Shown in pieces: positions 1 through 64,000 of a stretch of 64,000 bases of DNA (position 1 is its first letter; each line of letters starts with the position of its first letter). The stretch is from Candidatus Magasanikiibacteriota bacterium (GTDB lineage Bacteria; Patescibacteriota; Patescibacteriia; Magasanikbacterales; UBA922). Both the position numbers and the translations under genes were made by a program. The stretch covers positions 42,305 to 106,304 of the forward strand of contig JABJHO010000014.1 in NCBI GenBank assembly GCA_018661775.1, in the 5' to 3' direction. The notes beneath the pieces were generated by a model. The model was not told the origin of the DNA, did no database searches, and was given only the letters and a program-made list of their open reading frames with translations.

Positions 1-1
1 C

Positions 2-64
2 GTTTATAGGGGCCCTGTTACTCACATTGGTGAGTGGATTTACTACGATGTTGCTAGAACGTAA
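2..64 (+). CDS. 3' end of an unidentified CDS running off the left edge
   Basis: Open frame from position 2 ending at TAA 62-64 (..VTHIGEWIYYDVART*). Too short to identify. Confidence 0.25.
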   Translation, partial: VYRGPVTHIGEWIYYDVART

Positions 65-73
65 AGGTCAGAT

Positions 74-763
74 ATGAGAAAAAATATGAAAATTTTGTCT
101 GTTGGTGGGTCAATTATTATTCCAAAAACTGGGTTTAACATTCCTTTTTTAAAGAAGTTTAAAACACTTATTTTGCGTCAGATAAAAAAAGGGGATCGAT
201 TTATTCTCGTTATTGGTGGAGGGGCAACCTGTAGAAAGTATCAAGATGCTGCAAGACAGGTCTCATCTCTTAATGATGAGGATTTGGACTGGATTGGTAT
301 TCACACGACAATATTCAATGCACAGTTTGTGCGGTATATGTTTAAAGATGTTGCCTATAAACATATTATTACTCATCCAAACAAAAAAGTGCAAACCACA
401 AAGCCGGTTATTATTGCGGCCGGTTGGAAGCCTGGATTTTCGACAGATAGGGATGCAGTATTGCTTGCAAAAACGTATGGGGCGAAAGAGTTGTATAATT
501 TGTCCAATATTTCGTATGTGTACGACAAAGATCCAAATATTTACCCAGAGGCAAAAAAACTGAGATATATAGACTGGCAAACACTACGAGATGACATTGT
601 GGGACATACCTGGGAACCAGGAAAAAGCGCACCTTTTGACCCAATTGCCAGTAAAGATGCACAAAAGTTTGGTATGAAAGTGGGTATTCTGGATGGCACA
701 AAGTTGGGGGAAGTTAAAAAAGCAATAGACGGAAAACCCTTTAATGGAACTATAGTAGAGTAA
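74..763 (+). CDS. pyrH: UMP kinase, archaeal-type (amino acid kinase family)
   Basis: 229 aa. Blocks ILSVGGSII, VIGGGATCRKY and DWIGIHTTIFNA resemble archaeal-type uridylate kinases. Confidence 0.7.
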   Translation: MRKNMKILSVGGSIIIPKTGFNIPFLKKFKTLILRQIKKGDRFILVIGGGATCRKYQDAARQVSSLNDEDLDWIGIHTTIFNAQFVRYMFKDVAYKHIITHPNKKVQTTKPVIIAAGWKPGFSTDRDAVLLAKTYGAKELYNLSNISYVYDKDPNIYPEAKKLRYIDWQTLRDDIVGHTWEPGKSAPFDPIASKDAQKFGMKVGILDGTKLGEVKKAIDGKPFNGTIVE

Positions 764-774
764 CTATACAGTAT

Positions 775-802
775 AGAAAAAAGTAACATGTCGCTACTTT
801 TT
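775..802. terminator. Possible bidirectional hairpin between convergent pyrH and tsaE
   Basis: aaaaaagtaac-atgtc-gctacttttt: imperfect 6-bp stem flanked by an A-run and a T-run. Confidence 0.35.
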
Positions 803-1247
803 AGTTTTGGGTTATAGAAACTATTCTTTTGTTGTCTTTTGTGTGTTCTATAGAAATCTCTTTATAGGGTGTATCTTTTATGAGTGGATAGATTTTTTCT
901 GGCCATTCCACAAGAGAGAGTGTTTTTTTGTCAAAAAGAAATTCTTCGATCCCTATATTTCTCAAGGTCTGAACATCTTCTGCACGGTAGGTATCTATGT
1001 GGACTAACTGAGAAATACCTTTTTGTGTAGTATTCACAGGATATACCTGCATGTATGTGAATGTTGGGCTTGTGATAACATCTTGTACACCAAGCCCTTT
1101 TGCTATACCTTTTGCGAGGGTTGTTTTTCCTGCACCAAGATCACCTTTAAGAAGAATAATGTCGCCCCCCATGCATTGTGAAGCTAAAGATTCACCAAAA
1201 TGAAGCATGGCGATCTCTGTGGCTATACTATGTTTTTCAGATTTCAT
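801..1247 (-). CDS. tsaE: tRNA t6A37 biosynthesis ATPase TsaE
   Basis: 148 aa. P-loop GDLGAGKTTLAKGIAKGLG followed by SPTFT, typical of TsaE/YjeE. Confidence 0.85.
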   Translation of the reverse strand: MKSEKHSIATEIAMLHFGESLASQCMGGDIILLKGDLGAGKTTLAKGIAKGLGVQDVITSPTFTYMQVYPVNTTQKGISQLVHIDTYRAEDVQTLRNIGIEEFLFDKKTLSLVEWPEKIYPLIKDTPYKEISIEHTKDNKRIVSITQN

Positions 1248-1256
1248 GAGAATATA

Positions 1257-2513
1257 TTATACGTTTTTTGTTTGGTCAGTATACAGAGGGAAATTTTTTG
1301 TAAGAGCCATAACGTCTTCCTTTATTTCTTTGAGCGTAGCTTCTTCTGTGTGATGAGTAATGGCTCGGTCAATAAGATCTGCAATAATGCCCATTTCTTT
1401 TTCTTTCATACCACGTGTTGTAAGTGCAGGGGTGCCAAGTCGTATACCAGATGGGTTAAATGGAGACCTGGTATCGTCTGGAATCATATTTTTGTTTACG
1501 GTAATACTGGCTTTGTCGAGTGCTTCTTCTGCATCTTTTCCTGTGAGACTTTTTGATGTTACGTCAATAAGGAGTAGGTGATTGTCGGTTCCACCAAAAC
1601 ATAAGTCATACTTCTTGGCTTGAAATGCTTCTTCTAGTATTTTTGTGTTTGCCTTAATCTGTTTGGCATATTGCTTAAACTCTGGCTCAAGTGCTTCTTT
1701 AAATGCGACTGCTTTGGCTGCAATATTATTTTCGTGCGGACCACCTTGTAGTCCAGGAAACACGGCCCTATCTATCTGTTTTGCAAATTCTTTTTTACAC
1801 ATGATCATGCCACCACGTGGCCCACGTAGTGTTTTGTGTGTGGTGGTGGTTACAATATCAAAAATTGGCACAGGATTGTTCATTTCTCCACCAGCAATAA
1901 GCCCGGCAATGTGTGCAATATCGGCCATAGTCATTGCACCAACTTCATTGGCAATATCTTGTATTTTGCTATATGCAATTTCTCTTGAATAGGCTGAATA
2001 GCCAACTAAAATAAGTTTCGGCTTGTGTTCGTGGGCCATTTTTCTGAGATTTTCTAGGTCTATTTGTCCGTTGGCATCAGTTTTGTATCGTTCAAAGTGA
2101 AATACCTGTGTCATGTGCGTTACCGGGTGACCATGTGTGAGATGGCCCCCATGAGACAAGTCCATACCCAGAACCGTGTCACCTGGTTTGAGTACCGCAA
2201 AATACGCAGCAATATTGGCAGGTGCACCAGACAGTGGTTGAACATTGACATGCTCTGCACCAAAAAGTTGTTTTGCACGATCTATTGCAAGTTGCTCAAT
2301 GGTATCCACATGTTCACATCCACCGTAATATCGCTTGCCTGGATACCCTTCGGCATATTTGTTTGTTAATACTGAGCCCAGCGCTTCAAGAACGGCTGGT
2401 GAGACAAAATTTTCTGAAGGAATCATTTCCAACCCAGTTTCTTGTCGGTTGAGTTCTTTGTGTATCGCTGTGTGTGTATCAATATCAAACTGTGCTAGTG
2501 ATATGTTATTCAT
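1257..2513 (-). CDS. glyA: Serine hydroxymethyltransferase
   Basis: 418 aa. Motifs LSHGGHLTHG and the PLP-lysine block TTTTHKTLRGPRGG. Confidence 0.97.
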   Translation of the reverse strand: MNNISLAQFDIDTHTAIHKELNRQETGLEMIPSENFVSPAVLEALGSVLTNKYAEGYPGKRYYGGCEHVDTIEQLAIDRAKQLFGAEHVNVQPLSGAPANIAAYFAVLKPGDTVLGMDLSHGGHLTHGHPVTHMTQVFHFERYKTDANGQIDLENLRKMAHEHKPKLILVGYSAYSREIAYSKIQDIANEVGAMTMADIAHIAGLIAGGEMNNPVPIFDIVTTTTHKTLRGPRGGMIMCKKEFAKQIDRAVFPGLQGGPHENNIAAKAVAFKEALEPEFKQYAKQIKANTKILEEAFQAKKYDLCFGGTDNHLLLIDVTSKSLTGKDAEEALDKASITVNKNMIPDDTRSPFNPSGIRLGTPALTTRGMKEKEMGIIADLIDRAITHHTEEATLKEIKEDVMALTKNFPLYTDQTKNV

Positions 2514-2548
2514 ATGCGTGTGGGTTAATACTGGGTAGATGTATGGTA

Positions 2549-4252
2549 TTATAACTTTTTTATCATATATGTGCCAACTTTTCTGTAACCAAGTTTTCTA
2601 TAATACCCACGAACACCAACACCCGAGATTACCGCACTTTTTTGTATTCCTGCGTTTTGTATTATTTCTTCGGCCACTTTCATGAGTTTTTTACCAAACC
2701 CTTTGTGTTGCGATGCCTGTTGTCTTTTTTCTCCAATTTTTACGAGCTGACCGTACACATGAAGTTCACGAATAAATGCACAGTGTGAAATTTCTGGGAT
2801 GATTTGTACAACATCTTTACAATGCGCTTTACTAAGCCATACATGTTGTTCTTTTTCCTTTTTGCCGATGTTGTGCGGGATACGGAGTCGTAGGAATCCA
2901 TACACAGCTATACGTTTTGGATCCTCAAGCGTAATAAAGTATTCTGTGCCACCTACTGTTGAGTATGTGTCTACAAAGAGCTGTGGTATCGTGTTTTTTG
3001 GTATATTGTCTTGCTGTCTTGAAATCTCTCTGCACCGCAAGCAGACACATCGCGCATTAGTGTTGTGTAGCTCTTTTGTGAGAGATTCTCGTAGGTTGGT
3101 TATACTGTTTCCGTCTCTAATTTCGTTAGATGGGATATCACGAATAAGTCGAGAAATTCTACAGTATCGTGGTGTAGCTTTTTTCATTGCAAGTAGTGCT
3201 GCAAACAATGCTTTTTCTCCGTATGATTTGTATCTTCCTTCCTTAAACCATGCATAGAGTTCAGCGCTTTCAATGACGGTGTTTGGATAAATCTTTACCA
3301 TGTCTGGGCAAAGTGCTGGATCAGAAAATAGTGATTTGTACATGGTTACATCGTGTTCTGGCGTGGTTCCTGGTAGGTCTGGCATAAAATGGAGATCAAC
3401 TTTGAACCCTGCACAGCGAAGCATATACATTGCTTTCCTGAATTCATCCACAGAGTGCCCACGCTTAATCAGTGATAAAATTGCATCATCTGGCGCCTGA
3501 AGACCAAGCTCTATTCTTGTGCATCCCTGTTTTCGCATGTGGTAGAGTGTTTTTGGTGTGATACAGTCTGGTCTTGTTTCAAGTGTAATTCCTATTATCC
3601 TATGTTTTGCATACTCATTGTACCGTTGTTCTTTTTCTATGCGTTGTGTCAACTCCTCAAGTGGCCGCTTTTCCCAGTACAACTCTTTTGTGGGGGGTAT
3701 TTCTTTTCTTCGTGTGAGGTTGTTGCATGCATTAAAAGACTCCATAATATACCAGTATTGGTATTTTAAGGTATAGGCATTCCATGTACCACCTTTTGTG
3801 ATGTATTCAATTTTATCTACCGGATGCCCATTCTTCTCAAGCATTTCAATCCTTTTTTGCATTAGAAGGTATGGGTTGAAATCGAGCTTGAGTGAGCGAG
3901 CTGCAGCAGGTTCTGAAGCAATATAGCTTTTTGGCATGCGTACTTCTGTTGGGCAGTAGACACACTTGCCTGGGCAAGCATATGGTTTTACTAGTGAAGT
4001 GATTACGGCAATCCCTGATGTACTTCGTATACCAGCTTTCATACATAATTGCTCTAATGCTCTATTTTGTACTACTTTCTTGTCTTTTACCAATTTCTTG
4101 TAGACACCAAGTATGGCCCTGTTTGAGGGTTGTGATATGTGAAGTGCACTACACTCCTTTCTTCGTATATCATCAAACTCACCTTTTGTTTTGGGCTTTT
4201 TTTGAATAATGGCATGTATGATCTGTGTAATGTGTTGTGTTGTTTCAGACAT
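2549..4252 (-). CDS. elp3: Elp3-like radical SAM / GNAT tRNA uridine(34) modification enzyme
   Basis: 567 aa. Radical-SAM CPGKCVYCP, GGTWNAY, and C-terminal GNAT block IRELHVYG..QHKGFGKKLM..GVRGYYRKLGY. Confidence 0.85.
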   Translation of the reverse strand: MSETTQHITQIIHAIIQKKPKTKGEFDDIRRKECSALHISQPSNRAILGVYKKLVKDKKVVQNRALEQLCMKAGIRSTSGIAVITSLVKPYACPGKCVYCPTEVRMPKSYIASEPAAARSLKLDFNPYLLMQKRIEMLEKNGHPVDKIEYITKGGTWNAYTLKYQYWYIMESFNACNNLTRRKEIPPTKELYWEKRPLEELTQRIEKEQRYNEYAKHRIIGITLETRPDCITPKTLYHMRKQGCTRIELGLQAPDDAILSLIKRGHSVDEFRKAMYMLRCAGFKVDLHFMPDLPGTTPEHDVTMYKSLFSDPALCPDMVKIYPNTVIESAELYAWFKEGRYKSYGEKALFAALLAMKKATPRYCRISRLIRDIPSNEIRDGNSITNLRESLTKELHNTNARCVCLRCREISRQQDNIPKNTIPQLFVDTYSTVGGTEYFITLEDPKRIAVYGFLRLRIPHNIGKKEKEQHVWLSKAHCKDVVQIIPEISHCAFIRELHVYGQLVKIGEKRQQASQHKGFGKKLMKVAEEIIQNAGIQKSAVISGVGVRGYYRKLGYRKVGTYMIKKL

Positions 4253-4310
4253 AGTACTTGTAATATAATCATGAATGTGCTATCTTAGTCAAGTCAAAAA
4301 GGATTATTTT

Positions 4311-5006
4311 ATGAATGAATATAGGGCAAAACAAATATTAGAGCAAAACCATGCGGTATATAACACCATCGCAGCGGATTTTTCACGAACCCGTGGATTT
4401 TTGTGGGCCGACCTACATCCGCTCAAGGAGTATGCAAAAGATGTGCACACCGTTGTTGATATTGGGTGTGGCAATGGTCGACTATATCAGCTTTTTTCTC
4501 ACATGGATGTGAATTATATCGGTATTGATTTTAGTGAAGAGCTTGTGGCTATTGCAAGGAATCGTTTTCCGGGGGCGCGGTTTTTTGTCTCAAACATGAT
4601 TAAAACTTCCTTACAAGACAGTATGGCCGATGTTATATACTGTATTGCAGCATTTCAGCATCTTCCAAGCAGAGAAATGCGTATCCAAGCACTTCAAGAG
4701 ATGCGCAGAGTGTTAAAGCCTGGTGGATCCATAGTTATGATGAATTGGAATCTTTTTAGTGACTGGGCACGAGAAAAATATGAAAGCGACGGGAGTGGAG
4801 ATTTTTTTGTACCTTGGAAAAATGAGGAAAAAGAGGTTTTGGGGTTGCGATACTACCATGGTTTTTTACTCGAAGAGCTTCATGAATTAGTACAGTCTGT
4901 TGGGCTAAATATAGTTAAACAACATTACTGTAAAAAAGGTGAAGTAAGTAGTCTGGGGCCTGGTGAAAATATACTTACCGTTATGCGAGCTGCCGAAGAT
5001 GTGTAG
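4311..5006 (+). CDS. Trm9/ALKBH8-like class I SAM-dependent methyltransferase
   Basis: ORF-track start is 4275. ATG 4311 is preferred because aaggA lies 7 nt upstream. Blocks VYNTIAADFSRTRGFLW, VVDIGCGNG, FFVPW and LRYYHGFLLEEL. Confidence 0.7.
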   Translation: MNEYRAKQILEQNHAVYNTIAADFSRTRGFLWADLHPLKEYAKDVHTVVDIGCGNGRLYQLFSHMDVNYIGIDFSEELVAIARNRFPGARFFVSNMIKTSLQDSMADVIYCIAAFQHLPSREMRIQALQEMRRVLKPGGSIVMMNWNLFSDWAREKYESDGSGDFFVPWKNEEKEVLGLRYYHGFLLEELHELVQSVGLNIVKQHYCKKGEVSSLGPGENILTVMRAAEDV

Positions 5007-5008
5007 CA

Positions 5009-5893
5009 TTATTTTCCTGAAATAATACAGGTGGTTGGAGTGGTAATACTCCAACCACTTTTTTTTGCTTTTATGAGCCCTGCAACACTTAATGCTTCAT
5101 TTGGTGTCACGGACTCTTGCAATTCATCTTCTAGTATTTTCTGTGCAGCCGCTATGTCTTCGTCGCTCACTATCCAGCCACTTCCCTTTGTTGTGTTCAC
5201 TATTTCTGTCACATTACTTTTTCTGTGTGCAATACGATCTCCGATGCACGTTGCAAGAGATTCTTTGGTTGGGGTAAAGTCATGGTCAAAATGTTTTGCG
5301 ATTGGGTAACATGCTGTGGTTTGTACAACATGTACTTGGGTCGGTAAGGAGTTGTGTGTAATGTATTCTCCGATACCTTGTGCGGTGGTACCAGAAGATG
5401 TGGCGATAAATATGGCACCCATATCGTTGTGTTGAGTAATCTCTCTTGCTAAGGGGTAGTATGATCGCGGCGCTAATCCATCGGTTGATTGTCGGAGATA
5501 TGCTACCCCAGCCTCTTTTCCGGCCATAAAAGCATTTTGTTTTGGCTGATCCACCTGTGTAATTGTAATATTTCTGTCGGTGGCAAGATGTGTGAGTGTG
5601 TCTTTTTTTTGCTGAGGTATTCTTTTACCAATATACACACCAAGCGAAAGCAGGTTATTTGGATGTTTGGTATTATGTTCTTTAATTGCTAAAATAGCTG
5701 CAATAGCAGCATTTCCGGTTGATGATATGGCAAACTTTTTCGTATCGTTTTGTGTATATTCCCGGTGTATCATTTCTGGAATGACCCGTCCTTTGTGTGA
5801 TTGGTATGGGCTAAGATCCTCTCTTTTAAGAAAAAGAGACGGGATGTTGAGTTGTTTTGCTAATTCTGGATGTGAAGATTGTGGAGTATTCAT
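5009..5893 (-). CDS. PLP-dependent enzyme, fold type II (TrpB/CysK/ThrC-like)
   Basis: 294 aa. LFLKREDLSPYQSHKGR (PLP-lysine context) and ISSTGNAAIAAI. Substrate not assignable. Confidence 0.55.
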   Translation of the reverse strand: MNTPQSSHPELAKQLNIPSLFLKREDLSPYQSHKGRVIPEMIHREYTQNDTKKFAISSTGNAAIAAILAIKEHNTKHPNNLLSLGVYIGKRIPQQKKDTLTHLATDRNITITQVDQPKQNAFMAGKEAGVAYLRQSTDGLAPRSYYPLAREITQHNDMGAIFIATSSGTTAQGIGEYITHNSLPTQVHVVQTTACYPIAKHFDHDFTPTKESLATCIGDRIAHRKSNVTEIVNTTKGSGWIVSDEDIAAAQKILEDELQESVTPNEALSVAGLIKAKKSGWSITTPTTCIISGK

Positions 5894-5976
5894 AAAAGTG
5901 GTAACTAGGGTTGGTGTTGAAGATAGGACGGCGTTGTGGTATAGTGTATTATGCTTACTTATTAGTGTATGTGTAT

Positions 5977-6141
5977 ATGAATCTTACCTGTATTGAGTGT
6001 AAAAATCAAGTTGATCTATCATCGTATTCTGACCTTGCTATGGACAGTGTGGTTGAGTGTCAGACGTGTGGCATAACATTGCTTGTGACGAGTATCGACG
6101 ATAACACCGTGTCTGTTGAAATAATGGACGAGGGAAAATAG
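5977..6141 (+). CDS. LysW-like zinc-ribbon protein (possible amino-group carrier)
   Basis: 54 aa from the internal ATG. Two CxxC knuckles (CIECKN..ECQTCG), ITLLV and an acidic tail EIMDEGK. Confidence 0.45.
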   Translation: MNLTCIECKNQVDLSSYSDLAMDSVVECQTCGITLLVTSIDDNTVSVEIMDEGK

Positions 6142-6142
6142 A

Positions 6143-7537
6143 TTAGGTTATTGCTTTGCACACCATTTCTATCATACCCCGAAAACCGTGAGACCCAAGG
6201 AAGACTATTACGTCTTCTTTTTTGGTATGTTCAATAAGGTGTGTCACAAGTTCATTATCGTCTTCTATGTATTTTGTGTTTGGGTGTGTGGTCTCAATCA
6301 TGTCGGATAATGCTTTCCCATCCATGATTTCTGGTGTATTTGGCCCTTGTTTAACCGCGCTTAACCGAGGAATAATAACACTGTCTGCATGTGCAAATGC
6401 ATGAGCGTATTGCGGAACTGCTTCTTTATTTCGGTTTCCGGTGTTTGGTTCGTAAATGGCAATAATCTTGCCTGTATATATAGACCGCAATGTAGCAAGT
6501 GTTGCAGCTGCTTTTTCTGGAGAATGCGCAATATCATCAAACACGGTTATATTGTTTTCACACCGTTTTTCTAGTCGTCGTCTCATGCCCAAAAAAGTGC
6601 GTATGGATTGTGTGATGTTTTGTGGTTGTATACCAAGTTCACTAGCCATAGCAAATGCACCGCAAATATTTTCTACCATATATGTTCCAAGTAGTGGTGA
6701 GGTGATACTGTACGTAGAACTGTTATGGATTATGTCAAAATGAAGGCCATTTTTTGTACTAGTTATGTTGGTGTAGGAATACTCATTTTCTCCATCTTTT
6801 CCATAAAATACTACACGAGATTGAGATTGTTTTGCATATTCTTTTACATTTTTTCCATCTTTGCATGCAACAATAAGGCCATTTTTTGGCACAAGAGAAA
6901 CGAGGTGCTCAAATTGCTTCATGTATAATGCTTCTGTTGGGTACAGGTCTGCGTGGTCCCAAGAAATTGAAGTAAGCAGTAAATGAGTGGGGGAGTACAA
7001 CATAAACTTTGGTCGAGCATCCCATCGAGCTGTTTTATATTCATCTCCTTCAAGAACCGAATATGTACCATCAGTTATTGCTGCTGACGGGAAATTATGT
7101 GTAGCAAGTCCACCAAACATGTAGCTTGGCATATACTCATTTTCTTTGAGTATCCAAGACACTAAGGCAGATGTAGTTGTTTTTCCAAAGTTTCCGGCAC
7201 ACACAATAGAATGTTCTTTAACGAGAAATTCTGCGACAAATTCTGGATACGATTTGTATGCAATGTTGTTTTCTTGTACGTAGAGAAATTCCGGATTGGT
7301 GGAAGACGCGACATTTCCCACAATTACCAGATCAGGATTACCATGTTTGGTCATTTTTTCTACGTGCCAACCAGGGTAGTAGGTAATTCCGGCATTTTTG
7401 AGATGAGTAGAAACAGGCGGGTAAAACCCTTTGTCACTGCCAGTAACGGTATATCCTGTTTTGTGGAGCGCAATGGCTAGGGCGCTCATGGCTACGCCAC
7501 AAATACCTATAAAATGGATATGTTCGGTGTTGTTCAT
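6143..7537 (-). CDS. mpl: Mur ligase, Mpl subtype (UDP-MurNAc:tripeptide ligase-like)
   Basis: 464 aa. The N-terminus HFIGICGVAMSALAIAL..TGSDKGFYPPVSTHL matches the Mpl YPPMST signature. GNFGKTTT P-loop. Confidence 0.7.
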   Translation of the reverse strand: MNNTEHIHFIGICGVAMSALAIALHKTGYTVTGSDKGFYPPVSTHLKNAGITYYPGWHVEKMTKHGNPDLVIVGNVASSTNPEFLYVQENNIAYKSYPEFVAEFLVKEHSIVCAGNFGKTTTSALVSWILKENEYMPSYMFGGLATHNFPSAAITDGTYSVLEGDEYKTARWDARPKFMLYSPTHLLLTSISWDHADLYPTEALYMKQFEHLVSLVPKNGLIVACKDGKNVKEYAKQSQSRVVFYGKDGENEYSYTNITSTKNGLHFDIIHNSSTYSITSPLLGTYMVENICGAFAMASELGIQPQNITQSIRTFLGMRRRLEKRCENNITVFDDIAHSPEKAAATLATLRSIYTGKIIAIYEPNTGNRNKEAVPQYAHAFAHADSVIIPRLSAVKQGPNTPEIMDGKALSDMIETTHPNTKYIEDDNELVTHLIEHTKKEDVIVFLGSHGFRGMIEMVCKAIT

Positions 7538-7540
7538 AAT

Positions 7541-8203
7541 CTATAGTGTATTATCCAGTATATGCTTAAGCTCTTGCAAATCACCACTCCAATTCTTTCC
7601 GTCAAACCACTCGAGCCCGCTAAACTGTAATTTATACGTGTCACTTGGTCTTTGTGCTGAACCTAAATATATATATTTTTTTCCTGTTTCTTTTGCATAT
7701 AGTATGGCTTTGAGCATCATGCCCATACCAATGCTTTTGTTGGGAAAATCTAATGGATAAAAAGGATAGGAATAGTGAAGTATGTCAGTATTTTCATAGC
7801 AGACTGCATACCCAACTACGTCATCACTTTTTGTATACAGAAGGAGCATGGTAAAGTTTGTTTCTTCTGCGTTTGTAAGACATGATTTTACCGCATTGGC
7901 AGAAAATGTCCCTTTGCCAAACTTTTTTTCATAAAAATCTTTTGCACATTTTCCAATAGTCCAGTGGTAATCAGTATACGGAATAGGGTGGCTGGAAAGA
8001 GTAATATCTTCTGTTTTCCGTAAAATTCTTCTGTTTTCGCTTGTTAATACAAACGTATTCAAATCTATTCGTATACTTCGTGTTTGGTCCATTGCGCCTT
8101 TTCCTCGGCGGGTAAACACAAAACCATCGCTATATTTTTGGGTAATATTGTTTGAAACAGTATGTGTAAGTGTTTCTTGTTTCCAGGAAAAATAATCATT
8201 CAT
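7541..8203 (-). CDS. ATE/Bpt-like aminoacyl-tRNA--protein transferase family protein
   Basis: ORF-track start is 8233. ATG 8203 avoids overlap with the mraY stop. GFVFTRRG..RSIRIDLNTFVLTSENRRILRK and KKYIYLGSAQ..YKLQF resemble the ATE_C/Bpt core. The N-terminal Cys motif is absent. Confidence 0.5.
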   Translation of the reverse strand: MNDYFSWKQETLTHTVSNNITQKYSDGFVFTRRGKGAMDQTRSIRIDLNTFVLTSENRRILRKTEDITLSSHPIPYTDYHWTIGKCAKDFYEKKFGKGTFSANAVKSCLTNAEETNFTMLLLYTKSDDVVGYAVCYENTDILHYSYPFYPLDFPNKSIGMGMMLKAILYAKETGKKYIYLGSAQRPSDTYKLQFSGLEWFDGKNWSGDLQELKHILDNTL

Positions 8204-8207
8204 AGAA

Positions 8208-9356
8208 TTATTGTAGTGCAATCCATAGTCCAAGTAATACGACCATTGCGTGGATAATCCAAAAACGCATCACTGTTTTTTCTTCACTCCAACCGCGCAT
8301 TTCAAAATGGTGATGTAGTGGTGCCATTGCAAAAATACGTCTTCCCAATATGTATCGCCCAAAAATTTGTATAATGACACTGGCAAGTTCTACATAAAAA
8401 ATAAAACCAAGCAGCGGAAGAAGTAGCATGTGATTAATGACAATGGTGTTTATGGCAAGAAGTGACCCAAGACCAAGAGAGCCAACATCACCCATTTGGA
8501 ACCGCGCAGGCTTAATATTGAAATACGTGTACGTAAGCAACGCACCGGTTGTGGTCGCATTGAGTATGGCAATTTCTCCATATCCTTCTATCCAGCTTAA
8601 TATTGTGAGAGCAGAAAATGTAATAATGAGTGCTCCTCCTGCCAATCCATCCATACCGTCTGCCATATTTACTGCATTGGCAGTTGCCACGACAAAGAAT
8701 ATAACAAAGGGAATAATAAGCCAGCTAATGTCTATTGTTCCATCAAACGGAATGGCTATGTTTTGCCAATGCTTTCCAAGTTTTGCATAAATCCACCAGG
8801 CAGCAATGCCACCCGCAATACATTCAGTGAGTAATCTTTCGTGAACATGGAGCCCTTTTCCTGGATGTGAACCCAGCCAAAGTGACGTACGTTTAAAAAT
8901 TGACCACGGAAGGGTAATAATAAGCCAGATTCTATACCATATATTTTTGTGTACCTTAATGAGTGTAAAAATCTGCTTCAATTTTCTGTTTCGTCGTTTT
9001 TTCTCATTAAAAATATTGAGCCAGTCATCTACGCCACCAAGGATTGCCGAAAGAATCATAACCCCAACAGGTACCCAGGTAAAACTTCTCTCCCAGTTAA
9101 AGAGTATGGTAATAACCGCAACAGTTATAATGACGAGCAGTCCACCCATAATTGGTACGCCAGCTTTACTTTTTCGTGCGCCCATGGCAAGTGATGCGTC
9201 ATAATCTGGGTTTCTTACAATATTATGTTTATACAAAAAAGCAATCAGGAGTGGAGCCCAAATAAAAGATGCTATTGTGGCAAGTGCGCCAAAACCTATG
9301 GCGGTCTGTAATATGTGTATTGTGTCTGTAGGTATTATCATAATACTGTTCATCAT
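8208..9356 (-). CDS. mraY: Phospho-N-acetylmuramoyl-pentapeptide transferase
   Basis: 382 aa polytopic membrane protein. Motifs GGVDDW, NAVNMADGMDGLAGG and APLHHHFE. Confidence 0.9.
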   Translation of the reverse strand: MMNSIMIIPTDTIHILQTAIGFGALATIASFIWAPLLIAFLYKHNIVRNPDYDASLAMGARKSKAGVPIMGGLLVIITVAVITILFNWERSFTWVPVGVMILSAILGGVDDWLNIFNEKKRRNRKLKQIFTLIKVHKNIWYRIWLIITLPWSIFKRTSLWLGSHPGKGLHVHERLLTECIAGGIAAWWIYAKLGKHWQNIAIPFDGTIDISWLIIPFVIFFVVATANAVNMADGMDGLAGGALIITFSALTILSWIEGYGEIAILNATTTGALLTYTYFNIKPARFQMGDVGSLGLGSLLAINTIVINHMLLLPLLGFIFYVELASVIIQIFGRYILGRRIFAMAPLHHHFEMRGWSEEKTVMRFWIIHAMVVLLGLWIALQ

Positions 9357-9399
9357 AGCATAGAATACATACTATTTCAAGCTATGGGCTAAATATTTT

Positions 9400-10176
9400 T
9401 TATGTTATTAATCTGCGAATTTCTAAGATTTTTGCGCTTTTTGCACGGCCAAATGTTTCATTTGCTTCACCTATTTTTTCATGCTCTTGCCAGGTCTGCT
9501 GTGATAGATCTTTTTTTGTGTCTGTAACGGTAATGTTTCCCTGTCTAATACCATGATTGTATTTTCCATCTGCAAGCCACGCAAGACTGTGTGTATAATG
9601 AATTATTTTCGGTGCACCACCTTCGTAGTCTACTTGGTGCACAATAAGTATATGGTCAAGATCATGTCGTTTTCCTGTATCAAGCATAATAATGCAATCT
9701 CCAGGTTCTATAGTGTTAAGAGAGATCGTTTGGCTGTTTTTGTTGTCTGCCAAAACACGTACATTTGTATTTTCAATGGTGCGGAATTTTCTCACAAGCC
9801 GTCTCAATAGATTGTTGGTTTTTGGAAATGACAAACGTGTGTGCAATGGTTTTGTTGTTTGTGCAATCGTTTGGGCGTTGAGAATGTAATACGCAAGCCC
9901 CGAGCAGTCAATACCAATAGCATGATCTACAAGAAATTTTTTTACCTCTGTCTGAGAAAGTGTCGTAAGGTCAATATGTTTTTTTCTTGCAATAATTTCT
10001 ATTTCTTGCACAATATCTTCTACGGAACCTTTTCCTAAGTGCACACGCAAACCTGCCCGAACCTTTGTCTTTTTATTGTTCATGTACGGGCAAGCAACTG
10101 TGTGTTTTCCAATGGGCATGTGCAGATATGCTTCAATAATATCCATTGCTGGTTTCACTATTTTTTTTGTTGTCAT
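9400..10176 (-). CDS. NlpC/P60-superfamily cysteine peptidase-like protein, no signal peptide
   Basis: 258 aa. Candidate catalytic Cys in GIDCSGLAYYIL and His in DHILIVHQV, with PGDCIIM between them. Confidence 0.4.
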   Translation of the reverse strand: MTTKKIVKPAMDIIEAYLHMPIGKHTVACPYMNNKKTKVRAGLRVHLGKGSVEDIVQEIEIIARKKHIDLTTLSQTEVKKFLVDHAIGIDCSGLAYYILNAQTIAQTTKPLHTRLSFPKTNNLLRRLVRKFRTIENTNVRVLADNKNSQTISLNTIEPGDCIIMLDTGKRHDLDHILIVHQVDYEGGAPKIIHYTHSLAWLADGKYNHGIRQGNITVTDTKKDLSQQTWQEHEKIGEANETFGRAKSAKILEIRRLIT

Positions 10177-11435
10177 AAAGCGTTTTCTATAATGGTTACA
10201 ATCTTTTTTCCGAGTGCATTATATACACCATGTTTTGTCATAATGCTTTCTTTAGACTGAATGCGTAACAGGTCAGACCCTAGTGTGGTGGTTGTGTACG
10301 GGATAACAGAGAGCCCAGCTTGCTCAAGTGCTTTTTTTGTTTGCGTTACGTCTATGTCTTGTGCGTCTTTTGTGAGCCTGAGAACAAGTTGTGCCCCACG
10401 TGTTACAGGAACAAGTTTGTGATCTTTTGTTTCAAGGTTTGCCAGTGCTGCGACATGCGCTTCAAACGTTGTCATGAGATTTTTTACCTGTTTTGCTATG
10501 GATTGTTGCTGTAAGTGTGATTCAAAAATAACAGAAGCTGGTTGCCTTGCATTAATCTCCAAAAGATATACGTTTCCTGTTTCTTCTTCTACGATAATGT
10601 CTATCCCAAAAGCCCCGCGCCATCCATCGTGTTGCATTTTTTTTCCAACTGCATGGGCTATTTCTTTACACTTCGCCTGTTGATCATATGAGAGTATGTC
10701 TTTTGGAAGACCCCAGTCATTGCCGATGGTGGCAAAAGGTTGGTCGGTAAAAGGAGAGAGCCCAGTAATTTGGTAACTCAATGATCCTGTGTGGATCGCA
10801 TCTTTTGAGACAACGCCGTTGCAAGTAAACGTGGGGCCGTTAATATAGGCCGACACTTTTACCGGTCTTTCGGGAAATGTTTTTTGGAGTTCTTGTAGTT
10901 GTATTTCGCTGTCTATTAATACTGTTCCACTTCCGGTGTGTCCCTGGTTAAATTGCAATACAAATGGTTCATAATTCCATGCAATGTTTTTGCATACATC
11001 TATGTGGTGAGGGGGAAGATGTGTAGTCATTGTACCAAGCCACGCAACTTGTGAAATTTTCTCTTCTATGTTGCTTGCTAGGTTGGTAAGCGGGTTAAGT
11101 AGTGGGATATTATGTGTCTTGCAAATCCGCTCTATTTTTTTTGTAGGTTTGTATACCATAATACCACCAAATGCGTTTTCACCACATTCTTTGGTTTTTT
11201 TTGCAATGTACGCGAGTGATTTTGGATGCTCAAGGAGTTGCCAAGAATCCAAAAGTGTAGTAGTGTCAATGAGTACAATGTGTGACCTTTCTTGGGCATA
11301 TGATTTGGCAAACTCGGTCACATTTGAGATAATAGAAAAATCAGAGATAGACATGTCCATCCCCGATGCTCGCTCAAAAGAGCGATTTACATATATAATG
11401 TGGTGATTTTTAAGCCACGTGAGTAATTTTTCCAT
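10173..11435 (-). CDS. ATP-grasp ligase of unknown substrate
   Basis: Start moved to ATG 11435 (MEKLLTW). The track start 11624 overlaps murB. C-terminal block WRGAFGIDIIVEEETGNVYLLEINARQPAS. The stop overlaps the next gene's start by 4 nt. Confidence 0.6.
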   Translation of the reverse strand: MEKLLTWLKNHHIIYVNRSFERASGMDMSISDFSIISNVTEFAKSYAQERSHIVLIDTTTLLDSWQLLEHPKSLAYIAKKTKECGENAFGGIMVYKPTKKIERICKTHNIPLLNPLTNLASNIEEKISQVAWLGTMTTHLPPHHIDVCKNIAWNYEPFVLQFNQGHTGSGTVLIDSEIQLQELQKTFPERPVKVSAYINGPTFTCNGVVSKDAIHTGSLSYQITGLSPFTDQPFATIGNDWGLPKDILSYDQQAKCKEIAHAVGKKMQHDGWRGAFGIDIIVEEETGNVYLLEINARQPASVIFESHLQQQSIAKQVKNLMTTFEAHVAALANLETKDHKLVPVTRGAQLVLRLTKDAQDIDVTQTKKALEQAGLSVIPYTTTTLGSDLLRIQSKESIMTKHGVYNALGKKIVTIIENAL

Positions 11436-11489
11436 ATTTAGGCTTAGTATAGTAAAAAAAGCCGTTTTTTGCAACCTTTGATATATTTT

Positions 11490-12449
11490 ATGGATCCATT
11501 TTATACACAACTCAAAACCTACGGAAAAGTGCGATGTAATGAATCTTTGGCAAAGCATATTACGTATAAGATTGGTGGCCCTGCCAAGTATTTTGTGATT
11601 GTAAAAGATATGTCCCATCTCCAAGCGCTTTTGCAGTTTATTGACGGAGAAGGGGTAAAACGTATTATCTTGGGTGGAGGAAGTAATATATTATTTCCAG
11701 ATGAAGGTTTTGATGGGGTGGTAATACAGATTATTGATAAGACGTTCTCGATTTCTGGTCCCAAGGTGGAGGCAGTTGCAAGTGCACTGATGAAAGATAT
11801 TTCTGAGGCAACTGTTGCCGCAGGTTTGGCGGGTTTTGTTTGGGCAATTGGTGTTCCTGGAACTATAGCAGGTGCGTTGCGAGGTAATGCTGCGTATAAT
11901 GGGGTTGCAATGGGGGATGCTGTGTCCAGTGTGGAGGTGTACAGAGATGGAGAGGTGGTGCTGTTATCAAACCATGATTGTGTGTTTGGTCCAAAAGATT
12001 CAGTGTTTAAGCATAACAATGATGTGATTTTGCGTATTTGGCTTGCATTAAAAAAAGGAGAGAAGCAAAAGATTGCTCAAGAGGCAATGGAGAATATTTC
12101 ATATAGACAACGCACTCAGCCAGAAGGTAAAGGTTCAGCGGGTTGTGTATTTAAGAACATAGTTGTTGAAGAAAAAGATGTGGATAATTTTTTGGCAAAA
12201 TTTAATGATAAAAAAATACAGGAATGTATTACAAAATATCATAAAATTCCTGTTGGCCGTTTAATTGAATTACTTGGACTAAAGGGGACTGTTTCTGGGA
12301 ATGCACAGATTTCTGAGGTGCATGGTAATTTTGTGATTAATTTGGGCGGTGCAAGTGCAAAAGATGTGTGCATCTTAATTGAACTTATACGGGAAAACGT
12401 GTACAATACCTATGGGTTTGAATTAGAGGAGGAAATTCAAATTGTTTAA
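11490..12449 (+). CDS. murB: UDP-N-acetylenolpyruvoylglucosamine reductase
   Basis: ESLAKHITYKIGGPAKYF, ILGGGSNILF and GSAGCVFKN blocks. Confidence 0.85.
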   Translation: MDPFYTQLKTYGKVRCNESLAKHITYKIGGPAKYFVIVKDMSHLQALLQFIDGEGVKRIILGGGSNILFPDEGFDGVVIQIIDKTFSISGPKVEAVASALMKDISEATVAAGLAGFVWAIGVPGTIAGALRGNAAYNGVAMGDAVSSVEVYRDGEVVLLSNHDCVFGPKDSVFKHNNDVILRIWLALKKGEKQKIAQEAMENISYRQRTQPEGKGSAGCVFKNIVVEEKDVDNFLAKFNDKKIQECITKYHKIPVGRLIELLGLKGTVSGNAQISEVHGNFVINLGGASAKDVCILIELIRENVYNTYGFELEEEIQIV

Positions 12450-12469
12450 TTCTTTTAACATAGACGCGT

Positions 12470-12823
12470 ATGATTATTACCATTCAATTTAGTAATATTG
12501 AGCCCACTGATGCTATAAGAGAATATACAGAAGAAAAATTGCAGACTTTGACAAAGTTTTTTGAGAATATTCAAAAAATGGATGTTGACCTTGGTGCACG
12601 AGAACAGCATCACAAAAAAGGAAAGCGGTATTATGCGGAAGTAAATGTTCATATTCCGGGTAAGGTGGTGCGTATAGCAAAAGATACAGAAGAATTATAC
12701 AAAGCCATAGATAAAGTAAAAGACCATCTTAAGGTTGAGTTACAGAAAATAAAAGAGAAGATGAGAAGGCAGGATAGAAAAGTTATTCGTAATCAAAAAG
12801 AGTATCGTGTTGAAGAATTCTAA
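12470..12823 (+). CDS. hpf: Ribosome hibernation promoting factor (short HPF/RaiA)
   Basis: 117 aa. ..IREYTEEKL..L.KFF and ELYKAIDKVKDHLKVELQK, typical of the sigma-54 modulation protein/S30EA family. Confidence 0.85.
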   Translation: MIITIQFSNIEPTDAIREYTEEKLQTLTKFFENIQKMDVDLGAREQHHKKGKRYYAEVNVHIPGKVVRIAKDTEELYKAIDKVKDHLKVELQKIKEKMRRQDRKVIRNQKEYRVEEF

Positions 12824-12835
12824 ATAGTGTGTGGG

Positions 12836-12868
12836 AAAAAAGGCATGAAACGTTTCATGCCTTTTTAA
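12836..12868 (+). terminator. Rho-independent terminator after hpf
   Basis: Perfect 10-bp stem ggcatgaaac/gtttcatgcc (12842-12861) followed by ttttt. Confidence 0.8.
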
Positions 12869-12889
12869 GTTTATGATAAAAATATAGCA

Positions 12890-12918
12890 TGGACAAAAAG
12901 ATAGGAATATGCTAGAAT
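12890..12918 (+). promoter_or_regulatory. Sigma-70-type promoter upstream of secA
   Basis: TGGACA, 17-nt spacer, TAGAAT. Confidence 0.5.
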
Positions 12919-12946
12919 ATCTTCACATTATATAAATACTTTTATT

Positions 12947-15727
12947 ATGATTTCTCTTAAAAAAATGTACGAAACTGTGTTTGGAAGTGCCAACGATGCA
13001 ACCATGAAAAATTTTCAACCATTAGTGAGCACTATTAACGCATTAGAGGTTGAGTACGAGGCGCTGACCGATGAGCAAATTCAAGAAAAAACTACAGTAT
13101 TTAAAAAACAACTAGCGGATGGTAAGAGTCTTAATGAGATATTACCAGAAGCTTTTGCCACGGTAAGAGAGGCAGGTAAGCGCGTTCTTGGAATGCGTCA
13201 TTATGATGTGCAACTTATTGGAGGTATCGCACTCCACAGAGGTATAATTGCAGAAATGAGAACAGGAGAAGGAAAAACGCTTGTGGCAACACTACCGACA
13301 TATTTGAACGCCCTTGAAGGTAAAGGGGTTCATGTGATTACGGTAAATGACTATCTTGCAAAAAGAGACGCGGTTTGGATGGGGCAGATATATGATTTCT
13401 TGGGATTGTCTGTTGGGATAGTACAAGGACAGCGTGTGTCTTTTTTGTATGACACGTCATTTGATGGAAGTGAAGAGGGGGGAGACATTGATGTTGCACG
13501 AGACCAGTTGGGGAGTTTTAAGATTGAAGACCAGTATCTGAGACCGTGTTCTCGAAAAGATGCGTATCGTGCGGATATCACATACGGAACAAACAATGAA
13601 TATGGTTTTGATTATTTGCGAGATAATATGGTGCAAGATGTAGAAGAGATGGTTATGCGTCCTGGGGAAGAAATGCATTACGCGGTGATTGATGAGATTG
13701 ATTCTATTTTAATTGATGAGGCGCGCACACCACTGATTATCTCTGCACCTGCTGAGGCGGCCACAGAGCAGTATTATACGTTTGCAAAAATTGTAAAAAC
13801 ATTAAAAGAGGAAGATCATTATAATGTTGATGAAAAAATGAATAGCGCCACACTTACAGCTGACGGTATTACTGTGTTTGAAAAAACATTGGGAGTGGAA
13901 AATATCTATGCAGAAGGTGGAATGCGTATTGTGCATCATGTTGAGCAAGCGCTTAAGGCCGAGATGTTGTTTAAGCGAGACAAAGAGTATGTGGTAGAAG
14001 AGAATGAAGTGGTAATTATTGATGAGTTTACTGGAAGAAAAATGCCAGGAAGGCGATATTCAGAAGGTTTGCATCAGGCAATAGAAGCAAAGGAAGGTTT
14101 GTCAATTCAACAAGAGAGTAAGACGCTTGCTACGATCACGTTTCAAAATCTTTTTCGTATGTACACCAAGCTTTCGGGTATGACAGGTACGGCAATTACC
14201 GAAGAAGAGGAATTCGGGAGTATTTATCAGTTAGACGTGCTGGTGATCCCTACAAACAAAGAAGACAAGAGAGTAGACAGGACAGATAGGATTTATAAAA
14301 ATGATACCGGCAAAAACAAAGCAATTTTAGAAAAAATAAAAGAATGCAAAGAAAAAGGGCAGCCTATTCTGGTTGGTACTATTTCGGTAGAAAAGAATGA
14401 GGTGCTGAGTCACTATCTTTCTCTTAATAATATTACACATGAGATACTTAATGCCAAGAACCATGAACGAGAAGGGGAGATTGTGGCTAATGCTGGAAAA
14501 ACAAGTGCGGTGACACTTGCCACAAACATGGCGGGCCGTGGTGTGGACATTAAGCTTGGTGGTGCAGATGCTACAAAAGAGGAGGAGCAGCGGGTTATTG
14601 AAGCTGGCGGTCTTTTTGTACTTGGAACAGAGCGGCACGAGTCACGGAGAATAGATAATCAGTTGCGCGGTAGAAGTGCGCGTCAGGGTGACCCCGGTGA
14701 GACGCAATTTTTTGTTTCAACACAAGATGATCTTATGCGTATTTTTGGCGGCGAAAGACTTCAGTCCGTTATGACGCGGTTGAAGGTGCCAGAAGATATG
14801 CCAATTGAGCAAAACATGATTACGAAGATGCTCGAAGGTGCACAAAAAAAAGTAGAGTCCCACCATTATGATACAAGAAAACACTTGTTAGAATATGATG
14901 ATATTCTCAATAAGCAGCGGCATATTATTTACCAAAAGAGGCGAGAAATTCTTGATCTTTCAAAAGAGTCTGAGGTTGATGAGAAAGAAACAGAAGGTGG
15001 TGCTACGTCGCTAAAAGAGGTTGTTATGAATATGATAGAGCAAGAGATTATGTTTGTGGTATCTTTTCATACGAATGTTCGAATGGAAGAAGGAAAGCAG
15101 GATGATGAGTGGAATATTCAGGAAATTTATGAAACAATGCACACGATTTGTACTTTTACAGAAGAAGAAAAGCGAGGGCTTCTTTCTATGGGTAACACCA
15201 AGGAGAGCAAGTTTGATGCAGTGCAAGAGCGGGATCGTATTGTGCAGTTTTTACTTACCAAAGCATCGACTGCATATACTGCTATTGAAGAACATATTGC
15301 TTCTCAGGGTCAGCATATGGATATTGGTGAGGCAGATAAAGTAATGCGTGCGGTAGAAAAACAAATATTATTACGTTCGGTTGATACGCTTTGGGTGGAT
15401 CATTTAGTTGAGATGACATATTTACGAACAGGCATTGGTTTGCGTGGGTATGGCCAGAGAGATCCACTTATTGAGTATAAAAAAGAGTCGTTTGGTATCT
15501 TTAATAGACTGCAAGAAAATATTCAAAAAGAGGTAGTATATTCATTTTTTAAAGTGGGAGTAGGTTTGCAGATTGCTCCGACTATTATGGCTGAAGATAG
15601 TATGATTCTGAAGGGTGCAAAAAAAACCACAGAAAGCGAAGCATTGCAAAATAAAGATGGTGGACCAGGCACAGCAAAAAAGAAAAAAATGAGTAAAAAA
15701 GAACGCAAGAGGAGTAAAAATAAGTAA
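12947..15727 (+). CDS. secA: Preprotein translocase ATPase SecA
   Basis: 926 aa. MRTGEGKTLVATL, DEIDSILIDEARTPLIIS and RGRSARQGDPG. Lys-rich C-terminal tail without the zinc finger. Confidence 0.97.
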   Translation: MISLKKMYETVFGSANDATMKNFQPLVSTINALEVEYEALTDEQIQEKTTVFKKQLADGKSLNEILPEAFATVREAGKRVLGMRHYDVQLIGGIALHRGIIAEMRTGEGKTLVATLPTYLNALEGKGVHVITVNDYLAKRDAVWMGQIYDFLGLSVGIVQGQRVSFLYDTSFDGSEEGGDIDVARDQLGSFKIEDQYLRPCSRKDAYRADITYGTNNEYGFDYLRDNMVQDVEEMVMRPGEEMHYAVIDEIDSILIDEARTPLIISAPAEAATEQYYTFAKIVKTLKEEDHYNVDEKMNSATLTADGITVFEKTLGVENIYAEGGMRIVHHVEQALKAEMLFKRDKEYVVEENEVVIIDEFTGRKMPGRRYSEGLHQAIEAKEGLSIQQESKTLATITFQNLFRMYTKLSGMTGTAITEEEEFGSIYQLDVLVIPTNKEDKRVDRTDRIYKNDTGKNKAILEKIKECKEKGQPILVGTISVEKNEVLSHYLSLNNITHEILNAKNHEREGEIVANAGKTSAVTLATNMAGRGVDIKLGGADATKEEEQRVIEAGGLFVLGTERHESRRIDNQLRGRSARQGDPGETQFFVSTQDDLMRIFGGERLQSVMTRLKVPEDMPIEQNMITKMLEGAQKKVESHHYDTRKHLLEYDDILNKQRHIIYQKRREILDLSKESEVDEKETEGGATSLKEVVMNMIEQEIMFVVSFHTNVRMEEGKQDDEWNIQEIYETMHTICTFTEEEKRGLLSMGNTKESKFDAVQERDRIVQFLLTKASTAYTAIEEHIASQGQHMDIGEADKVMRAVEKQILLRSVDTLWVDHLVEMTYLRTGIGLRGYGQRDPLIEYKKESFGIFNRLQENIQKEVVYSFFKVGVGLQIAPTIMAEDSMILKGAKKTTESEALQNKDGGPGTAKKKKMSKKERKRSKNK

Positions 15728-15753
15728 TTATAACTGCTCTACGCAAAAAAGGG

Positions 15754-15782
15754 TTGACTTTTGCATTCCTGTGTCGTATTAT
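15754..15782 (+). promoter_or_regulatory. Sigma-70-type promoter upstream of secD
   Basis: TTGACT, 17-nt spacer, TATTAT. Confidence 0.5.
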
Positions 15783-15817
15783 ACTTGCACTAATATATAA
15801 GGTACATTACTCTGTTT

Positions 15818-17854
15818 ATGAACAATCAAGAAGGGACAAAGCGCGTAAGAATGCGTTGGGGAATGGTAAGTATTACTATTTGTTTTTTGGCTATGCTCGG
15901 GTTTATATTCCCGAAGTATACAAATGTTGCTATTAACAATATTAATTCTTTGGCATATCTAGGATTACCAAACATATCGGAAGAGTCTTTTCGGTTGGGT
16001 CTAGATTTGCAAGGCGGTGCACATTTAATATATGAGGCAGACGTACAACACGTGGCAATCGAAGATCGTGCAACTGCAGTAGAAGGTGTGCGAGATGCGG
16101 TTGAGCGCCGAGTAAACGGGACGGGAGTTTCTGAACCAAATGTCCAAACAGCGCGTGTGGGTGAGGCATATAGGCTTATTGTTGATCTTCCAGGTATTGA
16201 AAATGTAAATGAAGCAATAAAACTTATAGGGGAGACACCGGTGCTAGAATTTAAGGAAGAAAATGATGTACCATCAAGGGAGCTTAATGAAGAAGAGAGA
16301 GAGTTAATAACACAAACAAATAGTACAGCAAAATCACGTTCAGAGGAGATAGCAGCCCGAGTGGCAGGTGGTGAGTCTTTTGAAGAGCTTGTTTCTGAGC
16401 TTTCTGAAGACACGATCACAAAAAATAATGGAGGGAGTTTGGGAAATGTTGAGGCAGGTCTGAGTATAACAGGCCCACTTTATGATTGGGCGAAGACTCA
16501 TGTGGATGGGGACATTTCTGAAACACCAATAGAAACAGAGCTGGGATATCACGTTGTAAAGCGCGGGAAAGATGGTGAGTCAAAAGAAAAAGTTTCAGCG
16601 AGCCATATACTAATCTGTTATTTTGGTGCACAGGGTTGTGAAGATGAAACATACACAAAAGAGTCGGCACTAGAAAAAGCACAAGAACTTTTTACTCAAG
16701 CAAATGCTGAAAATTTTGCTGATTTAGCAAAAGAATTTTCTACTGGACCAAGTAAGGGTGCGGGTGGGGACCTTGGTTCTTTTGGGCGCGGTATGATGAT
16801 ACCTGCGTTTGAAGAGGTAGTGTTTTCTGCAGAAGTGGGACAAATTGTAGGGCCAGTTGAAACTGATTTTGGGTATCATGTGATTTATAAGACCGATGTG
16901 GAGGAGGTTGCAACGTATGGCCTTGCTCATATTATGAGTAAAAAGCTAACAGAAAGAGAAGTTCTCCCACCGCAGGATTCATGGAAATCAACAGAGCTTT
17001 CCGGAAAACAACTTGAGCGGGCGGACGTTGCTATTGATCCGCAAACAGGTGCCGTACAAGTTTCTCTTGTTTTTGATAAGGAAGGAAAAAAACTATTTGA
17101 AGATATTACACGAAGAAACCTTAATAAACCTGTTGCAATCTTTTTAGATGGCTCTCCTATTAGTATACCAACAGTTCAGGCCGTCATCGGTGGAGGGGAG
17201 GCGGTGATTACTGGATCATTTACCATTCCAGAAGCAAAACTTTTATCTCAAAGACTTAATACGGGTGCATTACCTGTTCCTATTACTCTTGTATCCCAGC
17301 AGGCTATTGGTGCAAGTTTGGGGGCCGAATCACTGGTAAAGAGTTTGCATGCCGGAATAATTGCTATTATATTGGTAATGCTCTTTATGGTTCTGTATTA
17401 TAGATTACCAGGGGTACTGGCAGTTATTTCTTTAAGCATATATATTGTTGCTGCACTTGCTATTTTTAAATTAATAGGCGTGACATTGACACTAGCTGGA
17501 ATTGCTGGATTTATCCTCTCTATTGGTATGGCGGTTGATGCAAATGTACTGATTTTTGAAAGAATGAAGGAGGAGCTGCGCGAAGGGAAGAGTTTGAAAG
17601 TTGCGGTGGAAGAAGGGTTTGTGCGTGCGTGGACATCTATACGAGATGGAAATATTTCAACACTTATTACCTGTGTATTGTTGGTTGGGTTTGGTGCAAG
17701 TTTTGTTCAGGGGTTTGCTGCAACATTGTCAATTGGTATTTTATTGAGCATGTTTTCGGCGATTACCATTACACGATTGTTTTTGCGTGCAATAGTGCCA
17801 CTATTTTCTCGGTACGGCAATAGACTCTTTTTAGGATTTACTGAAAAAAAATAA
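15818..17854 (+). CDS. secD: Protein translocase subunit SecD with an inserted parvulin-type PPIase region
   Basis: 678 aa. SecD blocks LGLDLQGGAHL, VSEPNVQ and the C-terminal 6-TM core, with a PpiC-like segment (residues ~258-360) in the periplasmic P1 domain. Confidence 0.9.
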   Translation: MNNQEGTKRVRMRWGMVSITICFLAMLGFIFPKYTNVAINNINSLAYLGLPNISEESFRLGLDLQGGAHLIYEADVQHVAIEDRATAVEGVRDAVERRVNGTGVSEPNVQTARVGEAYRLIVDLPGIENVNEAIKLIGETPVLEFKEENDVPSRELNEEERELITQTNSTAKSRSEEIAARVAGGESFEELVSELSEDTITKNNGGSLGNVEAGLSITGPLYDWAKTHVDGDISETPIETELGYHVVKRGKDGESKEKVSASHILICYFGAQGCEDETYTKESALEKAQELFTQANAENFADLAKEFSTGPSKGAGGDLGSFGRGMMIPAFEEVVFSAEVGQIVGPVETDFGYHVIYKTDVEEVATYGLAHIMSKKLTEREVLPPQDSWKSTELSGKQLERADVAIDPQTGAVQVSLVFDKEGKKLFEDITRRNLNKPVAIFLDGSPISIPTVQAVIGGGEAVITGSFTIPEAKLLSQRLNTGALPVPITLVSQQAIGASLGAESLVKSLHAGIIAIILVMLFMVLYYRLPGVLAVISLSIYIVAALAIFKLIGVTLTLAGIAGFILSIGMAVDANVLIFERMKEELREGKSLKVAVEEGFVRAWTSIRDGNISTLITCVLLVGFGASFVQGFAATLSIGILLSMFSAITITRLFLRAIVPLFSRYGNRLFLGFTEKK

Positions 17855-17855
17855 T

Positions 17856-18749
17856 ATGATTCCAATAATACAAAAAAAGAACATTTCTTTTACAATTTCC
17901 ACGATTCTCTTTACTTTGAGTCTTATTCTACTTGTTGTTGTAGGTATTAAGCCAGGTATAGATTTTACTGGTGGTACGTTAATACAGTTGCGTTTTGAAG
18001 GAGAGCGCCCAGAACGCGCTGCATTGCAGACTGTGGTGGAGGGTCTTGAGTTAGGCAATGTACTCATACAGCCAGCAGATAACGATTCTCATATCGTGAA
18101 GATGGCATATTTAGAAGAAGAAGATCATCAGCGCCTTTTGTTATCAGTTCGGACAGCATATGAGTCTGAGGAATATAAAGTTGTTGAAGAAAGTGTTGAG
18201 ACTATTGGCCCTTCAATAAGTAGCGATCTTCGTTCAAGATCTATCAAGGCTGGATTTGGTGTGGTTATTGCTATTATTCTTTTTATCGCGTACTCTTTTA
18301 GAAAGGTGTCTAAACCAGTGTCTTCTTGGAAGTTTGGTGTTACGGCGATTATTGCCCTACTTCACGATGTTATTATAACAATGGGTGTTTTTGTACTACT
18401 TGGCCACTTTTTGGGGGTAGAGGTCGGTATTCCGTTTGTTGTGGCAATGCTTACCATTCTTGGGTATTCTGTCAACGATACTATTGTTGTATTTGATAGG
18501 ATTAGGGAAAAAATTATGAGAAAAGAATATAAGAATTTTGCAGAGACGGTTAATGTTGGAGTGAATGAAACTATTCCTCGTTCAATAAATACATCAGTAA
18601 CCACTTTGTTAGTGCTTCTTGGTCTATGTATTTTTGGTGGAGAAAGTGTACGATTCTTCTCACTTTCTTTGGTGATAGGTATTATACTAGGAACATATTC
18701 GTCACTGTTTTTGGCGAGCCCACTGTTAGTTTGGTGGGAGAAAAAATAG
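17856..18749 (+). CDS. secF: Protein translocase subunit SecF
   Basis: 297 aa. GIDFTGGT, LHDVIITMG and YSVNDTIVVFDRIRE. Confidence 0.9.
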   Translation: MIPIIQKKNISFTISTILFTLSLILLVVVGIKPGIDFTGGTLIQLRFEGERPERAALQTVVEGLELGNVLIQPADNDSHIVKMAYLEEEDHQRLLLSVRTAYESEEYKVVEESVETIGPSISSDLRSRSIKAGFGVVIAIILFIAYSFRKVSKPVSSWKFGVTAIIALLHDVIITMGVFVLLGHFLGVEVGIPFVVAMLTILGYSVNDTIVVFDRIREKIMRKEYKNFAETVNVGVNETIPRSINTSVTTLLVLLGLCIFGGESVRFFSLSLVIGIILGTYSSLFLASPLLVWWEKK

Positions 18750-18768
18750 TATTTTGCATCTTCTGTGG

Positions 18769-18796
18769 AAAAACAGCACGTTTGTGCTTTTTTTCT
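18769..18796 (+). terminator. Rho-independent terminator after secF
   Basis: agcac-gttt-gtgct stem, extended by A/T pairs and followed by a T7 run. Confidence 0.6.
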
Positions 18797-18852
18797 TTCT
18801 CTTTTTATTTTAGTGTAATTCTGTTATACTTACTCTATAAATAAATAATCAT

Positions 18853-19014
18853 ATGACAGACAATTTTATTCGTCATCTTATAGCATTTCTTGTGGTGCTT
18901 ATTTGTCTTATTATTTTTAGTGTTGGATATATGTCCGGAATACGAGGTTGGTGGTTTTCTGGCTTTACTCTTTTGTTTGTGTACATAATTATCTACAAAC
19001 TTGTTGATGTGTAA
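18853..19014 (+). CDS. Small two-helix membrane protein (53 aa), not in the ORF track
   Basis: ATG 18853. Translation MTDNFIRHLIAFLVVLICLIIFSVGYMSGIRGWWFSGFTLLFVYIIIYKLVDV*. The TAA stop lies one nucleotide before the next ATG. Confidence 0.45.
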   Translation: MTDNFIRHLIAFLVVLICLIIFSVGYMSGIRGWWFSGFTLLFVYIIIYKLVDV

Positions 19015-19015
19015 T

Positions 19016-20434
19016 ATGGAAGTAGTCCCTTTATTAAACATATCATCTATTCTAGGAGCCATAGGCAGTAATCCTATGGAAGTTTTTGTGTCAATATTTA
19101 TTTTTTTTGGATACGCCATACTATTTTATACTTTGTGCAAGGCAGTGCTTGAACTATATGTAGATTATAGGCAAAAAAAAAATACACAATCTTGGAATTT
19201 TGTTGTTTTGGCAATAGATATTCCTCCAATGAATATTCAAACCCCAAAAGCGGTTGAACAATTGTTTGCGCATTTGGCGGGTATTTTTAGTAAGCCAAAT
19301 ATTGCTGCAAAATTCCGTGGTGGCCATGTACAGAGGTCTTTTAGTTTTGAAATAGTGAGTATTGACGGATATATACAATTTCTTGTGCATACAGAAGAAG
19401 AGTACAGGGAACTTGTTGAGGCTGCGCTCTATGCGCAATACCCTAACGCTGAAATTACACAAGTAGAAGATTATGTGCAGAAGATTCCAGATAGGTATCC
19501 TCATGAAGAATATGATATTTGGGCTACAGATATTGGATTGGCCGAACACAGTGCATATCCAATTCGGATGTATTCTGATTTTGAACACAAAAACTCGGAA
19601 GAAGAGGTGTTAAAAGATCCAATGAGTGCTTTGCTCGAGAGCTTTTCTCGCATAGGGTCTGGTGAACAGATCTGGTTGCAAATAATAGTAGAGCCAATAT
19701 CGAGTAAGTGGAAAGAAGATGTTATCGAAAAAATCAATGAAGTGTTGGGTAATGTTTCGGTTTCCGGGGCTGGGCCAGGTTCACGTTTTTTTTCCTCTAT
19801 TTCAACAATAATAGGGCAGTTGTTTTTTCATATTTTTGGAGGAGAAGAGACTGCCACTTCGGCTGATACCAGGTCAGAGATATCTTCAGGTTTGTCTCCA
19901 GGCGTCTCTAATGCTGTTCAAGGCATGGAAGAAAAAATGACAAAGGTTGGTTTAAAAACTAACATGCGTGCGGTGTATATAGGAAGAAAGGATAACTTTT
20001 CACCTCAGCGTGGTATCAATGCACTTTTAGGGTCTTTGAATCAGTTTAGTATACCCACAGCCAATGCTATTGTTCCTACGTATGGTGTTTCAACATCATA
20101 TTTTAAGGCAGAAAAGCGTAGTAACCAGAAAAAGAATGTATTAATGGAGCATTATAAAAAAAGAAAAATCAGTATTAAAAAAGGACCCAAACCATATATT
20201 TTAAATGTTGAGGAGCTTGCAAGTATTTGGCATTTCCCACTTTCACATGTAAAAACACCGCTATTACAGGTTGTGGCCTCAAAACCTTCTGAACCACCAG
20301 TTGGTTTGCCAATAGAAATGAGCAGTGGTATGGGTGGTTCTTCACAGGGAGTCGATCTTTCTGGTGTTTTTCTCCCTAAGGAGGGTGAACCAGATGCATA
20401 TAGTGGGCCACCGCCAAACCTACCTTTTGGGTAG
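19016..20434 (+). CDS. Membrane-anchored protein of unknown function (472 aa)
   Basis: ATG 19016 is preferred over the TTG at 19001. One N-terminal TM helix, a large soluble body, and a Gly/Pro-rich tail. No family signature I can name with confidence. Confidence 0.6.
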   Translation: MEVVPLLNISSILGAIGSNPMEVFVSIFIFFGYAILFYTLCKAVLELYVDYRQKKNTQSWNFVVLAIDIPPMNIQTPKAVEQLFAHLAGIFSKPNIAAKFRGGHVQRSFSFEIVSIDGYIQFLVHTEEEYRELVEAALYAQYPNAEITQVEDYVQKIPDRYPHEEYDIWATDIGLAEHSAYPIRMYSDFEHKNSEEEVLKDPMSALLESFSRIGSGEQIWLQIIVEPISSKWKEDVIEKINEVLGNVSVSGAGPGSRFFSSISTIIGQLFFHIFGGEETATSADTRSEISSGLSPGVSNAVQGMEEKMTKVGLKTNMRAVYIGRKDNFSPQRGINALLGSLNQFSIPTANAIVPTYGVSTSYFKAEKRSNQKKNVLMEHYKKRKISIKKGPKPYILNVEELASIWHFPLSHVKTPLLQVVASKPSEPPVGLPIEMSSGMGGSSQGVDLSGVFLPKEGEPDAYSGPPPNLPFG

Positions 20435-20502
20435 TGTTTTTCACAGAAGTGTATAGTGTGAAAAGAAAACCTTGATTTTTTCTTTGTTTTACGATATTGT
20501 AG

Positions 20503-21501
20503 GTGGATATGTGGATACATGACATAGTACATAAAAACAAGAAAATCTACGCGCTTTCGCCAATGGCAGACATGACTGATTCTGCTTTTTGTCAAATTGT
20601 TCGCCAAATTGGTGGGGCTGATGTTGTGTTTCGTGAAATGGTGAGTAGTGAGGCTATTGTACGAGATAACGAGAAAACACTCGGTATGACTGATTTTGTA
20701 GAGGTCGAGAGACCTATTGTTCAGCAAATATTTGGTGCTGACCCACTGACTATGGCGCGTGCTGCGGCAAAGGTTATGGAACATGCTAGCCCAGAAGGGA
20801 TAGATATAAATATGGGGTGTCCGGTATATAAAATCACATCAAATTTTAATGGGTGTGCATTAATGAAAGACCCTGGTTTGGCAAAAAAAATAGTAAAAGA
20901 AGTAAAATCAGCGATTGGGGATACGCCACTAAGTGTCAAAATTCGACTCGGTTGGAATGATCCAGATACATATAAAACCTTTATTCCAATAATCGAACAA
21001 GCTGGCGCGCAGCTTATTACTCTTCATGGGAGAACAAAAGCACAGGGATATAGTGGGGTAAGTGATTGGTCTCGTATCGCTGACGCAAAACAGATAGCAA
21101 CAGTACCACTTTTGGCAAATGGTGATATTCATGCACCGCATCAAGTAAAAGAAGTGTTAGGTCAAACTGATGCAGACGGTGTTCTAATCGCTCGTGGGGC
21201 CTTGGGCAATCCTTGGTTCTTTTATTTGGCAAAAGCATATCCAGATGATGTGACAGCGATACAGCGTATTACTACCGAAGAGCGCATAGACGTAATGAGG
21301 GCTCATGCGCAAAAACACGTAGAACAGTATGGAGAAAAAGGTATTATGACATTTAGAAAACATCTTTCTTGGTATGTGAAATCACAGAAAATTGGTGTAA
21401 TCATTCCAGGAATAAAAGAATGGCGTGGTAAGTTAGTTCGAGTTACCTCCCTCAAGGAGTTAGATGTATTATTAGAAGAGTTTAGAGGTTTACTCGCATA
21501 G
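20503..21501 (+). CDS. dus: tRNA-dihydrouridine synthase
   Basis: LSPMADMTDSAFCQIV, INMGCPV and VKIRLGW, typical of the Dus family. Confidence 0.85.
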   Translation: MDMWIHDIVHKNKKIYALSPMADMTDSAFCQIVRQIGGADVVFREMVSSEAIVRDNEKTLGMTDFVEVERPIVQQIFGADPLTMARAAAKVMEHASPEGIDINMGCPVYKITSNFNGCALMKDPGLAKKIVKEVKSAIGDTPLSVKIRLGWNDPDTYKTFIPIIEQAGAQLITLHGRTKAQGYSGVSDWSRIADAKQIATVPLLANGDIHAPHQVKEVLGQTDADGVLIARGALGNPWFFYLAKAYPDDVTAIQRITTEERIDVMRAHAQKHVEQYGEKGIMTFRKHLSWYVKSQKIGVIIPGIKEWRGKLVRVTSLKELDVLLEEFRGLLA

Positions 21502-21556
21502 CCCACATTTGCCTTTGTGCAAGATTTACGGTATTCTGACAATATAATTGAGATCT

Positions 21557-23347
21557 ATGAGTGATACACAAATGATAAAAGATAAACTGGATATTGTTGA
21601 TGTGATAGGGGAGTATGTTCAACTGAAGCCAGCTGGCACAAGCCGTAAAGGTTTGTGTCCATTTCATAATGAAAAATCACCATCTTTTACTGTAAGTCGT
21701 GACAGGCAAGCATGGTATTGTTTCGGATGTGCTACCGGTGGTGATATTTTTTCATTTATTCAGGAAATAGAGGGGATGGAGTTTTTAGAGGCGCTAAAGC
21801 ACTTGGCTAACCAGGCAGGTGTTACACTTTCTACTGGGTACAACAAAGAGGTCGGTGGTAAGCGGGCTCGGATAAAAGAGGTGCTACTTGAGGCAGCAAG
21901 ATTTTTTCACAATTTTCTTTTGGTTATGGATGGGGCACAAGAGGCACGAACCTATATCTCGCAAAGAGGTGTAGATGAAAAAACACTTATAGAGTGGCAT
22001 GTTGGGTATATTCCTGATCAGTGGGATCTTCTCACAAAGTATTTACTGAATAAGGGGTATGGAATAGATGATCTTGTGGATGCTGGGCTTACTGTAAAAA
22101 GAGAGGGTGGTGCGTATACGAGTGGTAAGGGTTTTTATGATCGTTTTCGTGGTCGGATTATGTTTCCTATTCATGGTACACATGGAGAGGTTGTTGGGTT
22201 TACTGGGAGGGTGATAAAAAGTCCGAAAGAGGGTGTTGGGAAGTATCTCAACACTCCACAAACGGCGGTATTTGATAAGTCAGCAGTTATTTTTGGGTTA
22301 CATAAAGCAAAGAAGGCTATTAAAGAGGCGGGTTTGGCTGTGCTGGTTGAGGGGCAGATGGATGTAATTACTGCTCATCAGCATGGCATGTATAATGTGG
22401 TTGCTTCAAGCGGTACGGCACTCACAGCTGAGCAGATTACTTTATTAAAACGGTATACATCAAAAATAGCCATGGCATTTGACTCTGATGAGGCGGGAAA
22501 AAAAGCAGCTAAACGTGGTATAGACTTAGCCATAACTCAAGGTCTTGATGTTCGTATTATTCAAATTCCAGAAGATATGGGTTCTGATCCAGACGACTGT
22601 ATTCGGCGGGATTCTGATGTCTGGAATCAAGTGGTTGTACAGGCAAAAGATGTAATGGATTGGTATTTTTCAGAGGCATTTTTGACAGGTGGCGTAGATA
22701 CTCCAAAAGAACGACAAGCTATAGCAAACTCACTTCTTTGTGAGATTCAGCGAATACCATTTGCCATGGAACGTGATCATTGGATTAATGTGTTGGCTGA
22801 TAAATTAGTCGTAGATCCGAAAATTCTTCGTGAGGATATGAAAAAATATACGAACACTACTGAGTCGGTGTCAAAAACAGTAGAGGTGGTTGAGAAAAAA
22901 GAAGCTATTTTACCAAAATCCTCTCGTATCGATACACTGGTTGAAACACTGCTTTTGCTTGGCATCTTGTATCCCAAGTTGTGGTATAGTCACGTACAAC
23001 CATTTTTTGGTAGTTTTTCTGCTCTTTCTACATACGGCCCCCTTTACGATTCTTTGAATGTTTGCTATAATATATCTAAAATTACAACCACAGATGCACT
23101 TCTGTTGTTAGTTCAAAAACCAGAGATACAAACACAGGTTGACATGCTCCTTATAAAAGGGGAGGTGGATTTTCCTGGGATTACCGAAGTAGATGCATTA
23201 AAGGAAGAAGAGGTCTTCTATAAACAGTTGGTTGTTGCATGTAAAAAGCTCGAGAGAGAGGTATTACAAAAGCAGATAGTTGCAGCAGAACAGAGAGGTG
23301 ATAGTGGGCAGGTAACCGCCCTTATAAAGGATTTTCAAAATATTTAG
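21557..23347 (+). CDS. dnaG: DNA primase
   Basis: Zinc ribbon CPFHNEKSPSFTV..CFGC and Toprim EGQMDV. The ORF track starts at TTG 21548. Confidence 0.9.
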   Translation: MSDTQMIKDKLDIVDVIGEYVQLKPAGTSRKGLCPFHNEKSPSFTVSRDRQAWYCFGCATGGDIFSFIQEIEGMEFLEALKHLANQAGVTLSTGYNKEVGGKRARIKEVLLEAARFFHNFLLVMDGAQEARTYISQRGVDEKTLIEWHVGYIPDQWDLLTKYLLNKGYGIDDLVDAGLTVKREGGAYTSGKGFYDRFRGRIMFPIHGTHGEVVGFTGRVIKSPKEGVGKYLNTPQTAVFDKSAVIFGLHKAKKAIKEAGLAVLVEGQMDVITAHQHGMYNVVASSGTALTAEQITLLKRYTSKIAMAFDSDEAGKKAAKRGIDLAITQGLDVRIIQIPEDMGSDPDDCIRRDSDVWNQVVVQAKDVMDWYFSEAFLTGGVDTPKERQAIANSLLCEIQRIPFAMERDHWINVLADKLVVDPKILREDMKKYTNTTESVSKTVEVVEKKEAILPKSSRIDTLVETLLLLGILYPKLWYSHVQPFFGSFSALSTYGPLYDSLNVCYNISKITTTDALLLLVQKPEIQTQVDMLLIKGEVDFPGITEVDALKEEEVFYKQLVVACKKLEREVLQKQIVAAEQRGDSGQVTALIKDFQNI

Positions 23348-23360
23348 TATAATTTGTTGA

Positions 23361-24668
23361 ATGGCAAAAACAACATCTACAATTAAGAAACGTGTCACAA
23401 AAAAACGTGTCACAAAAAAAAATACAGTAGTTAAAAAAACTACCAAAAAAAGTACCGGTGCTGCAAACAAAAAAATAACAGCACAAAAAACTTCAAAAAA
23501 AAATGTCACTAAGACACCAAAGGGGATAAAAAAAACAGATCAACCAAAATTTAAAGAAAAGATAATGCCACCGTCATTGGAGGATATTACTACACTTATA
23601 AATCGCGGAAGAGGGAGAAACTTTTTAACCGAAAGAGAGATTTTTGTGTGCTTTCCTAGATTAGAAAAATATATCGACATGTTCGAGCTGTTTTTGGATT
23701 TGGTTGACAAAAATAATGTTTCGATAGTAGAGCACCAACAGAGTAATTTATTAGGACATAAAGAAAAAAGAGCAGAGTTGCTTCAAACATTTCACGGACA
23801 GCAACCTGATGTAGAGGCGGGTACTTTTGATTTAGCAAATATTTTTCAAGACAACATACAAATGTATTTACGAGAAATCGGAAAGATTCCACTTCTTTCT
23901 GCTCAAGAAGAAGTATTGTTGGCAAAAAGAAAAGAGCGAGGTGATAAAGCGGCAGAACAAAAAATGATAGAAGCTAATTTGCGTCTTGTTGTATCTATTG
24001 CAAAAAAGTTTGTTGGTAAGCAACTTACACTACTTGATTTAATACAAGAGGGGAACATTGGATTGTTTCGTGCGGTGCGTAAATTTGATTTTAGAAGGGG
24101 GTATAAATTTTCTACCTATGCCACATGGTGGATTCGTCAAGCAATCACAAGAGCTCTTGCAGATCAATCACGGACGATTCGTATTCCGGTACACATGGTT
24201 GAAACAATTAACCGATTTAAACAAGTTCAGAGACGGTTGTTGCAAGATTTAGGGCGCGACCCAACCCCAGAAGAGATGGCAGCAGAAATGGGTGAACAAA
24301 TTCACAAAATACATCATATTATAAAGATTTCTCAAGATACAGTTTCTCTAGAAACATCTGTTGGAGACGAAGATGATGACTCACCCTTGTCTGATTTTAT
24401 TGAAGACGTAAAGAATATAAGCCCTTCACAGGCTGCTGGTATAGAATTGTTGCGTGAGTATATTTCACATGCAATATCACAACTTTTACCACGTGAGCAG
24501 AAGATTTTACAAATGCGCTTTGGTCTTGAGGATGGTATTACACACACCCTAGAGGAGGTGGGGAAGGAGTTTGATGTGACACGTGAAAGAATACGCCAAA
24601 TTGAAGCAAAAGCACTCGAAAAAATAAAACACTTTGATATCATAGAAAAATTACGAGATTTTTCTTAA
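23361..24668 (+). CDS. rpoD: RNA polymerase sigma-70 factor with a Lys-rich N-terminal extension
   Basis: [28 protein letters not shown] and [20 protein letters not shown]. The first ~68 aa are K/T-rich. Confidence 0.95.
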
Positions 24669-24781
24669 CATTACTATGTCCACAGTGTGAAGGTTTGTTA
24701 TAGGTGGTTAGCAAGAAATGTGGTATACTGTGTAAAGAAGAGGTGTGTATTTTATTATTGAATACAGGGTAATAAAAAAAT

Positions 24782-25918
24782 ATGGGGGTTTTTCAAAAAC
24801 AGGAGGCATATCTAGGGGTAGATCTTGGTGCACATGGCATCAAGGTGGTTGAACTTAAAAAAGTAAAAAATAGGCCACACATCTGGACATATGGTTTGTT
24901 AAATAAAAAACTAGATGTGCATGCGCCGCAAAGAAAACACAAAAAAGCTGTGAAGTATTTTGATTATGAACAAAAAGATACCAATCAAGAGGATGAAAAG
25001 GGTGTGGATAAGGTGTTTCAGGATGAGCGTGTTGAAGTCTATGCATCTCTACTAAAGAAGGTGCTAAAAGATGCACGAGTAACAGCCAATCGTGCAACTG
25101 CAAGTCTTCCTGTTTCTGAGATATTTCATACGCTTATTACACTGCCAAAAGTAGACAAGAAGGATTTAAAACACCATGTACACGCAAAAGTAAAAAAACT
25201 CCTTCCACTTCCTATAGATGAGATGCAAATTGTGTTCCAAATATTTCCTGACCCAGAAGAAAAACGAGATTATTTACAAATACTTGTCACGGCGGCACCA
25301 AAATCTCTTGTCATACTGTATAGTAAAATTTTTCAAAAAGCTGGAATTATTCTTGATGAGCTTGAGACGGAAGCATTTGCATTGGAGCGGGCCTTGGTTG
25401 GGCGAGATAGCGCGACTTCTTTGGTTATAGACATGGGGAGTGAAAGATCAAATTTCTTTGTCATAAAAAATAGCCTTCCCATTACACATAGAAGTATTAA
25501 AATAGGAGGAAATAACTTTGATGCGCATCTTGCGCAAGTGTTGGGAGTGTCACAGGATCACGCAGAACAGATAAAAATTGATTTAGCGAGTGGTACTGTG
25601 GATAGGCGTATTGAAAGTTCCTTGTTTAGTGCGCTGCTTGAACCAGTGGTGAAAGAGATACAATATAGTATTGATGTATACAAAAGTCAGGTCCGAGATA
25701 ATTCGACAGATCGTGGGATAGAAAAGATTATATTAACCGGTGGGGTAGCGTTTTTTCCACCATTTATGGATTACTTAAAACAAAAATTTCCATTAACAGT
25801 GTTTATTGGTGACCCATGGGCTCGCGTGGTGTATCAACAGGGTCTAAAGAATGTATTAGATAATTTGGGCCCAAGAATGGCAGTAAGTGTGGGGTTGGCA
25901 ATGCGTAACCTTGTGTAA
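24782..25918 (+). CDS. pilM: Type IV pilus assembly protein PilM (actin-like ATPase fold)
   Basis: 378 aa. LGVDLGAHGIKVVEL, DMGSERSNFF and ILTGGVAFFP. Confidence 0.7.
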   Translation: MGVFQKQEAYLGVDLGAHGIKVVELKKVKNRPHIWTYGLLNKKLDVHAPQRKHKKAVKYFDYEQKDTNQEDEKGVDKVFQDERVEVYASLLKKVLKDARVTANRATASLPVSEIFHTLITLPKVDKKDLKHHVHAKVKKLLPLPIDEMQIVFQIFPDPEEKRDYLQILVTAAPKSLVILYSKIFQKAGIILDELETEAFALERALVGRDSATSLVIDMGSERSNFFVIKNSLPITHRSIKIGGNNFDAHLAQVLGVSQDHAEQIKIDLASGTVDRRIESSLFSALLEPVVKEIQYSIDVYKSQVRDNSTDRGIEKIILTGGVAFFPPFMDYLKQKFPLTVFIGDPWARVVYQQGLKNVLDNLGPRMAVSVGLAMRNLV

Positions 25919-25964
25919 TTTTTGTAATAGTATATACTATATATATAAATGCTAACTTTGTTTT

Positions 25965-26345
25965 ATGGTAGAAAAAAGTATACATATATTGCTTATAGAA
26001 GATGATACGTTTTTAGCAAACATTTACAAAACAAAATTTGAAATGGAAGGTTTTGTGGTAGATGTGGCAGAAAATGGTGAACTAGGACTAAAGGAGGTTC
26101 AAAAAAGGCAGCCAGACCTTGTGTTGCTTGATATTTTACTACCAAAGATGGATGGGTTTACGGTTTTACAACACATGAAAGAAGATGCTGAGTTAAAAAA
26201 CATTCCTGTTATTCTCTTAACCAATCTTGGTCAAAAAGATGATGTAGAAAAAGGTTTGAAGCTTGGTGCTGCAGATTATCTGATTAAAGCACATTTCAAA
26301 CCATCAGAAACAGTTGATAAGGTAAAAAGTGTTTTAGGTATATAG
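25965..26345 (+). CDS. Single-domain response regulator (CheY-like receiver)
   Basis: 126 aa. ILLIEDD, DLVLLDILLPKMDGF and the ADYLIKA lysine. Confidence 0.85.
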   Translation: MVEKSIHILLIEDDTFLANIYKTKFEMEGFVVDVAENGELGLKEVQKRQPDLVLLDILLPKMDGFTVLQHMKEDAELKNIPVILLTNLGQKDDVEKGLKLGAADYLIKAHFKPSETVDKVKSVLGI

Positions 26346-26396
26346 TTACTGTTCTTTTTTGCATATGAATTACACAAGGAGGGGGGTGAGTATGAC

Positions 26397-26825
26397 ATGA
26401 ATAAAAAAGGTTTTACACTTATTGAATTGCTCGTTGTCGTTGCAATTATTGGACTACTTTCAACACTTGCGGTTGTAGCTCTTTCTACAGCAAGAGAGAA
26501 GACGAGAGATTCAAAGCGTTTATCTGATTTGAAAAATATCCAAACAGCCCTAGAATTACATTATACAGGAAGCAACCAGTATCCAGTTGCACAAGTTGCC
26601 GTTGATCTAGGGGCAGGAGATTTTGCCTGTTTAAATGGTGATGGTTTTGGTGCAGTAGGGTGTGCTACTCCGTTCTTAGAAGTAGTTCCATCTGGCCCAA
26701 ATGCGGCTGAGGTATACACATATACATCAGATGACGGTACCGCTTTTGCTGTTGTTGCAACACTAGAAGGAGAGCTTGGTGGTTTGAGTGGAGATGTTAC
26801 AGCATCACAGTCGGGTATCAATTAA
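26397..26825 (+). CDS. Type IV pilin / pseudopilin
   Basis: Prepilin leader MNKKG followed by FTLIELLVVVAIIGLL (class III signal). Strong SD aaggagg upstream. Confidence 0.85.
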   Translation: MNKKGFTLIELLVVVAIIGLLSTLAVVALSTAREKTRDSKRLSDLKNIQTALELHYTGSNQYPVAQVAVDLGAGDFACLNGDGFGAVGCATPFLEVVPSGPNAAEVYTYTSDDGTAFAVVATLEGELGGLSGDVTASQSGIN

Positions 26826-26840
26826 TTTTTTTGAAAAAAT

Positions 26841-26877
26841 AAAAAACAAACACGAGATATTTGTGTTTGTTTTTTTA
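26841..26877. terminator. Bidirectional terminator between the pilin gene and the convergent repeat-protein gene
   Basis: 8-bp stem acaaacac/gtgtttgt (26846-26853 / 26863-26870) flanked by an A-run and a T-run. Confidence 0.7.
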
Positions 26878-26915
26878 ATTCATGCTGAAGTGTGGATATT
26901 TGTGTATAGCTTATT

Positions 26916-28082
26916 TTATTCTTTATACACTATATTTAGGTGTGAATATTTTTGCTCCATAATGACCAAATCTTCTTCTGAAAATTTATTTCTATCAATC
27001 AGTACTTTGCCCGTAACAATATCAGGTAGAACTAGCCCATCTGTTGTCGTGAGACCCAAGAGTATGAGATCGCCATCGATTGTTTTTGGAAAAGTAACAC
27101 CTTCTGCTGATTTAAGTTCCCATGTTACTATACTTCCTATGATGGTTTCAGGTAATAGTATGTTGGTGGCTTTCTCTAGGTTGAAAAGATGTATACTTCC
27201 TATTAAGGTTTTTGGAAATTGCACAGTATGTGCTGTCTTGAGTCGATCCATAGAAATGAGCCCATTAACACCGTCTTGTGGAAATACTACATTATGAACT
27301 GACTCAAGACCAATTAAGTTTAACTTACCATGTACTGTTTTGGGAAATTCTAGTCCATCTATTTCAGTGAGTGAAGACATACAAAGACTACCATTAACAG
27401 TTTCGGGTAGTACTAACTTTTCTGTGGAAAGGAGGTAGAATAGCAGAAGATCGCCATGTATTATTTTTGGGAGCGTAAGTGTTTTTGCAGATGTTACTTG
27501 TAGTTGAAGGTCACCATTTACTATTTCTGGACATGTTATCCTTTTGTCTTCATCAATGCGTTCGGGACTAAGGTTGCCATAGTGGTATTTTATTTTACCT
27601 TTCAAAATGGTATTTTCTAAAAAGTTTTTATTTTTGGTTTCTGTGTAAGAGCTTATCTGATCCTCTGTGAAACCAGTAAGTCGAGATATATCCTCTTTAA
27701 AATTATGGATGTCTATAGGAAAATTACGATATGTAGTATCAAGACTAAACGGACCTTTGCCTTCTTTAAAACCCGTCACACCCCCGCTGTTGTTGTATAT
27801 TATGTGTAAATCATTTATTGGTGTGTCTTTAGTAATTCTATCACCATTAATTTTTTTCTTTATTTCTTGAATACGTTGTGTTTTTTTTGCCACTTTCTCC
27901 CATCTTTTTAGTTTAAGTCGTAAGAATGAAGATGTATTAAATACCTGCTCTATGTTTCTTTTTCGTTCTCGTATATTTTCGATATCACCACCTGATTCAA
28001 TAAGAGTCTTAAATTCTTCTAATTTTAGGTTTTGCATTGCTTTTAGCATTTTTTTTATGTCTCTACACTCTTCTTGAGCCAT
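26916..28082 (-). CDS. Repeat protein: coiled-coil N-terminus plus nine ~21-aa LRR-like repeats
   Basis: 388 aa. The Pro of the (L/F)P(K/E)T(I/V)xGxLxL unit recurs at residues 185, 205, 226, 247, 268, 290, 311, 332 and 353. No signal peptide. Confidence 0.7.
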   Translation of the reverse strand: MAQEECRDIKKMLKAMQNLKLEEFKTLIESGGDIENIRERKRNIEQVFNTSSFLRLKLKRWEKVAKKTQRIQEIKKKINGDRITKDTPINDLHIIYNNSGGVTGFKEGKGPFSLDTTYRNFPIDIHNFKEDISRLTGFTEDQISSYTETKNKNFLENTILKGKIKYHYGNLSPERIDEDKRITCPEIVNGDLQLQVTSAKTLTLPKIIHGDLLLFYLLSTEKLVLPETVNGSLCMSSLTEIDGLEFPKTVHGKLNLIGLESVHNVVFPQDGVNGLISMDRLKTAHTVQFPKTLIGSIHLFNLEKATNILLPETIIGSIVTWELKSAEGVTFPKTIDGDLILLGLTTTDGLVLPDIVTGKVLIDRNKFSEEDLVIMEQKYSHLNIVYKE

Positions 28083-28209
28083 ATATTTTTTGTTATATTA
28101 CAATAGTATATCATTTTTTTTGATCTATTCACACTCTGTTTCTTTGTGGCCATGTTTATTTCTTTTTCTCTATTTTCCTGCTATACTCGATATATACTAC
28201 TCATAATTA

Positions 28210-31013
<2,804 letters not shown>

Positions 31014-31073
31014 TTGTATTTGCTAAATACCCCAAAATACCATACAATATACTTATTCTATATACAAAACAGT

Positions 31074-31373
31074 ATGAGCATTTCAAGGTCCGACGTTGAA
31101 CATGTGGCAAAACTTGCACGAATACACTTGTCAGAAAGTGAAAAAGAATACTATGCAGAACAGCTATCTGCAATTTTTGGATATATTGATCAATTGAATG
31201 AAGTGGATACGACGCAGGTTGAAGGAACAGTACAAGTCACAGGTTTGTCTAATATCGCGCGAGAAGACACGGTGGTGGAGTGTTCGCAAGATGTGGTACA
31301 GGATATACAGAATCAGTTTCCACAAAAATCCTGTGATTTATTACAAGTAAAACAGATACTTTCTGACACATAA
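31074..31373 (+). CDS. gatC: Glu/Asp-tRNA amidotransferase subunit C
   Basis: 99 aa from the internal ATG. VEHVAKLARIHLSESE...L..I..YIDQLNEVDT. Confidence 0.8.
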   Translation: MSISRSDVEHVAKLARIHLSESEKEYYAEQLSAIFGYIDQLNEVDTTQVEGTVQVTGLSNIAREDTVVECSQDVVQDIQNQFPQKSCDLLQVKQILSDT

Positions 31374-31377
31374 GTTT

Positions 31378-32808
31378 ATGGAATTACACACATTATCAAT
31401 TGCCGAAGCAAGAAAAGGTTTGGATGACAAACAGTTTTCTTCTGTTGAGCTGACACAGGCGTGTTTGGAAAGAATTGCACAAAGAAATGATGAGATTAAT
31501 GCATTTATTACGGTTACCGAAGAGTTGGCACTTACAGAAGCACAAAAGGCTGACACAAGAATTGCACAAGGGGAGGTAGAAATGCTTACCGGTATTCCGT
31601 TTGGTGTAAAGGATGCTATTTGTGTGCAGGGGGTTCGTACTACTGGTGCAGCCAAGATTTTGGATAATTATACCGCGCCATATGAGGCAACCGTTATCAC
31701 GAGGATAAGAAAACAAGGTGCGGTACTTTTGGGAAAACAAAATTGTGATGGTTTTAGTCATGGGGCAAGCAATGAAAACTCCATGTATGGTCCGGTAAAA
31801 AATCCAATAGACACCACAAAAGTACCTGGTGGTTCTTCTGGTGGTTCAGCAGCTGCTGTTGCAGACAATCAATGCATATTTTCTATCGGAGGAGACACTG
31901 GCGGGTCCATTCGTCAGCCAGCAAGTTTGTGTGGTGTGGTTGGGATGAGACCAAGTTATGGGAGAAATTCTCGATATGGCATTATGGCTTTGGCAAGTTC
32001 TTTGGATGTAATAGGTCCTCTCACAAAAACGGTAGAAGATGCTGCGTTGCTTATGGAAATTATGGCTGGACATGACCCAAAAGATGCCACAACGGTGGTA
32101 GACCATATTCCTGACTATAGTAAAAAAAGTCAAACAGATGTTGCTGGCTTGAAGATAGGAGTGCCAAAAGAGTATTTTTCACAAGATGGTGTAGACCAAG
32201 AAGTGCAAGAACGTATATACCAAAATATAAAGTCATTAGAAAAGCAGGGGTGTACTGTAGTAGAAGTTTCTCTTCCACACACACGATACGCAATTGCAGC
32301 GTATTATGTTCTTATGTCTTCTGAGGACAGCTCAAATTTAGCACGGCTCGATGGTGTTCGGTATGGTGTGCGAGAGGCGCAAGATACGCTGTATAATACG
32401 TATAGCAACTCAAGAGCCGAAGGGTTTCCAGAAGAGGTAAAGCGTAGGATTATGATGGGAACGTATGTGCTGTCTGCTGGATACTATGAAGCGTATTACA
32501 AAAAAGCACAAAAAGTACGGACACTTATTGCACAGGATTTTGAGACTGTGTTCTCGCAAGTTGATGTACTTATTTCCGCAACCTCGCCATTTACTGCATT
32601 TGGGATTGGGGAAAAGTCACAAGATCCCCTTAGCATGTATCTTGCTGATGTTTTAGTGAGTCCAGCCTCTCTTGCTGGTGTGCCAGCACTATCTGTTCCA
32701 GTGGGTACTGCGAGTAATGGCTTACCGATTGGCTTGCAGGTGATCGGACCACGCCTTGGTGAGAGTTGTGTGTTGCAGGTTGGAAATAGTATTTTTAATA
32801 ACCAATAA
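31378..32808 (+). CDS. gatA: Glu/Asp-tRNA amidotransferase subunit A
   Basis: 476 aa. Amidase signature GGSSGGSAAAVA and GGDTGGSIRQPAS. Confidence 0.95.
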   Translation: MELHTLSIAEARKGLDDKQFSSVELTQACLERIAQRNDEINAFITVTEELALTEAQKADTRIAQGEVEMLTGIPFGVKDAICVQGVRTTGAAKILDNYTAPYEATVITRIRKQGAVLLGKQNCDGFSHGASNENSMYGPVKNPIDTTKVPGGSSGGSAAAVADNQCIFSIGGDTGGSIRQPASLCGVVGMRPSYGRNSRYGIMALASSLDVIGPLTKTVEDAALLMEIMAGHDPKDATTVVDHIPDYSKKSQTDVAGLKIGVPKEYFSQDGVDQEVQERIYQNIKSLEKQGCTVVEVSLPHTRYAIAAYYVLMSSEDSSNLARLDGVRYGVREAQDTLYNTYSNSRAEGFPEEVKRRIMMGTYVLSAGYYEAYYKKAQKVRTLIAQDFETVFSQVDVLISATSPFTAFGIGEKSQDPLSMYLADVLVSPASLAGVPALSVPVGTASNGLPIGLQVIGPRLGESCVLQVGNSIFNNQ

Positions 32809-32818
32809 TAATTATCGT

Positions 32819-34228
32819 ATGAAAAAAGCTGATATACAAAAAATGGAATCACAATCAAGGCAGTCTTTTACGTATGCAACGCATGATATTCAAGATTATC
32901 GACAGTCTTGGCGGATATTTCGTATTATGGCTGAATTTGTCGAAGGCTATTCCTTTCTTTCGACGCTAAAAAATGAAATTACTATTTTTGGATCAGCACG
33001 TTTTTCTCCAGATGATCCGTATTATATTATTGCCAGAGAATTAGGAAAGATGTTGGGAGAAAAAGGGCATACCATTATTACAGGCGGTGGTCCTGGTATT
33101 ATGGAAGCAGCAAATCGTGGGGCGCATGACGCTGGTGCAGAGTCTGTGGGGCTAAACATACAATTACCTTTTGAGCAGATACTCAATGCACATACAACCA
33201 AATCTGCATCATTTAATTATTTTTTTACACGCAAAGTAATGTTAACTTCACCTGCGACAGCATTTGTGTGTTTTCCTGGTGGTTTTGGTACAATGGATGA
33301 ATTTTTTGAGGTGGTAGATTTGTGTGAGCTTGGCATGATGCAGTCCGTGCCAATTGTCTTAGTTGGAAGTTCATACTGGAACCCACTTTTGGAATTTCTT
33401 CGAAAGAGTTGTTGCGCTACAGGTTCTATTACAGAAGAACAAATAGATAAAATACATGTTGTTGACACGGCAGAAGAAGCATATATATTGTTACAGGATG
33501 TTGAAGATCGGCCACATGACCCAAACATGGTATTGCATCAGTTTAGCCAAGATGGCAATATAGAGTGGAAGGTATTTAGGATAATGGCAGAACTGGTAGA
33601 AGGGTTTGAGTTTTTGGTAAACATGAAAGAAGATATTACGGTACTTGGAACAAAACACATACCAAAAGATTCGCATTATTATTCTGATGCAGAAAAACTT
33701 GGTAAACAGCTTGTTGATCACGGTTTTTCTGTGGTTACCGGTGGAAAATACGGTATTGCAGAGGCAGTAAACAAAGGTGCATATGAAGCGGGTGGTGCGT
33801 CATACGGACTTGGTATGGATGTTGGTGGGCATAGGGAGCTTAACCCATATCTTACGCAGTCAATGTTATTTCGTTTTGCGTTTACAAGAAAGCTTATTGT
33901 TACGGCACCATCGAAAGGGTTTGTATTTTTCCCAGGTGGGTTTAGTACGCTTCATCAGTTATTTGAAGTGCTTACACTTATTCAAACAAAGAAAATGGCA
34001 AAACGACCTATTATATTATACGACAGAGAATTTTGGCAACCATTGCATGAGTTTATTAAAACAACTATGGTGCATGACGTTGGGACAGTGTCGGATGAAG
34101 ACGATGAGTTGTATCAAATCGTAGACAGTGTGGAGGCTATACATAAAATACTTGGCGAGGCACCCGAAGAGTCAAAACAGTTTACGATGCATTGGGATGA
34201 CGAAACTGCAGCGCACTATAAGCAGTAA
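32819..34228 (+). CDS. Tandem double-LOG (TIGR00730-like) protein; second domain degenerate
   Basis: Domain 1 has TGGGPGIMEAANRGA and PGGFGTMDEFFEV. Domain 2 has TGGKYGIAEAVNKGA and PGGFSTLHQLFEV. ATG 32819 is preferred over the track start 32756. Confidence 0.8.
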   Translation: MKKADIQKMESQSRQSFTYATHDIQDYRQSWRIFRIMAEFVEGYSFLSTLKNEITIFGSARFSPDDPYYIIARELGKMLGEKGHTIITGGGPGIMEAANRGAHDAGAESVGLNIQLPFEQILNAHTTKSASFNYFFTRKVMLTSPATAFVCFPGGFGTMDEFFEVVDLCELGMMQSVPIVLVGSSYWNPLLEFLRKSCCATGSITEEQIDKIHVVDTAEEAYILLQDVEDRPHDPNMVLHQFSQDGNIEWKVFRIMAELVEGFEFLVNMKEDITVLGTKHIPKDSHYYSDAEKLGKQLVDHGFSVVTGGKYGIAEAVNKGAYEAGGASYGLGMDVGGHRELNPYLTQSMLFRFAFTRKLIVTAPSKGFVFFPGGFSTLHQLFEVLTLIQTKKMAKRPIILYDREFWQPLHEFIKTTMVHDVGTVSDEDDELYQIVDSVEAIHKILGEAPEESKQFTMHWDDETAAHYKQ

Positions 34229-34239
34229 TGAGTATTATT

Positions 34240-34268
34240 TTGACAGTTACATGATATTTTGTTATTGT
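34240..34268 (+). promoter_or_regulatory. Sigma-70-type promoter for the tRNA-Ser pair
   Basis: TTGACA, 17-nt spacer, TATTGT, ending 12 nt before the first tRNA. Confidence 0.5.
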
Positions 34269-34280
34269 GTGACTACTTAT

Positions 34281-34370
34281 GGAGAGATGGCAGAGTGGTC
34301 GAATGCGCAGCCTTGGAAAGGCTGTGTACGAGCAATCGTACCGCGGGTTCGAATCCCGCTCTCTCCGCCA
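34281..34370 (+). tRNA. tRNA-Ser (anticodon GGA), CCA encoded
   Basis: Manual cloverleaf: acceptor GGAGAGA/TCTCTCC, anticodon stem CAGCC/GGCTG with loop TTGGAAA, long variable arm, T-arm GCGGG-TTCGAAT-CCCGC, discriminator G then CCA. Confidence 0.9.
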
Positions 34371-34378
34371 ATATAAAA

Positions 34379-34466
34379 GGAGAGGTGCCGGAGTGGTTGA
34401 ACGGGGCGCTCTCGAAAAGCGTTGTCCGGTTTTCTCGGACCGCGGGTTCGAATCCCGCCCTCTCCG
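34379..34466 (+). tRNA. tRNA-Ser (anticodon CGA), CCA not encoded
   Basis: Acceptor GGAGAGG/CCTCTCC, anticodon stem GCGCT/AGCGT with loop CTCGAAA, long variable arm, identical T-arm. Followed by cga, not cca. Confidence 0.9.
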
Positions 34467-34555
34467 CGAATATACAAGAGGTTATGCGGTTTCGCTTCGT
34501 TTCACCCAAATTTTCACACACAGTGGTAAGTCCTTTTTAATTTTTTTTGGGAAAT

Positions 34556-34592
34556 AAAAAACCGCCTCAACCTTTTTTGGTATGTTGGCGGT
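34556..34592 (-). terminator. Possible terminator of the minus-strand GC-rich cassette
   Basis: On the minus strand: accgcc, 20-nt loop, ggcggt, then ttttt. The large loop keeps confidence low. Confidence 0.3.
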
Positions 34593-34627
34593 AAGTAGTT
34601 GGTTTGCTTAGTTCTAGCCTAGCAAAC

Positions 34628-34825
34628 TTATATGGCGGTAATAGTAATGTCGGCTGACCCTCCAAAATTCTTGGCGGTTTCTGCCGCTACACCTGAAAGA
34701 ACGATGGCAGTGTACCAGAAATCTGGGTAGCCACCGCAGGCCTTTTTGACCTTGTTGCGGTTGGTGTTCCACTCGATTTCGGACTTACTGCTTTTCATCA
34801 GCGCCACAACTTCACGTTGGGTCAC
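34628..34825 (-). CDS. Small protein of unknown function (65 aa)
   Basis: The GTG start overlaps the upstream stop (GTGA). GC-richer than its surroundings. No recognisable family. Confidence 0.5.
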   Translation of the reverse strand: MTQREVVALMKSSKSEIEWNTNRNKVKKACGGYPDFWYTAIVLSGVAAETAKNFGGSADITITAI

Positions 34826-35385
34826 GGTATGCTCCTTTTGACCGCTAAGAAGTGAATGTCTTTTCTGTCAAACGCATCGCTTTCCCAGGTCTCACTCAGG
34901 CTTAGTACCTGCTTACCTTCAGACTTTTGGAGAATCGGGACATTTATGTGTCCGCAATGAGCCTTCCAGTCAGATCCAAGGGCTACCACGTAACTCTCTT
35001 CTAGGTTTGGATACATAACACTTAGTGCCAGTAACTCTTCGAGAGTTGCGGGTCTGAAACCTTGGTCTTCGAGCTGCGCTTTTGGTGGTTTAGAAAAAGG
35101 GGTCATTCTCAGACGAACCATTTCGACCTTAACCTGTTCCGCGTTACAGTCGTTTTCACGGACACCGCGCACCTCATAGGCGTTGTCATCGCTCAAGATT
35201 CCACTGTAGGCAAAACTTACCCAGTCATATTTTCCTGCTTCAATCATGGTCTTGTGTTTGCAGTTGACCATCACTGAGTAATTTGGGTTTGGTTGCTGGT
35301 TATAATTAGAGGTTGGTTCCTCTGGTGCCGAACAACAAGACAGTGTCAAAATGACACAAATAAAGATAAAAGCTTTCTTTTCCAT
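34822..35385 (-). CDS. Lipoprotein of unknown function (187 aa)
   Basis: Signal peptide with lipobox MEKKAFIFICVILTLSC. GC-richer codon usage than neighbouring genes. Confidence 0.6.
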   Translation of the reverse strand: MEKKAFIFICVILTLSCCSAPEEPTSNYNQQPNPNYSVMVNCKHKTMIEAGKYDWVSFAYSGILSDDNAYEVRGVRENDCNAEQVKVEMVRLRMTPFSKPPKAQLEDQGFRPATLEELLALSVMYPNLEESYVVALGSDWKAHCGHINVPILQKSEGKQVLSLSETWESDAFDRKDIHFLAVKRSIP

Positions 35386-35552
35386 GGTTGGTATTTCTCC
35401 TTTGTACCAATGGGTTATCAGTCATAGCAGTTTTAGCCAGGACTCTTTAAATCGCTAGTACTAAACGAGCTAAAAGTCATGGCTAAAAGTATTTAAAAGC
35501 GGTTTTAAAGGAACAGTGCAACTCAGCACTCTCTTAGAGAAGAGGTTGGTGG

Positions 35553-35581
35553 TTGACGGTATTTGAATACTAGCATATAAT
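35553..35581 (+). promoter_or_regulatory. Near-consensus sigma-70 promoter about 190 nt upstream of the next + strand ORF
   Basis: TTGACG, 17-nt spacer, TATAAT. Confidence 0.5.
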
Positions 35582-35775
35582 TATGGTTCTGTCAAGTTTA
35601 AGCACAAGATATAGTAAAGAAAATGCTAAAATTCCTATTTAGGTATGAGTTCCAACAATAATACGACAAACAATAGGCGGTTCGTGATTTGTTCACAAAC
35701 TTACGGTTCATTGGCGTTCTAGTCCCTATTATTACATTATCTTTCGTCGTAGTACTTATAATTAATACAGAATAA

Positions 35776-36489
35776 ATGAAAATCATATTTTTAGCATTTA
35801 TCTTTTGCTTTTTGGTTGAGAAAATTATTCCTGGTTGGGAATTGCCCAAAGTGAAGACCTGGCCATTAAGAGTTTTGGTAATCAATGGAATTCAATTGAT
35901 TGTTGTTGTAATTGGCGGCTTAACTTGGGAAAAATGGTTATCATCCTATTCAATATTTCATTTTGATGTTTTGGAAAACAATTGGATTGGGGCAGGTGTT
36001 GCATATGTTATTGCCACATTCATTTTTTACTGGTGGCATCGCTGGAGACATGAATTTGATGCTTTGTGGTTAGGGTTTCACCAGATTCATCATAGTCCGC
36101 AACGATTGGAGGTTATAACAAGTTTTTATAAGCATCCAGGAGAAATGATAGCTAATTCCATATTAGGGAGTGTTATTGTGTATGTAATTTTAGGGCTTAG
36201 TATAGAAGCAGGAGTAATGTATACGGTGTTTACCGCGCTTGGTGAGTTTTTTTACCACACAAATATTAAGACACCAAGATGGGTAGGGTTTTTCTTTCAG
36301 CGACCAGAAATGCATAGAATTCATCATCAATATAATCGACATAAGAATAATTATGGAGACATTACTTGGTGGGATATGCTTTTTGGAACCTATGAAAATC
36401 CAAAGGAATGGGCACATACCTGTGGATTTGATGATGCAAAAGAGCAAAAATTAATACCTATGTTACAATACAAAGACGTACATAAATGA
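35776..36489 (+). CDS. Fatty acid hydroxylase / sterol desaturase superfamily membrane protein
   Basis: Three His boxes: HRWRH, HQIHH and HRIHH. Polytopic. Confidence 0.7.
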   Translation: MKIIFLAFIFCFLVEKIIPGWELPKVKTWPLRVLVINGIQLIVVVIGGLTWEKWLSSYSIFHFDVLENNWIGAGVAYVIATFIFYWWHRWRHEFDALWLGFHQIHHSPQRLEVITSFYKHPGEMIANSILGSVIVYVILGLSIEAGVMYTVFTALGEFFYHTNIKTPRWVGFFFQRPEMHRIHHQYNRHKNNYGDITWWDMLFGTYENPKEWAHTCGFDDAKEQKLIPMLQYKDVHK

Positions 36490-36575
36490 GACTAAATTTT
36501 TAGAAATATATCACCTAACATTGATTTTTTCTAGGAATTTTAGTATACTCTTGGTACTTAAATAAGAAAATCTAT

Positions 36576-37052
36576 ATGAATTACAACCTCATACTTACAA
36601 CCATAATATGTATTACGTTGTTTGCCGGTTGTGGAAATAGTGAAAAAGACAAAAATAACATGCATGTAGAAAAACAAACAGACACCAAAAGCATTGAAGT
36701 GTCTGGAGGGTTTTCGTATGTACAGCATACTTCTGGGAGTGTTGGACCATATACACAGACAACGCTTCGAAAAGTGTGTTTTGAGCCAGCACAATTAGAG
36801 ACTATAAATAATGGTAATGTGTTTTGTTTTACCAATACACAAGAAGCCTTGCGTGTTTTAGGTGTGACAGATTTAGATGACTCTTGTCAGAGATATTGGG
36901 GGATTGCAACAATACAAATAAAAAACCTTACTGATACGGTTGGTTCCATATCTAAAGGAGATGACTGTGTAAAGCAGGGGAGTTGTTCCACAAACCAGGC
37001 AGAACTTGTTGGTGTAACAGAATATTTTCAAACTGCTACATGTAAAAAATAA
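36576..37052 (+). CDS. Cys-rich lipoprotein of unknown function
   Basis: Lipobox ITLFAGC. 158 aa with several Cys in the mature part. Lies directly upstream of the FTR1 permease. Confidence 0.5.
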   Translation: MNYNLILTTIICITLFAGCGNSEKDKNNMHVEKQTDTKSIEVSGGFSYVQHTSGSVGPYTQTTLRKVCFEPAQLETINNGNVFCFTNTQEALRVLGVTDLDDSCQRYWGIATIQIKNLTDTVGSISKGDDCVKQGSCSTNQAELVGVTEYFQTATCKK

Positions 37053-37114
37053 GAGATTTAGTCCATTATCTTTTTCGGTGAAAACAACATTAATTTACGT
37101 AGGTTATTTTATTT

Positions 37115-37945
37115 ATGGAGCAAACAATACAAGCAATGATTATTTCTTTTCGAGAAGGGTTGGAAGCTTTTTTAATTATTACCATCCTTTTAGAATTTCT
37201 AAATAAAACAAATAATACTCGCCTTAAGCCGGTGGTCTGGCATGGAGCAATTACAGGCATTGCTGTTTCTTTTGTTTTTGGTATTGGGTTATTTTGGATT
37301 GCGTCATATATCGGTGCGGTAGACGCAACGGCTAAATTGTGGGAAAGTGTTATGAGTCTTGCGGCGGTTGGCCTTATTGGTACATTTATTGTTGGTATAA
37401 TTAAGCATGGTCGGCATATTGCCACACATATTAAAAATAAGGCAGCGTTGAATATTTCTAAAAAAGGTATGTTTCTTCTTGCATTATTTTTGGTAGCCAG
37501 AGAAGGGGTCGAAATAGCTATTTTTTCTTTTGCAGGAAAATACACGCTTTTCCCCATTCTTGTTGGGGTTGCTTTATCTCTGTTTGTGGTAATACTGATT
37601 CATTTTGCAATTATTAATATTAGATTACAAACTATTTTTATAATAACGTTGGTGTATCTTATACTCCAATCTGGTTTTTTGTTTGGATACAGTATACACG
37701 AAGGACTTTCTGCTTTAAAAAGTTTACAACTACTGGCAGAGAATAATATATTTTTAACAAAAGCATTTAATCTGTCAGATACCATATTCTCACATAAAGA
37801 TGGTATTATTGGGATGCCATTATATATATTGTTTGGATGGTATTCCAAGCCCGAATGGATACAATTGTTTGCGCAGTATGGATTTACTGCCGCATTTTTT
37901 GCATTTTGGTATAAACAATCGATACCTAAAAAATCACGCTCTTAG
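37115..37945 (+). CDS. FTR1/EfeU-family high-affinity iron permease
   Basis: Two REXXE motifs (REGLEAF and REGVEIA) in a 7-TM protein. Confidence 0.8.
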   Translation: MEQTIQAMIISFREGLEAFLIITILLEFLNKTNNTRLKPVVWHGAITGIAVSFVFGIGLFWIASYIGAVDATAKLWESVMSLAAVGLIGTFIVGIIKHGRHIATHIKNKAALNISKKGMFLLALFLVAREGVEIAIFSFAGKYTLFPILVGVALSLFVVILIHFAIINIRLQTIFIITLVYLILQSGFLFGYSIHEGLSALKSLQLLAENNIFLTKAFNLSDTIFSHKDGIIGMPLYILFGWYSKPEWIQLFAQYGFTAAFFAFWYKQSIPKKSRS

Positions 37946-37971
37946 TAGTGTTAAAGATATATATCCTAAAA

Positions 37972-38006
37972 ACAAAAAAAGACCCTTATTTATACTCGCT
38001 GGGTCT
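37972..38006 (-). terminator. Terminator of the minus-strand gene 38027-38521
   Basis: On the minus strand: agaccc, 15-nt loop, gggtct, followed by a T7 run. Confidence 0.45.
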
Positions 38007-38026
38007 TGGGTGCGAGGGTGAGAGGC

Positions 38027-38521
38027 TTAGGTGTGTGGGTTGTACTTGCCCAAAGGCGCGCGCATTTCTGCTGCTCTATAGAGCGTCACACTGACTTCAA
38101 GCATCTCTTGAAGCGAATCGACCACATAGAGGTTGGAGAGTCGAAGCTTCTTGAGATGCTCTTTGACTAGTGCTCGTGCGCGCAAGCTCTCCTTTCTGGC
38201 AACCGCGTCTTCGAGGTTATCATCAAGTTCTTGTTCGATCATGATGACAAAATCTCGACGATCTTCTAGCCTAATAGCGTTTAGCACGCTAAAGCCAGTT
38301 TCAGCGAGAGAGCCTGTGCCATAGGTTTCTCCTGTTATCGGGAAGAGAACGACTTGGTCGTTCGCTAGGTGCTCCGCTTCGATCACGGCGTCTTCAGGTT
38401 TCCAGTCCTCAACCTGTGGGTTAAAGAACTGAATACCTTCTTGGTTGTAGTGACTCATGAATGGAGTGCGCCATTGAGAGTTTCCACAGGTTCCAAAAAG
38501 ACCAATATATAACGTACCCAT
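38027..38521 (-). CDS. Nucleoside 2-deoxyribosyltransferase-like superfamily protein
   Basis: 164 aa. LYIGLFGTCGNSQWR near the N-terminus and ITGETYGTGSLAETGF (GT..E.G block) fit the NDT-like Rossmannoid fold as I remember it. Strong SD aaggagg. GC-richer than neighbours. Confidence 0.45.
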   Translation of the reverse strand: MGTLYIGLFGTCGNSQWRTPFMSHYNQEGIQFFNPQVEDWKPEDAVIEAEHLANDQVVLFPITGETYGTGSLAETGFSVLNAIRLEDRRDFVIMIEQELDDNLEDAVARKESLRARALVKEHLKKLRLSNLYVVDSLQEMLEVSVTLYRAAEMRAPLGKYNPHT

Positions 38522-38864
38522 AATTACCTCCTTATTGGTAGTGGGTGGTTACGTTTGAGTGTGCACTTTAACACAGTTGTCATTATTTGTCAAGTGTTTT
38601 TCGGGATTTGGGCTAAAATTAGAGGAAAACGTATTGTAAACACTCTTTGGTATTTTTTTTGTTTCTTGGTGCGCTTTTAGGTTGTTTATCTGTGGTTTTG
38701 GTTATAAACTTGTATGTTGGTCTAAAAAGTGCACACACGCTCACTCCTTCTTCGGGTCCACATCCACCACAACAAAATAAGTAATTTTTTCTTTTTGTAT
38801 AATTTGTATAGTATTGATATTTTTGATATACTCAGTATAGCTTTTATTTAATATATATACACAT

Positions 38865-39263
38865 ATGCAACATTTTGTTAATGCACTAAAGAAGTACGCT
38901 GTATTCAGTGGTCGTGCTACACGTTCGGAGTATTGGTACTTTGTCCTTTTTTATAGTATATTTGCTTTTGTGATATCTGTTGTAGAGGGTTTTATACCAG
39001 TATCTTCGGGCTCTGGTAAGTTTATGTGGTTGAGTGTTTTGTATATGTTGGTTATGGTTTTACCTAGTTTTGGGTTGGTCTTTCGACGATTACATGATAC
39101 AGGTCGTTCAGGTTGGTGGTGGCTTATAAATCTTGTTCCGTTTGTGGGTGTGGTTGTTTTTCTTGTCTTTATGTGTTTAGACAGCGCTCCTGGTGAGAAC
39201 CAGTACGGTTCAAGCCCAAAAGGGGTTTCAGCCACCAACCCACCGCAACCAAACATGTCATAG
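38865..39263 (+). CDS. DUF805-family inner membrane protein
   Basis: FSGRATRSEYWYF and RRLHDTGRSGWWWLINLVPFVG. Confidence 0.8.
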   Translation: MQHFVNALKKYAVFSGRATRSEYWYFVLFYSIFAFVISVVEGFIPVSSGSGKFMWLSVLYMLVMVLPSFGLVFRRLHDTGRSGWWWLINLVPFVGVVVFLVFMCLDSAPGENQYGSSPKGVSATNPPQPNMS

Positions 39264-39336
39264 TGTCTTATATCTTTTTACACAAAAGAAAAACCACCAT
39301 CATTGGTGGTTTTTTATAATACACACCAGCAATTAT

Positions 39337-40143
39337 TTACTTAAACAGGTGATACTTTTTTTGCGTAAATACTATACCAATCAAAAACATGCCGATGCTG
39401 AGTATTTGACCCATGGTAAGTGGTCCTAGAATAAAACCAAGATGTGCATCTGGTTCTCTGGTGTATTCAAGAAGAAAGCGGGCCGTGGCGTATCCGAGCA
39501 TGTATATACCAAGGAGTCGTCCTTTTGCCCATATTTTGGATTTTATTGTCCACAGTAGTGCAAATAGAACCAGCCCTTCAAAACAGGCTTCGTAGAGTTG
39601 CGATGGGTGTCGGAGTAATCCGTCACCAAAATTCATGGCAAGTGGGTGAGTGGTAACCCTACCATATAGTTCGCCATTGATAAAGTTACCAATTCTGCCA
39701 AAAAAATACCCCAAAGGAATAGCCGGAATAAACAGATCAATGAGTTTTTGTATGGAGAGTGTTCTTTTTTTGGCAAACCAGAGTCCTGCAACTATTGCGC
39801 CAATGAGTCCACCATGATACGACATGCCAGCAATACCCACAAGTTTTCCGTCTGCAAATGGCCATAGTATTTGGAGTGGGTGAGAGATATAGTACGAGAA
39901 GTTGTAGAACAAGACATATCCCAGTCTTCCGCCAACAAGGAGTCCGGTAATTGCCCAAATTGTTGCGTCATAGACTGTTTCTTTAGAAAATTCCCAGGAT
40001 TCTTTTTTGAGCCTATACAATACAAGGAGTATGGTTGTGGCAAAAGCCAAAATGTACATGGCTCCGTACCAATGAAGCCGAAAAAAACCCGCATCAAAAA
40101 TATATGGTGATATGTGTAGAGGTAATTCTTGGTAGAAGGTCAT
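39337..40143 (-). CDS. lgt: Prolipoprotein diacylglyceryl transferase
   Basis: 268 aa. GGRLGYV, GRIGNFINGELYG and HPSQLYE. Confidence 0.9.
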   Translation of the reverse strand: MTFYQELPLHISPYIFDAGFFRLHWYGAMYILAFATTILLVLYRLKKESWEFSKETVYDATIWAITGLLVGGRLGYVLFYNFSYYISHPLQILWPFADGKLVGIAGMSYHGGLIGAIVAGLWFAKKRTLSIQKLIDLFIPAIPLGYFFGRIGNFINGELYGRVTTHPLAMNFGDGLLRHPSQLYEACFEGLVLFALLWTIKSKIWAKGRLLGIYMLGYATARFLLEYTREPDAHLGFILGPLTMGQILSIGMFLIGIVFTQKKYHLFK

Positions 40144-40155
40144 AAATATATGTTG

Positions 40156-40818
40156 TTACCAGGCTATTTCTTGTAACCCGTGTTTTTTGAGGTATGTATT
40201 TGTTTTACTAAAGTGTTTGCACCCAAAAAATCCACGATGAACCGAAAGAGGTGACGGGTGTACCGCTTCTAGCACAAGGTGTTTTTCACGGTTAATGTGC
40301 ATACCCTTTTTTTGTGCATACGATCCCCAGAGTAAAAACACGATATGTTCTTTTTTTTCTGCAATTGTTTTAATAACGGCATTGGTAAATTCTTCCCATC
40401 CTTTTTTTTGATGTGATGCCGCCTGTCTGGCGCGAACCGACAATGTGGCATTGAGCAACAGCACACCTTGTGTTGCCCAGTGAGTAAGATTGCCAGAGGG
40501 TGGTGGTGTTTTTCCTGTATCGCTCTGAATTTCTTTGTAGACATTTTGTAGTGATGGCGGTGTTTTGACACCGTCTTGTACAGAAAAGCATAAACCATGG
40601 GCCTGGTTTGGTCCGTGGTATGGGTCTTGACCCAGAAGCACTACACGAACCGCATTAAATGGCGTAAGCGCAAAGGCATCAAAAATCTTTTTTGGTGGTG
40701 GATATATGGTTGTGCTAAGATGTTCATTGCGCACAAAATCAGCCAAATCAGTAAAATATGGTTTTGTACATTCTTCTTTTAATTCATCTCTCCAGCTTGG
40801 TTCAAGGTGTGCGTTCAT
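40156..40818 (-). CDS. ung: Uracil-DNA glycosylase, family 1
   Basis: LGQDPYHGPNQAHGLCFSV, GVLLLN and HPSPLS. Confidence 0.95.
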   Translation of the reverse strand: MNAHLEPSWRDELKEECTKPYFTDLADFVRNEHLSTTIYPPPKKIFDAFALTPFNAVRVVLLGQDPYHGPNQAHGLCFSVQDGVKTPPSLQNVYKEIQSDTGKTPPPSGNLTHWATQGVLLLNATLSVRARQAASHQKKGWEEFTNAVIKTIAEKKEHIVFLLWGSYAQKKGMHINREKHLVLEAVHPSPLSVHRGFFGCKHFSKTNTYLKKHGLQEIAW

Positions 40819-40902
40819 GTATACTTATTGTATTAATCTTATACCATACCTACACTCATTTTATCACGGTGGGGTGGGGGAATACAATAACTCATTATAC
40901 AT

Positions 40903-41289
40903 ATGAAAACAATACTTGTTGATGCGGTACACACGTTTGTAATTAAAGGTGAGGGTGTCTTTGAAGAAATGCATGCATTGCTGGAAGAATATAAGAATAG
41001 AAAAATTATTATTACTGGTGCAAACGATGAGCAAGTGAAGCAGTTTGGTTTGGACAAGGCGCCGTATGAAGTATTTACACTAAAACATGACCCAGAAAAA
41101 TCAGATCCAGCGTATTACACCACCATGCTTAAGCATTTTGATTTAGCACCAGAAGACGTGGTGTATGTTGAACATAATGAGGTTGCCGTAGAAAGCGCTC
41201 GGTCGGTAGGAATTACCACATTTCACTATGATGCGTTGAAAAGAGACGTGGGAGACGTGGGTGTTTTTTTAGAAAAGCACATCTTATGA
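40903..41289 (+). CDS. Small HAD-like hydrolase fold protein (degenerate motif I)
   Basis: 128 aa. Motif I reads VDAVHT (second Asp replaced), and the late block is VYVEHN..AVESARSVGI. Confidence 0.4.
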   Translation: MKTILVDAVHTFVIKGEGVFEEMHALLEEYKNRKIIITGANDEQVKQFGLDKAPYEVFTLKHDPEKSDPAYYTTMLKHFDLAPEDVVYVEHNEVAVESARSVGITTFHYDALKRDVGDVGVFLEKHIL

Positions 41290-41324
41290 ATGAGTGTATG
41301 TGTAATTTTTTTTGCACACTAAAG

Positions 41325-41358
41325 AACCCCTACCATTAAAGTGAGGTAAGGGTTTTGT
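41325..41358 (+). terminator. Terminator after the HAD-like gene
   Basis: aacccctacc / ggtaagggtt stem (9 of 10 pairs) followed by tttt. Confidence 0.55.
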
Positions 41359-41403
41359 TACAGAAGTACGGTTGCGCTTATCGTCTATTTTCTTAATATC
41401 CTT

Positions 41404-41432
41404 ACAAAAAACCCCATCACATTGTGACGGGG
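41404..41432 (-). terminator. Terminator of the minus-strand membrane-protein pair
   Basis: On the minus strand: ccccgtcac-aat-gtgatgggg followed by tttttt. Confidence 0.65.
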
Positions 41433-41458
41433 GATAGGAAAAAAAGAGCGATAATTAA

Positions 41459-41722
41459 TTATTCGCCAGCGGCGGCGACTCCAAAGAGTGTCACTGAGGC
41501 CATTGCTCCTGCGAATAGTATGGGTAGTAGTGTGATAGTTGGTGCACCTGCCGCCCCAGCTAGTGTTACCAAGACGGTCGCTATGCCTGTGGCGCCGCCT
41601 GTAGTGGTTGCCAGCGAAAGTGCTTTTTGGCGCCTATGGTGAAGCGGCCCAAAGGCTGTGCGTAGAAGAGATCCAAGGAGAATGGGAGCAAATAAAGCGC
41701 CCAAGATAATAAGGAATTGCAT
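41459..41722 (-). CDS. Gly/Ala-rich small membrane protein (87 aa)
   Basis: Predicted TM helices. The start lies 3 nt after the upstream stop, with aggaagagg as SD inside the upstream gene. GC-richer than neighbours. Confidence 0.55.
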   Translation of the reverse strand: MQFLIILGALFAPILLGSLLRTAFGPLHHRRQKALSLATTTGGATGIATVLVTLAGAAGAPTITLLPILFAGAMASVTLFGVAAAGE

Positions 41723-41725
41723 GTG

Positions 41726-42010
41726 TCACACCCTCTTCCTTTCTAGAAACTTCAGTGTTAAGGCTCCGCCGGCAAACATGCCTAGTCCGGCAGCAAACAG
41801 ATAGGGTATTTCTGGGCCTTGGTACTCTGGGAGTGCCCCAGCTGCCTCTAATGCTCCGCAAAAGATGAGCATGGCACCACCAAGAGTTATCCATGCGCTC
41901 ATAAGAGCACCAAGAATCTTGGAAGTTCCAGTTATGGTAGCTGCTACCATCATTGAAAAAAGTGCTGACACCAAAAAGATGCCAACTAAACTGAATATCG
42001 TTGTTACCAT
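41726..42010 (-). CDS. Gly/Ala-rich small membrane protein (94 aa)
   Basis: Three predicted TM helices and a basic C-terminus LERKRV. First gene of a two-gene cassette. Confidence 0.55.
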   Translation of the reverse strand: MVTTIFSLVGIFLVSALFSMMVAATITGTSKILGALMSAWITLGGAMLIFCGALEAAGALPEYQGPEIPYLFAAGLGMFAGGALTLKFLERKRV

Positions 42011-42185
42011 GTTTTACCTCCATGGGTTTTTAAGGTGTACTCAAAACATATCATAAAATAAGTATTTTGTCAAGTAAGTATGTGTATATTTTATCTTTAA
42101 ATTACGTATATGTAAATGCATACGAATCATATTTTCTATACATAATCCTTGCATGTTTTGTCTATTTTTGCTAAAGTATTCTGTT

Positions 42186-43007
42186 ATGAAACAAAAAAAT
42201 TTCTCAAAAGCACCGATACAACGCTCTCTCCTACGACGTATTCTTGGGCGAGTGTATTTTTGGTGTCGTCGTATATGGTATTGGCACATGAGTGGTCGTG
42301 CATTTGCAACCTCTCGTTCTACAAAGCTTCTTCCGCATAGAGTATTTTCACATAAGACTGTATTGTTGCGAAAATTAAAGGATGTGGATATGTGGATGCA
42401 ACATAATAAGGTTGTTAATCTTAATATTGCTACACAAAAAATAGACGGTCTTGTAATTCGCCCCGGAGAAACCTTTTCGTTTTGGCGGCAGGTTGGTAAC
42501 ACAACCACAAGAAAAGGGTATGTGTCTGGTATGGAACTGTTTAATGGTACTGTACGAAGTGGTGTTGGTGGTGGTTTGTGTCAGTTAAGTAATTTAGTAT
42601 ACTGGATGACCCTTCATACGCCACTTGATGTGGTGGAGCGGTGGCGACACGGGTATGACGTGTTTCCTGATGTGCACCGTACCCAACCTTTTGGGAGTGG
42701 TGCAACCTGCTCGTATCCGAATATTGATTTACAAATACAAAATAACACACCCCATACATTTCAATTATCTACTTGTCTTTCTGACACTCATCTTGTTGGA
42801 AGCTGGCACTGTTCTCGTCACATAAAAGAGCAGTATGAGATTTATGAAAAAGAACATAGTATTGCTCACGAGGTTTGGGGAGGGTATACACGGAGTAATA
42901 CACTGTATCGTAAGGTGGTTGACGTCGACACAAAGCAATTACTCAATGATTATTTTGTCGTAGAAAATAACGCAATTATGATGTATACGCCGTTTCTCAA
43001 AGAGTAA
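42186..43007 (+). CDS. VanW-family protein
   Basis: GVGGGLCQLSNLVYW and ATCSYPNIDLQ. ATG 42186 is preferred over the track start 42153. Confidence 0.7.
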   Translation: MKQKNFSKAPIQRSLLRRILGRVYFWCRRIWYWHMSGRAFATSRSTKLLPHRVFSHKTVLLRKLKDVDMWMQHNKVVNLNIATQKIDGLVIRPGETFSFWRQVGNTTTRKGYVSGMELFNGTVRSGVGGGLCQLSNLVYWMTLHTPLDVVERWRHGYDVFPDVHRTQPFGSGATCSYPNIDLQIQNNTPHTFQLSTCLSDTHLVGSWHCSRHIKEQYEIYEKEHSIAHEVWGGYTRSNTLYRKVVDVDTKQLLNDYFVVENNAIMMYTPFLKE

Positions 43008-43012
43008 CAAAA

Positions 43013-43042
43013 AACACCTTTCTAGGCTTTTGGAAAGGTGTT
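43013..43042. terminator. Hairpin between convergent VanW and phosphatidyltransferase genes
   Basis: 10-bp stem aacacctttc / gaaaggtgtt with a 10-nt loop. Confidence 0.6.
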
Positions 43043-43063
43043 GTGTAAAAAAAGAGCACGAAA

Positions 43064-43636
43064 TTATACTTGCCGCACTTGGTGCGTTAAGCTGAATATA
43101 GCAAATAATAGACTTATTCCCAAAATACTGTTTGCAGTTACCACGCTTACTTCCAGGCTTATGCCACAAAAACTCTTTAGCAGAGGAATGAGCATGAGCA
43201 CACTTATGCCGATTTTTTCGATATTCGTTTTTAGTTTTCCAGATATTGACGCCATTATATTAGGTGTTTCACCCATTTTTTTTCCGTATACTATTTTATA
43301 TACACGAAGCATGGTGAGTGCCAGGCCAATTGATATAATAGGTACACTGATTATCGCGTAGACTTCTGACCAAAAATATAGTAAAAAACTGATGGTAAAT
43401 ACTTTGTCTGCAAGAGGGTCGAGGAATGCTCCGGTGTGCGAACTTTGCCCAAACACTCTTGCAGCCTTGCCGTCAAAATAATCCATTGACCATGCAAAAC
43501 CAAAAAGTATGGAGGAGTGTAGATGCATTTCTTTTTCTTGAAAATGCAAAATGAATGGAATGCATAGCATGCCAAAAAGGGTAAGGGTATTAGGGAGCCA
43601 GCCTTTTATGGCGTCCTTGTATATAAAAGTAAACAA
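43064..43636 (-). CDS. CDP-alcohol phosphatidyltransferase (PgsA-like)
   Basis: DGKAARVFGQSSHTGAFLDPLADK matches the D-G-x2-A-R-x8-G-x3-D-x3-D motif. Confidence 0.75.
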   Translation of the reverse strand: MFTFIYKDAIKGWLPNTLTLFGMLCIPFILHFQEKEMHLHSSILFGFAWSMDYFDGKAARVFGQSSHTGAFLDPLADKVFTISFLLYFWSEVYAIISVPIISIGLALTMLRVYKIVYGKKMGETPNIMASISGKLKTNIEKIGISVLMLIPLLKSFCGISLEVSVVTANSILGISLLFAIFSLTHQVRQV

Positions 43637-43721
43637 TACAAATCCTTTCTGGTAAAAGTTGTACGTTATTTAGACGAACTTTTTATTTTAAGACTATTAC
43701 AGTATAATAAAACCACACTGT

Positions 43722-43749
43722 TTGTCAATATTAAAAAATTTTGTATAAT
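43722..43749 (+). promoter_or_regulatory. Sigma-70-type promoter at the left edge of the pentose-phosphate module
   Basis: TTGTCA, 16-nt spacer, TATAAT. Confidence 0.45.
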
Positions 43750-43786
43750 GTGGGTATATTTACTGGTTCATCTTTTATGAATAAAG

Positions 43787-44202
43787 CCTCAGACACTTTT
43801 TCTATTGGTGGTAGTAAGGTTTTGAAGAAAAGTTCAGAAGACTTAGTTACAGTTATTGGTGCGGGGGTTACTTTGTACGAAGCGCTTAAAGCTTATGATG
43901 CGCTACAAGAGAATAAAATTAATATTAGAGTAATTGATTTATATAGTATTAAACCTCTTGATCAAAGCACTTTAAATAAAGCGGCCAAAGAAACTAAGGC
44001 TGTAATTGTGGCTGAAGATCATTTTGAGGCTGGTGGAATAGGGGAGGCGGTAAAGTCAGCTTTATCTACTTCATCTACTCCTATTTATTCACTCGCCGTT
44101 AAGAAAATGACTAAGAGTGGTAGTCCAGAGCAATTATTAAAATATGAAAATATTGATAGCACAGCTATTGTTAGAAAAGTTAAGCAAATATTAAAAAAAT
44201 AA
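43787..44202 (+). pseudogene. Transketolase C-terminal domain only (truncated remnant or stand-alone fragment)
   Basis: 138 aa. FSIGGSKVLKKSSEDLVTVIGAGVTLYEALKA..IRVIDLYSIKPLD..AVIVAEDHFEAGGIGEAV is the TK_C domain. The thiamine-PP and Pyr domains are missing, and an in-frame stop lies at 43732-43734. Confidence 0.7.
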
Positions 44203-44206
44203 ACTT

Positions 44207-44881
44207 ATGAAAATTTTTATTGATTCTGGATCAATTGACGAAATTAAAAAAGCAGCTGCCTCTGGAGTGATTGATGGCGTGACAACTAATCCTAGTTTAA
44301 TCGCCAAGGAGGGTAAAGATTTTAAAACTGTTATTAAAACTATTGGTGAGTTGTTCGATACCGAGCATAGTGCTCATTGTGAATGTCCGGTTAGTGCTGA
44401 AGTGGTTAGTATTGCTGCCAAAGAAATGATCGTTGAAGCCAAAAAGATTGCCAAGATTCATAAAAAGGTTGTGGTTAAGATTCCGTTAATCCCGGAAGGA
44501 ATCAAGGCAGTAAAAGAATTGTCTGGTTTAGGGATTAAAACTAACGTTACTTTGTGTTTTACGGCCGCCCAGGCATTGCTTGCGGCTAAGGCTGGTGCGA
44601 CCTATGTCAGTCCTTTTATTGGACGGTTAAATGATATTGATCAACGTGGTTTAGATTTAATTAGAGAGATAAAACAAATTTTTACTAATTATGATATCAA
44701 AACGCAAATTTTAGCAGCTAGTATTAGATCACCTCGGCAAGTTGTTGAAATAGCACTGATTGGAGCAGACGTTGTTACAATACCTTATAAAGTTTTTGAA
44801 AAATTATTTAACCATCCGCTTACAGACAAGGGACTAAAACAGTTTTTGGCAGATTGGGATCAATATAAAAAAACACAATAA
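44207..44881 (+). CDS. tal: Transaldolase / fructose-6-phosphate aldolase (short type)
   Basis: 224 aa. [21 protein letters not shown], Schiff-base lysine in VVVKIP, and SPFIGR. Confidence 0.9.
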
Positions 44882-44884
44882 ATT

Positions 44885-47254
44885 ATGAATACATTAAAAA
44901 AAGCTAACATCCCAACAGTTATTGTCGTCTTTGGTGCGACAGGAGATTTGATGGAGAAAAAAATTGCTCCATCTCTTTTGCATTTGTACAAAAATGGTAA
45001 GTTGCCAACTCAGTTTAAGATTGTCGGCGTTGCCAGGAAAAGTAATAGCGATGGTCAGTTTCAGAAATTAGTTGGGGATCATTTAAAAAAACATTCTAAG
45101 CAACATCCATCAAAAGAAAAGTTTAAAAAGTTTTTGGATTATTTTACTTATCAATCAGGCCAGTTTCAAGAACCCAAGACTTATAGCGAGCTTAGTAAAA
45201 AACTTAAGCAGATAGATGATGAGTGGGGAGTATGTACTAATAAGCTTTTTTATCTAGCAGTCCCGCCAAAGTTTTATCAAACTATATTTAATAATTTATC
45301 AGCTTCTGGACTGACTAAGCCTTGTAGTGAGGAAGAGGGTTGGACTAGAGTATTAGTTGAAAAGCCATTTGGCAGTGATTTAAAAACAGCCAAAGAATTA
45401 GAAGAGGTGTTGGGTAAGCTCTTTAGAGAGGAACAGATTTTTAGAATTGATCATTACTTGGCTAAAGAAATGCTGCAAAATATTTTGGCTGTTAGGTTTT
45501 CTAATAATTTATTTGAACAAACTTTTAATAATCGGTTTATTGATAGCATTGAATTATACTTACATGAAAAGAAAGGGGCCGAAGGTCGCGGTAGTTTTTA
45601 TGATAGCGTTGGAACCCTAAAAGATGTTGGCCAAAATCATTTGTTGCAGATGTTGGCTCTTGTCACTATGGATATGCCACAAAGTTATAATGCTAAACAT
45701 ATTCGTGACAAGAGGTATGAATTAATGAAACATTTAATTCCATTGAAAAAATCCGAGATGAGCACCAATACTTTTAGAGCTCAATACGAAGGATATACTC
45801 AGGTAGAGGGCGTTAATGCAAAATCAAAAACAGAAACATTTTTTAAACTGCAGTGCTTCTTAAATCATCCAAGGTGGCGAGATGTACCTATTACTATTGA
45901 AAGTGGTAAGGGTATGGCTGCACCTAAAAAAGGTATTGCTTTGAATTTAAAACACACTATGCCATGTTTGTGCCCTAAAGGCTCAGAGCATTATCGTAAT
46001 AAGATAATTCTTACTATGGAACCAGAAGAGGGTATTACAATTGAATTCTGGGCCAAGAAACCGGGATTTCAGTGGCAGATAGAAAAGAAAGAGTTGAAGT
46101 CTTTTTATCGTAAGAATGCCAAGCAGGCTCAGTATACAGAAGAGTATGAAAAACTTTTATTCGATTGTATTGTCGGGGATCAAACTTTATTTGTTAGCAC
46201 TAAAGAGGTCCTTGCAATGTGGAAGTTTATTGATCCAATTGTTAAAGCCTGGGAAAGTAAAATAGTGTCACTAGAAAAATATAAAAAAGGATCGAAGACT
46301 ATTTCTACTTCTGTAAAGTTTAGTTCAACTAAAGTTAAAGATGCAGGACAAATGCCTTTAGAAATTGGAATTGTTGGTCTTGGTAAAATGGGTGGTGGTC
46401 TTGCTAGGCAGTTATTAGAAAAAGGCTGGAAGATTCATGGTTATAACAGGAGCCCAGAGGAGACACGTAAATTAAAAAAAGATGGATTAATTCCAGAATT
46501 TAGCTTAGAGGATATGGTAAAGAATCTACCATCACCAAAGATTGTTTGGCTAATGGTTCCTTCTGGTAAGCCAGTTGATGAAAATATTAATAAGCTAGCA
46601 AAGCTTTTGGGTAAAGGGGATTATATTATTGATGGGGGTAATTCTTTTTTCCAAAATACTGTCAAACGATCTCGTAAAGTTACGGCTAAGAAAATTAATT
46701 TTATGGATTGTGGTGTGTCTGGAGGTCCCGAGGGAGCGCGCCACGGGGCTTGTTTGATGATTGGTGGTAAAAAAGTTGATTATGATTTCTTAAAGCCTTT
46801 GTATTCTGATTTGGCTATTCATCAAGGCGAAGAATTTTTCCCTGGTTATGGAGCTGGCCATTTTGTAAAGATGGTTCATAATGGTATTGAATATGGCATG
46901 ATGCAGTCTATTGCTGAAGGATTTGCGATTATGAGAAAATCAAAATATAAATTACACTTGCGTAAAATTGCAGAGGTTTATAACCATGGTAGTGTAATTG
47001 AATCTAGTTTGATCAATTGGATGGGAAATGCTTTTGCCTTATTTGGCGATGATTTAAAAGGTGTGTCTGGTAGAGCCTCACATAGTGGCGAAGGGCTTTG
47101 GACAACACAGGTAGCGCATTCTTTGGGAATATCCGATAAGGTTATTCACGAGTCACTAAAAGCTAGAGAGAGAAGCCAGAAAAAACCAAGTTACCAAGGT
47201 AAGATTATTCAGGCTTTAAGAAATCAGTTTGGCGGACATAATTTAAAAAAATAA
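44885..47254 (+). CDS. Fused glucose-6-phosphate dehydrogenase / 6-phosphogluconate dehydrogenase (decarboxylating, short form)
   Basis: 789 aa single ORF. G6PD blocks are GATGDLMEKK, EKPFG and RIDHYLAKE. From about residue 485 come IGIVGLGKMGGGLA, IDGGNS, GVSGGPEGARHG and FVKMVHNGIEYGMMQ (Gnd-like). Confidence 0.85.
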   Translation: MNTLKKANIPTVIVVFGATGDLMEKKIAPSLLHLYKNGKLPTQFKIVGVARKSNSDGQFQKLVGDHLKKHSKQHPSKEKFKKFLDYFTYQSGQFQEPKTYSELSKKLKQIDDEWGVCTNKLFYLAVPPKFYQTIFNNLSASGLTKPCSEEEGWTRVLVEKPFGSDLKTAKELEEVLGKLFREEQIFRIDHYLAKEMLQNILAVRFSNNLFEQTFNNRFIDSIELYLHEKKGAEGRGSFYDSVGTLKDVGQNHLLQMLALVTMDMPQSYNAKHIRDKRYELMKHLIPLKKSEMSTNTFRAQYEGYTQVEGVNAKSKTETFFKLQCFLNHPRWRDVPITIESGKGMAAPKKGIALNLKHTMPCLCPKGSEHYRNKIILTMEPEEGITIEFWAKKPGFQWQIEKKELKSFYRKNAKQAQYTEEYEKLLFDCIVGDQTLFVSTKEVLAMWKFIDPIVKAWESKIVSLEKYKKGSKTISTSVKFSSTKVKDAGQMPLEIGIVGLGKMGGGLARQLLEKGWKIHGYNRSPEETRKLKKDGLIPEFSLEDMVKNLPSPKIVWLMVPSGKPVDENINKLAKLLGKGDYIIDGGNSFFQNTVKRSRKVTAKKINFMDCGVSGGPEGARHGACLMIGGKKVDYDFLKPLYSDLAIHQGEEFFPGYGAGHFVKMVHNGIEYGMMQSIAEGFAIMRKSKYKLHLRKIAEVYNHGSVIESSLINWMGNAFALFGDDLKGVSGRASHSGEGLWTTQVAHSLGISDKVIHESLKARERSQKKPSYQGKIIQALRNQFGGHNLKK

Positions 47255-47256
47255 CT

Positions 47257-48096
47257 ATGTATTTTTCAACAGCTGATGAAATGGAAAAACTTGATGAGCT
47301 TGCCGTAGAACATGGTCTTGAGATTAGACAGATGATGGAACTGGCTGGTTGGCATATGGTAGAAGTTTTTAATAAACTTAGTATTGGTTTATCCGACCAA
47401 ATTGTTATTGTTGTTGGTAAGGGTAATAAAGGTGGCGATGGGTTAAGCGCTGCTAGGCATTTAGTTAACCATGGCTATAAAAACATATCGATCATTTTAG
47501 TTTCTAAAGATATTAAGCCAGACTCACAGCATCACTTAGACTTGTTAGTCAAGATGGATATGCCAATTATGGTTTATTCAGAAAATCAAGACTTGGCAAA
47601 AGAAAAAATAGATTCAGCCGATATTATTATGGATTCATTGATTGGCTATCATTTACAAGGAGAACCTCGTGGAGACTTTGCTGAGTTAATTGAAATAATA
47701 AATAATGCATCAGGAAAAGTAATCTCTTATGATCTGCCCTCTGGGGTAGATGCAACCACAGGGGAGTGTCAGAAGGTTTGTATTAAGGCAGATGCAACTT
47801 TAACTTTAGCTATGCCAAAGAAAATTTTTAATACAAATTCGGGCAAGGAATCCTCTGGACAAGTGTTTGCTCTAGACATTGGTGTTCCAGAATTTTTATA
47901 CAACAAAATAGCATCAGGATCTAGGCCAGAATCAAACCATAGTGTGCGAAAAAATAGCGCCAATGCATCCGCTTCATTTAGGTTAATGTCTGTGTATTTT
48001 TCCACAGTCTCTAGTTGTGTGTCTTGGAACCAGTTTCCGCACATTGTTTCTTTCAGGTCTGACTTCATCCATGCAAATTTTTTATCTTTCACATAA
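47257..48096 (+). CDS. nnrE: NAD(P)H-hydrate epimerase (YjeF_N / NnrE); 3' end reads into the antisense of the neighbouring gene
   Basis: GKGNKGGDGLSAARHL, DSLIGYHLQG, YDLPSGVDATTG and ALDIGVP. Family similarity ends near 47915, and the remaining ~60 codons have no family resemblance. Confidence 0.75.
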   Translation: MYFSTADEMEKLDELAVEHGLEIRQMMELAGWHMVEVFNKLSIGLSDQIVIVVGKGNKGGDGLSAARHLVNHGYKNISIILVSKDIKPDSQHHLDLLVKMDMPIMVYSENQDLAKEKIDSADIIMDSLIGYHLQGEPRGDFAELIEIINNASGKVISYDLPSGVDATTGECQKVCIKADATLTLAMPKKIFNTNSGKESSGQVFALDIGVPEFLYNKIASGSRPESNHSVRKNSANASASFRLMSVYFSTVSSCVSWNQFPHIVSFRSDFIHANFLSFT

Positions 48097-48436
48097 TAGA
48101 TGCCAATTGGCACACAGGCTACCAATGCAACAGAATCATCAATGAGTGTTGGGCAGACAAAATCAATTAATACGTCTTCTTTATCAAGCAGTGCAATAGG
48201 ATTTGGGGCGGGTGTGTCTTGTAGTGCTATGACCTCGTTTTCCCAAAACAGGGGCGTAAACGTGTCCCAAGTAGCATTTAGTATGTCTTTACTCTGCTTG
48301 TCTAAAGTGTTTTTTTTGGTATATCATCTAAAAGAAACAGAAGATCTGTAGGGTCATAAAAATTAAGATCCCCAAACTCTTCTTCAAATTTTTTTGTGAG
48401 TATAGATAATGCTTCTTCCCGGTTTATTTTTGCCAT
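47769..48436 (-). pseudogene. Unknown gene interrupted at an A8 run, with a non-native 3' end
   Basis: ATG 48436 opens a 44-codon frame ending at TAG 48302-48304. The frame one nucleotide back is open from just before the A8 run (48310-48317) down to 47769. Confidence 0.55.
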
Positions 48437-48667
48437 ATTTTTGTACGCTATGTTTTAGTAAGTGAATATGAGTAATATATTGCTTGTAGGCAGTATATCA
48501 TAAAAATAGTATTTTTGTGTACATGGGTTGGATATAATACCTCAAGACATGGGTAAATATGTAATCAACAAAAAAGGGTATTATGTAAAAATACAAAGAA
48601 TTGCATGTTTTGGTTGAATTGTTTCTCGAATTACCCTATACTTGTGGTATATATCATATATTTCTTT

Positions 48668-49636
48668 ATGCCTATATATATTATTATCATCTCTCTTATC
48701 CTTCTTTCGGGTCTTTTTTCTGGCCTTACTTTAGGCTTACTTGGATTGGACGTGGCAGAACTAAAACGAAAAATGTCTTTAGGAAACAAGGACGCGGAAA
48801 AAGTGTATCATATCAGAAAGAGGGGAAATTTATTGCTTTGCACGTTATTGCTCGGCAATGTGTGGGTAAATTCCACATTAGCTATTTTTTTGGGATCTAT
48901 GGCTAGTGGTGCCATGGCTGGTATTATAGCCACTGGCCTTATTGTCATTTTTGGTGAAATTATTCCACAAGCTGCGTTTTCTCGGTATGCATTGCAGGTT
49001 GGTGCAAAAACAGCTGGTTTGGTGCGTTTTTTTATCATCATACTTTTTCCTGTGTGTTGGCCAATAGCATGGGTTCTCGACAAAGTGTTGGGTAGGGAAA
49101 TGCCTCAGGTGTATTCAAAAAAAGAATTAATAAAAATTATTGAAGAGCATGAAGATGCCCAAGAAAGTGGTATTGATGCCGACGAAGAACGTATCGTTAC
49201 TGGCGCATTGACGTATTCAGAAAAAATAGTTGAAGATGTCATGACTCCAAGAAAAGGTGTGTATGCACTTGATAGTGCAACTTCTATCACAGAAGAGATA
49301 ATTGAAGAGATTAAGATAAAAGGGTTTACACGTATTCCGGTGTACACGGGTTCTGTAGATCAGACACTTGGTGTGTTGTATGTAAAAGATTTGTTGAATA
49401 TTCCTCTTGGTACGGCAATACAAGATGTGTTTAAAAAAGAGCGCATGTTGCAGGTGAGTAGAGAAATGAAACTCGACACTTTGCTTGCACAGTTTATTCA
49501 GACACAAATTCATTTGGCAGTAGTAAAGGATATCAGAAACCGACTCGAAGGGGTTATTTCTTTGGAAGATATTATAGAAGTGATTTTGAATCAAGATATT
49601 AACGATGAAACAGATGTTTCAGAGGTGATCTCTTAG
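48668..49636 (+). CDS. CNNM/CorB-type DUF21 + CBS-pair membrane protein (putative Mg2+/Co2+ efflux)
   Basis: SGLFSGLTLGLLGLD, FGEIIPQA and a CBS pair (DVMTPR.., GFTRIPVY). No C-terminal CorC_HlyC domain. Confidence 0.8.
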   Translation: MPIYIIIISLILLSGLFSGLTLGLLGLDVAELKRKMSLGNKDAEKVYHIRKRGNLLLCTLLLGNVWVNSTLAIFLGSMASGAMAGIIATGLIVIFGEIIPQAAFSRYALQVGAKTAGLVRFFIIILFPVCWPIAWVLDKVLGREMPQVYSKKELIKIIEEHEDAQESGIDADEERIVTGALTYSEKIVEDVMTPRKGVYALDSATSITEEIIEEIKIKGFTRIPVYTGSVDQTLGVLYVKDLLNIPLGTAIQDVFKKERMLQVSREMKLDTLLAQFIQTQIHLAVVKDIRNRLEGVISLEDIIEVILNQDINDETDVSEVIS

Positions 49637-49673
49637 TGTATTACGCTATTATTTATGTTAACTTAGTACGTGT

Positions 49674-50066
49674 ATGACTTTTGTATATCCGTATGTGCTG
49701 ACCATAATATGCATGGGACTCCTTGATTTTTTATGGTTTTCTTTCTCGTACCCTTTGTTGTATAAAAAGGGGATAGGTCATCTTATGGCCGATAAAGTTG
49801 CCATGTTTCCGGCGGCGTTATTTTATATTGTATTTGCTTTTGGACTGTATGTGTTTGTCCTAAAACCTGGATTTGCACAGCAGTTTTCAGTTACGCGCGT
49901 TTTGCTCCTTGGTATGCTTTTGGGTTTTTTGGCCTATGCAACGTATAATTTTACTAATCAAGCAACACTCAAAGATTGGCCTGTGCTGGTCACGATTGTA
50001 GATAGTGTCTGGGGGGCGGCGGTGTCTGGTGTGACCGCAACTCTTGTATATGTGTTGACACGATAG
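49674..50066 (+). CDS. Small polytopic membrane protein (DUF2177-like)
   Basis: 130 aa with four hydrophobic segments. The family call is from memory of the LDF.WF / Y.F.N.AT pattern only. Confidence 0.45.
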   Translation: MTFVYPYVLTIICMGLLDFLWFSFSYPLLYKKGIGHLMADKVAMFPAALFYIVFAFGLYVFVLKPGFAQQFSVTRVLLLGMLLGFLAYATYNFTNQATLKDWPVLVTIVDSVWGAAVSGVTATLVYVLTR

Positions 50067-50153
50067 GTTTTTGTGATGACATACTGTGTGTGCTAAAAAA
50101 CCTCAAAAAAGGGTCTATTTTAGCTATTTTCTCAACTCAATAGGGTGCTACTA

Positions 50154-50182
50154 TTGACAAGAAGGGGTTTTTAGTGTATAAT
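50154..50182 (+). promoter_or_regulatory. Consensus sigma-70 promoter with a ~105-nt leader upstream of the RRM gene
   Basis: TTGACA, 17-nt spacer, TATAAT (both hexamers perfect). Confidence 0.6.
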
Positions 50183-50296
50183 AGTCGTATAATTTTTTGT
50201 TTATCTCATGTGTGTAATAGTGCGAATGTGCACAGTTTCATCTATACTACATGATTAGCAAAAGGTTTGGATATTAATCATAAGTATAGATAAATT

Positions 50297-50557
50297 ATGT
50301 CAAAAAAATTATTTGTCGGAAACATCTCTTGGGGAGTTTCAGACGAACAACTTCAAGAATCATTTGCTGCATTTGGTGCAGTAGAAGAAGCAGTTATCAT
50401 CAAAGATAAGTTTTCTGGTCGATCAAAAGGATTTGGTTTTGTAACATATACCAATGACGAAGAAGCAGATAAAGCTATCGCAGAAATGGAAGGAAAAGAA
50501 TTGGACGGAAGAGAATTGGTAGTAAACGAAGCTCGACCACCAAGACCAAGAGAATAA
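50297..50557 (+). CDS. RRM-type RNA-binding protein
   Basis: 86 aa. RNP-2 is LFVGNI and RNP-1 is KGFGFVTY. Confidence 0.9.
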   Translation: MSKKLFVGNISWGVSDEQLQESFAAFGAVEEAVIIKDKFSGRSKGFGFVTYTNDEEADKAIAEMEGKELDGRELVVNEARPPRPRE

Positions 50558-50576
50558 GAATCATAAAATAAAAAAA

Positions 50577-50604
50577 TAGGATGTGTGCAGTCCTATTTTT
50601 TTTT
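50577..50604 (+). terminator. Terminator after the RRM gene
   Basis: tagga-9 nt-tccta followed by a T9 run. The stem is short. Confidence 0.45.
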
Positions 50605-50667
50605 ATACACTTTTTTGTTATTATAGAAGGGGTGTGTTTGTGTTAATATAAATTATATACGTATATT

Positions 50668-51591
50668 ATGAAACTAATGTATAGTATGGGCGTGCTTATG
50701 CTTTTTCTTTTGTCAGGTTTTACTGTCACTTGGTTTATGTTTGATGCACGTTCTGTGGCTAGTTACGGATCACAGTCGTCTACTGGCTTGCTGCCTGTTT
50801 TGGGTGATGATGCGGATGGTGAAAAAAAACGCACACAACAGGCACCTTCACTATTTAGACAGGTCGCCCCAGAACACAACCACATGTTTATTGCTCACGC
50901 ACTTGGGTCGGTAGATGGTGTTGCAGAAACAAACAGTAAAGAGGCATTTGTAGAAACATATCGCAATGGTTTTCGATTATTTGAGGCAGACATGTCTCAA
51001 ACAAAAGATGGAAAGGTTGCTATTTTTCATCACAGGGCTCGGCATCATATTGGTATGAGCGCTGGTATTGACGAGGTAAATCTTGGTGATTTCTTGTCGC
51101 ACAAATCTTTTGAAAAATTTACCTTACTTAGCTTAGAAGATTTACTTGATCTGATGCGTGTGTATCCAGATATGTATCTTGTGACTGATGTAAAGTCAGA
51201 TACCATGTATGCGTTGTCCCAGATTTTGGAAAGTGACGTGGTAAAAGCACAGCCAGAAATAGTACAAAGAATTATTCCACAAATATATCATCCTGAAGAA
51301 TTGGCGACCGTTCTTAGTTTATATCCTTTTTCTGATATTATTTTTACATTATACAAAACACCATTAACAAACGATGAGGTTGTACTATTTGTATCAGAGC
51401 ATCCAGAAATAACAGCAGTGACCATGTCTGCGCAAATGCGTTTTACAGAAAACATCTATAATACATTAAAAAAACTGGGTGTACAAATGTTTGTGCATAC
51501 AATAAATGATGAAAAAAAAATACAAGAATTTATAACAAAGGGAGTTGGTGTGTATACGGACAATACCACGGAAAAAGTACTGCAACGATAA
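50668..51591 (+). CDS. Glycerophosphodiester phosphodiesterase-like (GDPD/PI-PLC-X fold) membrane-anchored protein
   Basis: N-terminal TM helix, FIAHALG..NSKEAF and GFRLFEADMSQTKDGKVAIFHH. The canonical HRG is replaced by HALG. Confidence 0.55.
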   Translation: MKLMYSMGVLMLFLLSGFTVTWFMFDARSVASYGSQSSTGLLPVLGDDADGEKKRTQQAPSLFRQVAPEHNHMFIAHALGSVDGVAETNSKEAFVETYRNGFRLFEADMSQTKDGKVAIFHHRARHHIGMSAGIDEVNLGDFLSHKSFEKFTLLSLEDLLDLMRVYPDMYLVTDVKSDTMYALSQILESDVVKAQPEIVQRIIPQIYHPEELATVLSLYPFSDIIFTLYKTPLTNDEVVLFVSEHPEITAVTMSAQMRFTENIYNTLKKLGVQMFVHTINDEKKIQEFITKGVGVYTDNTTEKVLQR

Positions 51592-51668
51592 GCAAAAGAG
51601 AGTTTTTTTGATTTTGCTTGTGGATAACATGAGTAAAAATATTGTACAGCACGAAAAATTGCGGTACA

Positions 51669-51698
51669 ATGGGAAGAGGTGGGGAAAAGTGGGGATTG
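51669..51698 (+). promoter_or_regulatory. Putative MraZ operator: three direct repeats with 10-bp phasing
   Basis: aTGGGAagag / gTGGGGaaaa / gTGGGGattg at 51669, 51679 and 51689, flanked by two TACAAT -10-like hexamers (51665-51670 and 51701-51706). Lies 37 nt upstream of the mraZ ATG. Confidence 0.6.
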
Positions 51699-51734
51699 AG
51701 TACAATGCTTGTCTACTCATATTTCACTTTTGTT

Positions 51735-52166
51735 ATGTTTGTTGGCGAATATTCTCACAGTTTGGATACAAAAGGCCGTTTAGCCATACCTAAATTATTT
51801 AGGAGTGATCTTTTGGATGGTTTAGTGATAACACGAGGCATAGATGATTGTTTGTTTTTATACACAAAAACAGCATGGTCATCTGTGTCTGATTATATAT
51901 CACAACTTCCATTTTCAAAAGCACACGTTCGGGGTTTTGCCCGACTTATGTTGGCTGGCGCAACAAACCTTACTCTAGATAAACAGGGTAGGGTTTTGTT
52001 GCCCGAATATTTACGCATATATGCTCAGTTAGAAAAAGAGGTGGTGGTCGCAGGTTTGTGCAATCGCATTGAGATATGGAATAAAAAAGATTGGGAAGTT
52101 GCCTTGGACAGTGTGTTAACTGATAAACACAAAATAGCCGAGCAACTTGATACGTTGGGTTTATAA
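51735..52166 (+). CDS. mraZ: Transcriptional regulator MraZ
   Basis: MFVGEYSHSLDTKGRLAIP and a second half with LDKQGRVLLP. The internal ATG is preferred over the track start 51642. Confidence 0.85.
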   Translation: MFVGEYSHSLDTKGRLAIPKLFRSDLLDGLVITRGIDDCLFLYTKTAWSSVSDYISQLPFSKAHVRGFARLMLAGATNLTLDKQGRVLLPEYLRIYAQLEKEVVVAGLCNRIEIWNKKDWEVALDSVLTDKHKIAEQLDTLGL

Positions 52167-52178
52167 TTTTTTTACATT

Positions 52179-53105
52179 ATGAAACATGTTCCAGTTTTGT
52201 TAGATGAAGTGTTGGAAGTATTTGATTTGGACGCCGGACTGTCTGTATTGGATTGCACTCTTGGAGACGCTGGCCATGCCGAGGCAATGCTAGAAAGAAT
52301 TTCTCCTGGCGGTACGCTTGTTGGTATTGATGCTGATCCTGAGGCTGTTGTTCGTGCAAAGCATTTTCTTGAATCGTTTGGTGAGCAGGCTGTTGTTGTT
52401 CGAGATAATTTTTTACACATTGACACCATTATTTCTGGGCTCGGTTTTACGTGTGTTGATCGCATTCTCTTTGACCTTGGGTGGTCCAGTCCACAGTTTG
52501 CAGAAAGGGGGCGCGGGTTTAGTTTTTTACAATCAGATGAACCACTAGACATGCGTTTTTCTTCTGACGTGGGGAACCTTGAGAAACGACCAAACAAAAC
52601 AGCAGGGGAACTTGTAAACAGTGCATCACCTGATGTTCTGGTGCGTATATTTCGTGAATATGGGGAAGAAAAATTGGCCCATGAAATAGCAGGAGCTATT
52701 GTTGTACAAAGGACAAAAGAAGCTATAACTACCGTAAAACAGCTTGTGGAAATTATTTTAGAGGTGTATAGAAAAAAAACACATACCACAAAAGAGGTTC
52801 CATGGATAGGTGGGCTTCATCCGGCAACACGTGTATTTCAGGCATTGCGTATTGCGGTAAACAAAGAGTTAGAAGTGCTTGAGGGGGTGTTACCAAAAGC
52901 ATTGTCGCTACTTTGTCCTGGAGGAAGACTTGCGGTGATTTCTTTTCACTCTTTGGAGGATCGTTTGGTGAAACATTTTTTTAAATCACAAATTGGAAAA
53001 GGGTATCGGGTGCTCACAAAAAAACCCATCGTACCTTCGTCAGAAGAGTGTAAAGTAAATGTGCGCGCTCGATCAGCAAAACTTCGTGTAATTGAAAAAA
53101 TATGA
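52179..53105 (+). CDS. rsmH: 16S rRNA (cytosine1402-N4)-methyltransferase
   Basis: HVPVLLDEV, DCTLGDAGH, FDLGWSSPQF and SFHSLEDR. Confidence 0.95.
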   Translation: MKHVPVLLDEVLEVFDLDAGLSVLDCTLGDAGHAEAMLERISPGGTLVGIDADPEAVVRAKHFLESFGEQAVVVRDNFLHIDTIISGLGFTCVDRILFDLGWSSPQFAERGRGFSFLQSDEPLDMRFSSDVGNLEKRPNKTAGELVNSASPDVLVRIFREYGEEKLAHEIAGAIVVQRTKEAITTVKQLVEIILEVYRKKTHTTKEVPWIGGLHPATRVFQALRIAVNKELEVLEGVLPKALSLLCPGGRLAVISFHSLEDRLVKHFFKSQIGKGYRVLTKKPIVPSSEECKVNVRARSAKLRVIEKI

Positions 53106-53413
53106 CACATGGCGCAACCATAAGAGAAAAAAAAGAGCAGATCAAAAAAATGGTTTTTGGTGCACAGTTTAGGGTTGTCGTGCTCTGTTTAATTGCTTTT
53201 TTTGTTGTTCTTGATGTGGTGCAAACTAGTGCTGTTTCTACAAAAGGGTTTGAAATGCATACACACCAAACAGACATACGTAGACTAGAACAAGAAAACA
53301 GGTACCTTACGTATAAAATAGCAACATATCGCTCTATGGATAGTATACAGAAACGCCTTTCAGTATTAGGTATGGTGCCCGTAGAAAAAAAAGAGTTCCT
53401 TTTTGCAGAATAA
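53102..53413 (+). CDS. FtsL-like bitopic cell-division protein
   Basis: 103 aa. ATGA overlap with rsmH, a single TM helix followed by a coiled-coil-like segment. The position after rsmH is the main argument. Confidence 0.5.
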   Translation: MTHGATIREKKEQIKKMVFGAQFRVVVLCLIAFFVVLDVVQTSAVSTKGFEMHTHQTDIRRLEQENRYLTYKIATYRSMDSIQKRLSVLGMVPVEKKEFLFAE

Positions 53414-53516
53414 CTTCATGGTACAAAGTGCCTGCTTAGCCTCTTCTTATATATTCCCGTAATTGGGTTTTTTTGTTTTTTATGTTATCATACACCATAT
53501 ATATTTACGCACATAT

Positions 53517-53873
53517 ATGTGGATATTAGCCATACAACGCTTGTGTTTTGAGTTTATTTTTGACATACTCTTTTTTCCGTTTTGGTGGTATAGTGCAGGA
53601 CTTCTTCGTGTTGTTATTTGGGCACAGCAAATGATTGCGAGAGTGAATCAACAATTTGCTCCAGGATTGTGGATCAAAAATTTGTTTGTGCCAATGTTTG
53701 GGCAAACAGATAGGCAAGGAAGGTTGATGAGTGTATTTATGCGATTCGCGAATTTTGTTGGTCGATCAATTGCATTATTTATTTGGACTGTGCTTGTGAT
53801 TGGTTTGGTTCTACTATGGGTGATATTGCCAATCCTTTTTGTTTTGGGAGCAATAGACGCGTTGACCATCTAA
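53517..53873 (+). CDS. Membrane protein of unknown function
   Basis: 118 aa from ATG 53517. FFPFWWY motif and two or three TM helices. Its stop is 2 nt before the Clp-like gene. Confidence 0.5.
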   Translation: MWILAIQRLCFEFIFDILFFPFWWYSAGLLRVVIWAQQMIARVNQQFAPGLWIKNLFVPMFGQTDRQGRLMSVFMRFANFVGRSIALFIWTVLVIGLVLLWVILPILFVLGAIDALTI

Positions 53874-53875
53874 CT

Positions 53876-56650
53876 ATGGATTTTCAGAAGAACCCAAACA
53901 TTCCAGTACTTCCGTGTCAGACCTGTCAGATGACTGGTGCGGTTGGTATGAAGGGGTGTCATACGTGCAAGGGGTATATGGTTGCGCGAGCAGCTCGTGA
54001 CAATGTGTATTTTTTTGGTATGGCGCTTACGCGGCACCATCTTGCCTTACAGCGCGCGCGAAGAGGGCTCTACGTGTTCGAAATGATTGGAGCGCTGATT
54101 TTTACCGGGCTTGCGTTTCTTTTTTTCTGGTGGACTACGAGACCCACATTGTCAATGGCTACTGCTATTGATGGCCTACAGTATAGTTCAGGACATGGTT
54201 TTTTTAGTTCATATTTCTGGATTGAGGTGGATCATCCTGGTAAAGCGTTTTTCTTTCTTGGTTTGTTGGGGATTTGTGGCTTGATTTATCGTTACATGCG
54301 CTCCCATACAGCACCAGCAGAAGTAGAAATGAGGCCATATCGTCAAGATGCTGTGAAGGAGAAGGAAAAGGTGCTAGGAGACTGGAAACAAGTGAAAAAT
54401 TTTCCGCACAATAGTCAAATAGATATTGTGAAGGCTTACACGAGTGGGGCGAAACTCTCGATTGAGCGTGCATATGCGTTAGCGGATGCGCAGAATAGTT
54501 CTCAACTGCAGGCAGAGCACGTGTTTGTTGCACTCCTTGAACATATGGATGTAAAGGGTATTTTCATTCGATTGGGTATTCCCGTGAAATTGCTTTCTGC
54601 AAAAATTTCCGAGGGGTTTGTTGCACAAAAAGGGAATCGTGCTCCATTGCCAAATGATGATGTGATTCAGATTCTTTTTCATGCGTATGAACAGGCATAT
54701 GATGCCAGAGAACCCCAAGTCCACGTTACGGAGTTGCTGCTTGCTACGGTGGGGCAATCTTCTCATATTCAGGGCATTCTTTATGATATAGAAGTCGATA
54801 ATGAGAAGCTTTATGGCGTTGTGGAGTGGGTAAGAATTAGAAATAAATTACGCAGACAATATCACGCAACGCTCCGCGCAGGTTCTCACGTTTCTAAACA
54901 TGGCATAGACAAGGCCATGACAGCTGTTGCAACACCATTTTTAAATCATTTTAGTACCGACCTTACGCTTGCATCGATGTACGGCCATCATGAGCCATGT
55001 GTAGCAAGAGACAAAGAGATTGATGAAATATTTCGTATTGTGGAGGCTGGCAGACAAAGTATTGTGCTAGTAGGTGAACATGGTGTAGGGAAGCGGAGTA
55101 TTATAGAAGGTATTGTTGAACGCATGATTCAAGATGTGGTACCAAAGCGCATGCAAGATAAGCGGTTGGTGCAAATATCTACCTCGGCTTTGCTGGCAGG
55201 AACCACCGTTTCTGGGGCGCAAGAACGATTGTTGCATATGGCACAAGAGATTGCAAAAGCAAAAAATATTATTTTGTGTATTCATAATATTAGCGACCTT
55301 ATGGGTGGTTCAGCAGATGCCCCGGGATTAGACGTGGCTGGTACACTTTCTGATTTAATGCGCTCTGGCAACATTCTTGTTTTGGCAACTTCTACGGTAG
55401 ATGGGTTTAATAAACATATCTCCAGGTCTCGACTTGCAAGCGCAATGACACGGGTAAACATAAAAGAAATGGAAACTGACCAAGCCATTCAAGTGCTGCA
55501 GGCAAAGGCTGGGTATATTGAATATACGCATAATGTCTTTTTTTCTTACAATTCTCTTGCCGCGGCAGTAGAATATGCAAAGCGGTTTTTTCATGACCAG
55601 TGTTTGCCACAAAGTGCTATTGAAATTATAAGTGAGGTGGCAAGTTATACAAAAAATACACGCGGCGAACATGTACTGGTAAGTCAGGATGATGTGGCGC
55701 GTGTCACAGGAGAAAAAACAGGTATTCCAACCACGTCTCTTACAGAAAATGAGGCAGACAAGTTGTTGCACCTAGAAGATGAAATGCATAAGCGCGTTGT
55801 TGGGCAGTTTGAGGCGGTTAATAGTGTGGCAAATGCGTTGCGACGAGCAAGAATGCAAGTGCGATCATTAGATCGCCCGATGGCAAACTTTTTATTTTTG
55901 GGGTCAACCGGTGTAGGAAAAACAGAGCTGGCAAAAACAATAGCCGAAGTCTATTTTGGAGGAGAAGAGCAAATGATTCGGGTTGATATGAGTGAATATC
56001 AGAATACAGATAGTATATATAGACTTATTGGTCAGCCAGGGAAACAAGGTACAGGGTTGTTAACAGAAGCGGTAAGACAAAAACCGTTTTCTTTGGTTTT
56101 GCTTGATGAGTTAGAAAAGGCGCATCCCAGAATACTCGATATTTTTTTACAAGTATTTGATGATGGTAGACTTACCGACAGTGTTGGCCGTGTGATTGAT
56201 TTTACCAATACCATTATTATTGCAACGTCAAATGCAGGCACCGCATTTATCCAATCAGCAATTAGAGAACATAAAAACATGGAGGATATTCGCAAAACAT
56301 TGTTTTCACAAGAGCTCAAACAGCATTTTCGACCAGAATTTATTAACAGGTTTGACGGGGTAGTCGTCTTTAAGCCACTGCTTTTGGATGATATTAAACA
56401 TATTGCAGGAATCATGCTTGCTCGGGTAGAAGCAGAATTAGACGAAAAAGGTATGAAGTTTCGTGTCACCGAAGAAGGGTTGTCTACTTTGGCGCAACAT
56501 GGGTATGATCCAGAATATGGCGCAAGACCAATGAGAAGGGCGATTCAAGATCATGTTGAAAATGCTATTGCAGAAATTCTCTTGCGTGGTGAAGCTTCAA
56601 GAGGAGAGACTATTGTGTATGATGGCGAACATGGTGTGTATGTGGAATAG
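53876..56650 (+). CDS. Membrane-anchored ClpA/B-family AAA+ ATPase with an N-terminal CxxC zinc finger
   Basis: 924 aa from ATG 53876. It carries:
- Zinc finger CQTCQMTG..CHTCKG.
- Two TM helices.
- Two Clp_N repeats.
- D1 with GEHGVGKRS but Walker B replaced by ILCIHNISD.
- An intact D2 (GSTGVGKTELAK, LVLLDELEKA).
- No middle domain and no IGF/IGL loop. Confidence 0.85.
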   Translation: MDFQKNPNIPVLPCQTCQMTGAVGMKGCHTCKGYMVARAARDNVYFFGMALTRHHLALQRARRGLYVFEMIGALIFTGLAFLFFWWTTRPTLSMATAIDGLQYSSGHGFFSSYFWIEVDHPGKAFFFLGLLGICGLIYRYMRSHTAPAEVEMRPYRQDAVKEKEKVLGDWKQVKNFPHNSQIDIVKAYTSGAKLSIERAYALADAQNSSQLQAEHVFVALLEHMDVKGIFIRLGIPVKLLSAKISEGFVAQKGNRAPLPNDDVIQILFHAYEQAYDAREPQVHVTELLLATVGQSSHIQGILYDIEVDNEKLYGVVEWVRIRNKLRRQYHATLRAGSHVSKHGIDKAMTAVATPFLNHFSTDLTLASMYGHHEPCVARDKEIDEIFRIVEAGRQSIVLVGEHGVGKRSIIEGIVERMIQDVVPKRMQDKRLVQISTSALLAGTTVSGAQERLLHMAQEIAKAKNIILCIHNISDLMGGSADAPGLDVAGTLSDLMRSGNILVLATSTVDGFNKHISRSRLASAMTRVNIKEMETDQAIQVLQAKAGYIEYTHNVFFSYNSLAAAVEYAKRFFHDQCLPQSAIEIISEVASYTKNTRGEHVLVSQDDVARVTGEKTGIPTTSLTENEADKLLHLEDEMHKRVVGQFEAVNSVANALRRARMQVRSLDRPMANFLFLGSTGVGKTELAKTIAEVYFGGEEQMIRVDMSEYQNTDSIYRLIGQPGKQGTGLLTEAVRQKPFSLVLLDELEKAHPRILDIFLQVFDDGRLTDSVGRVIDFTNTIIIATSNAGTAFIQSAIREHKNMEDIRKTLFSQELKQHFRPEFINRFDGVVVFKPLLLDDIKHIAGIMLARVEAELDEKGMKFRVTEEGLSTLAQHGYDPEYGARPMRRAIQDHVENAIAEILLRGEASRGETIVYDGEHGVYVE

Positions 56651-56671
56651 GTTGTTAAGTGCTACGCTTTT

Positions 56672-57742
56672 ATGATAACACTCTATTTTTTTTCTAGTAT
56701 TGTCGTGTGTGCAGTGCTAACGTTTGTTGTGCGGCGTATCATGGTACGGCAGCATATTTTAGATATTCCACACAAGCAAAAAAGAAAACAGCACAAACGA
56801 GCGACACCACTTGGTGGTGGACTTGCCATATATGTGACGTGTTTGGTGGTATTGTGTGTTGAGCAGGTTGTTGGTGCAATACCAGGTGCGCATATTAGTC
56901 AGCACGTATTGTTTGGGGTTTTTGCCGGTGGTGCAATTCTCATGTTTGGCGGGTTTTTGGATGATAAATACAATCTATCGCCAAAGTATCAGATGATATT
57001 TCCGGTTTTGGCAAGTTGCGTAGCCATGTTTTTTGGACTTGGTGTAGAGAGTGCTGGTATCTCTCCGGAAAGATTTGCATTTTTGCGTTTTGTTGGTACA
57101 GACGTAGGAGACATGTCGCAGTGGGCTGTGGCCGGAAACATTATTGTATTTTTTTGGCTCATGGGTATGATGTATACCACAAAATTTTTGGATGGTTTGG
57201 ATGGGTTGGTGACTGGTATTGTGGCAATTGGTGGTATTATGGTAGCAGTTGTGAGCATGCAACCCCAATGGTTTCAGCCAGAAGTAACGTTTGTGGCCAT
57301 GGTGTTTGTGGGTTCATGTATTGGGTTTTTGTTTTGGAATTTTCATCGTGCAAAAATTTTTCTTGGTGAGGGCGGTAGTTTGTTTACTGGATTTTTTATT
57401 GCAGCACTTGCTATTATTTCTGGAAGTAAAATTGCCACAACGCTCTTGGTGATGGCGGTTCCTATTTTTGACCTTATTCGAGTTATTTTTGTACGTCTAA
57501 AAAAAGGAAAATCTATTTTTTCGGGAGATCGTGAACATTTACATTTTAAAATAGTGCAGGCTGGTTTTAGCCACACCCAAACAGTTATATTTTTTTATGG
57601 CATTGCCGCTCTGTTTGGTGTGAGTGTATTGTTTTTGCAAAGCCACCAAAAACTTCTTGCACTTTGTGTATTGTTTATCCTTATGCTCTTGTTTGGTATG
57701 GTGTATGCAAAAAGACGTAGTAATAATACTAATAAAAAATAA
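56672..57742 (+). CDS. Polyprenyl-phosphate sugar-1-phosphate transferase (WecA/TagO-like, MraY superfamily)
   Basis: 356 aa polytopic. FLDDKYNL, KFLDGLDGL and FLGEGGSLFTGF. Confidence 0.8.
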   Translation: MITLYFFSSIVVCAVLTFVVRRIMVRQHILDIPHKQKRKQHKRATPLGGGLAIYVTCLVVLCVEQVVGAIPGAHISQHVLFGVFAGGAILMFGGFLDDKYNLSPKYQMIFPVLASCVAMFFGLGVESAGISPERFAFLRFVGTDVGDMSQWAVAGNIIVFFWLMGMMYTTKFLDGLDGLVTGIVAIGGIMVAVVSMQPQWFQPEVTFVAMVFVGSCIGFLFWNFHRAKIFLGEGGSLFTGFFIAALAIISGSKIATTLLVMAVPIFDLIRVIFVRLKKGKSIFSGDREHLHFKIVQAGFSHTQTVIFFYGIAALFGVSVLFLQSHQKLLALCVLFILMLLFGMVYAKRRSNNTNKK

Positions 57743-57747
57743 TATAT

Positions 57748-58239
57748 ATGCCAAAGAACAACAAACCAAAAAAACGCATAGGCGCAATATTTAACAGTAT
57801 ATTGCTGGTCGCTTTTGTCGCATGCTTTTTCTTTTTACAGGTATGGGAAAAAAAGGCACCAACCGTACCACTCTCAATTCATGACCAGGTGTTGTATGTA
57901 GAGGTGGCTGATTCGGCAATAAAACAATACACAGGCTTGGGTCAGCGAGAAGTACTAGGAGATAGTGATGGTATGTTGTTTGTTTTTGGAGATGTAGATC
58001 GTCATGGTATTGTTATGAGAGACATGCAGTTTTCTCTAGATATTATTTGGTTACTTAATGGGGAAGTGGTAGATATTGCCGCACATATTGCACCAGAACC
58101 AGGAGTGGCAGAAGCACAACTGATACGATATCTTCCGCGCAAACCAGCAAATATGGTACTAGAGCTTCCTGCGGGAGGGGCCGAGCATTATGCGGTTTCT
58201 CTTGGAGATGTTTTGGGTGGGGTTGGCAACAAACGCTAA
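57748..58239 (+). CDS. DUF192 (COG1430) family protein with an N-terminal anchor
   Basis: LYVEVADS..GLG, DGMLFVF, SLDIIWL and MVLELPAG. Confidence 0.7.
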   Translation: MPKNNKPKKRIGAIFNSILLVAFVACFFFLQVWEKKAPTVPLSIHDQVLYVEVADSAIKQYTGLGQREVLGDSDGMLFVFGDVDRHGIVMRDMQFSLDIIWLLNGEVVDIAAHIAPEPGVAEAQLIRYLPRKPANMVLELPAGGAEHYAVSLGDVLGGVGNKR

Positions 58240-58243
58240 ACAC

Positions 58244-58272
58244 TTGACTTATTTATGGGTTTTGGGTATACT
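58244..58272 (+). promoter_or_regulatory. Sigma-70-type promoter upstream of rplU
   Basis: TTGACT, 17-nt spacer, TATACT. Confidence 0.5.
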
Positions 58273-58338
58273 ATTTTCGTCTGATATGGCATGTTTCCCT
58301 TATACAACCATATTTACCTTATTTTAATAATAAAGATT

Positions 58339-58653
58339 ATGTTTGCTGTTATAGAGACTGGATCTAAACAATATCTGGTACAATCTGATCAAAAACTAGA
58401 GATAGAAAAACTTCCTGCAGAGGCTGGTGCTGAAGTCGTATTTGACAAAGTACTTCTTTTGGCAGACGATGAAGGAAAAAATGTACAAATTGGCACACCA
58501 TATTTGGAAGGTGTGAGTATTGCTGCTACAGTTGAAGAGCAAAAACGAGACAAAAAAATACGTGTGGTCAAGTTCAAGAGAAAAGTACGCTACAAGCGGG
58601 TAAAAGGACACAGACAACACAAAACAAAGGTGACGCTCAAAGAAGTAGTATAA
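58339..58653 (+). CDS. rplU: 50S ribosomal protein L21
   Basis: MFAVIETGSKQYLV and KFKRKVRYKRVKGHRQ. The internal ATG is preferred over the track start 58291. Confidence 0.9.
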   Translation: MFAVIETGSKQYLVQSDQKLEIEKLPAEAGAEVVFDKVLLLADDEGKNVQIGTPYLEGVSIAATVEEQKRDKKIRVVKFKRKVRYKRVKGHRQHKTKVTLKEVV

Positions 58654-58673
58654 TTACCGACACAAAAACAAAG

Positions 58674-58698
58674 AAAAACACCCAAGTGGTGTTTTTTT
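58674..58698 (+). terminator. Rho-independent terminator after rplU
   Basis: aaaaacacc-caagt-ggtgttttt stem-loop followed by further T residues. Confidence 0.7.
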
Positions 58699-58728
58699 GT
58701 GCCCACATGCGTTTTTGGGTGTATGCTG

Positions 58729-58757
58729 TTGACTTTTTGGTGTTTTTTTAGTATAGT
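58729..58757 (+). promoter_or_regulatory. Sigma-70-type promoter of the orphan gene 58804-60174
   Basis: TTGACT, 17-nt spacer, TATAGT. Confidence 0.5.
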
Positions 58758-58803
58758 ACCGGCTCACGAGTTCTTTTTACATATATAACCAAGGAGGATT
58801 GCT

Positions 58804-60174
58804 ATGAGTGAGCATGACCATGGCCCAGAAAATCAGAGCCCTCAAGGGTATGTTGACGAATTATTATCTGGCAAAAAAGAAACAGGCGACCCAACACAAT
58901 TAGCATTATTGGCTCAATTGTCTCAAACAGCACAGCAGATAAAGTTAGTTACTTCCACATGTGCGGAATCACAGCATAAAATTGCCATGATCAAGGATCT
59001 ACAATCTCTTGTTGCTGAGGCATCTAAGCAATTCCCAAACCTTTCTTTTCGTGTAGAAGCATTATCTGAAGAAAAAGTTGCGGAACTACAGTTTAAAATT
59101 GCAGTGATAAGCGATCTGCGATCACGTGTTTTTGATGCGTCTAAGCAGTTTTACGATCTTTCCTTTTCTTCGGTAGAAATTTTGTCTGAGGAGTTGGGTA
59201 TTCTAAACAAGTTTGCGATCGAGGGTGGTGCGTTACCAAGCAATGAGCAGGTAATTAAGTTACCAGATAAAGATGATTTTGAGGATTTGCCAGAAATGGA
59301 AGTGTTTTTTGCAGAAGAAATGGAAGTGTTTTCTGGGGATATGCCAAAAAAAGCACTTGAACTTGTCAATATACAAGAGGATGCGGACGAGTATGTTTTT
59401 GATAGCACAGAAGACACGTTTTCTTTGTACAAAAAAGACACGCCCCATCGTATTCATGGATTTATTGATGCGGTTGCTGGTTTACCCAAGTATGATGGAC
59501 ACGGGGCACCTTCTTTGGAAGAGTGTGGATATTTTACACAAGAGGTGGTGATGGTGTATCTAACACCAGACAAAGAGATTGAGCCGGATGTGCACTTTTT
59601 GACCATCGCACGTATTATTGGGCTTATTGGAGATGGGTTTGTATTTGGTATGACCCAAAAAACACAGTTGTTTCATCTTTTGTCAGCCCTTGCTGCACAG
59701 TTAAAGATATTTGACGCTATAGGTAGTGTGGGTATAAATAAAGATGATTTTGAAAAAATTAAGACGCTGTGTTTTGGTATTGTAGGTGGGGCACAAAGTG
59801 AAACTGCGTGTGGTTATGTGTTTGGATTATGTCGTTCCCATGTGCCAGGAGGTGAAGGTATTATTGGGGATACATGGGAAGAGATTCTCTCATACCATGG
59901 TTCTTATTTGCAAGTGAAAGAACCGGTAGTGGTTGTGCATTTTTCTGATGCTGACCGTGCGTTTCAAGACGCACTTCTTGATGCAGATGATTCGAGCAAC
60001 GCTATTAGAGAATTGTTTAGGGCAGAGCTCAATAGTTCACGGTTTTATACCAAAGCTGGTATTCCACCAACGGTTGGTTTTTTGGCAAAGTCGTATATAC
60101 AACATCTTAGTGGTACAAGTTTTAAGGATTTACGACACGCTGCCAAGACACAAGAGTATATCTTTGAAACATAA
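58804..60174 (+). CDS. Acidic protein of unknown function with internal repeats
   Basis: 456 aa. Strong SD aaggagga. A 39-aa tandem repeat (residues 58-91 vs 97-131) and an EMEVF(F/S) duplication. No family recognised. Confidence 0.65.
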   Translation: MSEHDHGPENQSPQGYVDELLSGKKETGDPTQLALLAQLSQTAQQIKLVTSTCAESQHKIAMIKDLQSLVAEASKQFPNLSFRVEALSEEKVAELQFKIAVISDLRSRVFDASKQFYDLSFSSVEILSEELGILNKFAIEGGALPSNEQVIKLPDKDDFEDLPEMEVFFAEEMEVFSGDMPKKALELVNIQEDADEYVFDSTEDTFSLYKKDTPHRIHGFIDAVAGLPKYDGHGAPSLEECGYFTQEVVMVYLTPDKEIEPDVHFLTIARIIGLIGDGFVFGMTQKTQLFHLLSALAAQLKIFDAIGSVGINKDDFEKIKTLCFGIVGGAQSETACGYVFGLCRSHVPGGEGIIGDTWEEILSYHGSYLQVKEPVVVVHFSDADRAFQDALLDADDSSNAIRELFRAELNSSRFYTKAGIPPTVGFLAKSYIQHLSGTSFKDLRHAAKTQEYIFET

Positions 60175-60200
60175 GAGCGTACTAAGTTTTTGCACAAGTT

Positions 60201-60224
60201 ACAGGGTTTTTTAACCCTGTTTTA
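60201..60224 (+). terminator. Terminator after the orphan gene, abutting the recR stop
   Basis: acagggtt-tttt-aaccctgt perfect 8-bp stem followed by tttt. Confidence 0.65.
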
Positions 60225-60812
60225 TATTCTATGCATAAATGCATTTTGTAACGTTATGTCGTCGGCATATTGCACATCACTTCCCATGGGTAACCCTCTT
60301 GCAAGGCGTGTTACTTTTACGTGTGGATACTCCTTTTTGCACACACGAGCAATATACATCATGGTTGTTTCACCAGATATATCGGGATTGAGCGCAAGAA
60401 TCAGCTCAAGAGGTTCTGTGGTGATTCGCTGAAATAATTCTGTTAATTTAATATGTTGAGATTCAATCGGCGCATCTGTTTGTAAGGTGTCGCGCAAGAC
60501 ATGGTAAGTACCTTTATGTGCCCCAACACGTTCCATAACAACAACGTCTTGTGGGTGTGTGACAACACAAATATGCTGTTGTGATCTTTTGGTGTCTGTA
60601 CACAGTGCACAAGGAGAGGTGTCGGAAAAATTGCAGCATTGCGCACATGTTTTTATAGACTCAATCACATGTTTTAGGGCAAGTGTAAGTTCTGCCACGT
60701 CTTTTTTTCCGGACTTGAGTAAAAAAAATACATAGCGCTCTGCGGTTCTTTTTCCAACACCAGGAAGTTTGGTAAACGCTCGAATAAGTTGTTGAATAGG
60801 TTGGGTATACAT
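60222..60812 (-). CDS. recR: Recombination protein RecR
   Basis: LPGVGKRTAERYVFFLL (HhH), Cys4 finger C..CCN..C.LC, and Toprim VVTHPQDV. ATG 60812 is preferred over 60845. Confidence 0.9.
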   Translation of the reverse strand: MYTQPIQQLIRAFTKLPGVGKRTAERYVFFLLKSGKKDVAELTLALKHVIESIKTCAQCCNFSDTSPCALCTDTKRSQQHICVVTHPQDVVVMERVGAHKGTYHVLRDTLQTDAPIESQHIKLTELFQRITTEPLELILALNPDISGETTMMYIARVCKKEYPHVKVTRLARGLPMGSDVQYADDITLQNAFMHRI

Positions 60813-60866
60813 ACTACAAGGACCAAGAAACTGTGTACATGACACAGTTTTTTTAGTTTATGTGGT

Positions 60867-61169
60867 TTAGCTGAGTCCAGGAATATCCGGGAGGCCGCCC
60901 ATTTCTTTCATTTTCATTGCCATAATGCGTTGCATTTTTTTTGTTGCATCTTCGTGAGCTTTTTTGATTCCTTCTTGCAACTTTTCTTTTTTGTTTGGGC
61001 TGAGTAATTCGTCATCAATAGCTAGTCCTACCATTTTAAGGTTTCCGTCAAGTGTCATAACAACTTTGTCTCCCGCTGCTTTTACGGTAATTGTTTCTTG
61101 TGAAAGTTTGGATTGCAATTCTTTTGCTTGTGAGCGAAGGTCTTTGAACTGTTTAATTTTTGACAGCAT
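60867..61169 (-). CDS. ybaB: Nucleoid-associated protein YbaB/EbfC
   Basis: 100 aa. The pattern ..QAKELQSKL.., ..VVMTLDGN.K..GL.ID and LQEGIKKAHEDA is typical of the family. Confidence 0.85.
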   Translation of the reverse strand: MLSKIKQFKDLRSQAKELQSKLSQETITVKAAGDKVVMTLDGNLKMVGLAIDDELLSPNKKEKLQEGIKKAHEDATKKMQRIMAMKMKEMGGLPDIPGLS

Positions 61170-61237
61170 AGAGTAGGATTTTTATTATATAATTCTCTTG
61201 TGAGATAGTACCATAATTACCCTGCGTTTGCAACTGG

Positions 61238-62716
61238 TTAAAACGTTGGTACTTGTGGTGAGTGGGATGGACTTTGTGTTATTTGTGGTCCGGGTTGTGG
61301 TGTTAGAGGGGCGCTTCCTGGGGCAACAAAATGTTTATCAAGGTTTTGGAAACTTGCTCGAGTTGCGTCAAAAAATAGCTTTACCACACCTGTTGGACCA
61401 TTTCTGTGTTTTGCAATATGTATCTCGGCAATGTTGCGTTCATCTGGGGGAATATCTTCGAGACGGTAGTTTCTGTCGGCGGATTTTCTATAAATAAATA
61501 GTACGACATCGGCATCTTGCTCAATACTTCCCGAATCACGAAGATGAGAGAGTTTTGGAATAGATGGTTTGGTTTGTTCTACTGCACGAGAAAGCTGCGA
61601 GAGCGCAAGGACTGGTACATTGAGTTCACGTGCAATACCTTTGAGATTTCGACTCATTTCTGCTACCTCTTGAACCCGGTTATCCGAATTTCTTTTTGAA
61701 TGAGAATGCATGAGCTGCAAATAGTCAATAACAATTAGTCCTAAATTATGCTCTGCCTTGAGTTTTCTGGCTTTTGCACGGATATGCATAACATTGTTTC
61801 CTGGTGAATCATCAATAAATATTGGTGCATCAGACAAGATACCCATGGCGCGGCCAATTTTTGGAAAATCATCACTATCTGGCCTGTCAGACAAGTTTCC
61901 TGTTCTCATTTTCCATAAATCAACCTGTGCTTCGGCACAGAGCATCCTGTCAACAAGCTGTTCTTTACTCATCTCAAGAGAAAATATTCCCACCGGGAGA
62001 TTAGATTGTATGGCAGCGTTGCGTGCAATATCTAAACAAAAAGATGTTTTTCCAACTGACGGACGTGCGGCAAGAATAACCAAATCAGATTTTTGGAGAC
62101 CAGCCAGAAGACTGTCTAAATCCGAAAAGCCAGTAGGGACCCCACGAAGCTTACCTTTGTCCCTATGGAGTTCGTCAATACGCTCAAATGCATCACTGAG
62201 CACGTGTTGAATCGTGGTAAAGTTAGAGGTAAGGTGTTTTTGTGTTACCTGAGCCAATTCTTTTTGTGCCTCATCAAGAATCTCATCAATATTTTCTGCC
62301 TCCTCACCATACCCAAGCGCAGTGATTTTATCTGCAGCAATCAGGAGTTTTCTGTGCACTGATTTTTTTTGTATAATTTTTGCATACTCCATAACATGAG
62401 ATGCTGTAGGTACGACGGTTGAGAGTTTGGCAATATAGCCATGCCCGCCAACCGCATCGATTTTTTGCAATTCCGAAAGCCGATTACTTACAGTAAGCAC
62501 GTCAATTGATTCATTTTTGCTGTACAATTCTGTGATAATGGTAAATATATCTTTGTGGGCATTTTTGTAGAAATCTTCAGGAGACATAATGTCTATAATC
62601 TTTGCAATTGCCTCTTTGTCTAGCAAAAGAGATCCAAGAAGAGACATTTCGGCTTCAATGTTTTGCGGTGGGATTTTGTGGAGAGATGAGGTAGTCATAG
62701 TAAACATATGATACAC
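61238..62716 (-). CDS. dnaB: Replicative DNA helicase DnaB with a Pro-rich C-terminal tail
   Basis: PPQNIEAEMSLLGSLLLD, Walker A ARPSVGKTS, IVIDYLQLM and SQLSRAVE. The last ~30 aa are P/Q/S-rich. Confidence 0.95.
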   Translation of the reverse strand: MYHMFTMTTSSLHKIPPQNIEAEMSLLGSLLLDKEAIAKIIDIMSPEDFYKNAHKDIFTIITELYSKNESIDVLTVSNRLSELQKIDAVGGHGYIAKLSTVVPTASHVMEYAKIIQKKSVHRKLLIAADKITALGYGEEAENIDEILDEAQKELAQVTQKHLTSNFTTIQHVLSDAFERIDELHRDKGKLRGVPTGFSDLDSLLAGLQKSDLVILAARPSVGKTSFCLDIARNAAIQSNLPVGIFSLEMSKEQLVDRMLCAEAQVDLWKMRTGNLSDRPDSDDFPKIGRAMGILSDAPIFIDDSPGNNVMHIRAKARKLKAEHNLGLIVIDYLQLMHSHSKRNSDNRVQEVAEMSRNLKGIARELNVPVLALSQLSRAVEQTKPSIPKLSHLRDSGSIEQDADVVLFIYRKSADRNYRLEDIPPDERNIAEIHIAKHRNGPTGVVKLFFDATRASFQNLDKHFVAPGSAPLTPQPGPQITQSPSHSPQVPTF

Positions 62717-62751
62717 AAAATAATATGTATTTTCAAGATTCTATATTATAT

Positions 62752-62792
62752 TGTTGTGTATATGTTGTGTATATGTTGTGTATATGTTGTGT
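62752..62792. repeat. 11-bp tandem direct repeat, 3.7 copies
   Basis: tgttgtgtata at 62752, 62763 and 62774, plus the partial tgttgtgt at 62785. A TG-rich tract gtgtgggtgtgtgtgtg follows. Confidence 0.9.
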
Positions 62793-62885
62793 TCTGCCTA
62801 GTGTGGGTGTGTGTGTGATTTCTTGTATTTTTTCTTTACCGTGCTATCATACAGTATGTTAAGGTATGTAAATTACGTAAAAAAC

Positions 62886-64000
62886 ATGAAAGTTTGTGTT
62901 ATTAGTAATATTTACCCACCATTTCATAGGGGTGGTGCCGAGCAGGTGGTAGTAAAGACCGTTGAAGGGCTTGTTCGTGCAGGACACAATGTAATAGTCA
63001 TGACGTCAACACCAGAAAAAAATGGTATCGAAAAAGTGGGTGGAATAACAATATATAGAAAAAAACCATGGAATGTCTTTTTTTATACAGATGCACACAG
63101 GTATCCTGTTTTTTTGCGTGCCGTATGGCATATTCTTAATATGTGGAATATACAAATGGTATTTTGGGTGTGGCGTACGATTAAAAAAGAGCAGATTGAC
63201 ATTGTTCATACACACAATCTTATGGGGGTAAGTTTTTTGTTGCCGGTACTGCTGCGGTTACTTAATGTGGTGCACGTGCATACCGTCCACGATGTGCAAC
63301 TGGTTGAACCAAGTGGTATGGTGTTAAAACAATATGAACAGTCGTGGCGTTATACTGGATTCCCAACAAAGATATATACAAGTATTATGCGGATGCTATT
63401 TGGGTCGCCCGATGCGGTTATTTCTCCTTCAGAATTTTTGTTACGGTTTTATACCTCAAGAGGGTTTTTTCCACAATCAAAAAAGGTGGTTATACGAAAT
63501 CCCATGACGTTTCCGCTGCGTGCCATACAAAAAGAGCATGTTCATTCGCCAATGCGTTTTGTCTATGCCGGACAAATAGAATATCACAAAGGGGTAGAAA
63601 TGCTTATTGACGCCTTTATTGGCCTTGATGCATCTATTGCACAACAGAGTGAATTGCATATTGTTGGAGGAGGTACGCTTCATACTGTGTGTAAGAAAAA
63701 AACAGAAGGACATCCTCATATACACATACACAAAAGAATGGAGCGAGGCGCGCTGTCGTCTTTTCTTGACACTATGGATATGGCGGTAGTACCATCGCTT
63801 TGTTATGAAAATTCGCCTACCATTATTTTTGAAAGTTTTTCTTCGGGTTTACCAGTGCTTGCAAGTAATATTGAAGGTGTGGTTGAGCTGATTAAAGAAG
63901 AGGAAAATGGATTGATGTTTGAGGCAGGAAACATACCGTCATTACAAGAAAAAATAACATGGTGTGTACAACATCCAGATAGTATTCTTCTTATGAGCCA
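62886..64000 (+). CDS. GT-B glycosyltransferase (GT4 / group 1), 3' end beyond the window
   Basis: Not in the ORF track because no stop falls in the window. I translated it by hand from ATG 62886 (MKVCVISNIYPPFHRGGAEQVV..) with no stops. EX7E-type block ENSPTIIFESFSSGLPVLAS. Confidence 0.8.
   Translation, partial: MKVCVISNIYPPFHRGGAEQVVVKTVEGLVRAGHNVIVMTSTPEKNGIEKVGGITIYRKKPWNVFFYTDAHRYPVFLRAVWHILNMWNIQMVFWVWRTIKKEQIDIVHTHNLMGVSFLLPVLLRLLNVVHVHTVHDVQLVEPSGMVLKQYEQSWRYTGFPTKIYTSIMRMLFGSPDAVISPSEFLLRFYTSRGFFPQSKKVVIRNPMTFPLRAIQKEHVHSPMRFVYAGQIEYHKGVEMLIDAFIGLDASIAQQSELHIVGGGTLHTVCKKKTEGHPHIHIHKRMERGALSSFLDTMDMAVVPSLCYENSPTIIFESFSSGLPVLASNIEGVVELIKEEENGLMFEAGNIPSLQEKITWCVQHPDSILLMS

Follow-up and report, generated by a model that had tools for sequence, protein, structure and literature searches.

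The window analysed here, a 64,000-nucleotide stretch of a Candidatus Magasanikbacteria genome, contains a block at 43777-47919 that encodes a transketolase C-terminal domain (tkt'), a transaldolase (tal), a fused glucose-6-phosphate dehydrogenase/6-phosphogluconate dehydrogenase (G6PD-6PGDH) and the NAD(P)HX epimerase NnrE. We conclude, with a probability of roughly 85%, that this block was acquired recently and laterally by illegitimate recombination, which replaced resident DNA in place and captured a resident promoter. As expected of horizontally acquired DNA, its composition is atypical, it is absent from the syntenic locus of relatives, and its gene phylogeny is incongruent. An earlier note on this DNA had proposed acquisition as a unit with genes truncated at both junctions, and synteny, composition, phylogeny and the complete operon of relatives concur with that proposal.

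Gene content and composition of the block

The four genes lie on the plus strand and are separated, in order, by 4, 3 and 2 nt; the co-directional layout with 2-5 nt spacing described earlier was thus recovered, and the Pfam domains agree with it. The remnant tkt' (43777-44202, 141 aa) is followed by tal (44207-44881, 224 aa), an intact short-type transaldolase/FSA with a full-length TAL_FSA domain (profile positions 1-283 of 285, E = 7.7e-62) and 72-76% identity to the tal of L007 and L100. The fused gene (44885-47254, 789 aa) is also intact; it carries G6PD_N, G6PD_C, NAD_binding_2 and 6PGD in a single frame and is full length, with 97-100% query coverage against homologues of 768-826 aa. 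The native part of nnrE' (47257-47919, residues 1-221) closes the block. The left flank is an intact resident pgsA-like CDP-alcohol phosphatidyltransferase gene (43064-43636, minus strand, Pfam CDP-OH_P_transf), and the right flank includes a resident CNNM/CBS gene assigned by Pfam (48605-49636, plus strand), the first of the host block CNNM-RRM-GDPD-mraZ-rsmH.

By eye, the block had seemed more AT-rich than its flanks, with more tta and fewer tgtg, and the computed values agree. Its GC content of 0.357, compared with an average of 0.391 for the window, is the lowest of any 4.2-kb stretch in the 64 kb. The block has 36 TTA per kb (19 elsewhere) and 2.4 TGTG per kb (7.6 elsewhere). Every 4.2-kb segment of equally low GC begins at 42701-44701 and hence overlaps the block; taken alone, the GC contrast is modest (z = -2.1). 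The GC and tetranucleotide profiling that had been suggested showed that composition is not uniform. No other part of the window deviates as much in tetranucleotides: the distance of the block to the whole window is 0.0354 (mean 0.0192, sd 0.0034), about 4.8 sd above the mean, and the peak falls exactly on the block.

An independent oligonucleotide model was trained on L008 versus host DNA outside 42-49.5 kb. The four block genes scored +56 to +109 per kb, with donor-like values for tkt' (+109), tal (+85) and nnrE' (+58), whereas the host flanks scored -55 to -169 per kb, the pgsA-like gene -75 per kb, and host 600-bp windows had a mean of -93.5 (sd 39.7). The oligonucleotide signature of the block correlates with that of the L008 operon contig at r = 0.970 and with that of the host at r = 0.829. 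Vertical inheritance, with the lower GC and unusual codon use arising from expression level or amino-acid composition, is very improbable. It could appeal to several other host genes with GC of 0.33-0.36 and to the small GC z-score, but it has to contend with a tetranucleotide distance that peaks on the block, with the different genes that relatives carry at the locus, and with three genes cut at the block boundaries.

Complete operons in relatives and the phylogeny of the fused gene

A search with the fused enzyme returned 7887 proteins at E <= 1e-20; of the best 120 of these matches, those with names represent many CPR lineages. Jaffe et al. 2020 (PMC7304191) report that the oxidative branch in CPR bacteria is highly patchy, sparse but widely distributed and of low phylogenetic depth, and they discuss how loss and lateral transfer may give rise to patterns of this kind. 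The previous remark that an oxidative pentose-phosphate branch is uncommon in CPR genomes therefore holds as regards its sparse, patchy occurrence, but not as regards the fused enzyme, which is widely distributed across many CPR lineages.

Each of the four sequences nearest to the fused gene, at 60-73% identity, belongs to a complete rpiB-rpe-tkt-(tal)-fusion operon, and because of this the window is read as holding a 5'-truncated operon copy. Even the nearest of them is only 73% identical. The CPR operons rpiB-rpe-tkt-tal-(G6PD-6PGDH) of L007, L008, L100 and L009 have the same tkt-tal-fusion order with gaps of a few nucleotides, and their proteins are 60-76% identical to those of the block. 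Unlike these four operons, the window is without rpiB, rpe and ~470 codons from the 5' end of tkt, and it has nnrE downstream, a Magasanikbacteria chromosome around it and a resident promoter in front.

In a neighbour-joining tree (483 columns, 200 bootstraps, star-like backbone), the fusion clustered with P0002, P0003, P0004 and P0005, all four with a full operon, at 99% bootstrap. It grouped with the sole Magasanikbacteria-labelled fusion in the tree in 0 of 200 bootstraps. The host SecA, by comparison, is named Magasanikbacteria, as are nearly all of its named relatives (65-71% identity), the remaining ones carrying only broad Patescibacteria or Parcubacteria labels. The taxonomic comparison of best hits proposed earlier thus separates SecA, which leads to Magasanikbacteria, from the fusion, and the neighbour-joining tree suggests that the history of the fusion conflicts with that of the host lineage.

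The resident locus and its two joins

The contig L010 has the same flanks as the window, and between them it carries three genes: NUDIX, a metallophosphoesterase and the hypothetical gene hyp237, which is intact and encodes 237 aa. The order pgsA-like, NUDIX-Metallophos, hyp237, CNNM and onwards is backed by L011-L017, with no pentose-phosphate pathway genes at the locus. Eight collinear flanking genes are common to the window and L010 at 64-89% amino-acid identity (tblastx), among them the pgsA-like gene, 78% identical to L010 7343-7783. The suggested synteny check hence shows that this relative lacks the block, rather than sharing the same full-length arrangement. The closest host relative, L018 (95% DNA identity), also has hyp237 intact, and its 175 bp downstream of hyp237 matched nothing. 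Because L018 is only 989 bp long, the ancestral state of the locus was read from the more distant L010 (83%). As to polarity, hyp237, NnrE and transketolase are truncated in the window and intact elsewhere.

We also considered that the operon was ancestral at this locus, that the window arose by internal deletions, one from NUDIX through the 5' part of tkt and another across the 3' ends of nnrE and hyp237, and that L010 lost all of the operon in a separate event. Such a history fits the deletion-like character of the truncations, the NUDIX genes adjoining the pentose-phosphate operon in L008, L100 and L009, and the lack of any mobile-element signature. It would nevertheless need at least three independent events, against one or two for replacement, and would leave unexplained the sharp donor-like oligonucleotide switch exactly at the two joins. 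The fusion gene moreover has no Magasanikbacteria affinity, the NUDIX gene of L010 is no orthologue of those linked to the operon (29% identity across 85 aa with one such gene), and the L010 NUDIX-Metallophos pair sits 5 nt from hyp237 without a scar. We consider an ancestral operon unlikely.

The earlier note had named a chimeric metagenomic assembly as the alternative to acquisition, and this is refuted by independent assemblies. The source is indeed a metagenome-assembled genome, and composition shifts abruptly at both edges, as a mis-join would predict. However, L001-L004 span both joins without gaps at 99.92-99.97% identity, L103 spans the right join at 100%, and a JGI contig has the same gene order. 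The same gap-free joins recur at 99.9-100% identity in two NCBI metagenome-derived genomes, in two JGI metagenomes and in two ENA assemblies that differ in assembler and sample. The flanks of both sides are also syntenic with one contig in a relative, an outcome that a random mis-join would not yield. A chimera is thus the least credible of the histories weighed here.

The left join falls within 43760-43776, just 3' of a resident divergent promoter region (43690-43759) that is common to the window and L010. The plus-strand promoter has a -35 TTGTCA (43722-43727), a 16-nt spacer and a -10 TATAAT (43744-43749), and the minus-strand promoter has a -35 TTGACA (43728 to 43723) and a -10 TATACT (43706 to 43701). 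Each matches 11 of 12 consensus positions; the two are the best sigma-70 matches in 43000-48700 (5.7 kb), and both lie inside a 140-nt intergenic region. This region can be aligned with the L010 intergenic sequence AAGACTnTTACAGTATAnTAAA...TGTTTGTCAATAT...AAATTTTGTATAAT. L010 homology stops at ~43759, and homology to the tkt of L007, L008 and L100 starts at the ATG-AAT-AAA codons at 43777; the 17 nt between show no match to L010 or to relatives' tkt genes. From the end of the -10 element, it is 22 nt to the NUDIX ATG in L010 and 27 nt to ATG 43777 in the window.

The promoter previously described as TTGTCA-16 nt-TATAAT was thus confirmed, but a start just after it was not: TTG 43741 falls within the promoter (43722-43749), and the real start of tkt' is probably ATG 43777, which gives the 141 aa called in two public annotations. 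Transketolase_C was the sole Pfam match in the longer ORF 43741-44202 (residues 26-143). As had been noticed, the thiamine-diphosphate-binding and Transket_pyr domains are absent from the 141-153-aa tkt' ORF, and the DNA upstream is the promoter, followed by the divergent gene. Its alignment with the transketolases of L007, L008, L100 and L009 (73%, 73%, 70% and 61% identity), which are 609-612 aa long and hold all three domains, covers their final ~140 residues. A functional transketolase was rejected, tkt' having the C-terminal domain only, as was the C-terminal subunit of a split transketolase (~300 aa, pyrimidine-binding plus C-terminal), given its 141-153 aa without Transket_pyr. The ORF is therefore a non-catalytic remnant, whose only present role may be that of a leader ORF.

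The right join is sharp at 47919|47920. The first reading of this edge, in which nnrE lacks its native stop and reads into antisense DNA, stood, though the breakpoint is at 47919|47920 and not at ~47915. In the ORF 47257-48096, YjeF_N occupies residues 25-189 of 279 and covers profile positions 3-168 of 169. NnrE homologues of 232-237 aa align solely to residues 1-225/229, bifunctional homologues (511-528 aa) align up to residues 212-222, and no homologue matched residues 230-279. NnrE is 232-244 aa long in relatives, and the window copy has lost its last 9-15 codons and stop. Its frame continues for about 57 codons through the antisense of hyp237. The non-native tail (47920-48096, plus strand) comprises 58 codons and a stop; the initial three codons (SRP) still agree with the NnrE family, whose homologues terminate 9-15 residues past this motif, and the 55 further codons are antisense-derived. 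In an AlphaFold model, the mean pLDDT of 10-residue blocks is 80-97 up to residue 220, and residues 232-279 have pLDDT below 50 and form no secondary structure. NnrE retains its whole catalytic domain, followed by an unstructured tail of about 57 residues.

From 47920 onwards the DNA is homologous to the opposite-strand hyp237 gene of relatives, with one gap (95% to L018, 83% to L010 and L011). The convergent gene beside nnrE, beyond what had been remarked before, is itself truncated and frameshifted. This hyp237 pseudogene (47920-48436, minus strand) has lost 65 of 236 codons from its 3' end and carries a -1 frameshift in an A8 run (48310-48317); relatives show 9 nt at this place, and L001-L004 share the A8 of the window. 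Intact homologues include P0121 (236 aa, 90% identity) and P0122 (237 aa, 76% identity).

Proposed course of the replacement and its consequences

Herein, we describe the replacement that would have formed the locus. The incoming DNA would be a ~4.15-kb piece of a pentose-phosphate operon, probably ordered rpiB-rpe-tkt-tal-(G6PD-6PGDH)-nnrE and probably from a CPR bacterium with lower GC, akin to those that yielded L007 and L008. The left crossover would have joined the 5'-untranslated region of the resident NUDIX gene to the start of the transketolase C-terminal domain. The right crossover would have joined a point 9-15 codons ahead of the nnrE stop to a point 65 codons ahead of the stop of convergent hyp237. 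In this exchange, ~1.35 kb of resident DNA, with NUDIX, the metallophosphoesterase gene and the 3' end of hyp237, would have been lost for ~4.15 kb of foreign DNA. Both joins could stem from a single event, or a larger insert could have been trimmed afterwards.

Illegitimate recombination of foreign DNA with promoter capture is a general mechanism of bacterial gene replacement. The locus resembles it in that the breakpoints lie within genes and the insert sits directly behind a resident promoter, with no integrase or transposase genes in 42-49 kb and no repeats flanking the block. A short microhomology (TCTAG.CCAG) may mark the right join, where S-x-P is encoded by the host antisense strand as well as by the NnrE family; no homologous anchor segment was detected at the joins. 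The joins themselves are observed, and they point to integration without a mobile element. Classical genomic islands share the atypical composition and the absence of the segment from the same locus of a relative, but the block is just 4.15 kb, an operon fragment, and it has neither a tRNA target (the window's only tRNAs are at 34281-34467) nor an integrase or direct repeats. A mobile genomic island was rejected on these grounds.

Since nnrE lies downstream of the fusion in 0 of the 4 nearest operons, its arrival together with the other genes is argued from composition, the 2-nt spacing and analogy with L113, which has the fusion followed by nnrE. In L108 the order is rpiB-rpe-tkt-pfk-fba-nnrE. 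The coupling of NADPH production with NAD(P)H repair proposed earlier is plausible by this analogy, because the fusion-then-nnrE order recurs in L113, though NnrD (YjeF_C/carbohydrate kinase) was not found among the annotated ORFs of the 64-kb window, and the C-terminus of NnrE is non-native.

The resident sigma-70-type promoter is predicted to transcribe tkt'-tal-fusion-nnrE' now as a single unit. Through it the host would gain a transaldolase and a two-step oxidative branch, both intact, and the latter would convert glucose-6-phosphate to ribulose-5-phosphate with the formation of two NAD(P)H. The fused enzyme is already widespread in CPR bacteria, and the event itself belongs to a known kind, here well resolved. 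The published pattern is statistical, a presence/absence distribution on a tree (Jaffe et al. 2020, PMC7304191), whereas here the resolution extends to the breakpoints, to the genes displaced and to the promoter used. The locus is thus a concrete instance of an oxidative-branch gain of the kind discussed there, and a base-pair-level example of the spread of a patchily distributed metabolic trait.

Gene content and composition of the block

The locus carries four co-directional ORFs on the plus strand, separated by gaps of 4, 3 and 2 nt. The first (tkt', 43741–44202) has a Pfam match to Transketolase_C only. It is followed by tal (44207–44881), a full-length short transaldolase/FSA, and by a G6PD-6PGDH fusion (44885–47254), a single frame of 789 aa with G6PD_N, G6PD_C, NAD_binding_2 and 6PGD domains. 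The last ORF, nnrE (47257–48096), encodes an NAD(P)HX epimerase (NnrE) with YjeF_N at residues 25–189 of 279. The tal and fusion genes are intact. The ORFs are flanked on the left by a divergent CDP-alcohol phosphatidyltransferase gene (pgsA-like, 43064–43636, minus strand) and on the right by a CNNM/CBS gene (48605–49636). rpiB, rpe, a full tkt and nnrD were all missing from the Pfam matches and annotated ORFs of the 64-kb window.

The region 43777–47919, hereafter the block, differs in composition from its surroundings. Its GC content is 0.357, compared with a mean of 0.391 over all 4.2-kb windows (z = −2.1), and the 4.2-kb windows of GC this low all start within 42701–44701, hence overlapping the block. 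Its tetranucleotide distance to the whole window, 0.0354, is the highest in the 64 kb (mean 0.0192, sd 0.0034), peaking at window starts 43501–43751. TGTG occurs 2.4 times per kb in the block versus 7.6 outside, and TTA 36 versus 19 times. These values bear out the impression in the earlier note of an AT-rich, tta-rich and tgtg-poor block.

A likelihood model was trained on L008, a CPR contig with a pentose-phosphate operon, versus host DNA outside 42–49.5 kb, such that the block was never seen. The scores per kb were +109 for tkt', +85 for tal, +56 for the fusion and +58 for nnrE. In the host, they were −75 for pgsA-like, −169 for VanW, −55 for the remnant of the neighboring hypothetical gene and −78 for CNNM, and host windows of 600 bp had a mean of −93.5 (sd 39.7). 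The composition and the likelihood scores thus indicate a foreign signature common to all four genes, including the two that are cut, and the signature switches at the borders of the block. L008 has a GC content of 0.347 and a tetranucleotide correlation of 0.970 with the block, while that between the block and its own host is 0.829. Elsewhere in the window, three short patches are GC-rich (0.45–0.52 versus 0.39 for the window): 34259–35385, with two tRNA-Ser genes (34281–34370, 34379–34467) and a 187-aa ORF without a Pfam family; 38027–38521, with a nucleoside 2-deoxyribosyltransferase-like gene; and 41400–42023, where ORFs without a family overlap on both strands.

The host locus and the two joins

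The SecA of the window matches exactly an NCBI protein labelled Candidatus Magasanikbacteria. Its named relatives at 65–71% identity are nearly all Magasanikbacteria, and the others have only broad Patescibacteria or Parcubacteria labels. The SecD homologue (15818–17854) has matches to PpiC-type rotamase (peptidyl-prolyl isomerase), best over residues 253–360; this stretch falls between the first P1 subdomain and the P1 head, an unusual insertion for SecD.

To the right of the block lies the remnant (47920–48436, minus strand) of a convergent hypothetical gene, hyp237. Its conceptual translation has no family in a Pfam search and has two intact homologues, P0121 (236 aa, 90%) and P0122 (237 aa, 76%). 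The P0122 gene sits on L010, a Tara Oceans scaffold from a host relative, and on seven shorter contigs. L010 and the window are collinear over rsmH, mraZ, GDPD, RRM, CNNM, hyp237 and pgsA-like, with 64–89% amino acid identity. The synteny check proposed in the earlier note gave a clear answer: between pgsA-like and hyp237, L010 lacks the block and any pentose-phosphate gene, and instead carries resident NUDIX and metallophosphoesterase genes, with hyp237 complete. Therefore, the block stands where about 1.35 kb of resident DNA was. Resident genes were replaced by a block of foreign composition at a syntenic locus, with three genes cut and two sharp joins. A second gene-content difference is found nearby: a DUF2177 gene (49674–50066, GC 0.42) lies between CNNM and RRM in the window and is missing from that interval in L010 (end coordinates there: CNNM 4222, RRM 4028). 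In L018, a host relative with 95% DNA identity, the 175 bp downstream of hyp237, where the ancestral neighbor was sought, are non-coding and had no match among the sequences compared.

The earlier note offered a chimeric metagenomic assembly as the alternative. The exact fusion protein is present on nine contigs, four of which (drawn from two metagenome-assembled genomes in NCBI and two assemblies in ENA) cross both joins and align to the window without gaps over 6.8–18 kb at 99.92–99.97% identity. A JGI contig has the gene order of the window, and another, L103, crosses the right join at 100% identity. Since independent assemblies carry the same joins at 99.9–100% identity, a chimera is excluded. 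A single short contig reads differently: L019 (ERZ508549, 649 bp, 0.88x coverage) is 100% identical to window 47226–47707 and continues into 167 bp of unrelated AT-rich sequence, giving an apparent 181-aa NnrE variant (P0123) and seemingly another nnrE breakpoint. In view of its length and coverage, we treated it as probably an assembly artefact; it may otherwise mean that nnrE was rearranged a second time, in a different population. In the same-species contig L002, the 5' part of rsmH (52145–52451) has 10 differences from the window in about 300 bp, as opposed to just four elsewhere in 18 kb. Judged by this clustering, the tract looks like a short import by between-strain recombination.

At the left join, the intergenic alignment of the window and L010 includes AAGACTnTTACAGTATAnTAAA, TGTTTGTCAATAT and AAATTTTGTATAAT, and runs to about 43759. 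Homology with the transketolase genes of relatives begins at ATG 43777, where ATG AAT AAA GCC TCA GAC aligns to CTG TAT AAG CCA ACA GAT in L008. The left crossover thus lies within 43760–43776. The three aligned stretches carry the two best sigma-70-type matches in 43000–48700 (11/12 each), divergent and placed back to back with a common −35 region, and the resident promoter is retained directly upstream of the block. The distance from its plus-strand −10 element to the start codon is 22 nt for NUDIX in L010 versus 27 nt for ATG 43777 in the window. The description of this edge in the earlier note stands as regards the promoter-like site and the presence of Transketolase_C only; the ORF start does not, as TTG 43741, which opens a 153-aa ORF, falls within the promoter, and the product is likely the 141 aa from ATG 43777. 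This product has 73, 73, 70 and 61% identity to the transketolase C-terminal domains of the pentose-phosphate operon contigs L007, L008, L100 and L009, which are 59–75% identical among themselves. Accordingly, tkt' has no visible decay, which fits a recent event.

Two other accounts of the short transketolase ORF were rejected. If UGA were a sense codon, the frame could extend further; long ORFs under table 11 span the whole window, and upstream of tkt' lie a promoter and a divergent gene, without transketolase sequence. A naturally split transketolase fails because the Pyr domain is lacking and the gene is single and full-length in relatives.

At the right join (47919|47920), the DNA of L018 (95%) and that of L010 and the supporting contig L011 (83%) become homologous to the window precisely at 47920, and before it the sequences are unrelated in both comparisons. 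The join removed 65 of the 236 codons of hyp237. On the minus strand, the remnant starts at ATG 48436, shifts frame at an A8 run (48310–48317) and is then open as far as 47769, so that it shares DNA with the last part of the nnrE frame. Relatives have nine bases at the run (A6GAA or A9); the −1 frameshift of the remnant is the same in all four same-species contigs covering it. A 118-aa ORF (47769–48125, minus strand) and an 83-aa ORF (48100–48351, plus strand), the latter called in several public assemblies, are pieces or shadow frames of this pseudogene and no independent genes.

The 279-aa NnrE is a chimera. Its homologues (232–244 aa) align just to residues 1–225/229 and end 9–15 residues past a conserved SRP motif, whose codons in nnrE (47920–47928) are host-derived DNA. 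Relatives read S-T-P or S-S-P there in the same frame; thus, a short microhomology at the right crossover is possible. Because its stop was lost, nnrE stays open across the antisense strand of the hyp237 remnant until 48096. Residues 230–279 had no matching protein in a library of 1.8 billion sequences. In the AlphaFold model, block mean pLDDT is 80–97 up to residue 220, and residues 232–279 have pLDDT <50 and no secondary structure. The model depicts an intact core, with putative epimerase activity, and a non-native tail.

Origin of the block

Homologues of the fusion are many and full-length (about 790 aa), with 7887 proteins reaching E ≤ 1e-20 in the search. Among the best 120 of these, the named fusions represent many CPR lineages (52–57% identity), among them Roizman-, Harrison-, Portnoy-, Levy- and Taylorbacteria. 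The closest are P0002 (73%, L007), P0003 (69%, L008), P0004 (63%, L100) and P0005 (60%, L009). All four of these contigs carry rpiB-rpe-tkt(609–612 aa)-[tal]-fusion with equally tight spacing. A contig scan with the fusion protein returned only relatives of ≤52% identity, which supplied named CPR sequences for the tree, along with contiguous full-length matches of 48–49% labelled Actinomycetes, Coriobacteriia and Slackia (L020–L099).

In a neighbor-joining tree built on 483 columns with 200 bootstraps, the window fusion grouped with P0002 and P0003 in 99.5% of bootstraps, and with P0004 and P0005 added in 99%. The one Magasanikbacteria-labelled fusion included fell outside this clade in every bootstrap. 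Taxonomic affiliation, which the earlier note had suggested comparing, thus differs within the window: the fusion groups with the operon-bearing CPR contigs (99%), and the host SecA with Magasanikbacteria. Based on the operons, the tree and the composition of L008, the window contains a copy, truncated at the 5' end, of an operon that is typical of another CPR lineage with lower GC.

No nnrE was found downstream of the fusion in the four closest operon contigs or in 80 named genomes scanned, and the two genes are therefore not generally linked. Among contigs with NnrE relatives of 55–63% identity, nnrE follows the fusion in L113; the order is rpiB-rpe-tkt-pfk-fba-nnrE in L108 and amylase-ROK kinase-nnrE in L119. 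Sugar operons that end in nnrE thus recur. Combined with the composition result, this recurrence makes arrival of nnrE on the same fragment as the other block genes likely. In L008, a PNPOx-like gene (pyridoxamine-phosphate-oxidase fold, 10184–10648) directly follows the fusion, at the position of YjeF_N in the window. YjeF_N proteins have been linked to vitamin B6 metabolism besides NAD(P)HX repair.

Mechanism and meaning

Composition, synteny, joins and tree all support the main proposal of the earlier note, that the block was acquired or rearranged as a unit with truncation of genes. Herein, we describe how this may have come about. A donor operon fragment would have been taken up and integrated by illegitimate recombination, and the captured promoter would then transcribe the four ORFs. 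The host would gain the conversion of glucose-6-phosphate to ribulose-5-phosphate with NAD(P)H production, as well as transaldolase. Both joins could have formed in a single event, or a larger insert could have been trimmed later. The event appears recent, since the relative with 95% DNA identity keeps the neighbor gene intact and the foreign composition has not ameliorated. In a search of the flanks for repeats, target-site duplications, an integrase or a transposase, none was found. Unlike a classical mobile genomic island, the block has no integrase, tRNA target or repeats.

A broader reading, to which we give a probability of only about one in four, is that the locus is a snapshot of a general way, free of mobile elements, for central-metabolic modules to pass from one CPR bacterium to another, with co-option of the leftovers. 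A naked operon fragment would be taken up and integrated behind a resident promoter by recombination at the level of microhomology. The ORF for the transketolase C-domain would persist in the role of a translated leader, with translational coupling to tal, and a C-terminal extension of NnrE would arise de novo from the antisense strand of the gene it destroyed. A type IV pilus cluster (24782–28989), 15–19 kb upstream of the block, encodes PilM, a response regulator, a pilin with an N-terminal methylation motif and a prepilin peptidase, and could be relevant to DNA uptake, although no sign of a direct link emerged.

The oxidative branch is patchy in CPR bacteria, sparse but widely distributed, and both loss and lateral transfer have been discussed (Jaffe et al. 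2020, PMC7304191). The locus is an instance of this pattern. The earlier remark that the branch is uncommon in these bacteria agrees only in part with this picture (PMC7304191), because this particular fused enzyme is widespread there. A literature search with five variants of the name yielded no description of a natural G6PD-6PGDH fusion, only papers on engineered co-expression.

In metabolic reconstruction, the 141-aa "transketolase" remnant should not be tallied as a functional enzyme, and caution is due for the chimeric 279-aa NnrE and for the pseudogene pieces or shadows at 47769–48125 (minus strand) and 48100–48351 (plus strand). In conclusion, the event is of a known kind and unusually well resolved. 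The claim of a patchy oxidative branch, with loss and transfer as its probable causes, was statistical; the locus supplies a concrete event whose parts are known: breakpoints, displaced genes (NUDIX, metallophosphoesterase and a portion of a hypothetical gene), a reused promoter and collateral damage.

Follow-up and report, generated by a model that had tools for sequence, protein, structure and literature searches.

Results

An operon with a fused zwf::gnd gene

The window analysed here, the whole stretch of 64,000 nucleotides (64 kb) from a Candidatus Magasanikbacteria-like bacterium (Patescibacteria/CPR), contains an operon in the order tkt'-tal-zwf::gnd-yjeF_N, with gaps of 2-4 nt, in which one ORF joins the sequences of glucose-6-phosphate dehydrogenase (G6PD, Zwf) and 6-phosphogluconate dehydrogenase (6PGDH, Gnd). 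The features of the region are as follows:

43722..43749, + strand: best sigma-70-like promoter match of the region, TTGTCA-16-TATAAT (11/12 positions; consensus match only)
43741..44202, + strand: ORF with only the C-terminal domain of transketolase (Pfam, Transketolase_C domain only)
44207..44881, + strand: gene of the short-form transaldolase/fructose-6-phosphate aldolase family (PF00923, 7.7e-62; TIGR00875, 288.9 vs 245.95)
44885..47254, + strand: fused zwf::gnd ORF, 789 aa plus stop codon (ORF listing, Pfam, NCBIfam)
44915..46306, + strand: G6PD (Zwf) half, residues 11-474 (TIGR00871, PDB sequence search, Foldseek)
46307..46360, + strand: inter-enzyme tether, residues 475-492, Ser/Thr/Lys-rich
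46361..47251, + strand: predicted short-chain decarboxylating 6PGDH (Gnd) half, residues 493-789 (NF007161, TIGR00872, PDB alignment)
47257..48096, + strand: gene for a YjeF_N-type NAD(P)H-hydrate epimerase (PF03853, 3.7e-40; TIGR00197, 134.8 vs 88.6)

The transaldolase-family gene ends 3 nt upstream of the fused ORF and the YjeF_N gene begins 2 nt past its stop codon. The Transketolase_C ORF, downstream of the sigma-70-like match, is most likely what is left of the 3' end of tkt and the gene that opens the operon; in a tblastn search the 609-aa Tkt of a relative (L087) matched through its residues 472-608 only, at window positions 43783-44193 with 61% identity. In that relative the order is rpiB-rpe-tkt-tal-zwf::gnd. 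The gene neighbourhood of zwf::gnd is not conserved between genomes, and elsewhere it includes peroxiredoxins, thioredoxin-reductase-like and glutaredoxin genes, flavodoxin and Ni-SOD.

Translation of positions 44885-47254 (+) starts with ATG and meets no internal stop, as expected from the original prediction, which had been made from the sequence alone and had proposed one uninterrupted 789-aa ORF. Pfam recognised in it G6PD_N (residues 14-199), G6PD_C (201-474), NAD_binding_2 (493-644) and 6PGD (658-768), the domain pairs that had been anticipated, and the NCBIfam cut-offs for zwf, gnd_rel and NF007161 were all passed. The motifs quoted for the fusion were also found, those of G6PD in the N-terminal half and those of Gnd in the C-terminal half. 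Three other independent assemblies, each from another sample, encode an identical 789-aa protein and differ by 1-2 nucleotides, all of them synonymous, which speaks against an overlooked stop codon or frameshift, and one member of the same 90% cluster has NCBI records out of several MAGs. Furthermore, 160 distinct full-length homologues of the same architecture were aligned, and re-derivation from raw DNA gave 22 distinct fused loci. No stop or frameshift separates the halves, and the Zwf–Gnd fusion is therefore genuine, while both of its constituent enzymes are ordinary.

The Zwf half

The N-terminal half exceeded the TIGR00871 cut-off (471.7 versus 400.6 bits, residues 11-473), gave Pfam E-values of 1.7e-61 for G6PD_N and 4.7e-79 for G6PD_C (PF00479 and PF02781), and had the G6PD 9emm as its top PDB sequence match (8.6e-83). 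It also has the G6PD fold, made up of a Rossmann and a beta+alpha domain, with a Foldseek TM of 0.86 to the Leuconostoc mesenteroides enzyme 1H93 and, when the AlphaFold model was superposed on 1H93/1DPG, a target-normalised TM of 0.85-0.86 over ~471 columns. GATGDLMEKK starts at residue 17, GATGDL (17-22) being the GxxGDL dinucleotide fingerprint; EKPFG (159-163) conforms to EKPxG and RIDHYLAKE (187-195) to RIDHYLGKE with its Asp-His-Tyr...Lys, and QNH follows at 250-252. The conserved residues comprise GATGDL, R51, EKPFG, D189-H190-Y191, K194 and H252, among which E159, K160, P161, H190, Y191, K194 and H252 are invariant across the 160 fused homologues. Assigning roles after the L. mesenteroides and human enzymes, we take H252 to be the catalytic His, equivalent to L. 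mesenteroides H240, and D189-H190-Y191...K194 to be substrate-binding. The Zwf half is predicted to be an orthodox glucose-6-phosphate dehydrogenase.

The Gnd half

The C-terminal half scored highest with NF007161 (340.7 bits, cut-off 271) and also passed TIGR00872 (318.7 bits, cut-off 297.2), whereas the sister families scored low: 60.1 versus 291.6 for 3-hydroxyisobutyrate dehydrogenase (HIBADH) and 54.6 versus 340.75 for tartronate semialdehyde reductase. The motif IGIVGLGKMGGGLA starts at residue 494, IDGGNS at 582, GVSGGPEGARHG at 610 and FVKMVHNGIEYGMMQ at 660. Several residues of this half are invariant in the 160 homologues, namely K662, H665, N666 and E669 within FVKMVHNGIEYG, the Ser-Gly-Gly loop S612-G613-G614 in GVSGGPEG, R761, and R779, F782 and H785 of the C-terminal RX2FGXH motif (R779-N-Q-F782-G-G-H785). 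We take K662/H665/N666/E669 to be the equivalents of K183, H186, N187 and E190 of sheep 6PGDH, that is, the catalytic Lys/Glu pair with its His and Asn. The RX2FGXH tail has been reported to be essential to substrate binding in a tetrameric short-chain 6PGDH (bioRxiv 10.64898/2026.01.21.700892).

Short-chain 6PGDHs are defined by a length of ~300 aa and a single hemi-domain (PMC8900737; bioRxiv 10.64898/2026.01.21.700892). The Gnd half has 297 residues (332 aa in 6vpb and 353 aa in 10gw) and one unduplicated helical hemi-domain; it aligned end to end, at ~1e-55, with the short-chain enzymes 10gw/6xeq, 6vpb, 4e21 and 8ihe, and long-chain models matched it at model positions ~1-295 of 476 alone. 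Stand-alone tetrameric enzymes of this class, solved from Gluconobacter oxydans, Gluconacetobacter diazotrophicus, Geobacter metallireducens and Mycobacterium tuberculosis (Gnd2) (10gw/6xeq, 6vpb, 4e21, 8ihe/9ijb), share with it the length, the single hemi-domain, the Lys/His/Asn/Glu set and RX2FGXH; they are free-standing, whereas the Gnd of the window is tethered to G6PD at its N-terminus. A non-decarboxylating beta-hydroxyacid dehydrogenase was considered for this half and rejected, the sister families reaching 25-60 bits against cut-offs of 290-450. The Gnd half is predicted to be an orthodox short-chain decarboxylating 6PGDH, and the profile scores and catalytic residues of both halves uphold the proposal that a single polypeptide contains both G6PD and decarboxylating 6PGDH in intact form.

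The tether

In the alignment of 160 homologues the mean column identity falls to 0.32 at residues 467-492 (nt 46283-46360), versus 0.65-0.73 in the domains; this tether of ~18-26 aa is the only poorly conserved stretch of the fused protein, and the distance from Y466 to G495 varies from 17 to 40 residues. The AlphaFold monomer model (mean pLDDT 83, pTM 0.63) is confident in both halves and drops below a pLDDT of 50 at residues 481-488 (nt 46325-46348). Both intervals agree with the linker originally placed at about nt 46300-46350, and the two halves fold independently of each other, joined by a tether that is flexible.

Cofactor signature

The Gnd half carries N521-R522-S523, an NADP-type Asn-Arg-Ser/Thr triplet. 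In the beta2-alpha2 turn Asn-Arg-Thr binds the 2'-phosphate and sets NADP+ specificity, enzymes with Asp first being NAD+-preferring, and mutagenesis of the conserved Asn and Arg in the Lactococcus lactis and G. oxydans enzymes has shown their role in NADP+ specificity (PMC8900737). The solved stand-alone short-chain enzymes have Asp at this position, in contrast to the Asn-Arg-Ser of the window. Among the 160 fused homologues the NR[ST] triplet is found in 119, and in 20 Asp replaces Asn at the specificity position. Because of these 20 sequences, and because TIGR00872 is titled NAD(+)-dependent, cofactor use is predicted not to be uniform across the fused family.

Absence of a linked lactonase gene

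No member of the lactonase family was detected in the operon or in the 64-kb window (Pfam on the larger ORFs, and precomputed Pfam for 34.9-57 kb), and Pfam found no PF01182 domain in the fused ORF. A CPR-Pgl profile built from 120 CPR-type Pgl sequences, which recovered 4/4 positive controls at 1e-90 to 5e-99, had no match in the six reading frames of the window and of the fused loci; a lactonase hidden in the tether or nearby was rejected on these grounds. A pgl gene was found beside the fused gene in none of 22 distinct fused loci (flanks up to 10 kb), and none of the 120 CPR-type Pgl proteins listed has a longest contig of the same length as a contig with a fused gene, which is a weak check. 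A PF01182 lactonase gene is present in five of the eight informative unfused CPR-like zwf→gnd operons, against 0/19 for the fused loci in this comparison; among the unfused operons the type of cofactor signature and the presence of pgl followed no clean pattern. The claim that the module holds no 6-phosphogluconolactonase is thus borne out; the accompanying idea that lactone hydrolysis is spontaneous or foreign stands at the level of gene linkage.

Distribution of the fusion and its unfused relatives

A database search for the same architecture revealed that the fusion is not peculiar to the window: it is a widespread and common family of Patescibacteria that is already in the public databases. 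All the source-named fused homologues are Patescibacteria except one labelled Woesearchaeota, and they are filed under single-enzyme names, 'glucose-6-phosphate dehydrogenase' at NCBI and '6-phosphogluconate dehydrogenase' at JGI. The unfused CPR operons L005 (Ca. Moraniibacteriota), L092 (Patescibacteria) and L102 have the same zwf→gnd order, with 12-nt gaps or a 4-nt overlap; L102 was considered as a fusion read through under an alternative genetic code, and this was rejected because its stop is TAA and not TGA. The unfused zwf→gnd(→pgl) operons, as in L005 and L092, encode proteins homologous to the fused one (40-50% identity) and lie within pentose-phosphate operons with rpiB, rpe, tkt and tal, and they make two polypeptides whereas the fused gene makes one. 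The opposite order, gnd then zwf, was fused in 0/42 metagenome loci, and GTDB genomes showed, among the matches listed, mostly non-CPR gnd→zwf operons together with the unfused operon of L005. In a neighbour-joining tree of Zwf halves, built without support values, fused and unfused sequences are interleaved in a star-like radiation.

Discussion

All these data point to the fused ORF being, with good probability, a bifunctional enzyme of the oxidative pentose-phosphate branch. The N-terminal Zwf half would oxidise glucose-6-phosphate to 6-phosphoglucono-delta-lactone with reduction of NADP+; the lactone would leave the enzyme and be converted to 6-phosphogluconate, spontaneously or by a lactonase encoded elsewhere; and the C-terminal short-chain Gnd half would then produce ribulose-5-phosphate and CO2 while reducing a second nicotinamide cofactor, most likely NADP+. 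We infer both activities, the cofactor preference, the oligomeric state, the route of lactone hydrolysis and the role as NADPH supplier. Since the lactone has to be hydrolysed before the second reaction, we expect no direct channel, and the fusion would more plausibly fix a 1:1 stoichiometry, co-expression and co-localisation of both NADPH-yielding steps in a minimal genome. It probably originated when a zwf→gnd operon, like those still unfused in other CPR genomes, lost a stop codon. In 6PGDHs of the short-chain class, the tail at the C-terminus closes over the active site of the neighbouring subunit; the Zwf-then-Gnd order would leave the C-terminal helix and tail of Gnd free, and this free C-terminus may be compatible with helix exchange between the subunits of a 6PGDH homotetramer. 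Points against this reading are that fusing non-consecutive steps has no obvious kinetic advantage, that the gene neighbourhood varies from genome to genome, and that the truncated transketolase of the operon leaves the downstream fate of ribulose-5-phosphate in doubt.

That the fusion is real can hardly be doubted. In related genomes unfused zwf and gnd genes lie 12 nt apart, so that a single error could mimic a fusion, and two adjacent genes could have been merged by a missed stop codon or frameshift during sequencing or assembly; nevertheless, the identical product with synonymous differences only in three other assemblies, the cluster member recorded from several MAGs, the 160 aligned homologues and the 22 loci re-derived from raw DNA lead us to reject such an artefact as practically excluded. 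We also consider it highly improbable that one half is inactive, or has been recruited to another substrate or as a regulatory nucleotide-binding module. The 6PGDH fold is common to HIBADH and tartronate-semialdehyde reductases, and weak matches to both were obtained, but these stay far below their cut-offs while the 6PGDH models exceed theirs, none of the residues for catalysis and substrate binding in either enzyme varies among 160 sequences, and the 6PGDH-specific RX2FGXH motif is retained. Post-translational cleavage of a precursor into separate Zwf and Gnd, functionally equal to a two-gene operon, would be favoured by the flexible, exposed tether and has a parallel in diatoms, for which Kroth et al. 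(2008, PMC2173943) give evidence that certain metabolic fusion proteins may undergo cleavage. However, the tether varies in sequence and length with no conserved cleavage motif among the 160 homologues, the gene has no linked dedicated protease, and the single ORF has been kept across lineages of just 34-73% identity, which makes cleavage very unlikely.

A further alternative keeps the enzyme bifunctional and assigns an NAD+ preference to the Gnd half, with a yield of one NADPH and one NADH per glucose-6-phosphate. Several characterised short-chain 6PGDHs behave in this way; the closest solved ones have Asp at the specificity position ('DRT', 'DRD', 'DLN') and at least one of them prefers NAD+, and the Gly-x-Gly-x-x-Gly fingerprint, present in the window's protein, has been described as typical of a mainly tetrameric cluster (PMC8900737). 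The title of TIGR00872 and the fused homologues with Asp point in the same direction. On the other hand, the window's protein itself has Asn521-Arg522-Ser523, a triplet whose Asn and Arg have been tied to NADP+ specificity by mutagenesis of other enzymes, and NF007161, its top-scoring Gnd model, is named 'NADP-dependent phosphogluconate dehydrogenase', and we regard an NAD+ preference as unlikely. An output of two NADPH from the fused bifunctional enzyme is likely, and the original description of both steps as NADPH-yielding stands for the second step on its Asn-Arg-Ser signature.

Our literature searches found no description of a bacterial Zwf–Gnd fusion, although their coverage of subscription journals was sparse and this absence is not proof. 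The original prediction knew of fusions of G6PD with the lactonase only, which was incomplete, because a G6PDH/6PGDH fusion gene model had been reported in the diatom Phaeodactylum tricornutum (protein 54663 / XP_002183714.1; Kroth et al. 2008 PMC2173943; Stover et al. 2011 PMC3148214). This model joins the same steps 1 and 3 of the oxidative branch, also without a lactonase domain: its G6PD runs without a stop codon into an in-frame 6PGD across a 39-nt spacer (the spacers of diatom fusions have 8-25 aa), a description that the architecture in the window fits. The legitimacy of the diatom fusion was later questioned after re-annotation, and it was reported to be restricted to one species. Compared by description, the diatom protein is eukaryotic whereas that of the window is a member of a bacterial family that is conserved and has a short-chain Gnd; since short-chain 6PGDHs occur solely in prokaryotes (PMC8900737), the Gnd part in the diatom is presumably of the long-chain, dimeric type. 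Plasmodium GluPho, the G6PD::6PGL of Giardia and Trichomonas and metazoan H6PD are likewise single-polypeptide fusions of G6PD with an enzyme of the oxidative branch, and their G6PD half is homologous to that of the window (H6PD 8em2 matched at 4.8e-42). In them, however, the partner is the step 2 lactonase and the joined steps are consecutive, whereas the partner here is step 3; the fused ORF has no Glucosamine_iso/lactonase domain, its sole non-domain stretch being the tether, and is not a member of this group.

The fusion overturns nothing that is known about either enzyme, and its interest lies elsewhere. Because the fused proteins bear single-enzyme names, a pathway reconstruction limited to a single function for each gene could take the oxidative branch to be incomplete; in a published survey this branch is patchy in CPR (PMC7304191). 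For biochemistry, a conserved natural fusion of non-consecutive steps offers a test case for the benefit of fusion without direct channelling, and also suits asking if the lactonase is dispensable. Moreover, two NAD(P)H per glucose-6-phosphate from one polypeptide would make the enzyme a candidate for cofactor regeneration. A bolder reading, which we hold to be rather unlikely, is that many CPR run a lactonase-free oxidative branch, for which the Zwf–Gnd fusion is the enabling adaptation. The fusion could then position 6PGDH where the lactone is released, or the fused protein could itself accelerate lactone hydrolysis, and the linkage of pgl to unfused operons (5/8) and never to fused genes (0/19) would be explained.

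Finally, the Zwf half contains a clade-specific His-x3-Cys-x-Cys-x5-His loop, in addition to C117 and C147. A further possibility, belonging to the same rather unlikely reading, is that these residues work as a metal or redox switch through which NADPH output is coupled to oxidative stress.

The fused gene and its two halves

The interval 44885-47254 (+) is one ORF of 789 codons with an ATG start and zero internal stops, which bears out the single uninterrupted 789-aa frame of the original prediction, and each of the motifs quoted there was located where it had been placed in the half for glucose-6-phosphate dehydrogenase (G6PD, Zwf) or in that for 6-phosphogluconate dehydrogenase (6PGDH, Gnd).

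Motifs and Pfam domains of the fused protein
Residue 17, Zwf half: GATGDLMEKK
Residue 159, Zwf half: EKPFG
Residue 187, Zwf half: RIDHYLAKE
Residue 494, Gnd half: IGIVGLGKMGGGLA
Residue 582, Gnd half: IDGGNS
Residue 610, Gnd half: GVSGGPEGARHG
Residue 660, Gnd half: FVKMVHNGIEYGMMQ
Residues 14-199: G6PD_N
Residues 201-474: G6PD_C
Residues 493-644: NAD_binding_2
Residues 658-768: 6PGD

Among the NCBIfam models, the Zwf half (residues 11-473) reached 471.7 bits with TIGR00871 (zwf equivalog; cut-off 400.6), and the Gnd half (residues 493-789) reached 340.7 bits with NF007161 (cut-off 271) and 318.7 bits with TIGR00872 'gnd_rel' (cut-off 297.2). The solved structures nearest to the Zwf half are G6PDs (9emm at 8.6e-83), and those nearest to the Gnd half are the short-chain 6PGDHs 10gw/6xeq, 6vpb, 4e21 and 8ihe (~1e-55, end-to-end alignment). 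These results reject the alternative named in the original prediction, a non-decarboxylating beta-hydroxyacid dehydrogenase as C-terminal half; the sister models of that kind gave just 25-60 bits on the Gnd half with cut-offs of ~290-450. An AlphaFold2 model built from a 30-sequence alignment had a mean pLDDT of 83.2 and a pTM of 0.63, both halves being confident and residues 481-488 falling below 50. When this model was compared with the PDB by Foldseek, G6PDs ranked first (target-normalised TM 0.86), and all 50 matches listed were G6PDs with a query-normalised TM of at most 0.54, so that none of these spans both halves. This model of the monomer supports two independent folds with a flexible tether between them.

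The fusion is real. The identical 789-aa product is found on contigs of three other assemblies, in which the ORF shows one or two nucleotide differences from the window, all synonymous, and a one-cluster variant has been deposited from several MAGs (MBT4941659.1 and others, as 'glucose-6-phosphate dehydrogenase [Candidatus Magasanikbacteria bacterium]'). The database search for this architecture that had been proposed was run, and the best 120 clusters are all 768-826 aa long, with 52-73% identity, 97-100% query coverage and the four Pfam domains each; profiles of each half run on raw DNA recovered 24 fused loci (22 distinct). A search with only the junction (residues 420-540) against 1.84 billion representatives gave 33 matches at E<=1e-10, ~25 of which cross the junction and include remoter fused lineages with 34-45% identity. 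The source-named members are all Patescibacteria/CPR (Magasanik-, Roizman-, Levy-, Harrison-, Portnoy-, Taylor-, Colwell- and Woesebacteria, together with 'Microgenomates group', Minisyncoccia and 'Patescibacteria group') apart from one labelled Woesearchaeota, and their database names give one enzyme each and never both. The exception, P0076 (53% identity, labelled 'Candidatus Woesearchaeota archaeon'), reflects either the mis-binning of a CPR contig or gene transfer into a DPANN archaeon.

Conservation and cofactor

In an alignment of 160 distinct full-length fused proteins, the invariant residues of the G6PD half include E159, K160 and P161 of EKPxG, H190, Y191 and K194 of RIDHYLxKE, and H252, the counterpart of the catalytic His in L. 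mesenteroides G6PD. Those of the 6PGDH half include S612-G613-G614, K662, H665, N666, E669, R761 and the RX2FGXH motif (R779-x2-F782-G-x-H785), reported as essential to substrate binding in the tetrameric short-chain 6PGDH (bioRxiv 10.64898/2026.01.21.700892). Mean column identity is 0.65-0.73 across the four domain blocks versus 0.32 over residues 467-492, and the length from Y466 to G495 ranges from 17 to 40 residues. Purifying selection on both enzymes, with a tether of unconstrained sequence between them, would be expected to give this pattern.

The G6PD half keeps Arg51 (Arg in 149/160 fused proteins), the residue that contacts the 2'-phosphate in the human and Leuconostoc G6PDs. The turn that follows strand 2 in the Rossmann fold of Gnd is Asn521-Arg522-Ser523; this triplet is NR[ST] in 119 of the 160 proteins, its first residue being Asn in 137 and Asp in 20, and the same position reads DRT, DRD or DLN in the solved short-chain relatives. 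An Asn-Arg-Thr triplet binds the 2'-phosphate and sets NADP+ specificity in 6PGDH, and Asp replaces Asn in NAD+-preferring enzymes, of which that of Gluconacetobacter (short-chain), with Asp-Arg-Asp, is an example (PMC8900737). Judged from Asn521-Arg522-Ser523 and the retained Arg51, two NADPH per G6P would be the likeliest output of the fused protein.

The Zwf half also presents, at residues 357-369 (window 45953-45991), a clade-specific His-x3-Cys-x-Cys-x5-His loop, KHTMPCLCPKGSEHY, at which ordinary G6PDs have no Cys, and further cysteines at C117 and C147. C361 and C363 are found in ~141/160 fused proteins, and the loop, which sits on a low-confidence loop of the AlphaFold model, is also present in some unfused relatives and deleted from remoter fused lineages. 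It may serve as a metal site or as a redox switch.

Gene order and origin of the fusion

Related CPR genomes have unfused zwf and then gnd, in the order of the fusion and near-contiguous, separated by 12 nt holding two stop codons in Ca. Moraniibacteriota (L005), by a TAA stop and then 9 nt in L102, or overlapping by 4 nt in L092. The fusion could have arisen from such a zwf→gnd pair by the loss of one stop codon or by a small indel. Outside CPR, the usual arrangement is the reverse of the fusion order, with a short-chain gnd lying immediately 5' of zwf in many phyla (L125-L173, L008-L083), and a fused gnd-then-zwf was found at 0 of the 42 metagenome loci classified. The reverse order also dominated among the matches listed in a scan of GTDB genomes. 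We propose a structural reason, namely that the Zwf-then-Gnd order alone would leave free the C-terminal end of Gnd. This end would have to stay so because the subunits of short-chain 6PGDH exchange their C-terminal helices and tails, which close the active site of the neighbouring subunit (PMC8900737; bioRxiv 10.64898/2026.01.21.700892). In a neighbour-joining tree the Zwf halves are star-like, with fused and unfused ones interleaved.

The fused gene lies within a tightly packed + strand cluster with intergenic gaps of 2-4 nt, and the top promoter-like match in this region is TTGTCA-16-TATAAT at 43722-43749.

Genes of the cluster
43741-44202 (+): Transketolase_C-only ORF, 153 aa
44207-44881 (+): short transaldolase/FSA
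44885-47254 (+): fused zwf::gnd
47257-48096 (+): YjeF_N NAD(P)HX epimerase, 279 aa
48100-48351 (+): 83-aa ORF

The Transketolase_C-only ORF is matched by residues 472-608 only (61% identity) of the 609-aa Tkt of L087, a fused relative, and is probably what a rearrangement left behind; unless the genome carries another tkt, the non-oxidative branch would be broken. A CDP-alcohol phosphatidyltransferase gene, 43064-43636 (-), fills the site of the missing 5' part of tkt. The epimerase begins 2 nt past the fusion gene, has the YjeF_N domain without the dehydratase domain, and leaves ~90 C-terminal residues unassigned; the pair looks like cofactor repair coupled to cofactor production. Neighbours in other CPR genomes are variable and frequently redox-related, fused or unfused zwf/gnd lying beside a peroxiredoxin and a flavodoxin (L085), a glutaredoxin, a thioredoxin-reductase-like gene, peroxiredoxins, DsbD and Ni-SOD (L086), an FNR-like reductase (L090) or, adjoining the unfused operon of L005, a thioredoxin-reductase-like gene. 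Such a neighbourhood would fit a role as NADPH supplier in thiol-based defence.

The lactonase step

The claim that the module has no 6-phosphogluconolactonase (Pgl) holds across the window, whose ORFs gave no match to PF01182 or another lactonase family. A profile made from 120 CPR-type Pgl sequences gave zero matches in all reading frames of the window and the fused loci, and recovered four known pgl genes used as positive controls (1e-90 to 5e-99). Of the relatives with a long contig, L087 is the closest (60% identity), and it carries rpiB-rpe-tkt-tal-zwf::gnd, the full pathway minus pgl. In total, pgl is present at 0 of 19 distinct fused loci whose sequence extends 1.1 kb or more downstream versus 5 of 8 unfused CPR-like zwf→gnd loci, where it is inside the operon and mostly right after gnd (Fisher exact p = 0.0007, which overstates independence because the sequences are related).

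CPR also has stand-alone pgl genes distant from any zwf (L091, L093), and therefore the source genome of the window may encode a lactonase elsewhere. A lactonase-free route is chemically feasible as well, since spontaneous hydrolysis of the lactone has been noted (PMC3148214) and a paper that lists a G6PDH-6PGDH-RPE-XPK cascade as part of an in-vitro pathway design never mentions a lactonase in its text (PMC11021460).

Precedents

Much work exists on fusions of G6PD with the lactonase, those of Plasmodium, Giardia and Trichomonas and the metazoan H6PD. For Phaeodactylum tricornutum, a gene model fusing G6PDH with 6PGDH has been reported (PMC2173943); Stover et al. (2011), who re-examined it, saw no further fusion of this kind in the nr database of the day and stated that later annotation had split it (PMC3148214). 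The enzyme pair is the same as here, but the present family differs by its bacterial origin and probably by its short-chain 6PGDH partner. We found no description of a bacterial Zwf–Gnd fusion in the searchable literature, and a survey of ~1000 CPR genomes describes a patchy oxidative branch with the fusion unmentioned (PMC7304191); within that literature the bacterial family appears to be undescribed, though its sequences are public. The gene is a genuine, conserved and predicted bifunctional zwf–gnd gene, of ordinary chemistry and partly precedented architecture, and what further distinguishes its family is the conservation across a large radiation and the negative linkage with the lactonase gene. 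It bears mainly on CPR annotation and pathway reconstruction, and also on the question of a lactonase-free oxidative branch.

Other genes of the window

Locus L001 (20181-20282) and the window (55065-55460) differ by a length change within the ClpB gene and are otherwise 99.96% identical; ClpB is intact in L002 and the window, and its two gene calls in L001 are probably an assembly problem. A 678-aa SecD-like ORF, 15818-17854 (+), has PpiC-type rotamase domain matches (best at residues 253-360) that separate two SecD sub-domains, P1 N-terminal and P1 head, and looks like a translocon subunit with an inserted chaperone module. Finally, a 490-aa ORF, 32756-34228 (+), carries a tandem pair of LOG/'lysine decarboxylase' (SLOG) domains and shares ~50 nt with the end of the GatA-like amidase ORF before it.
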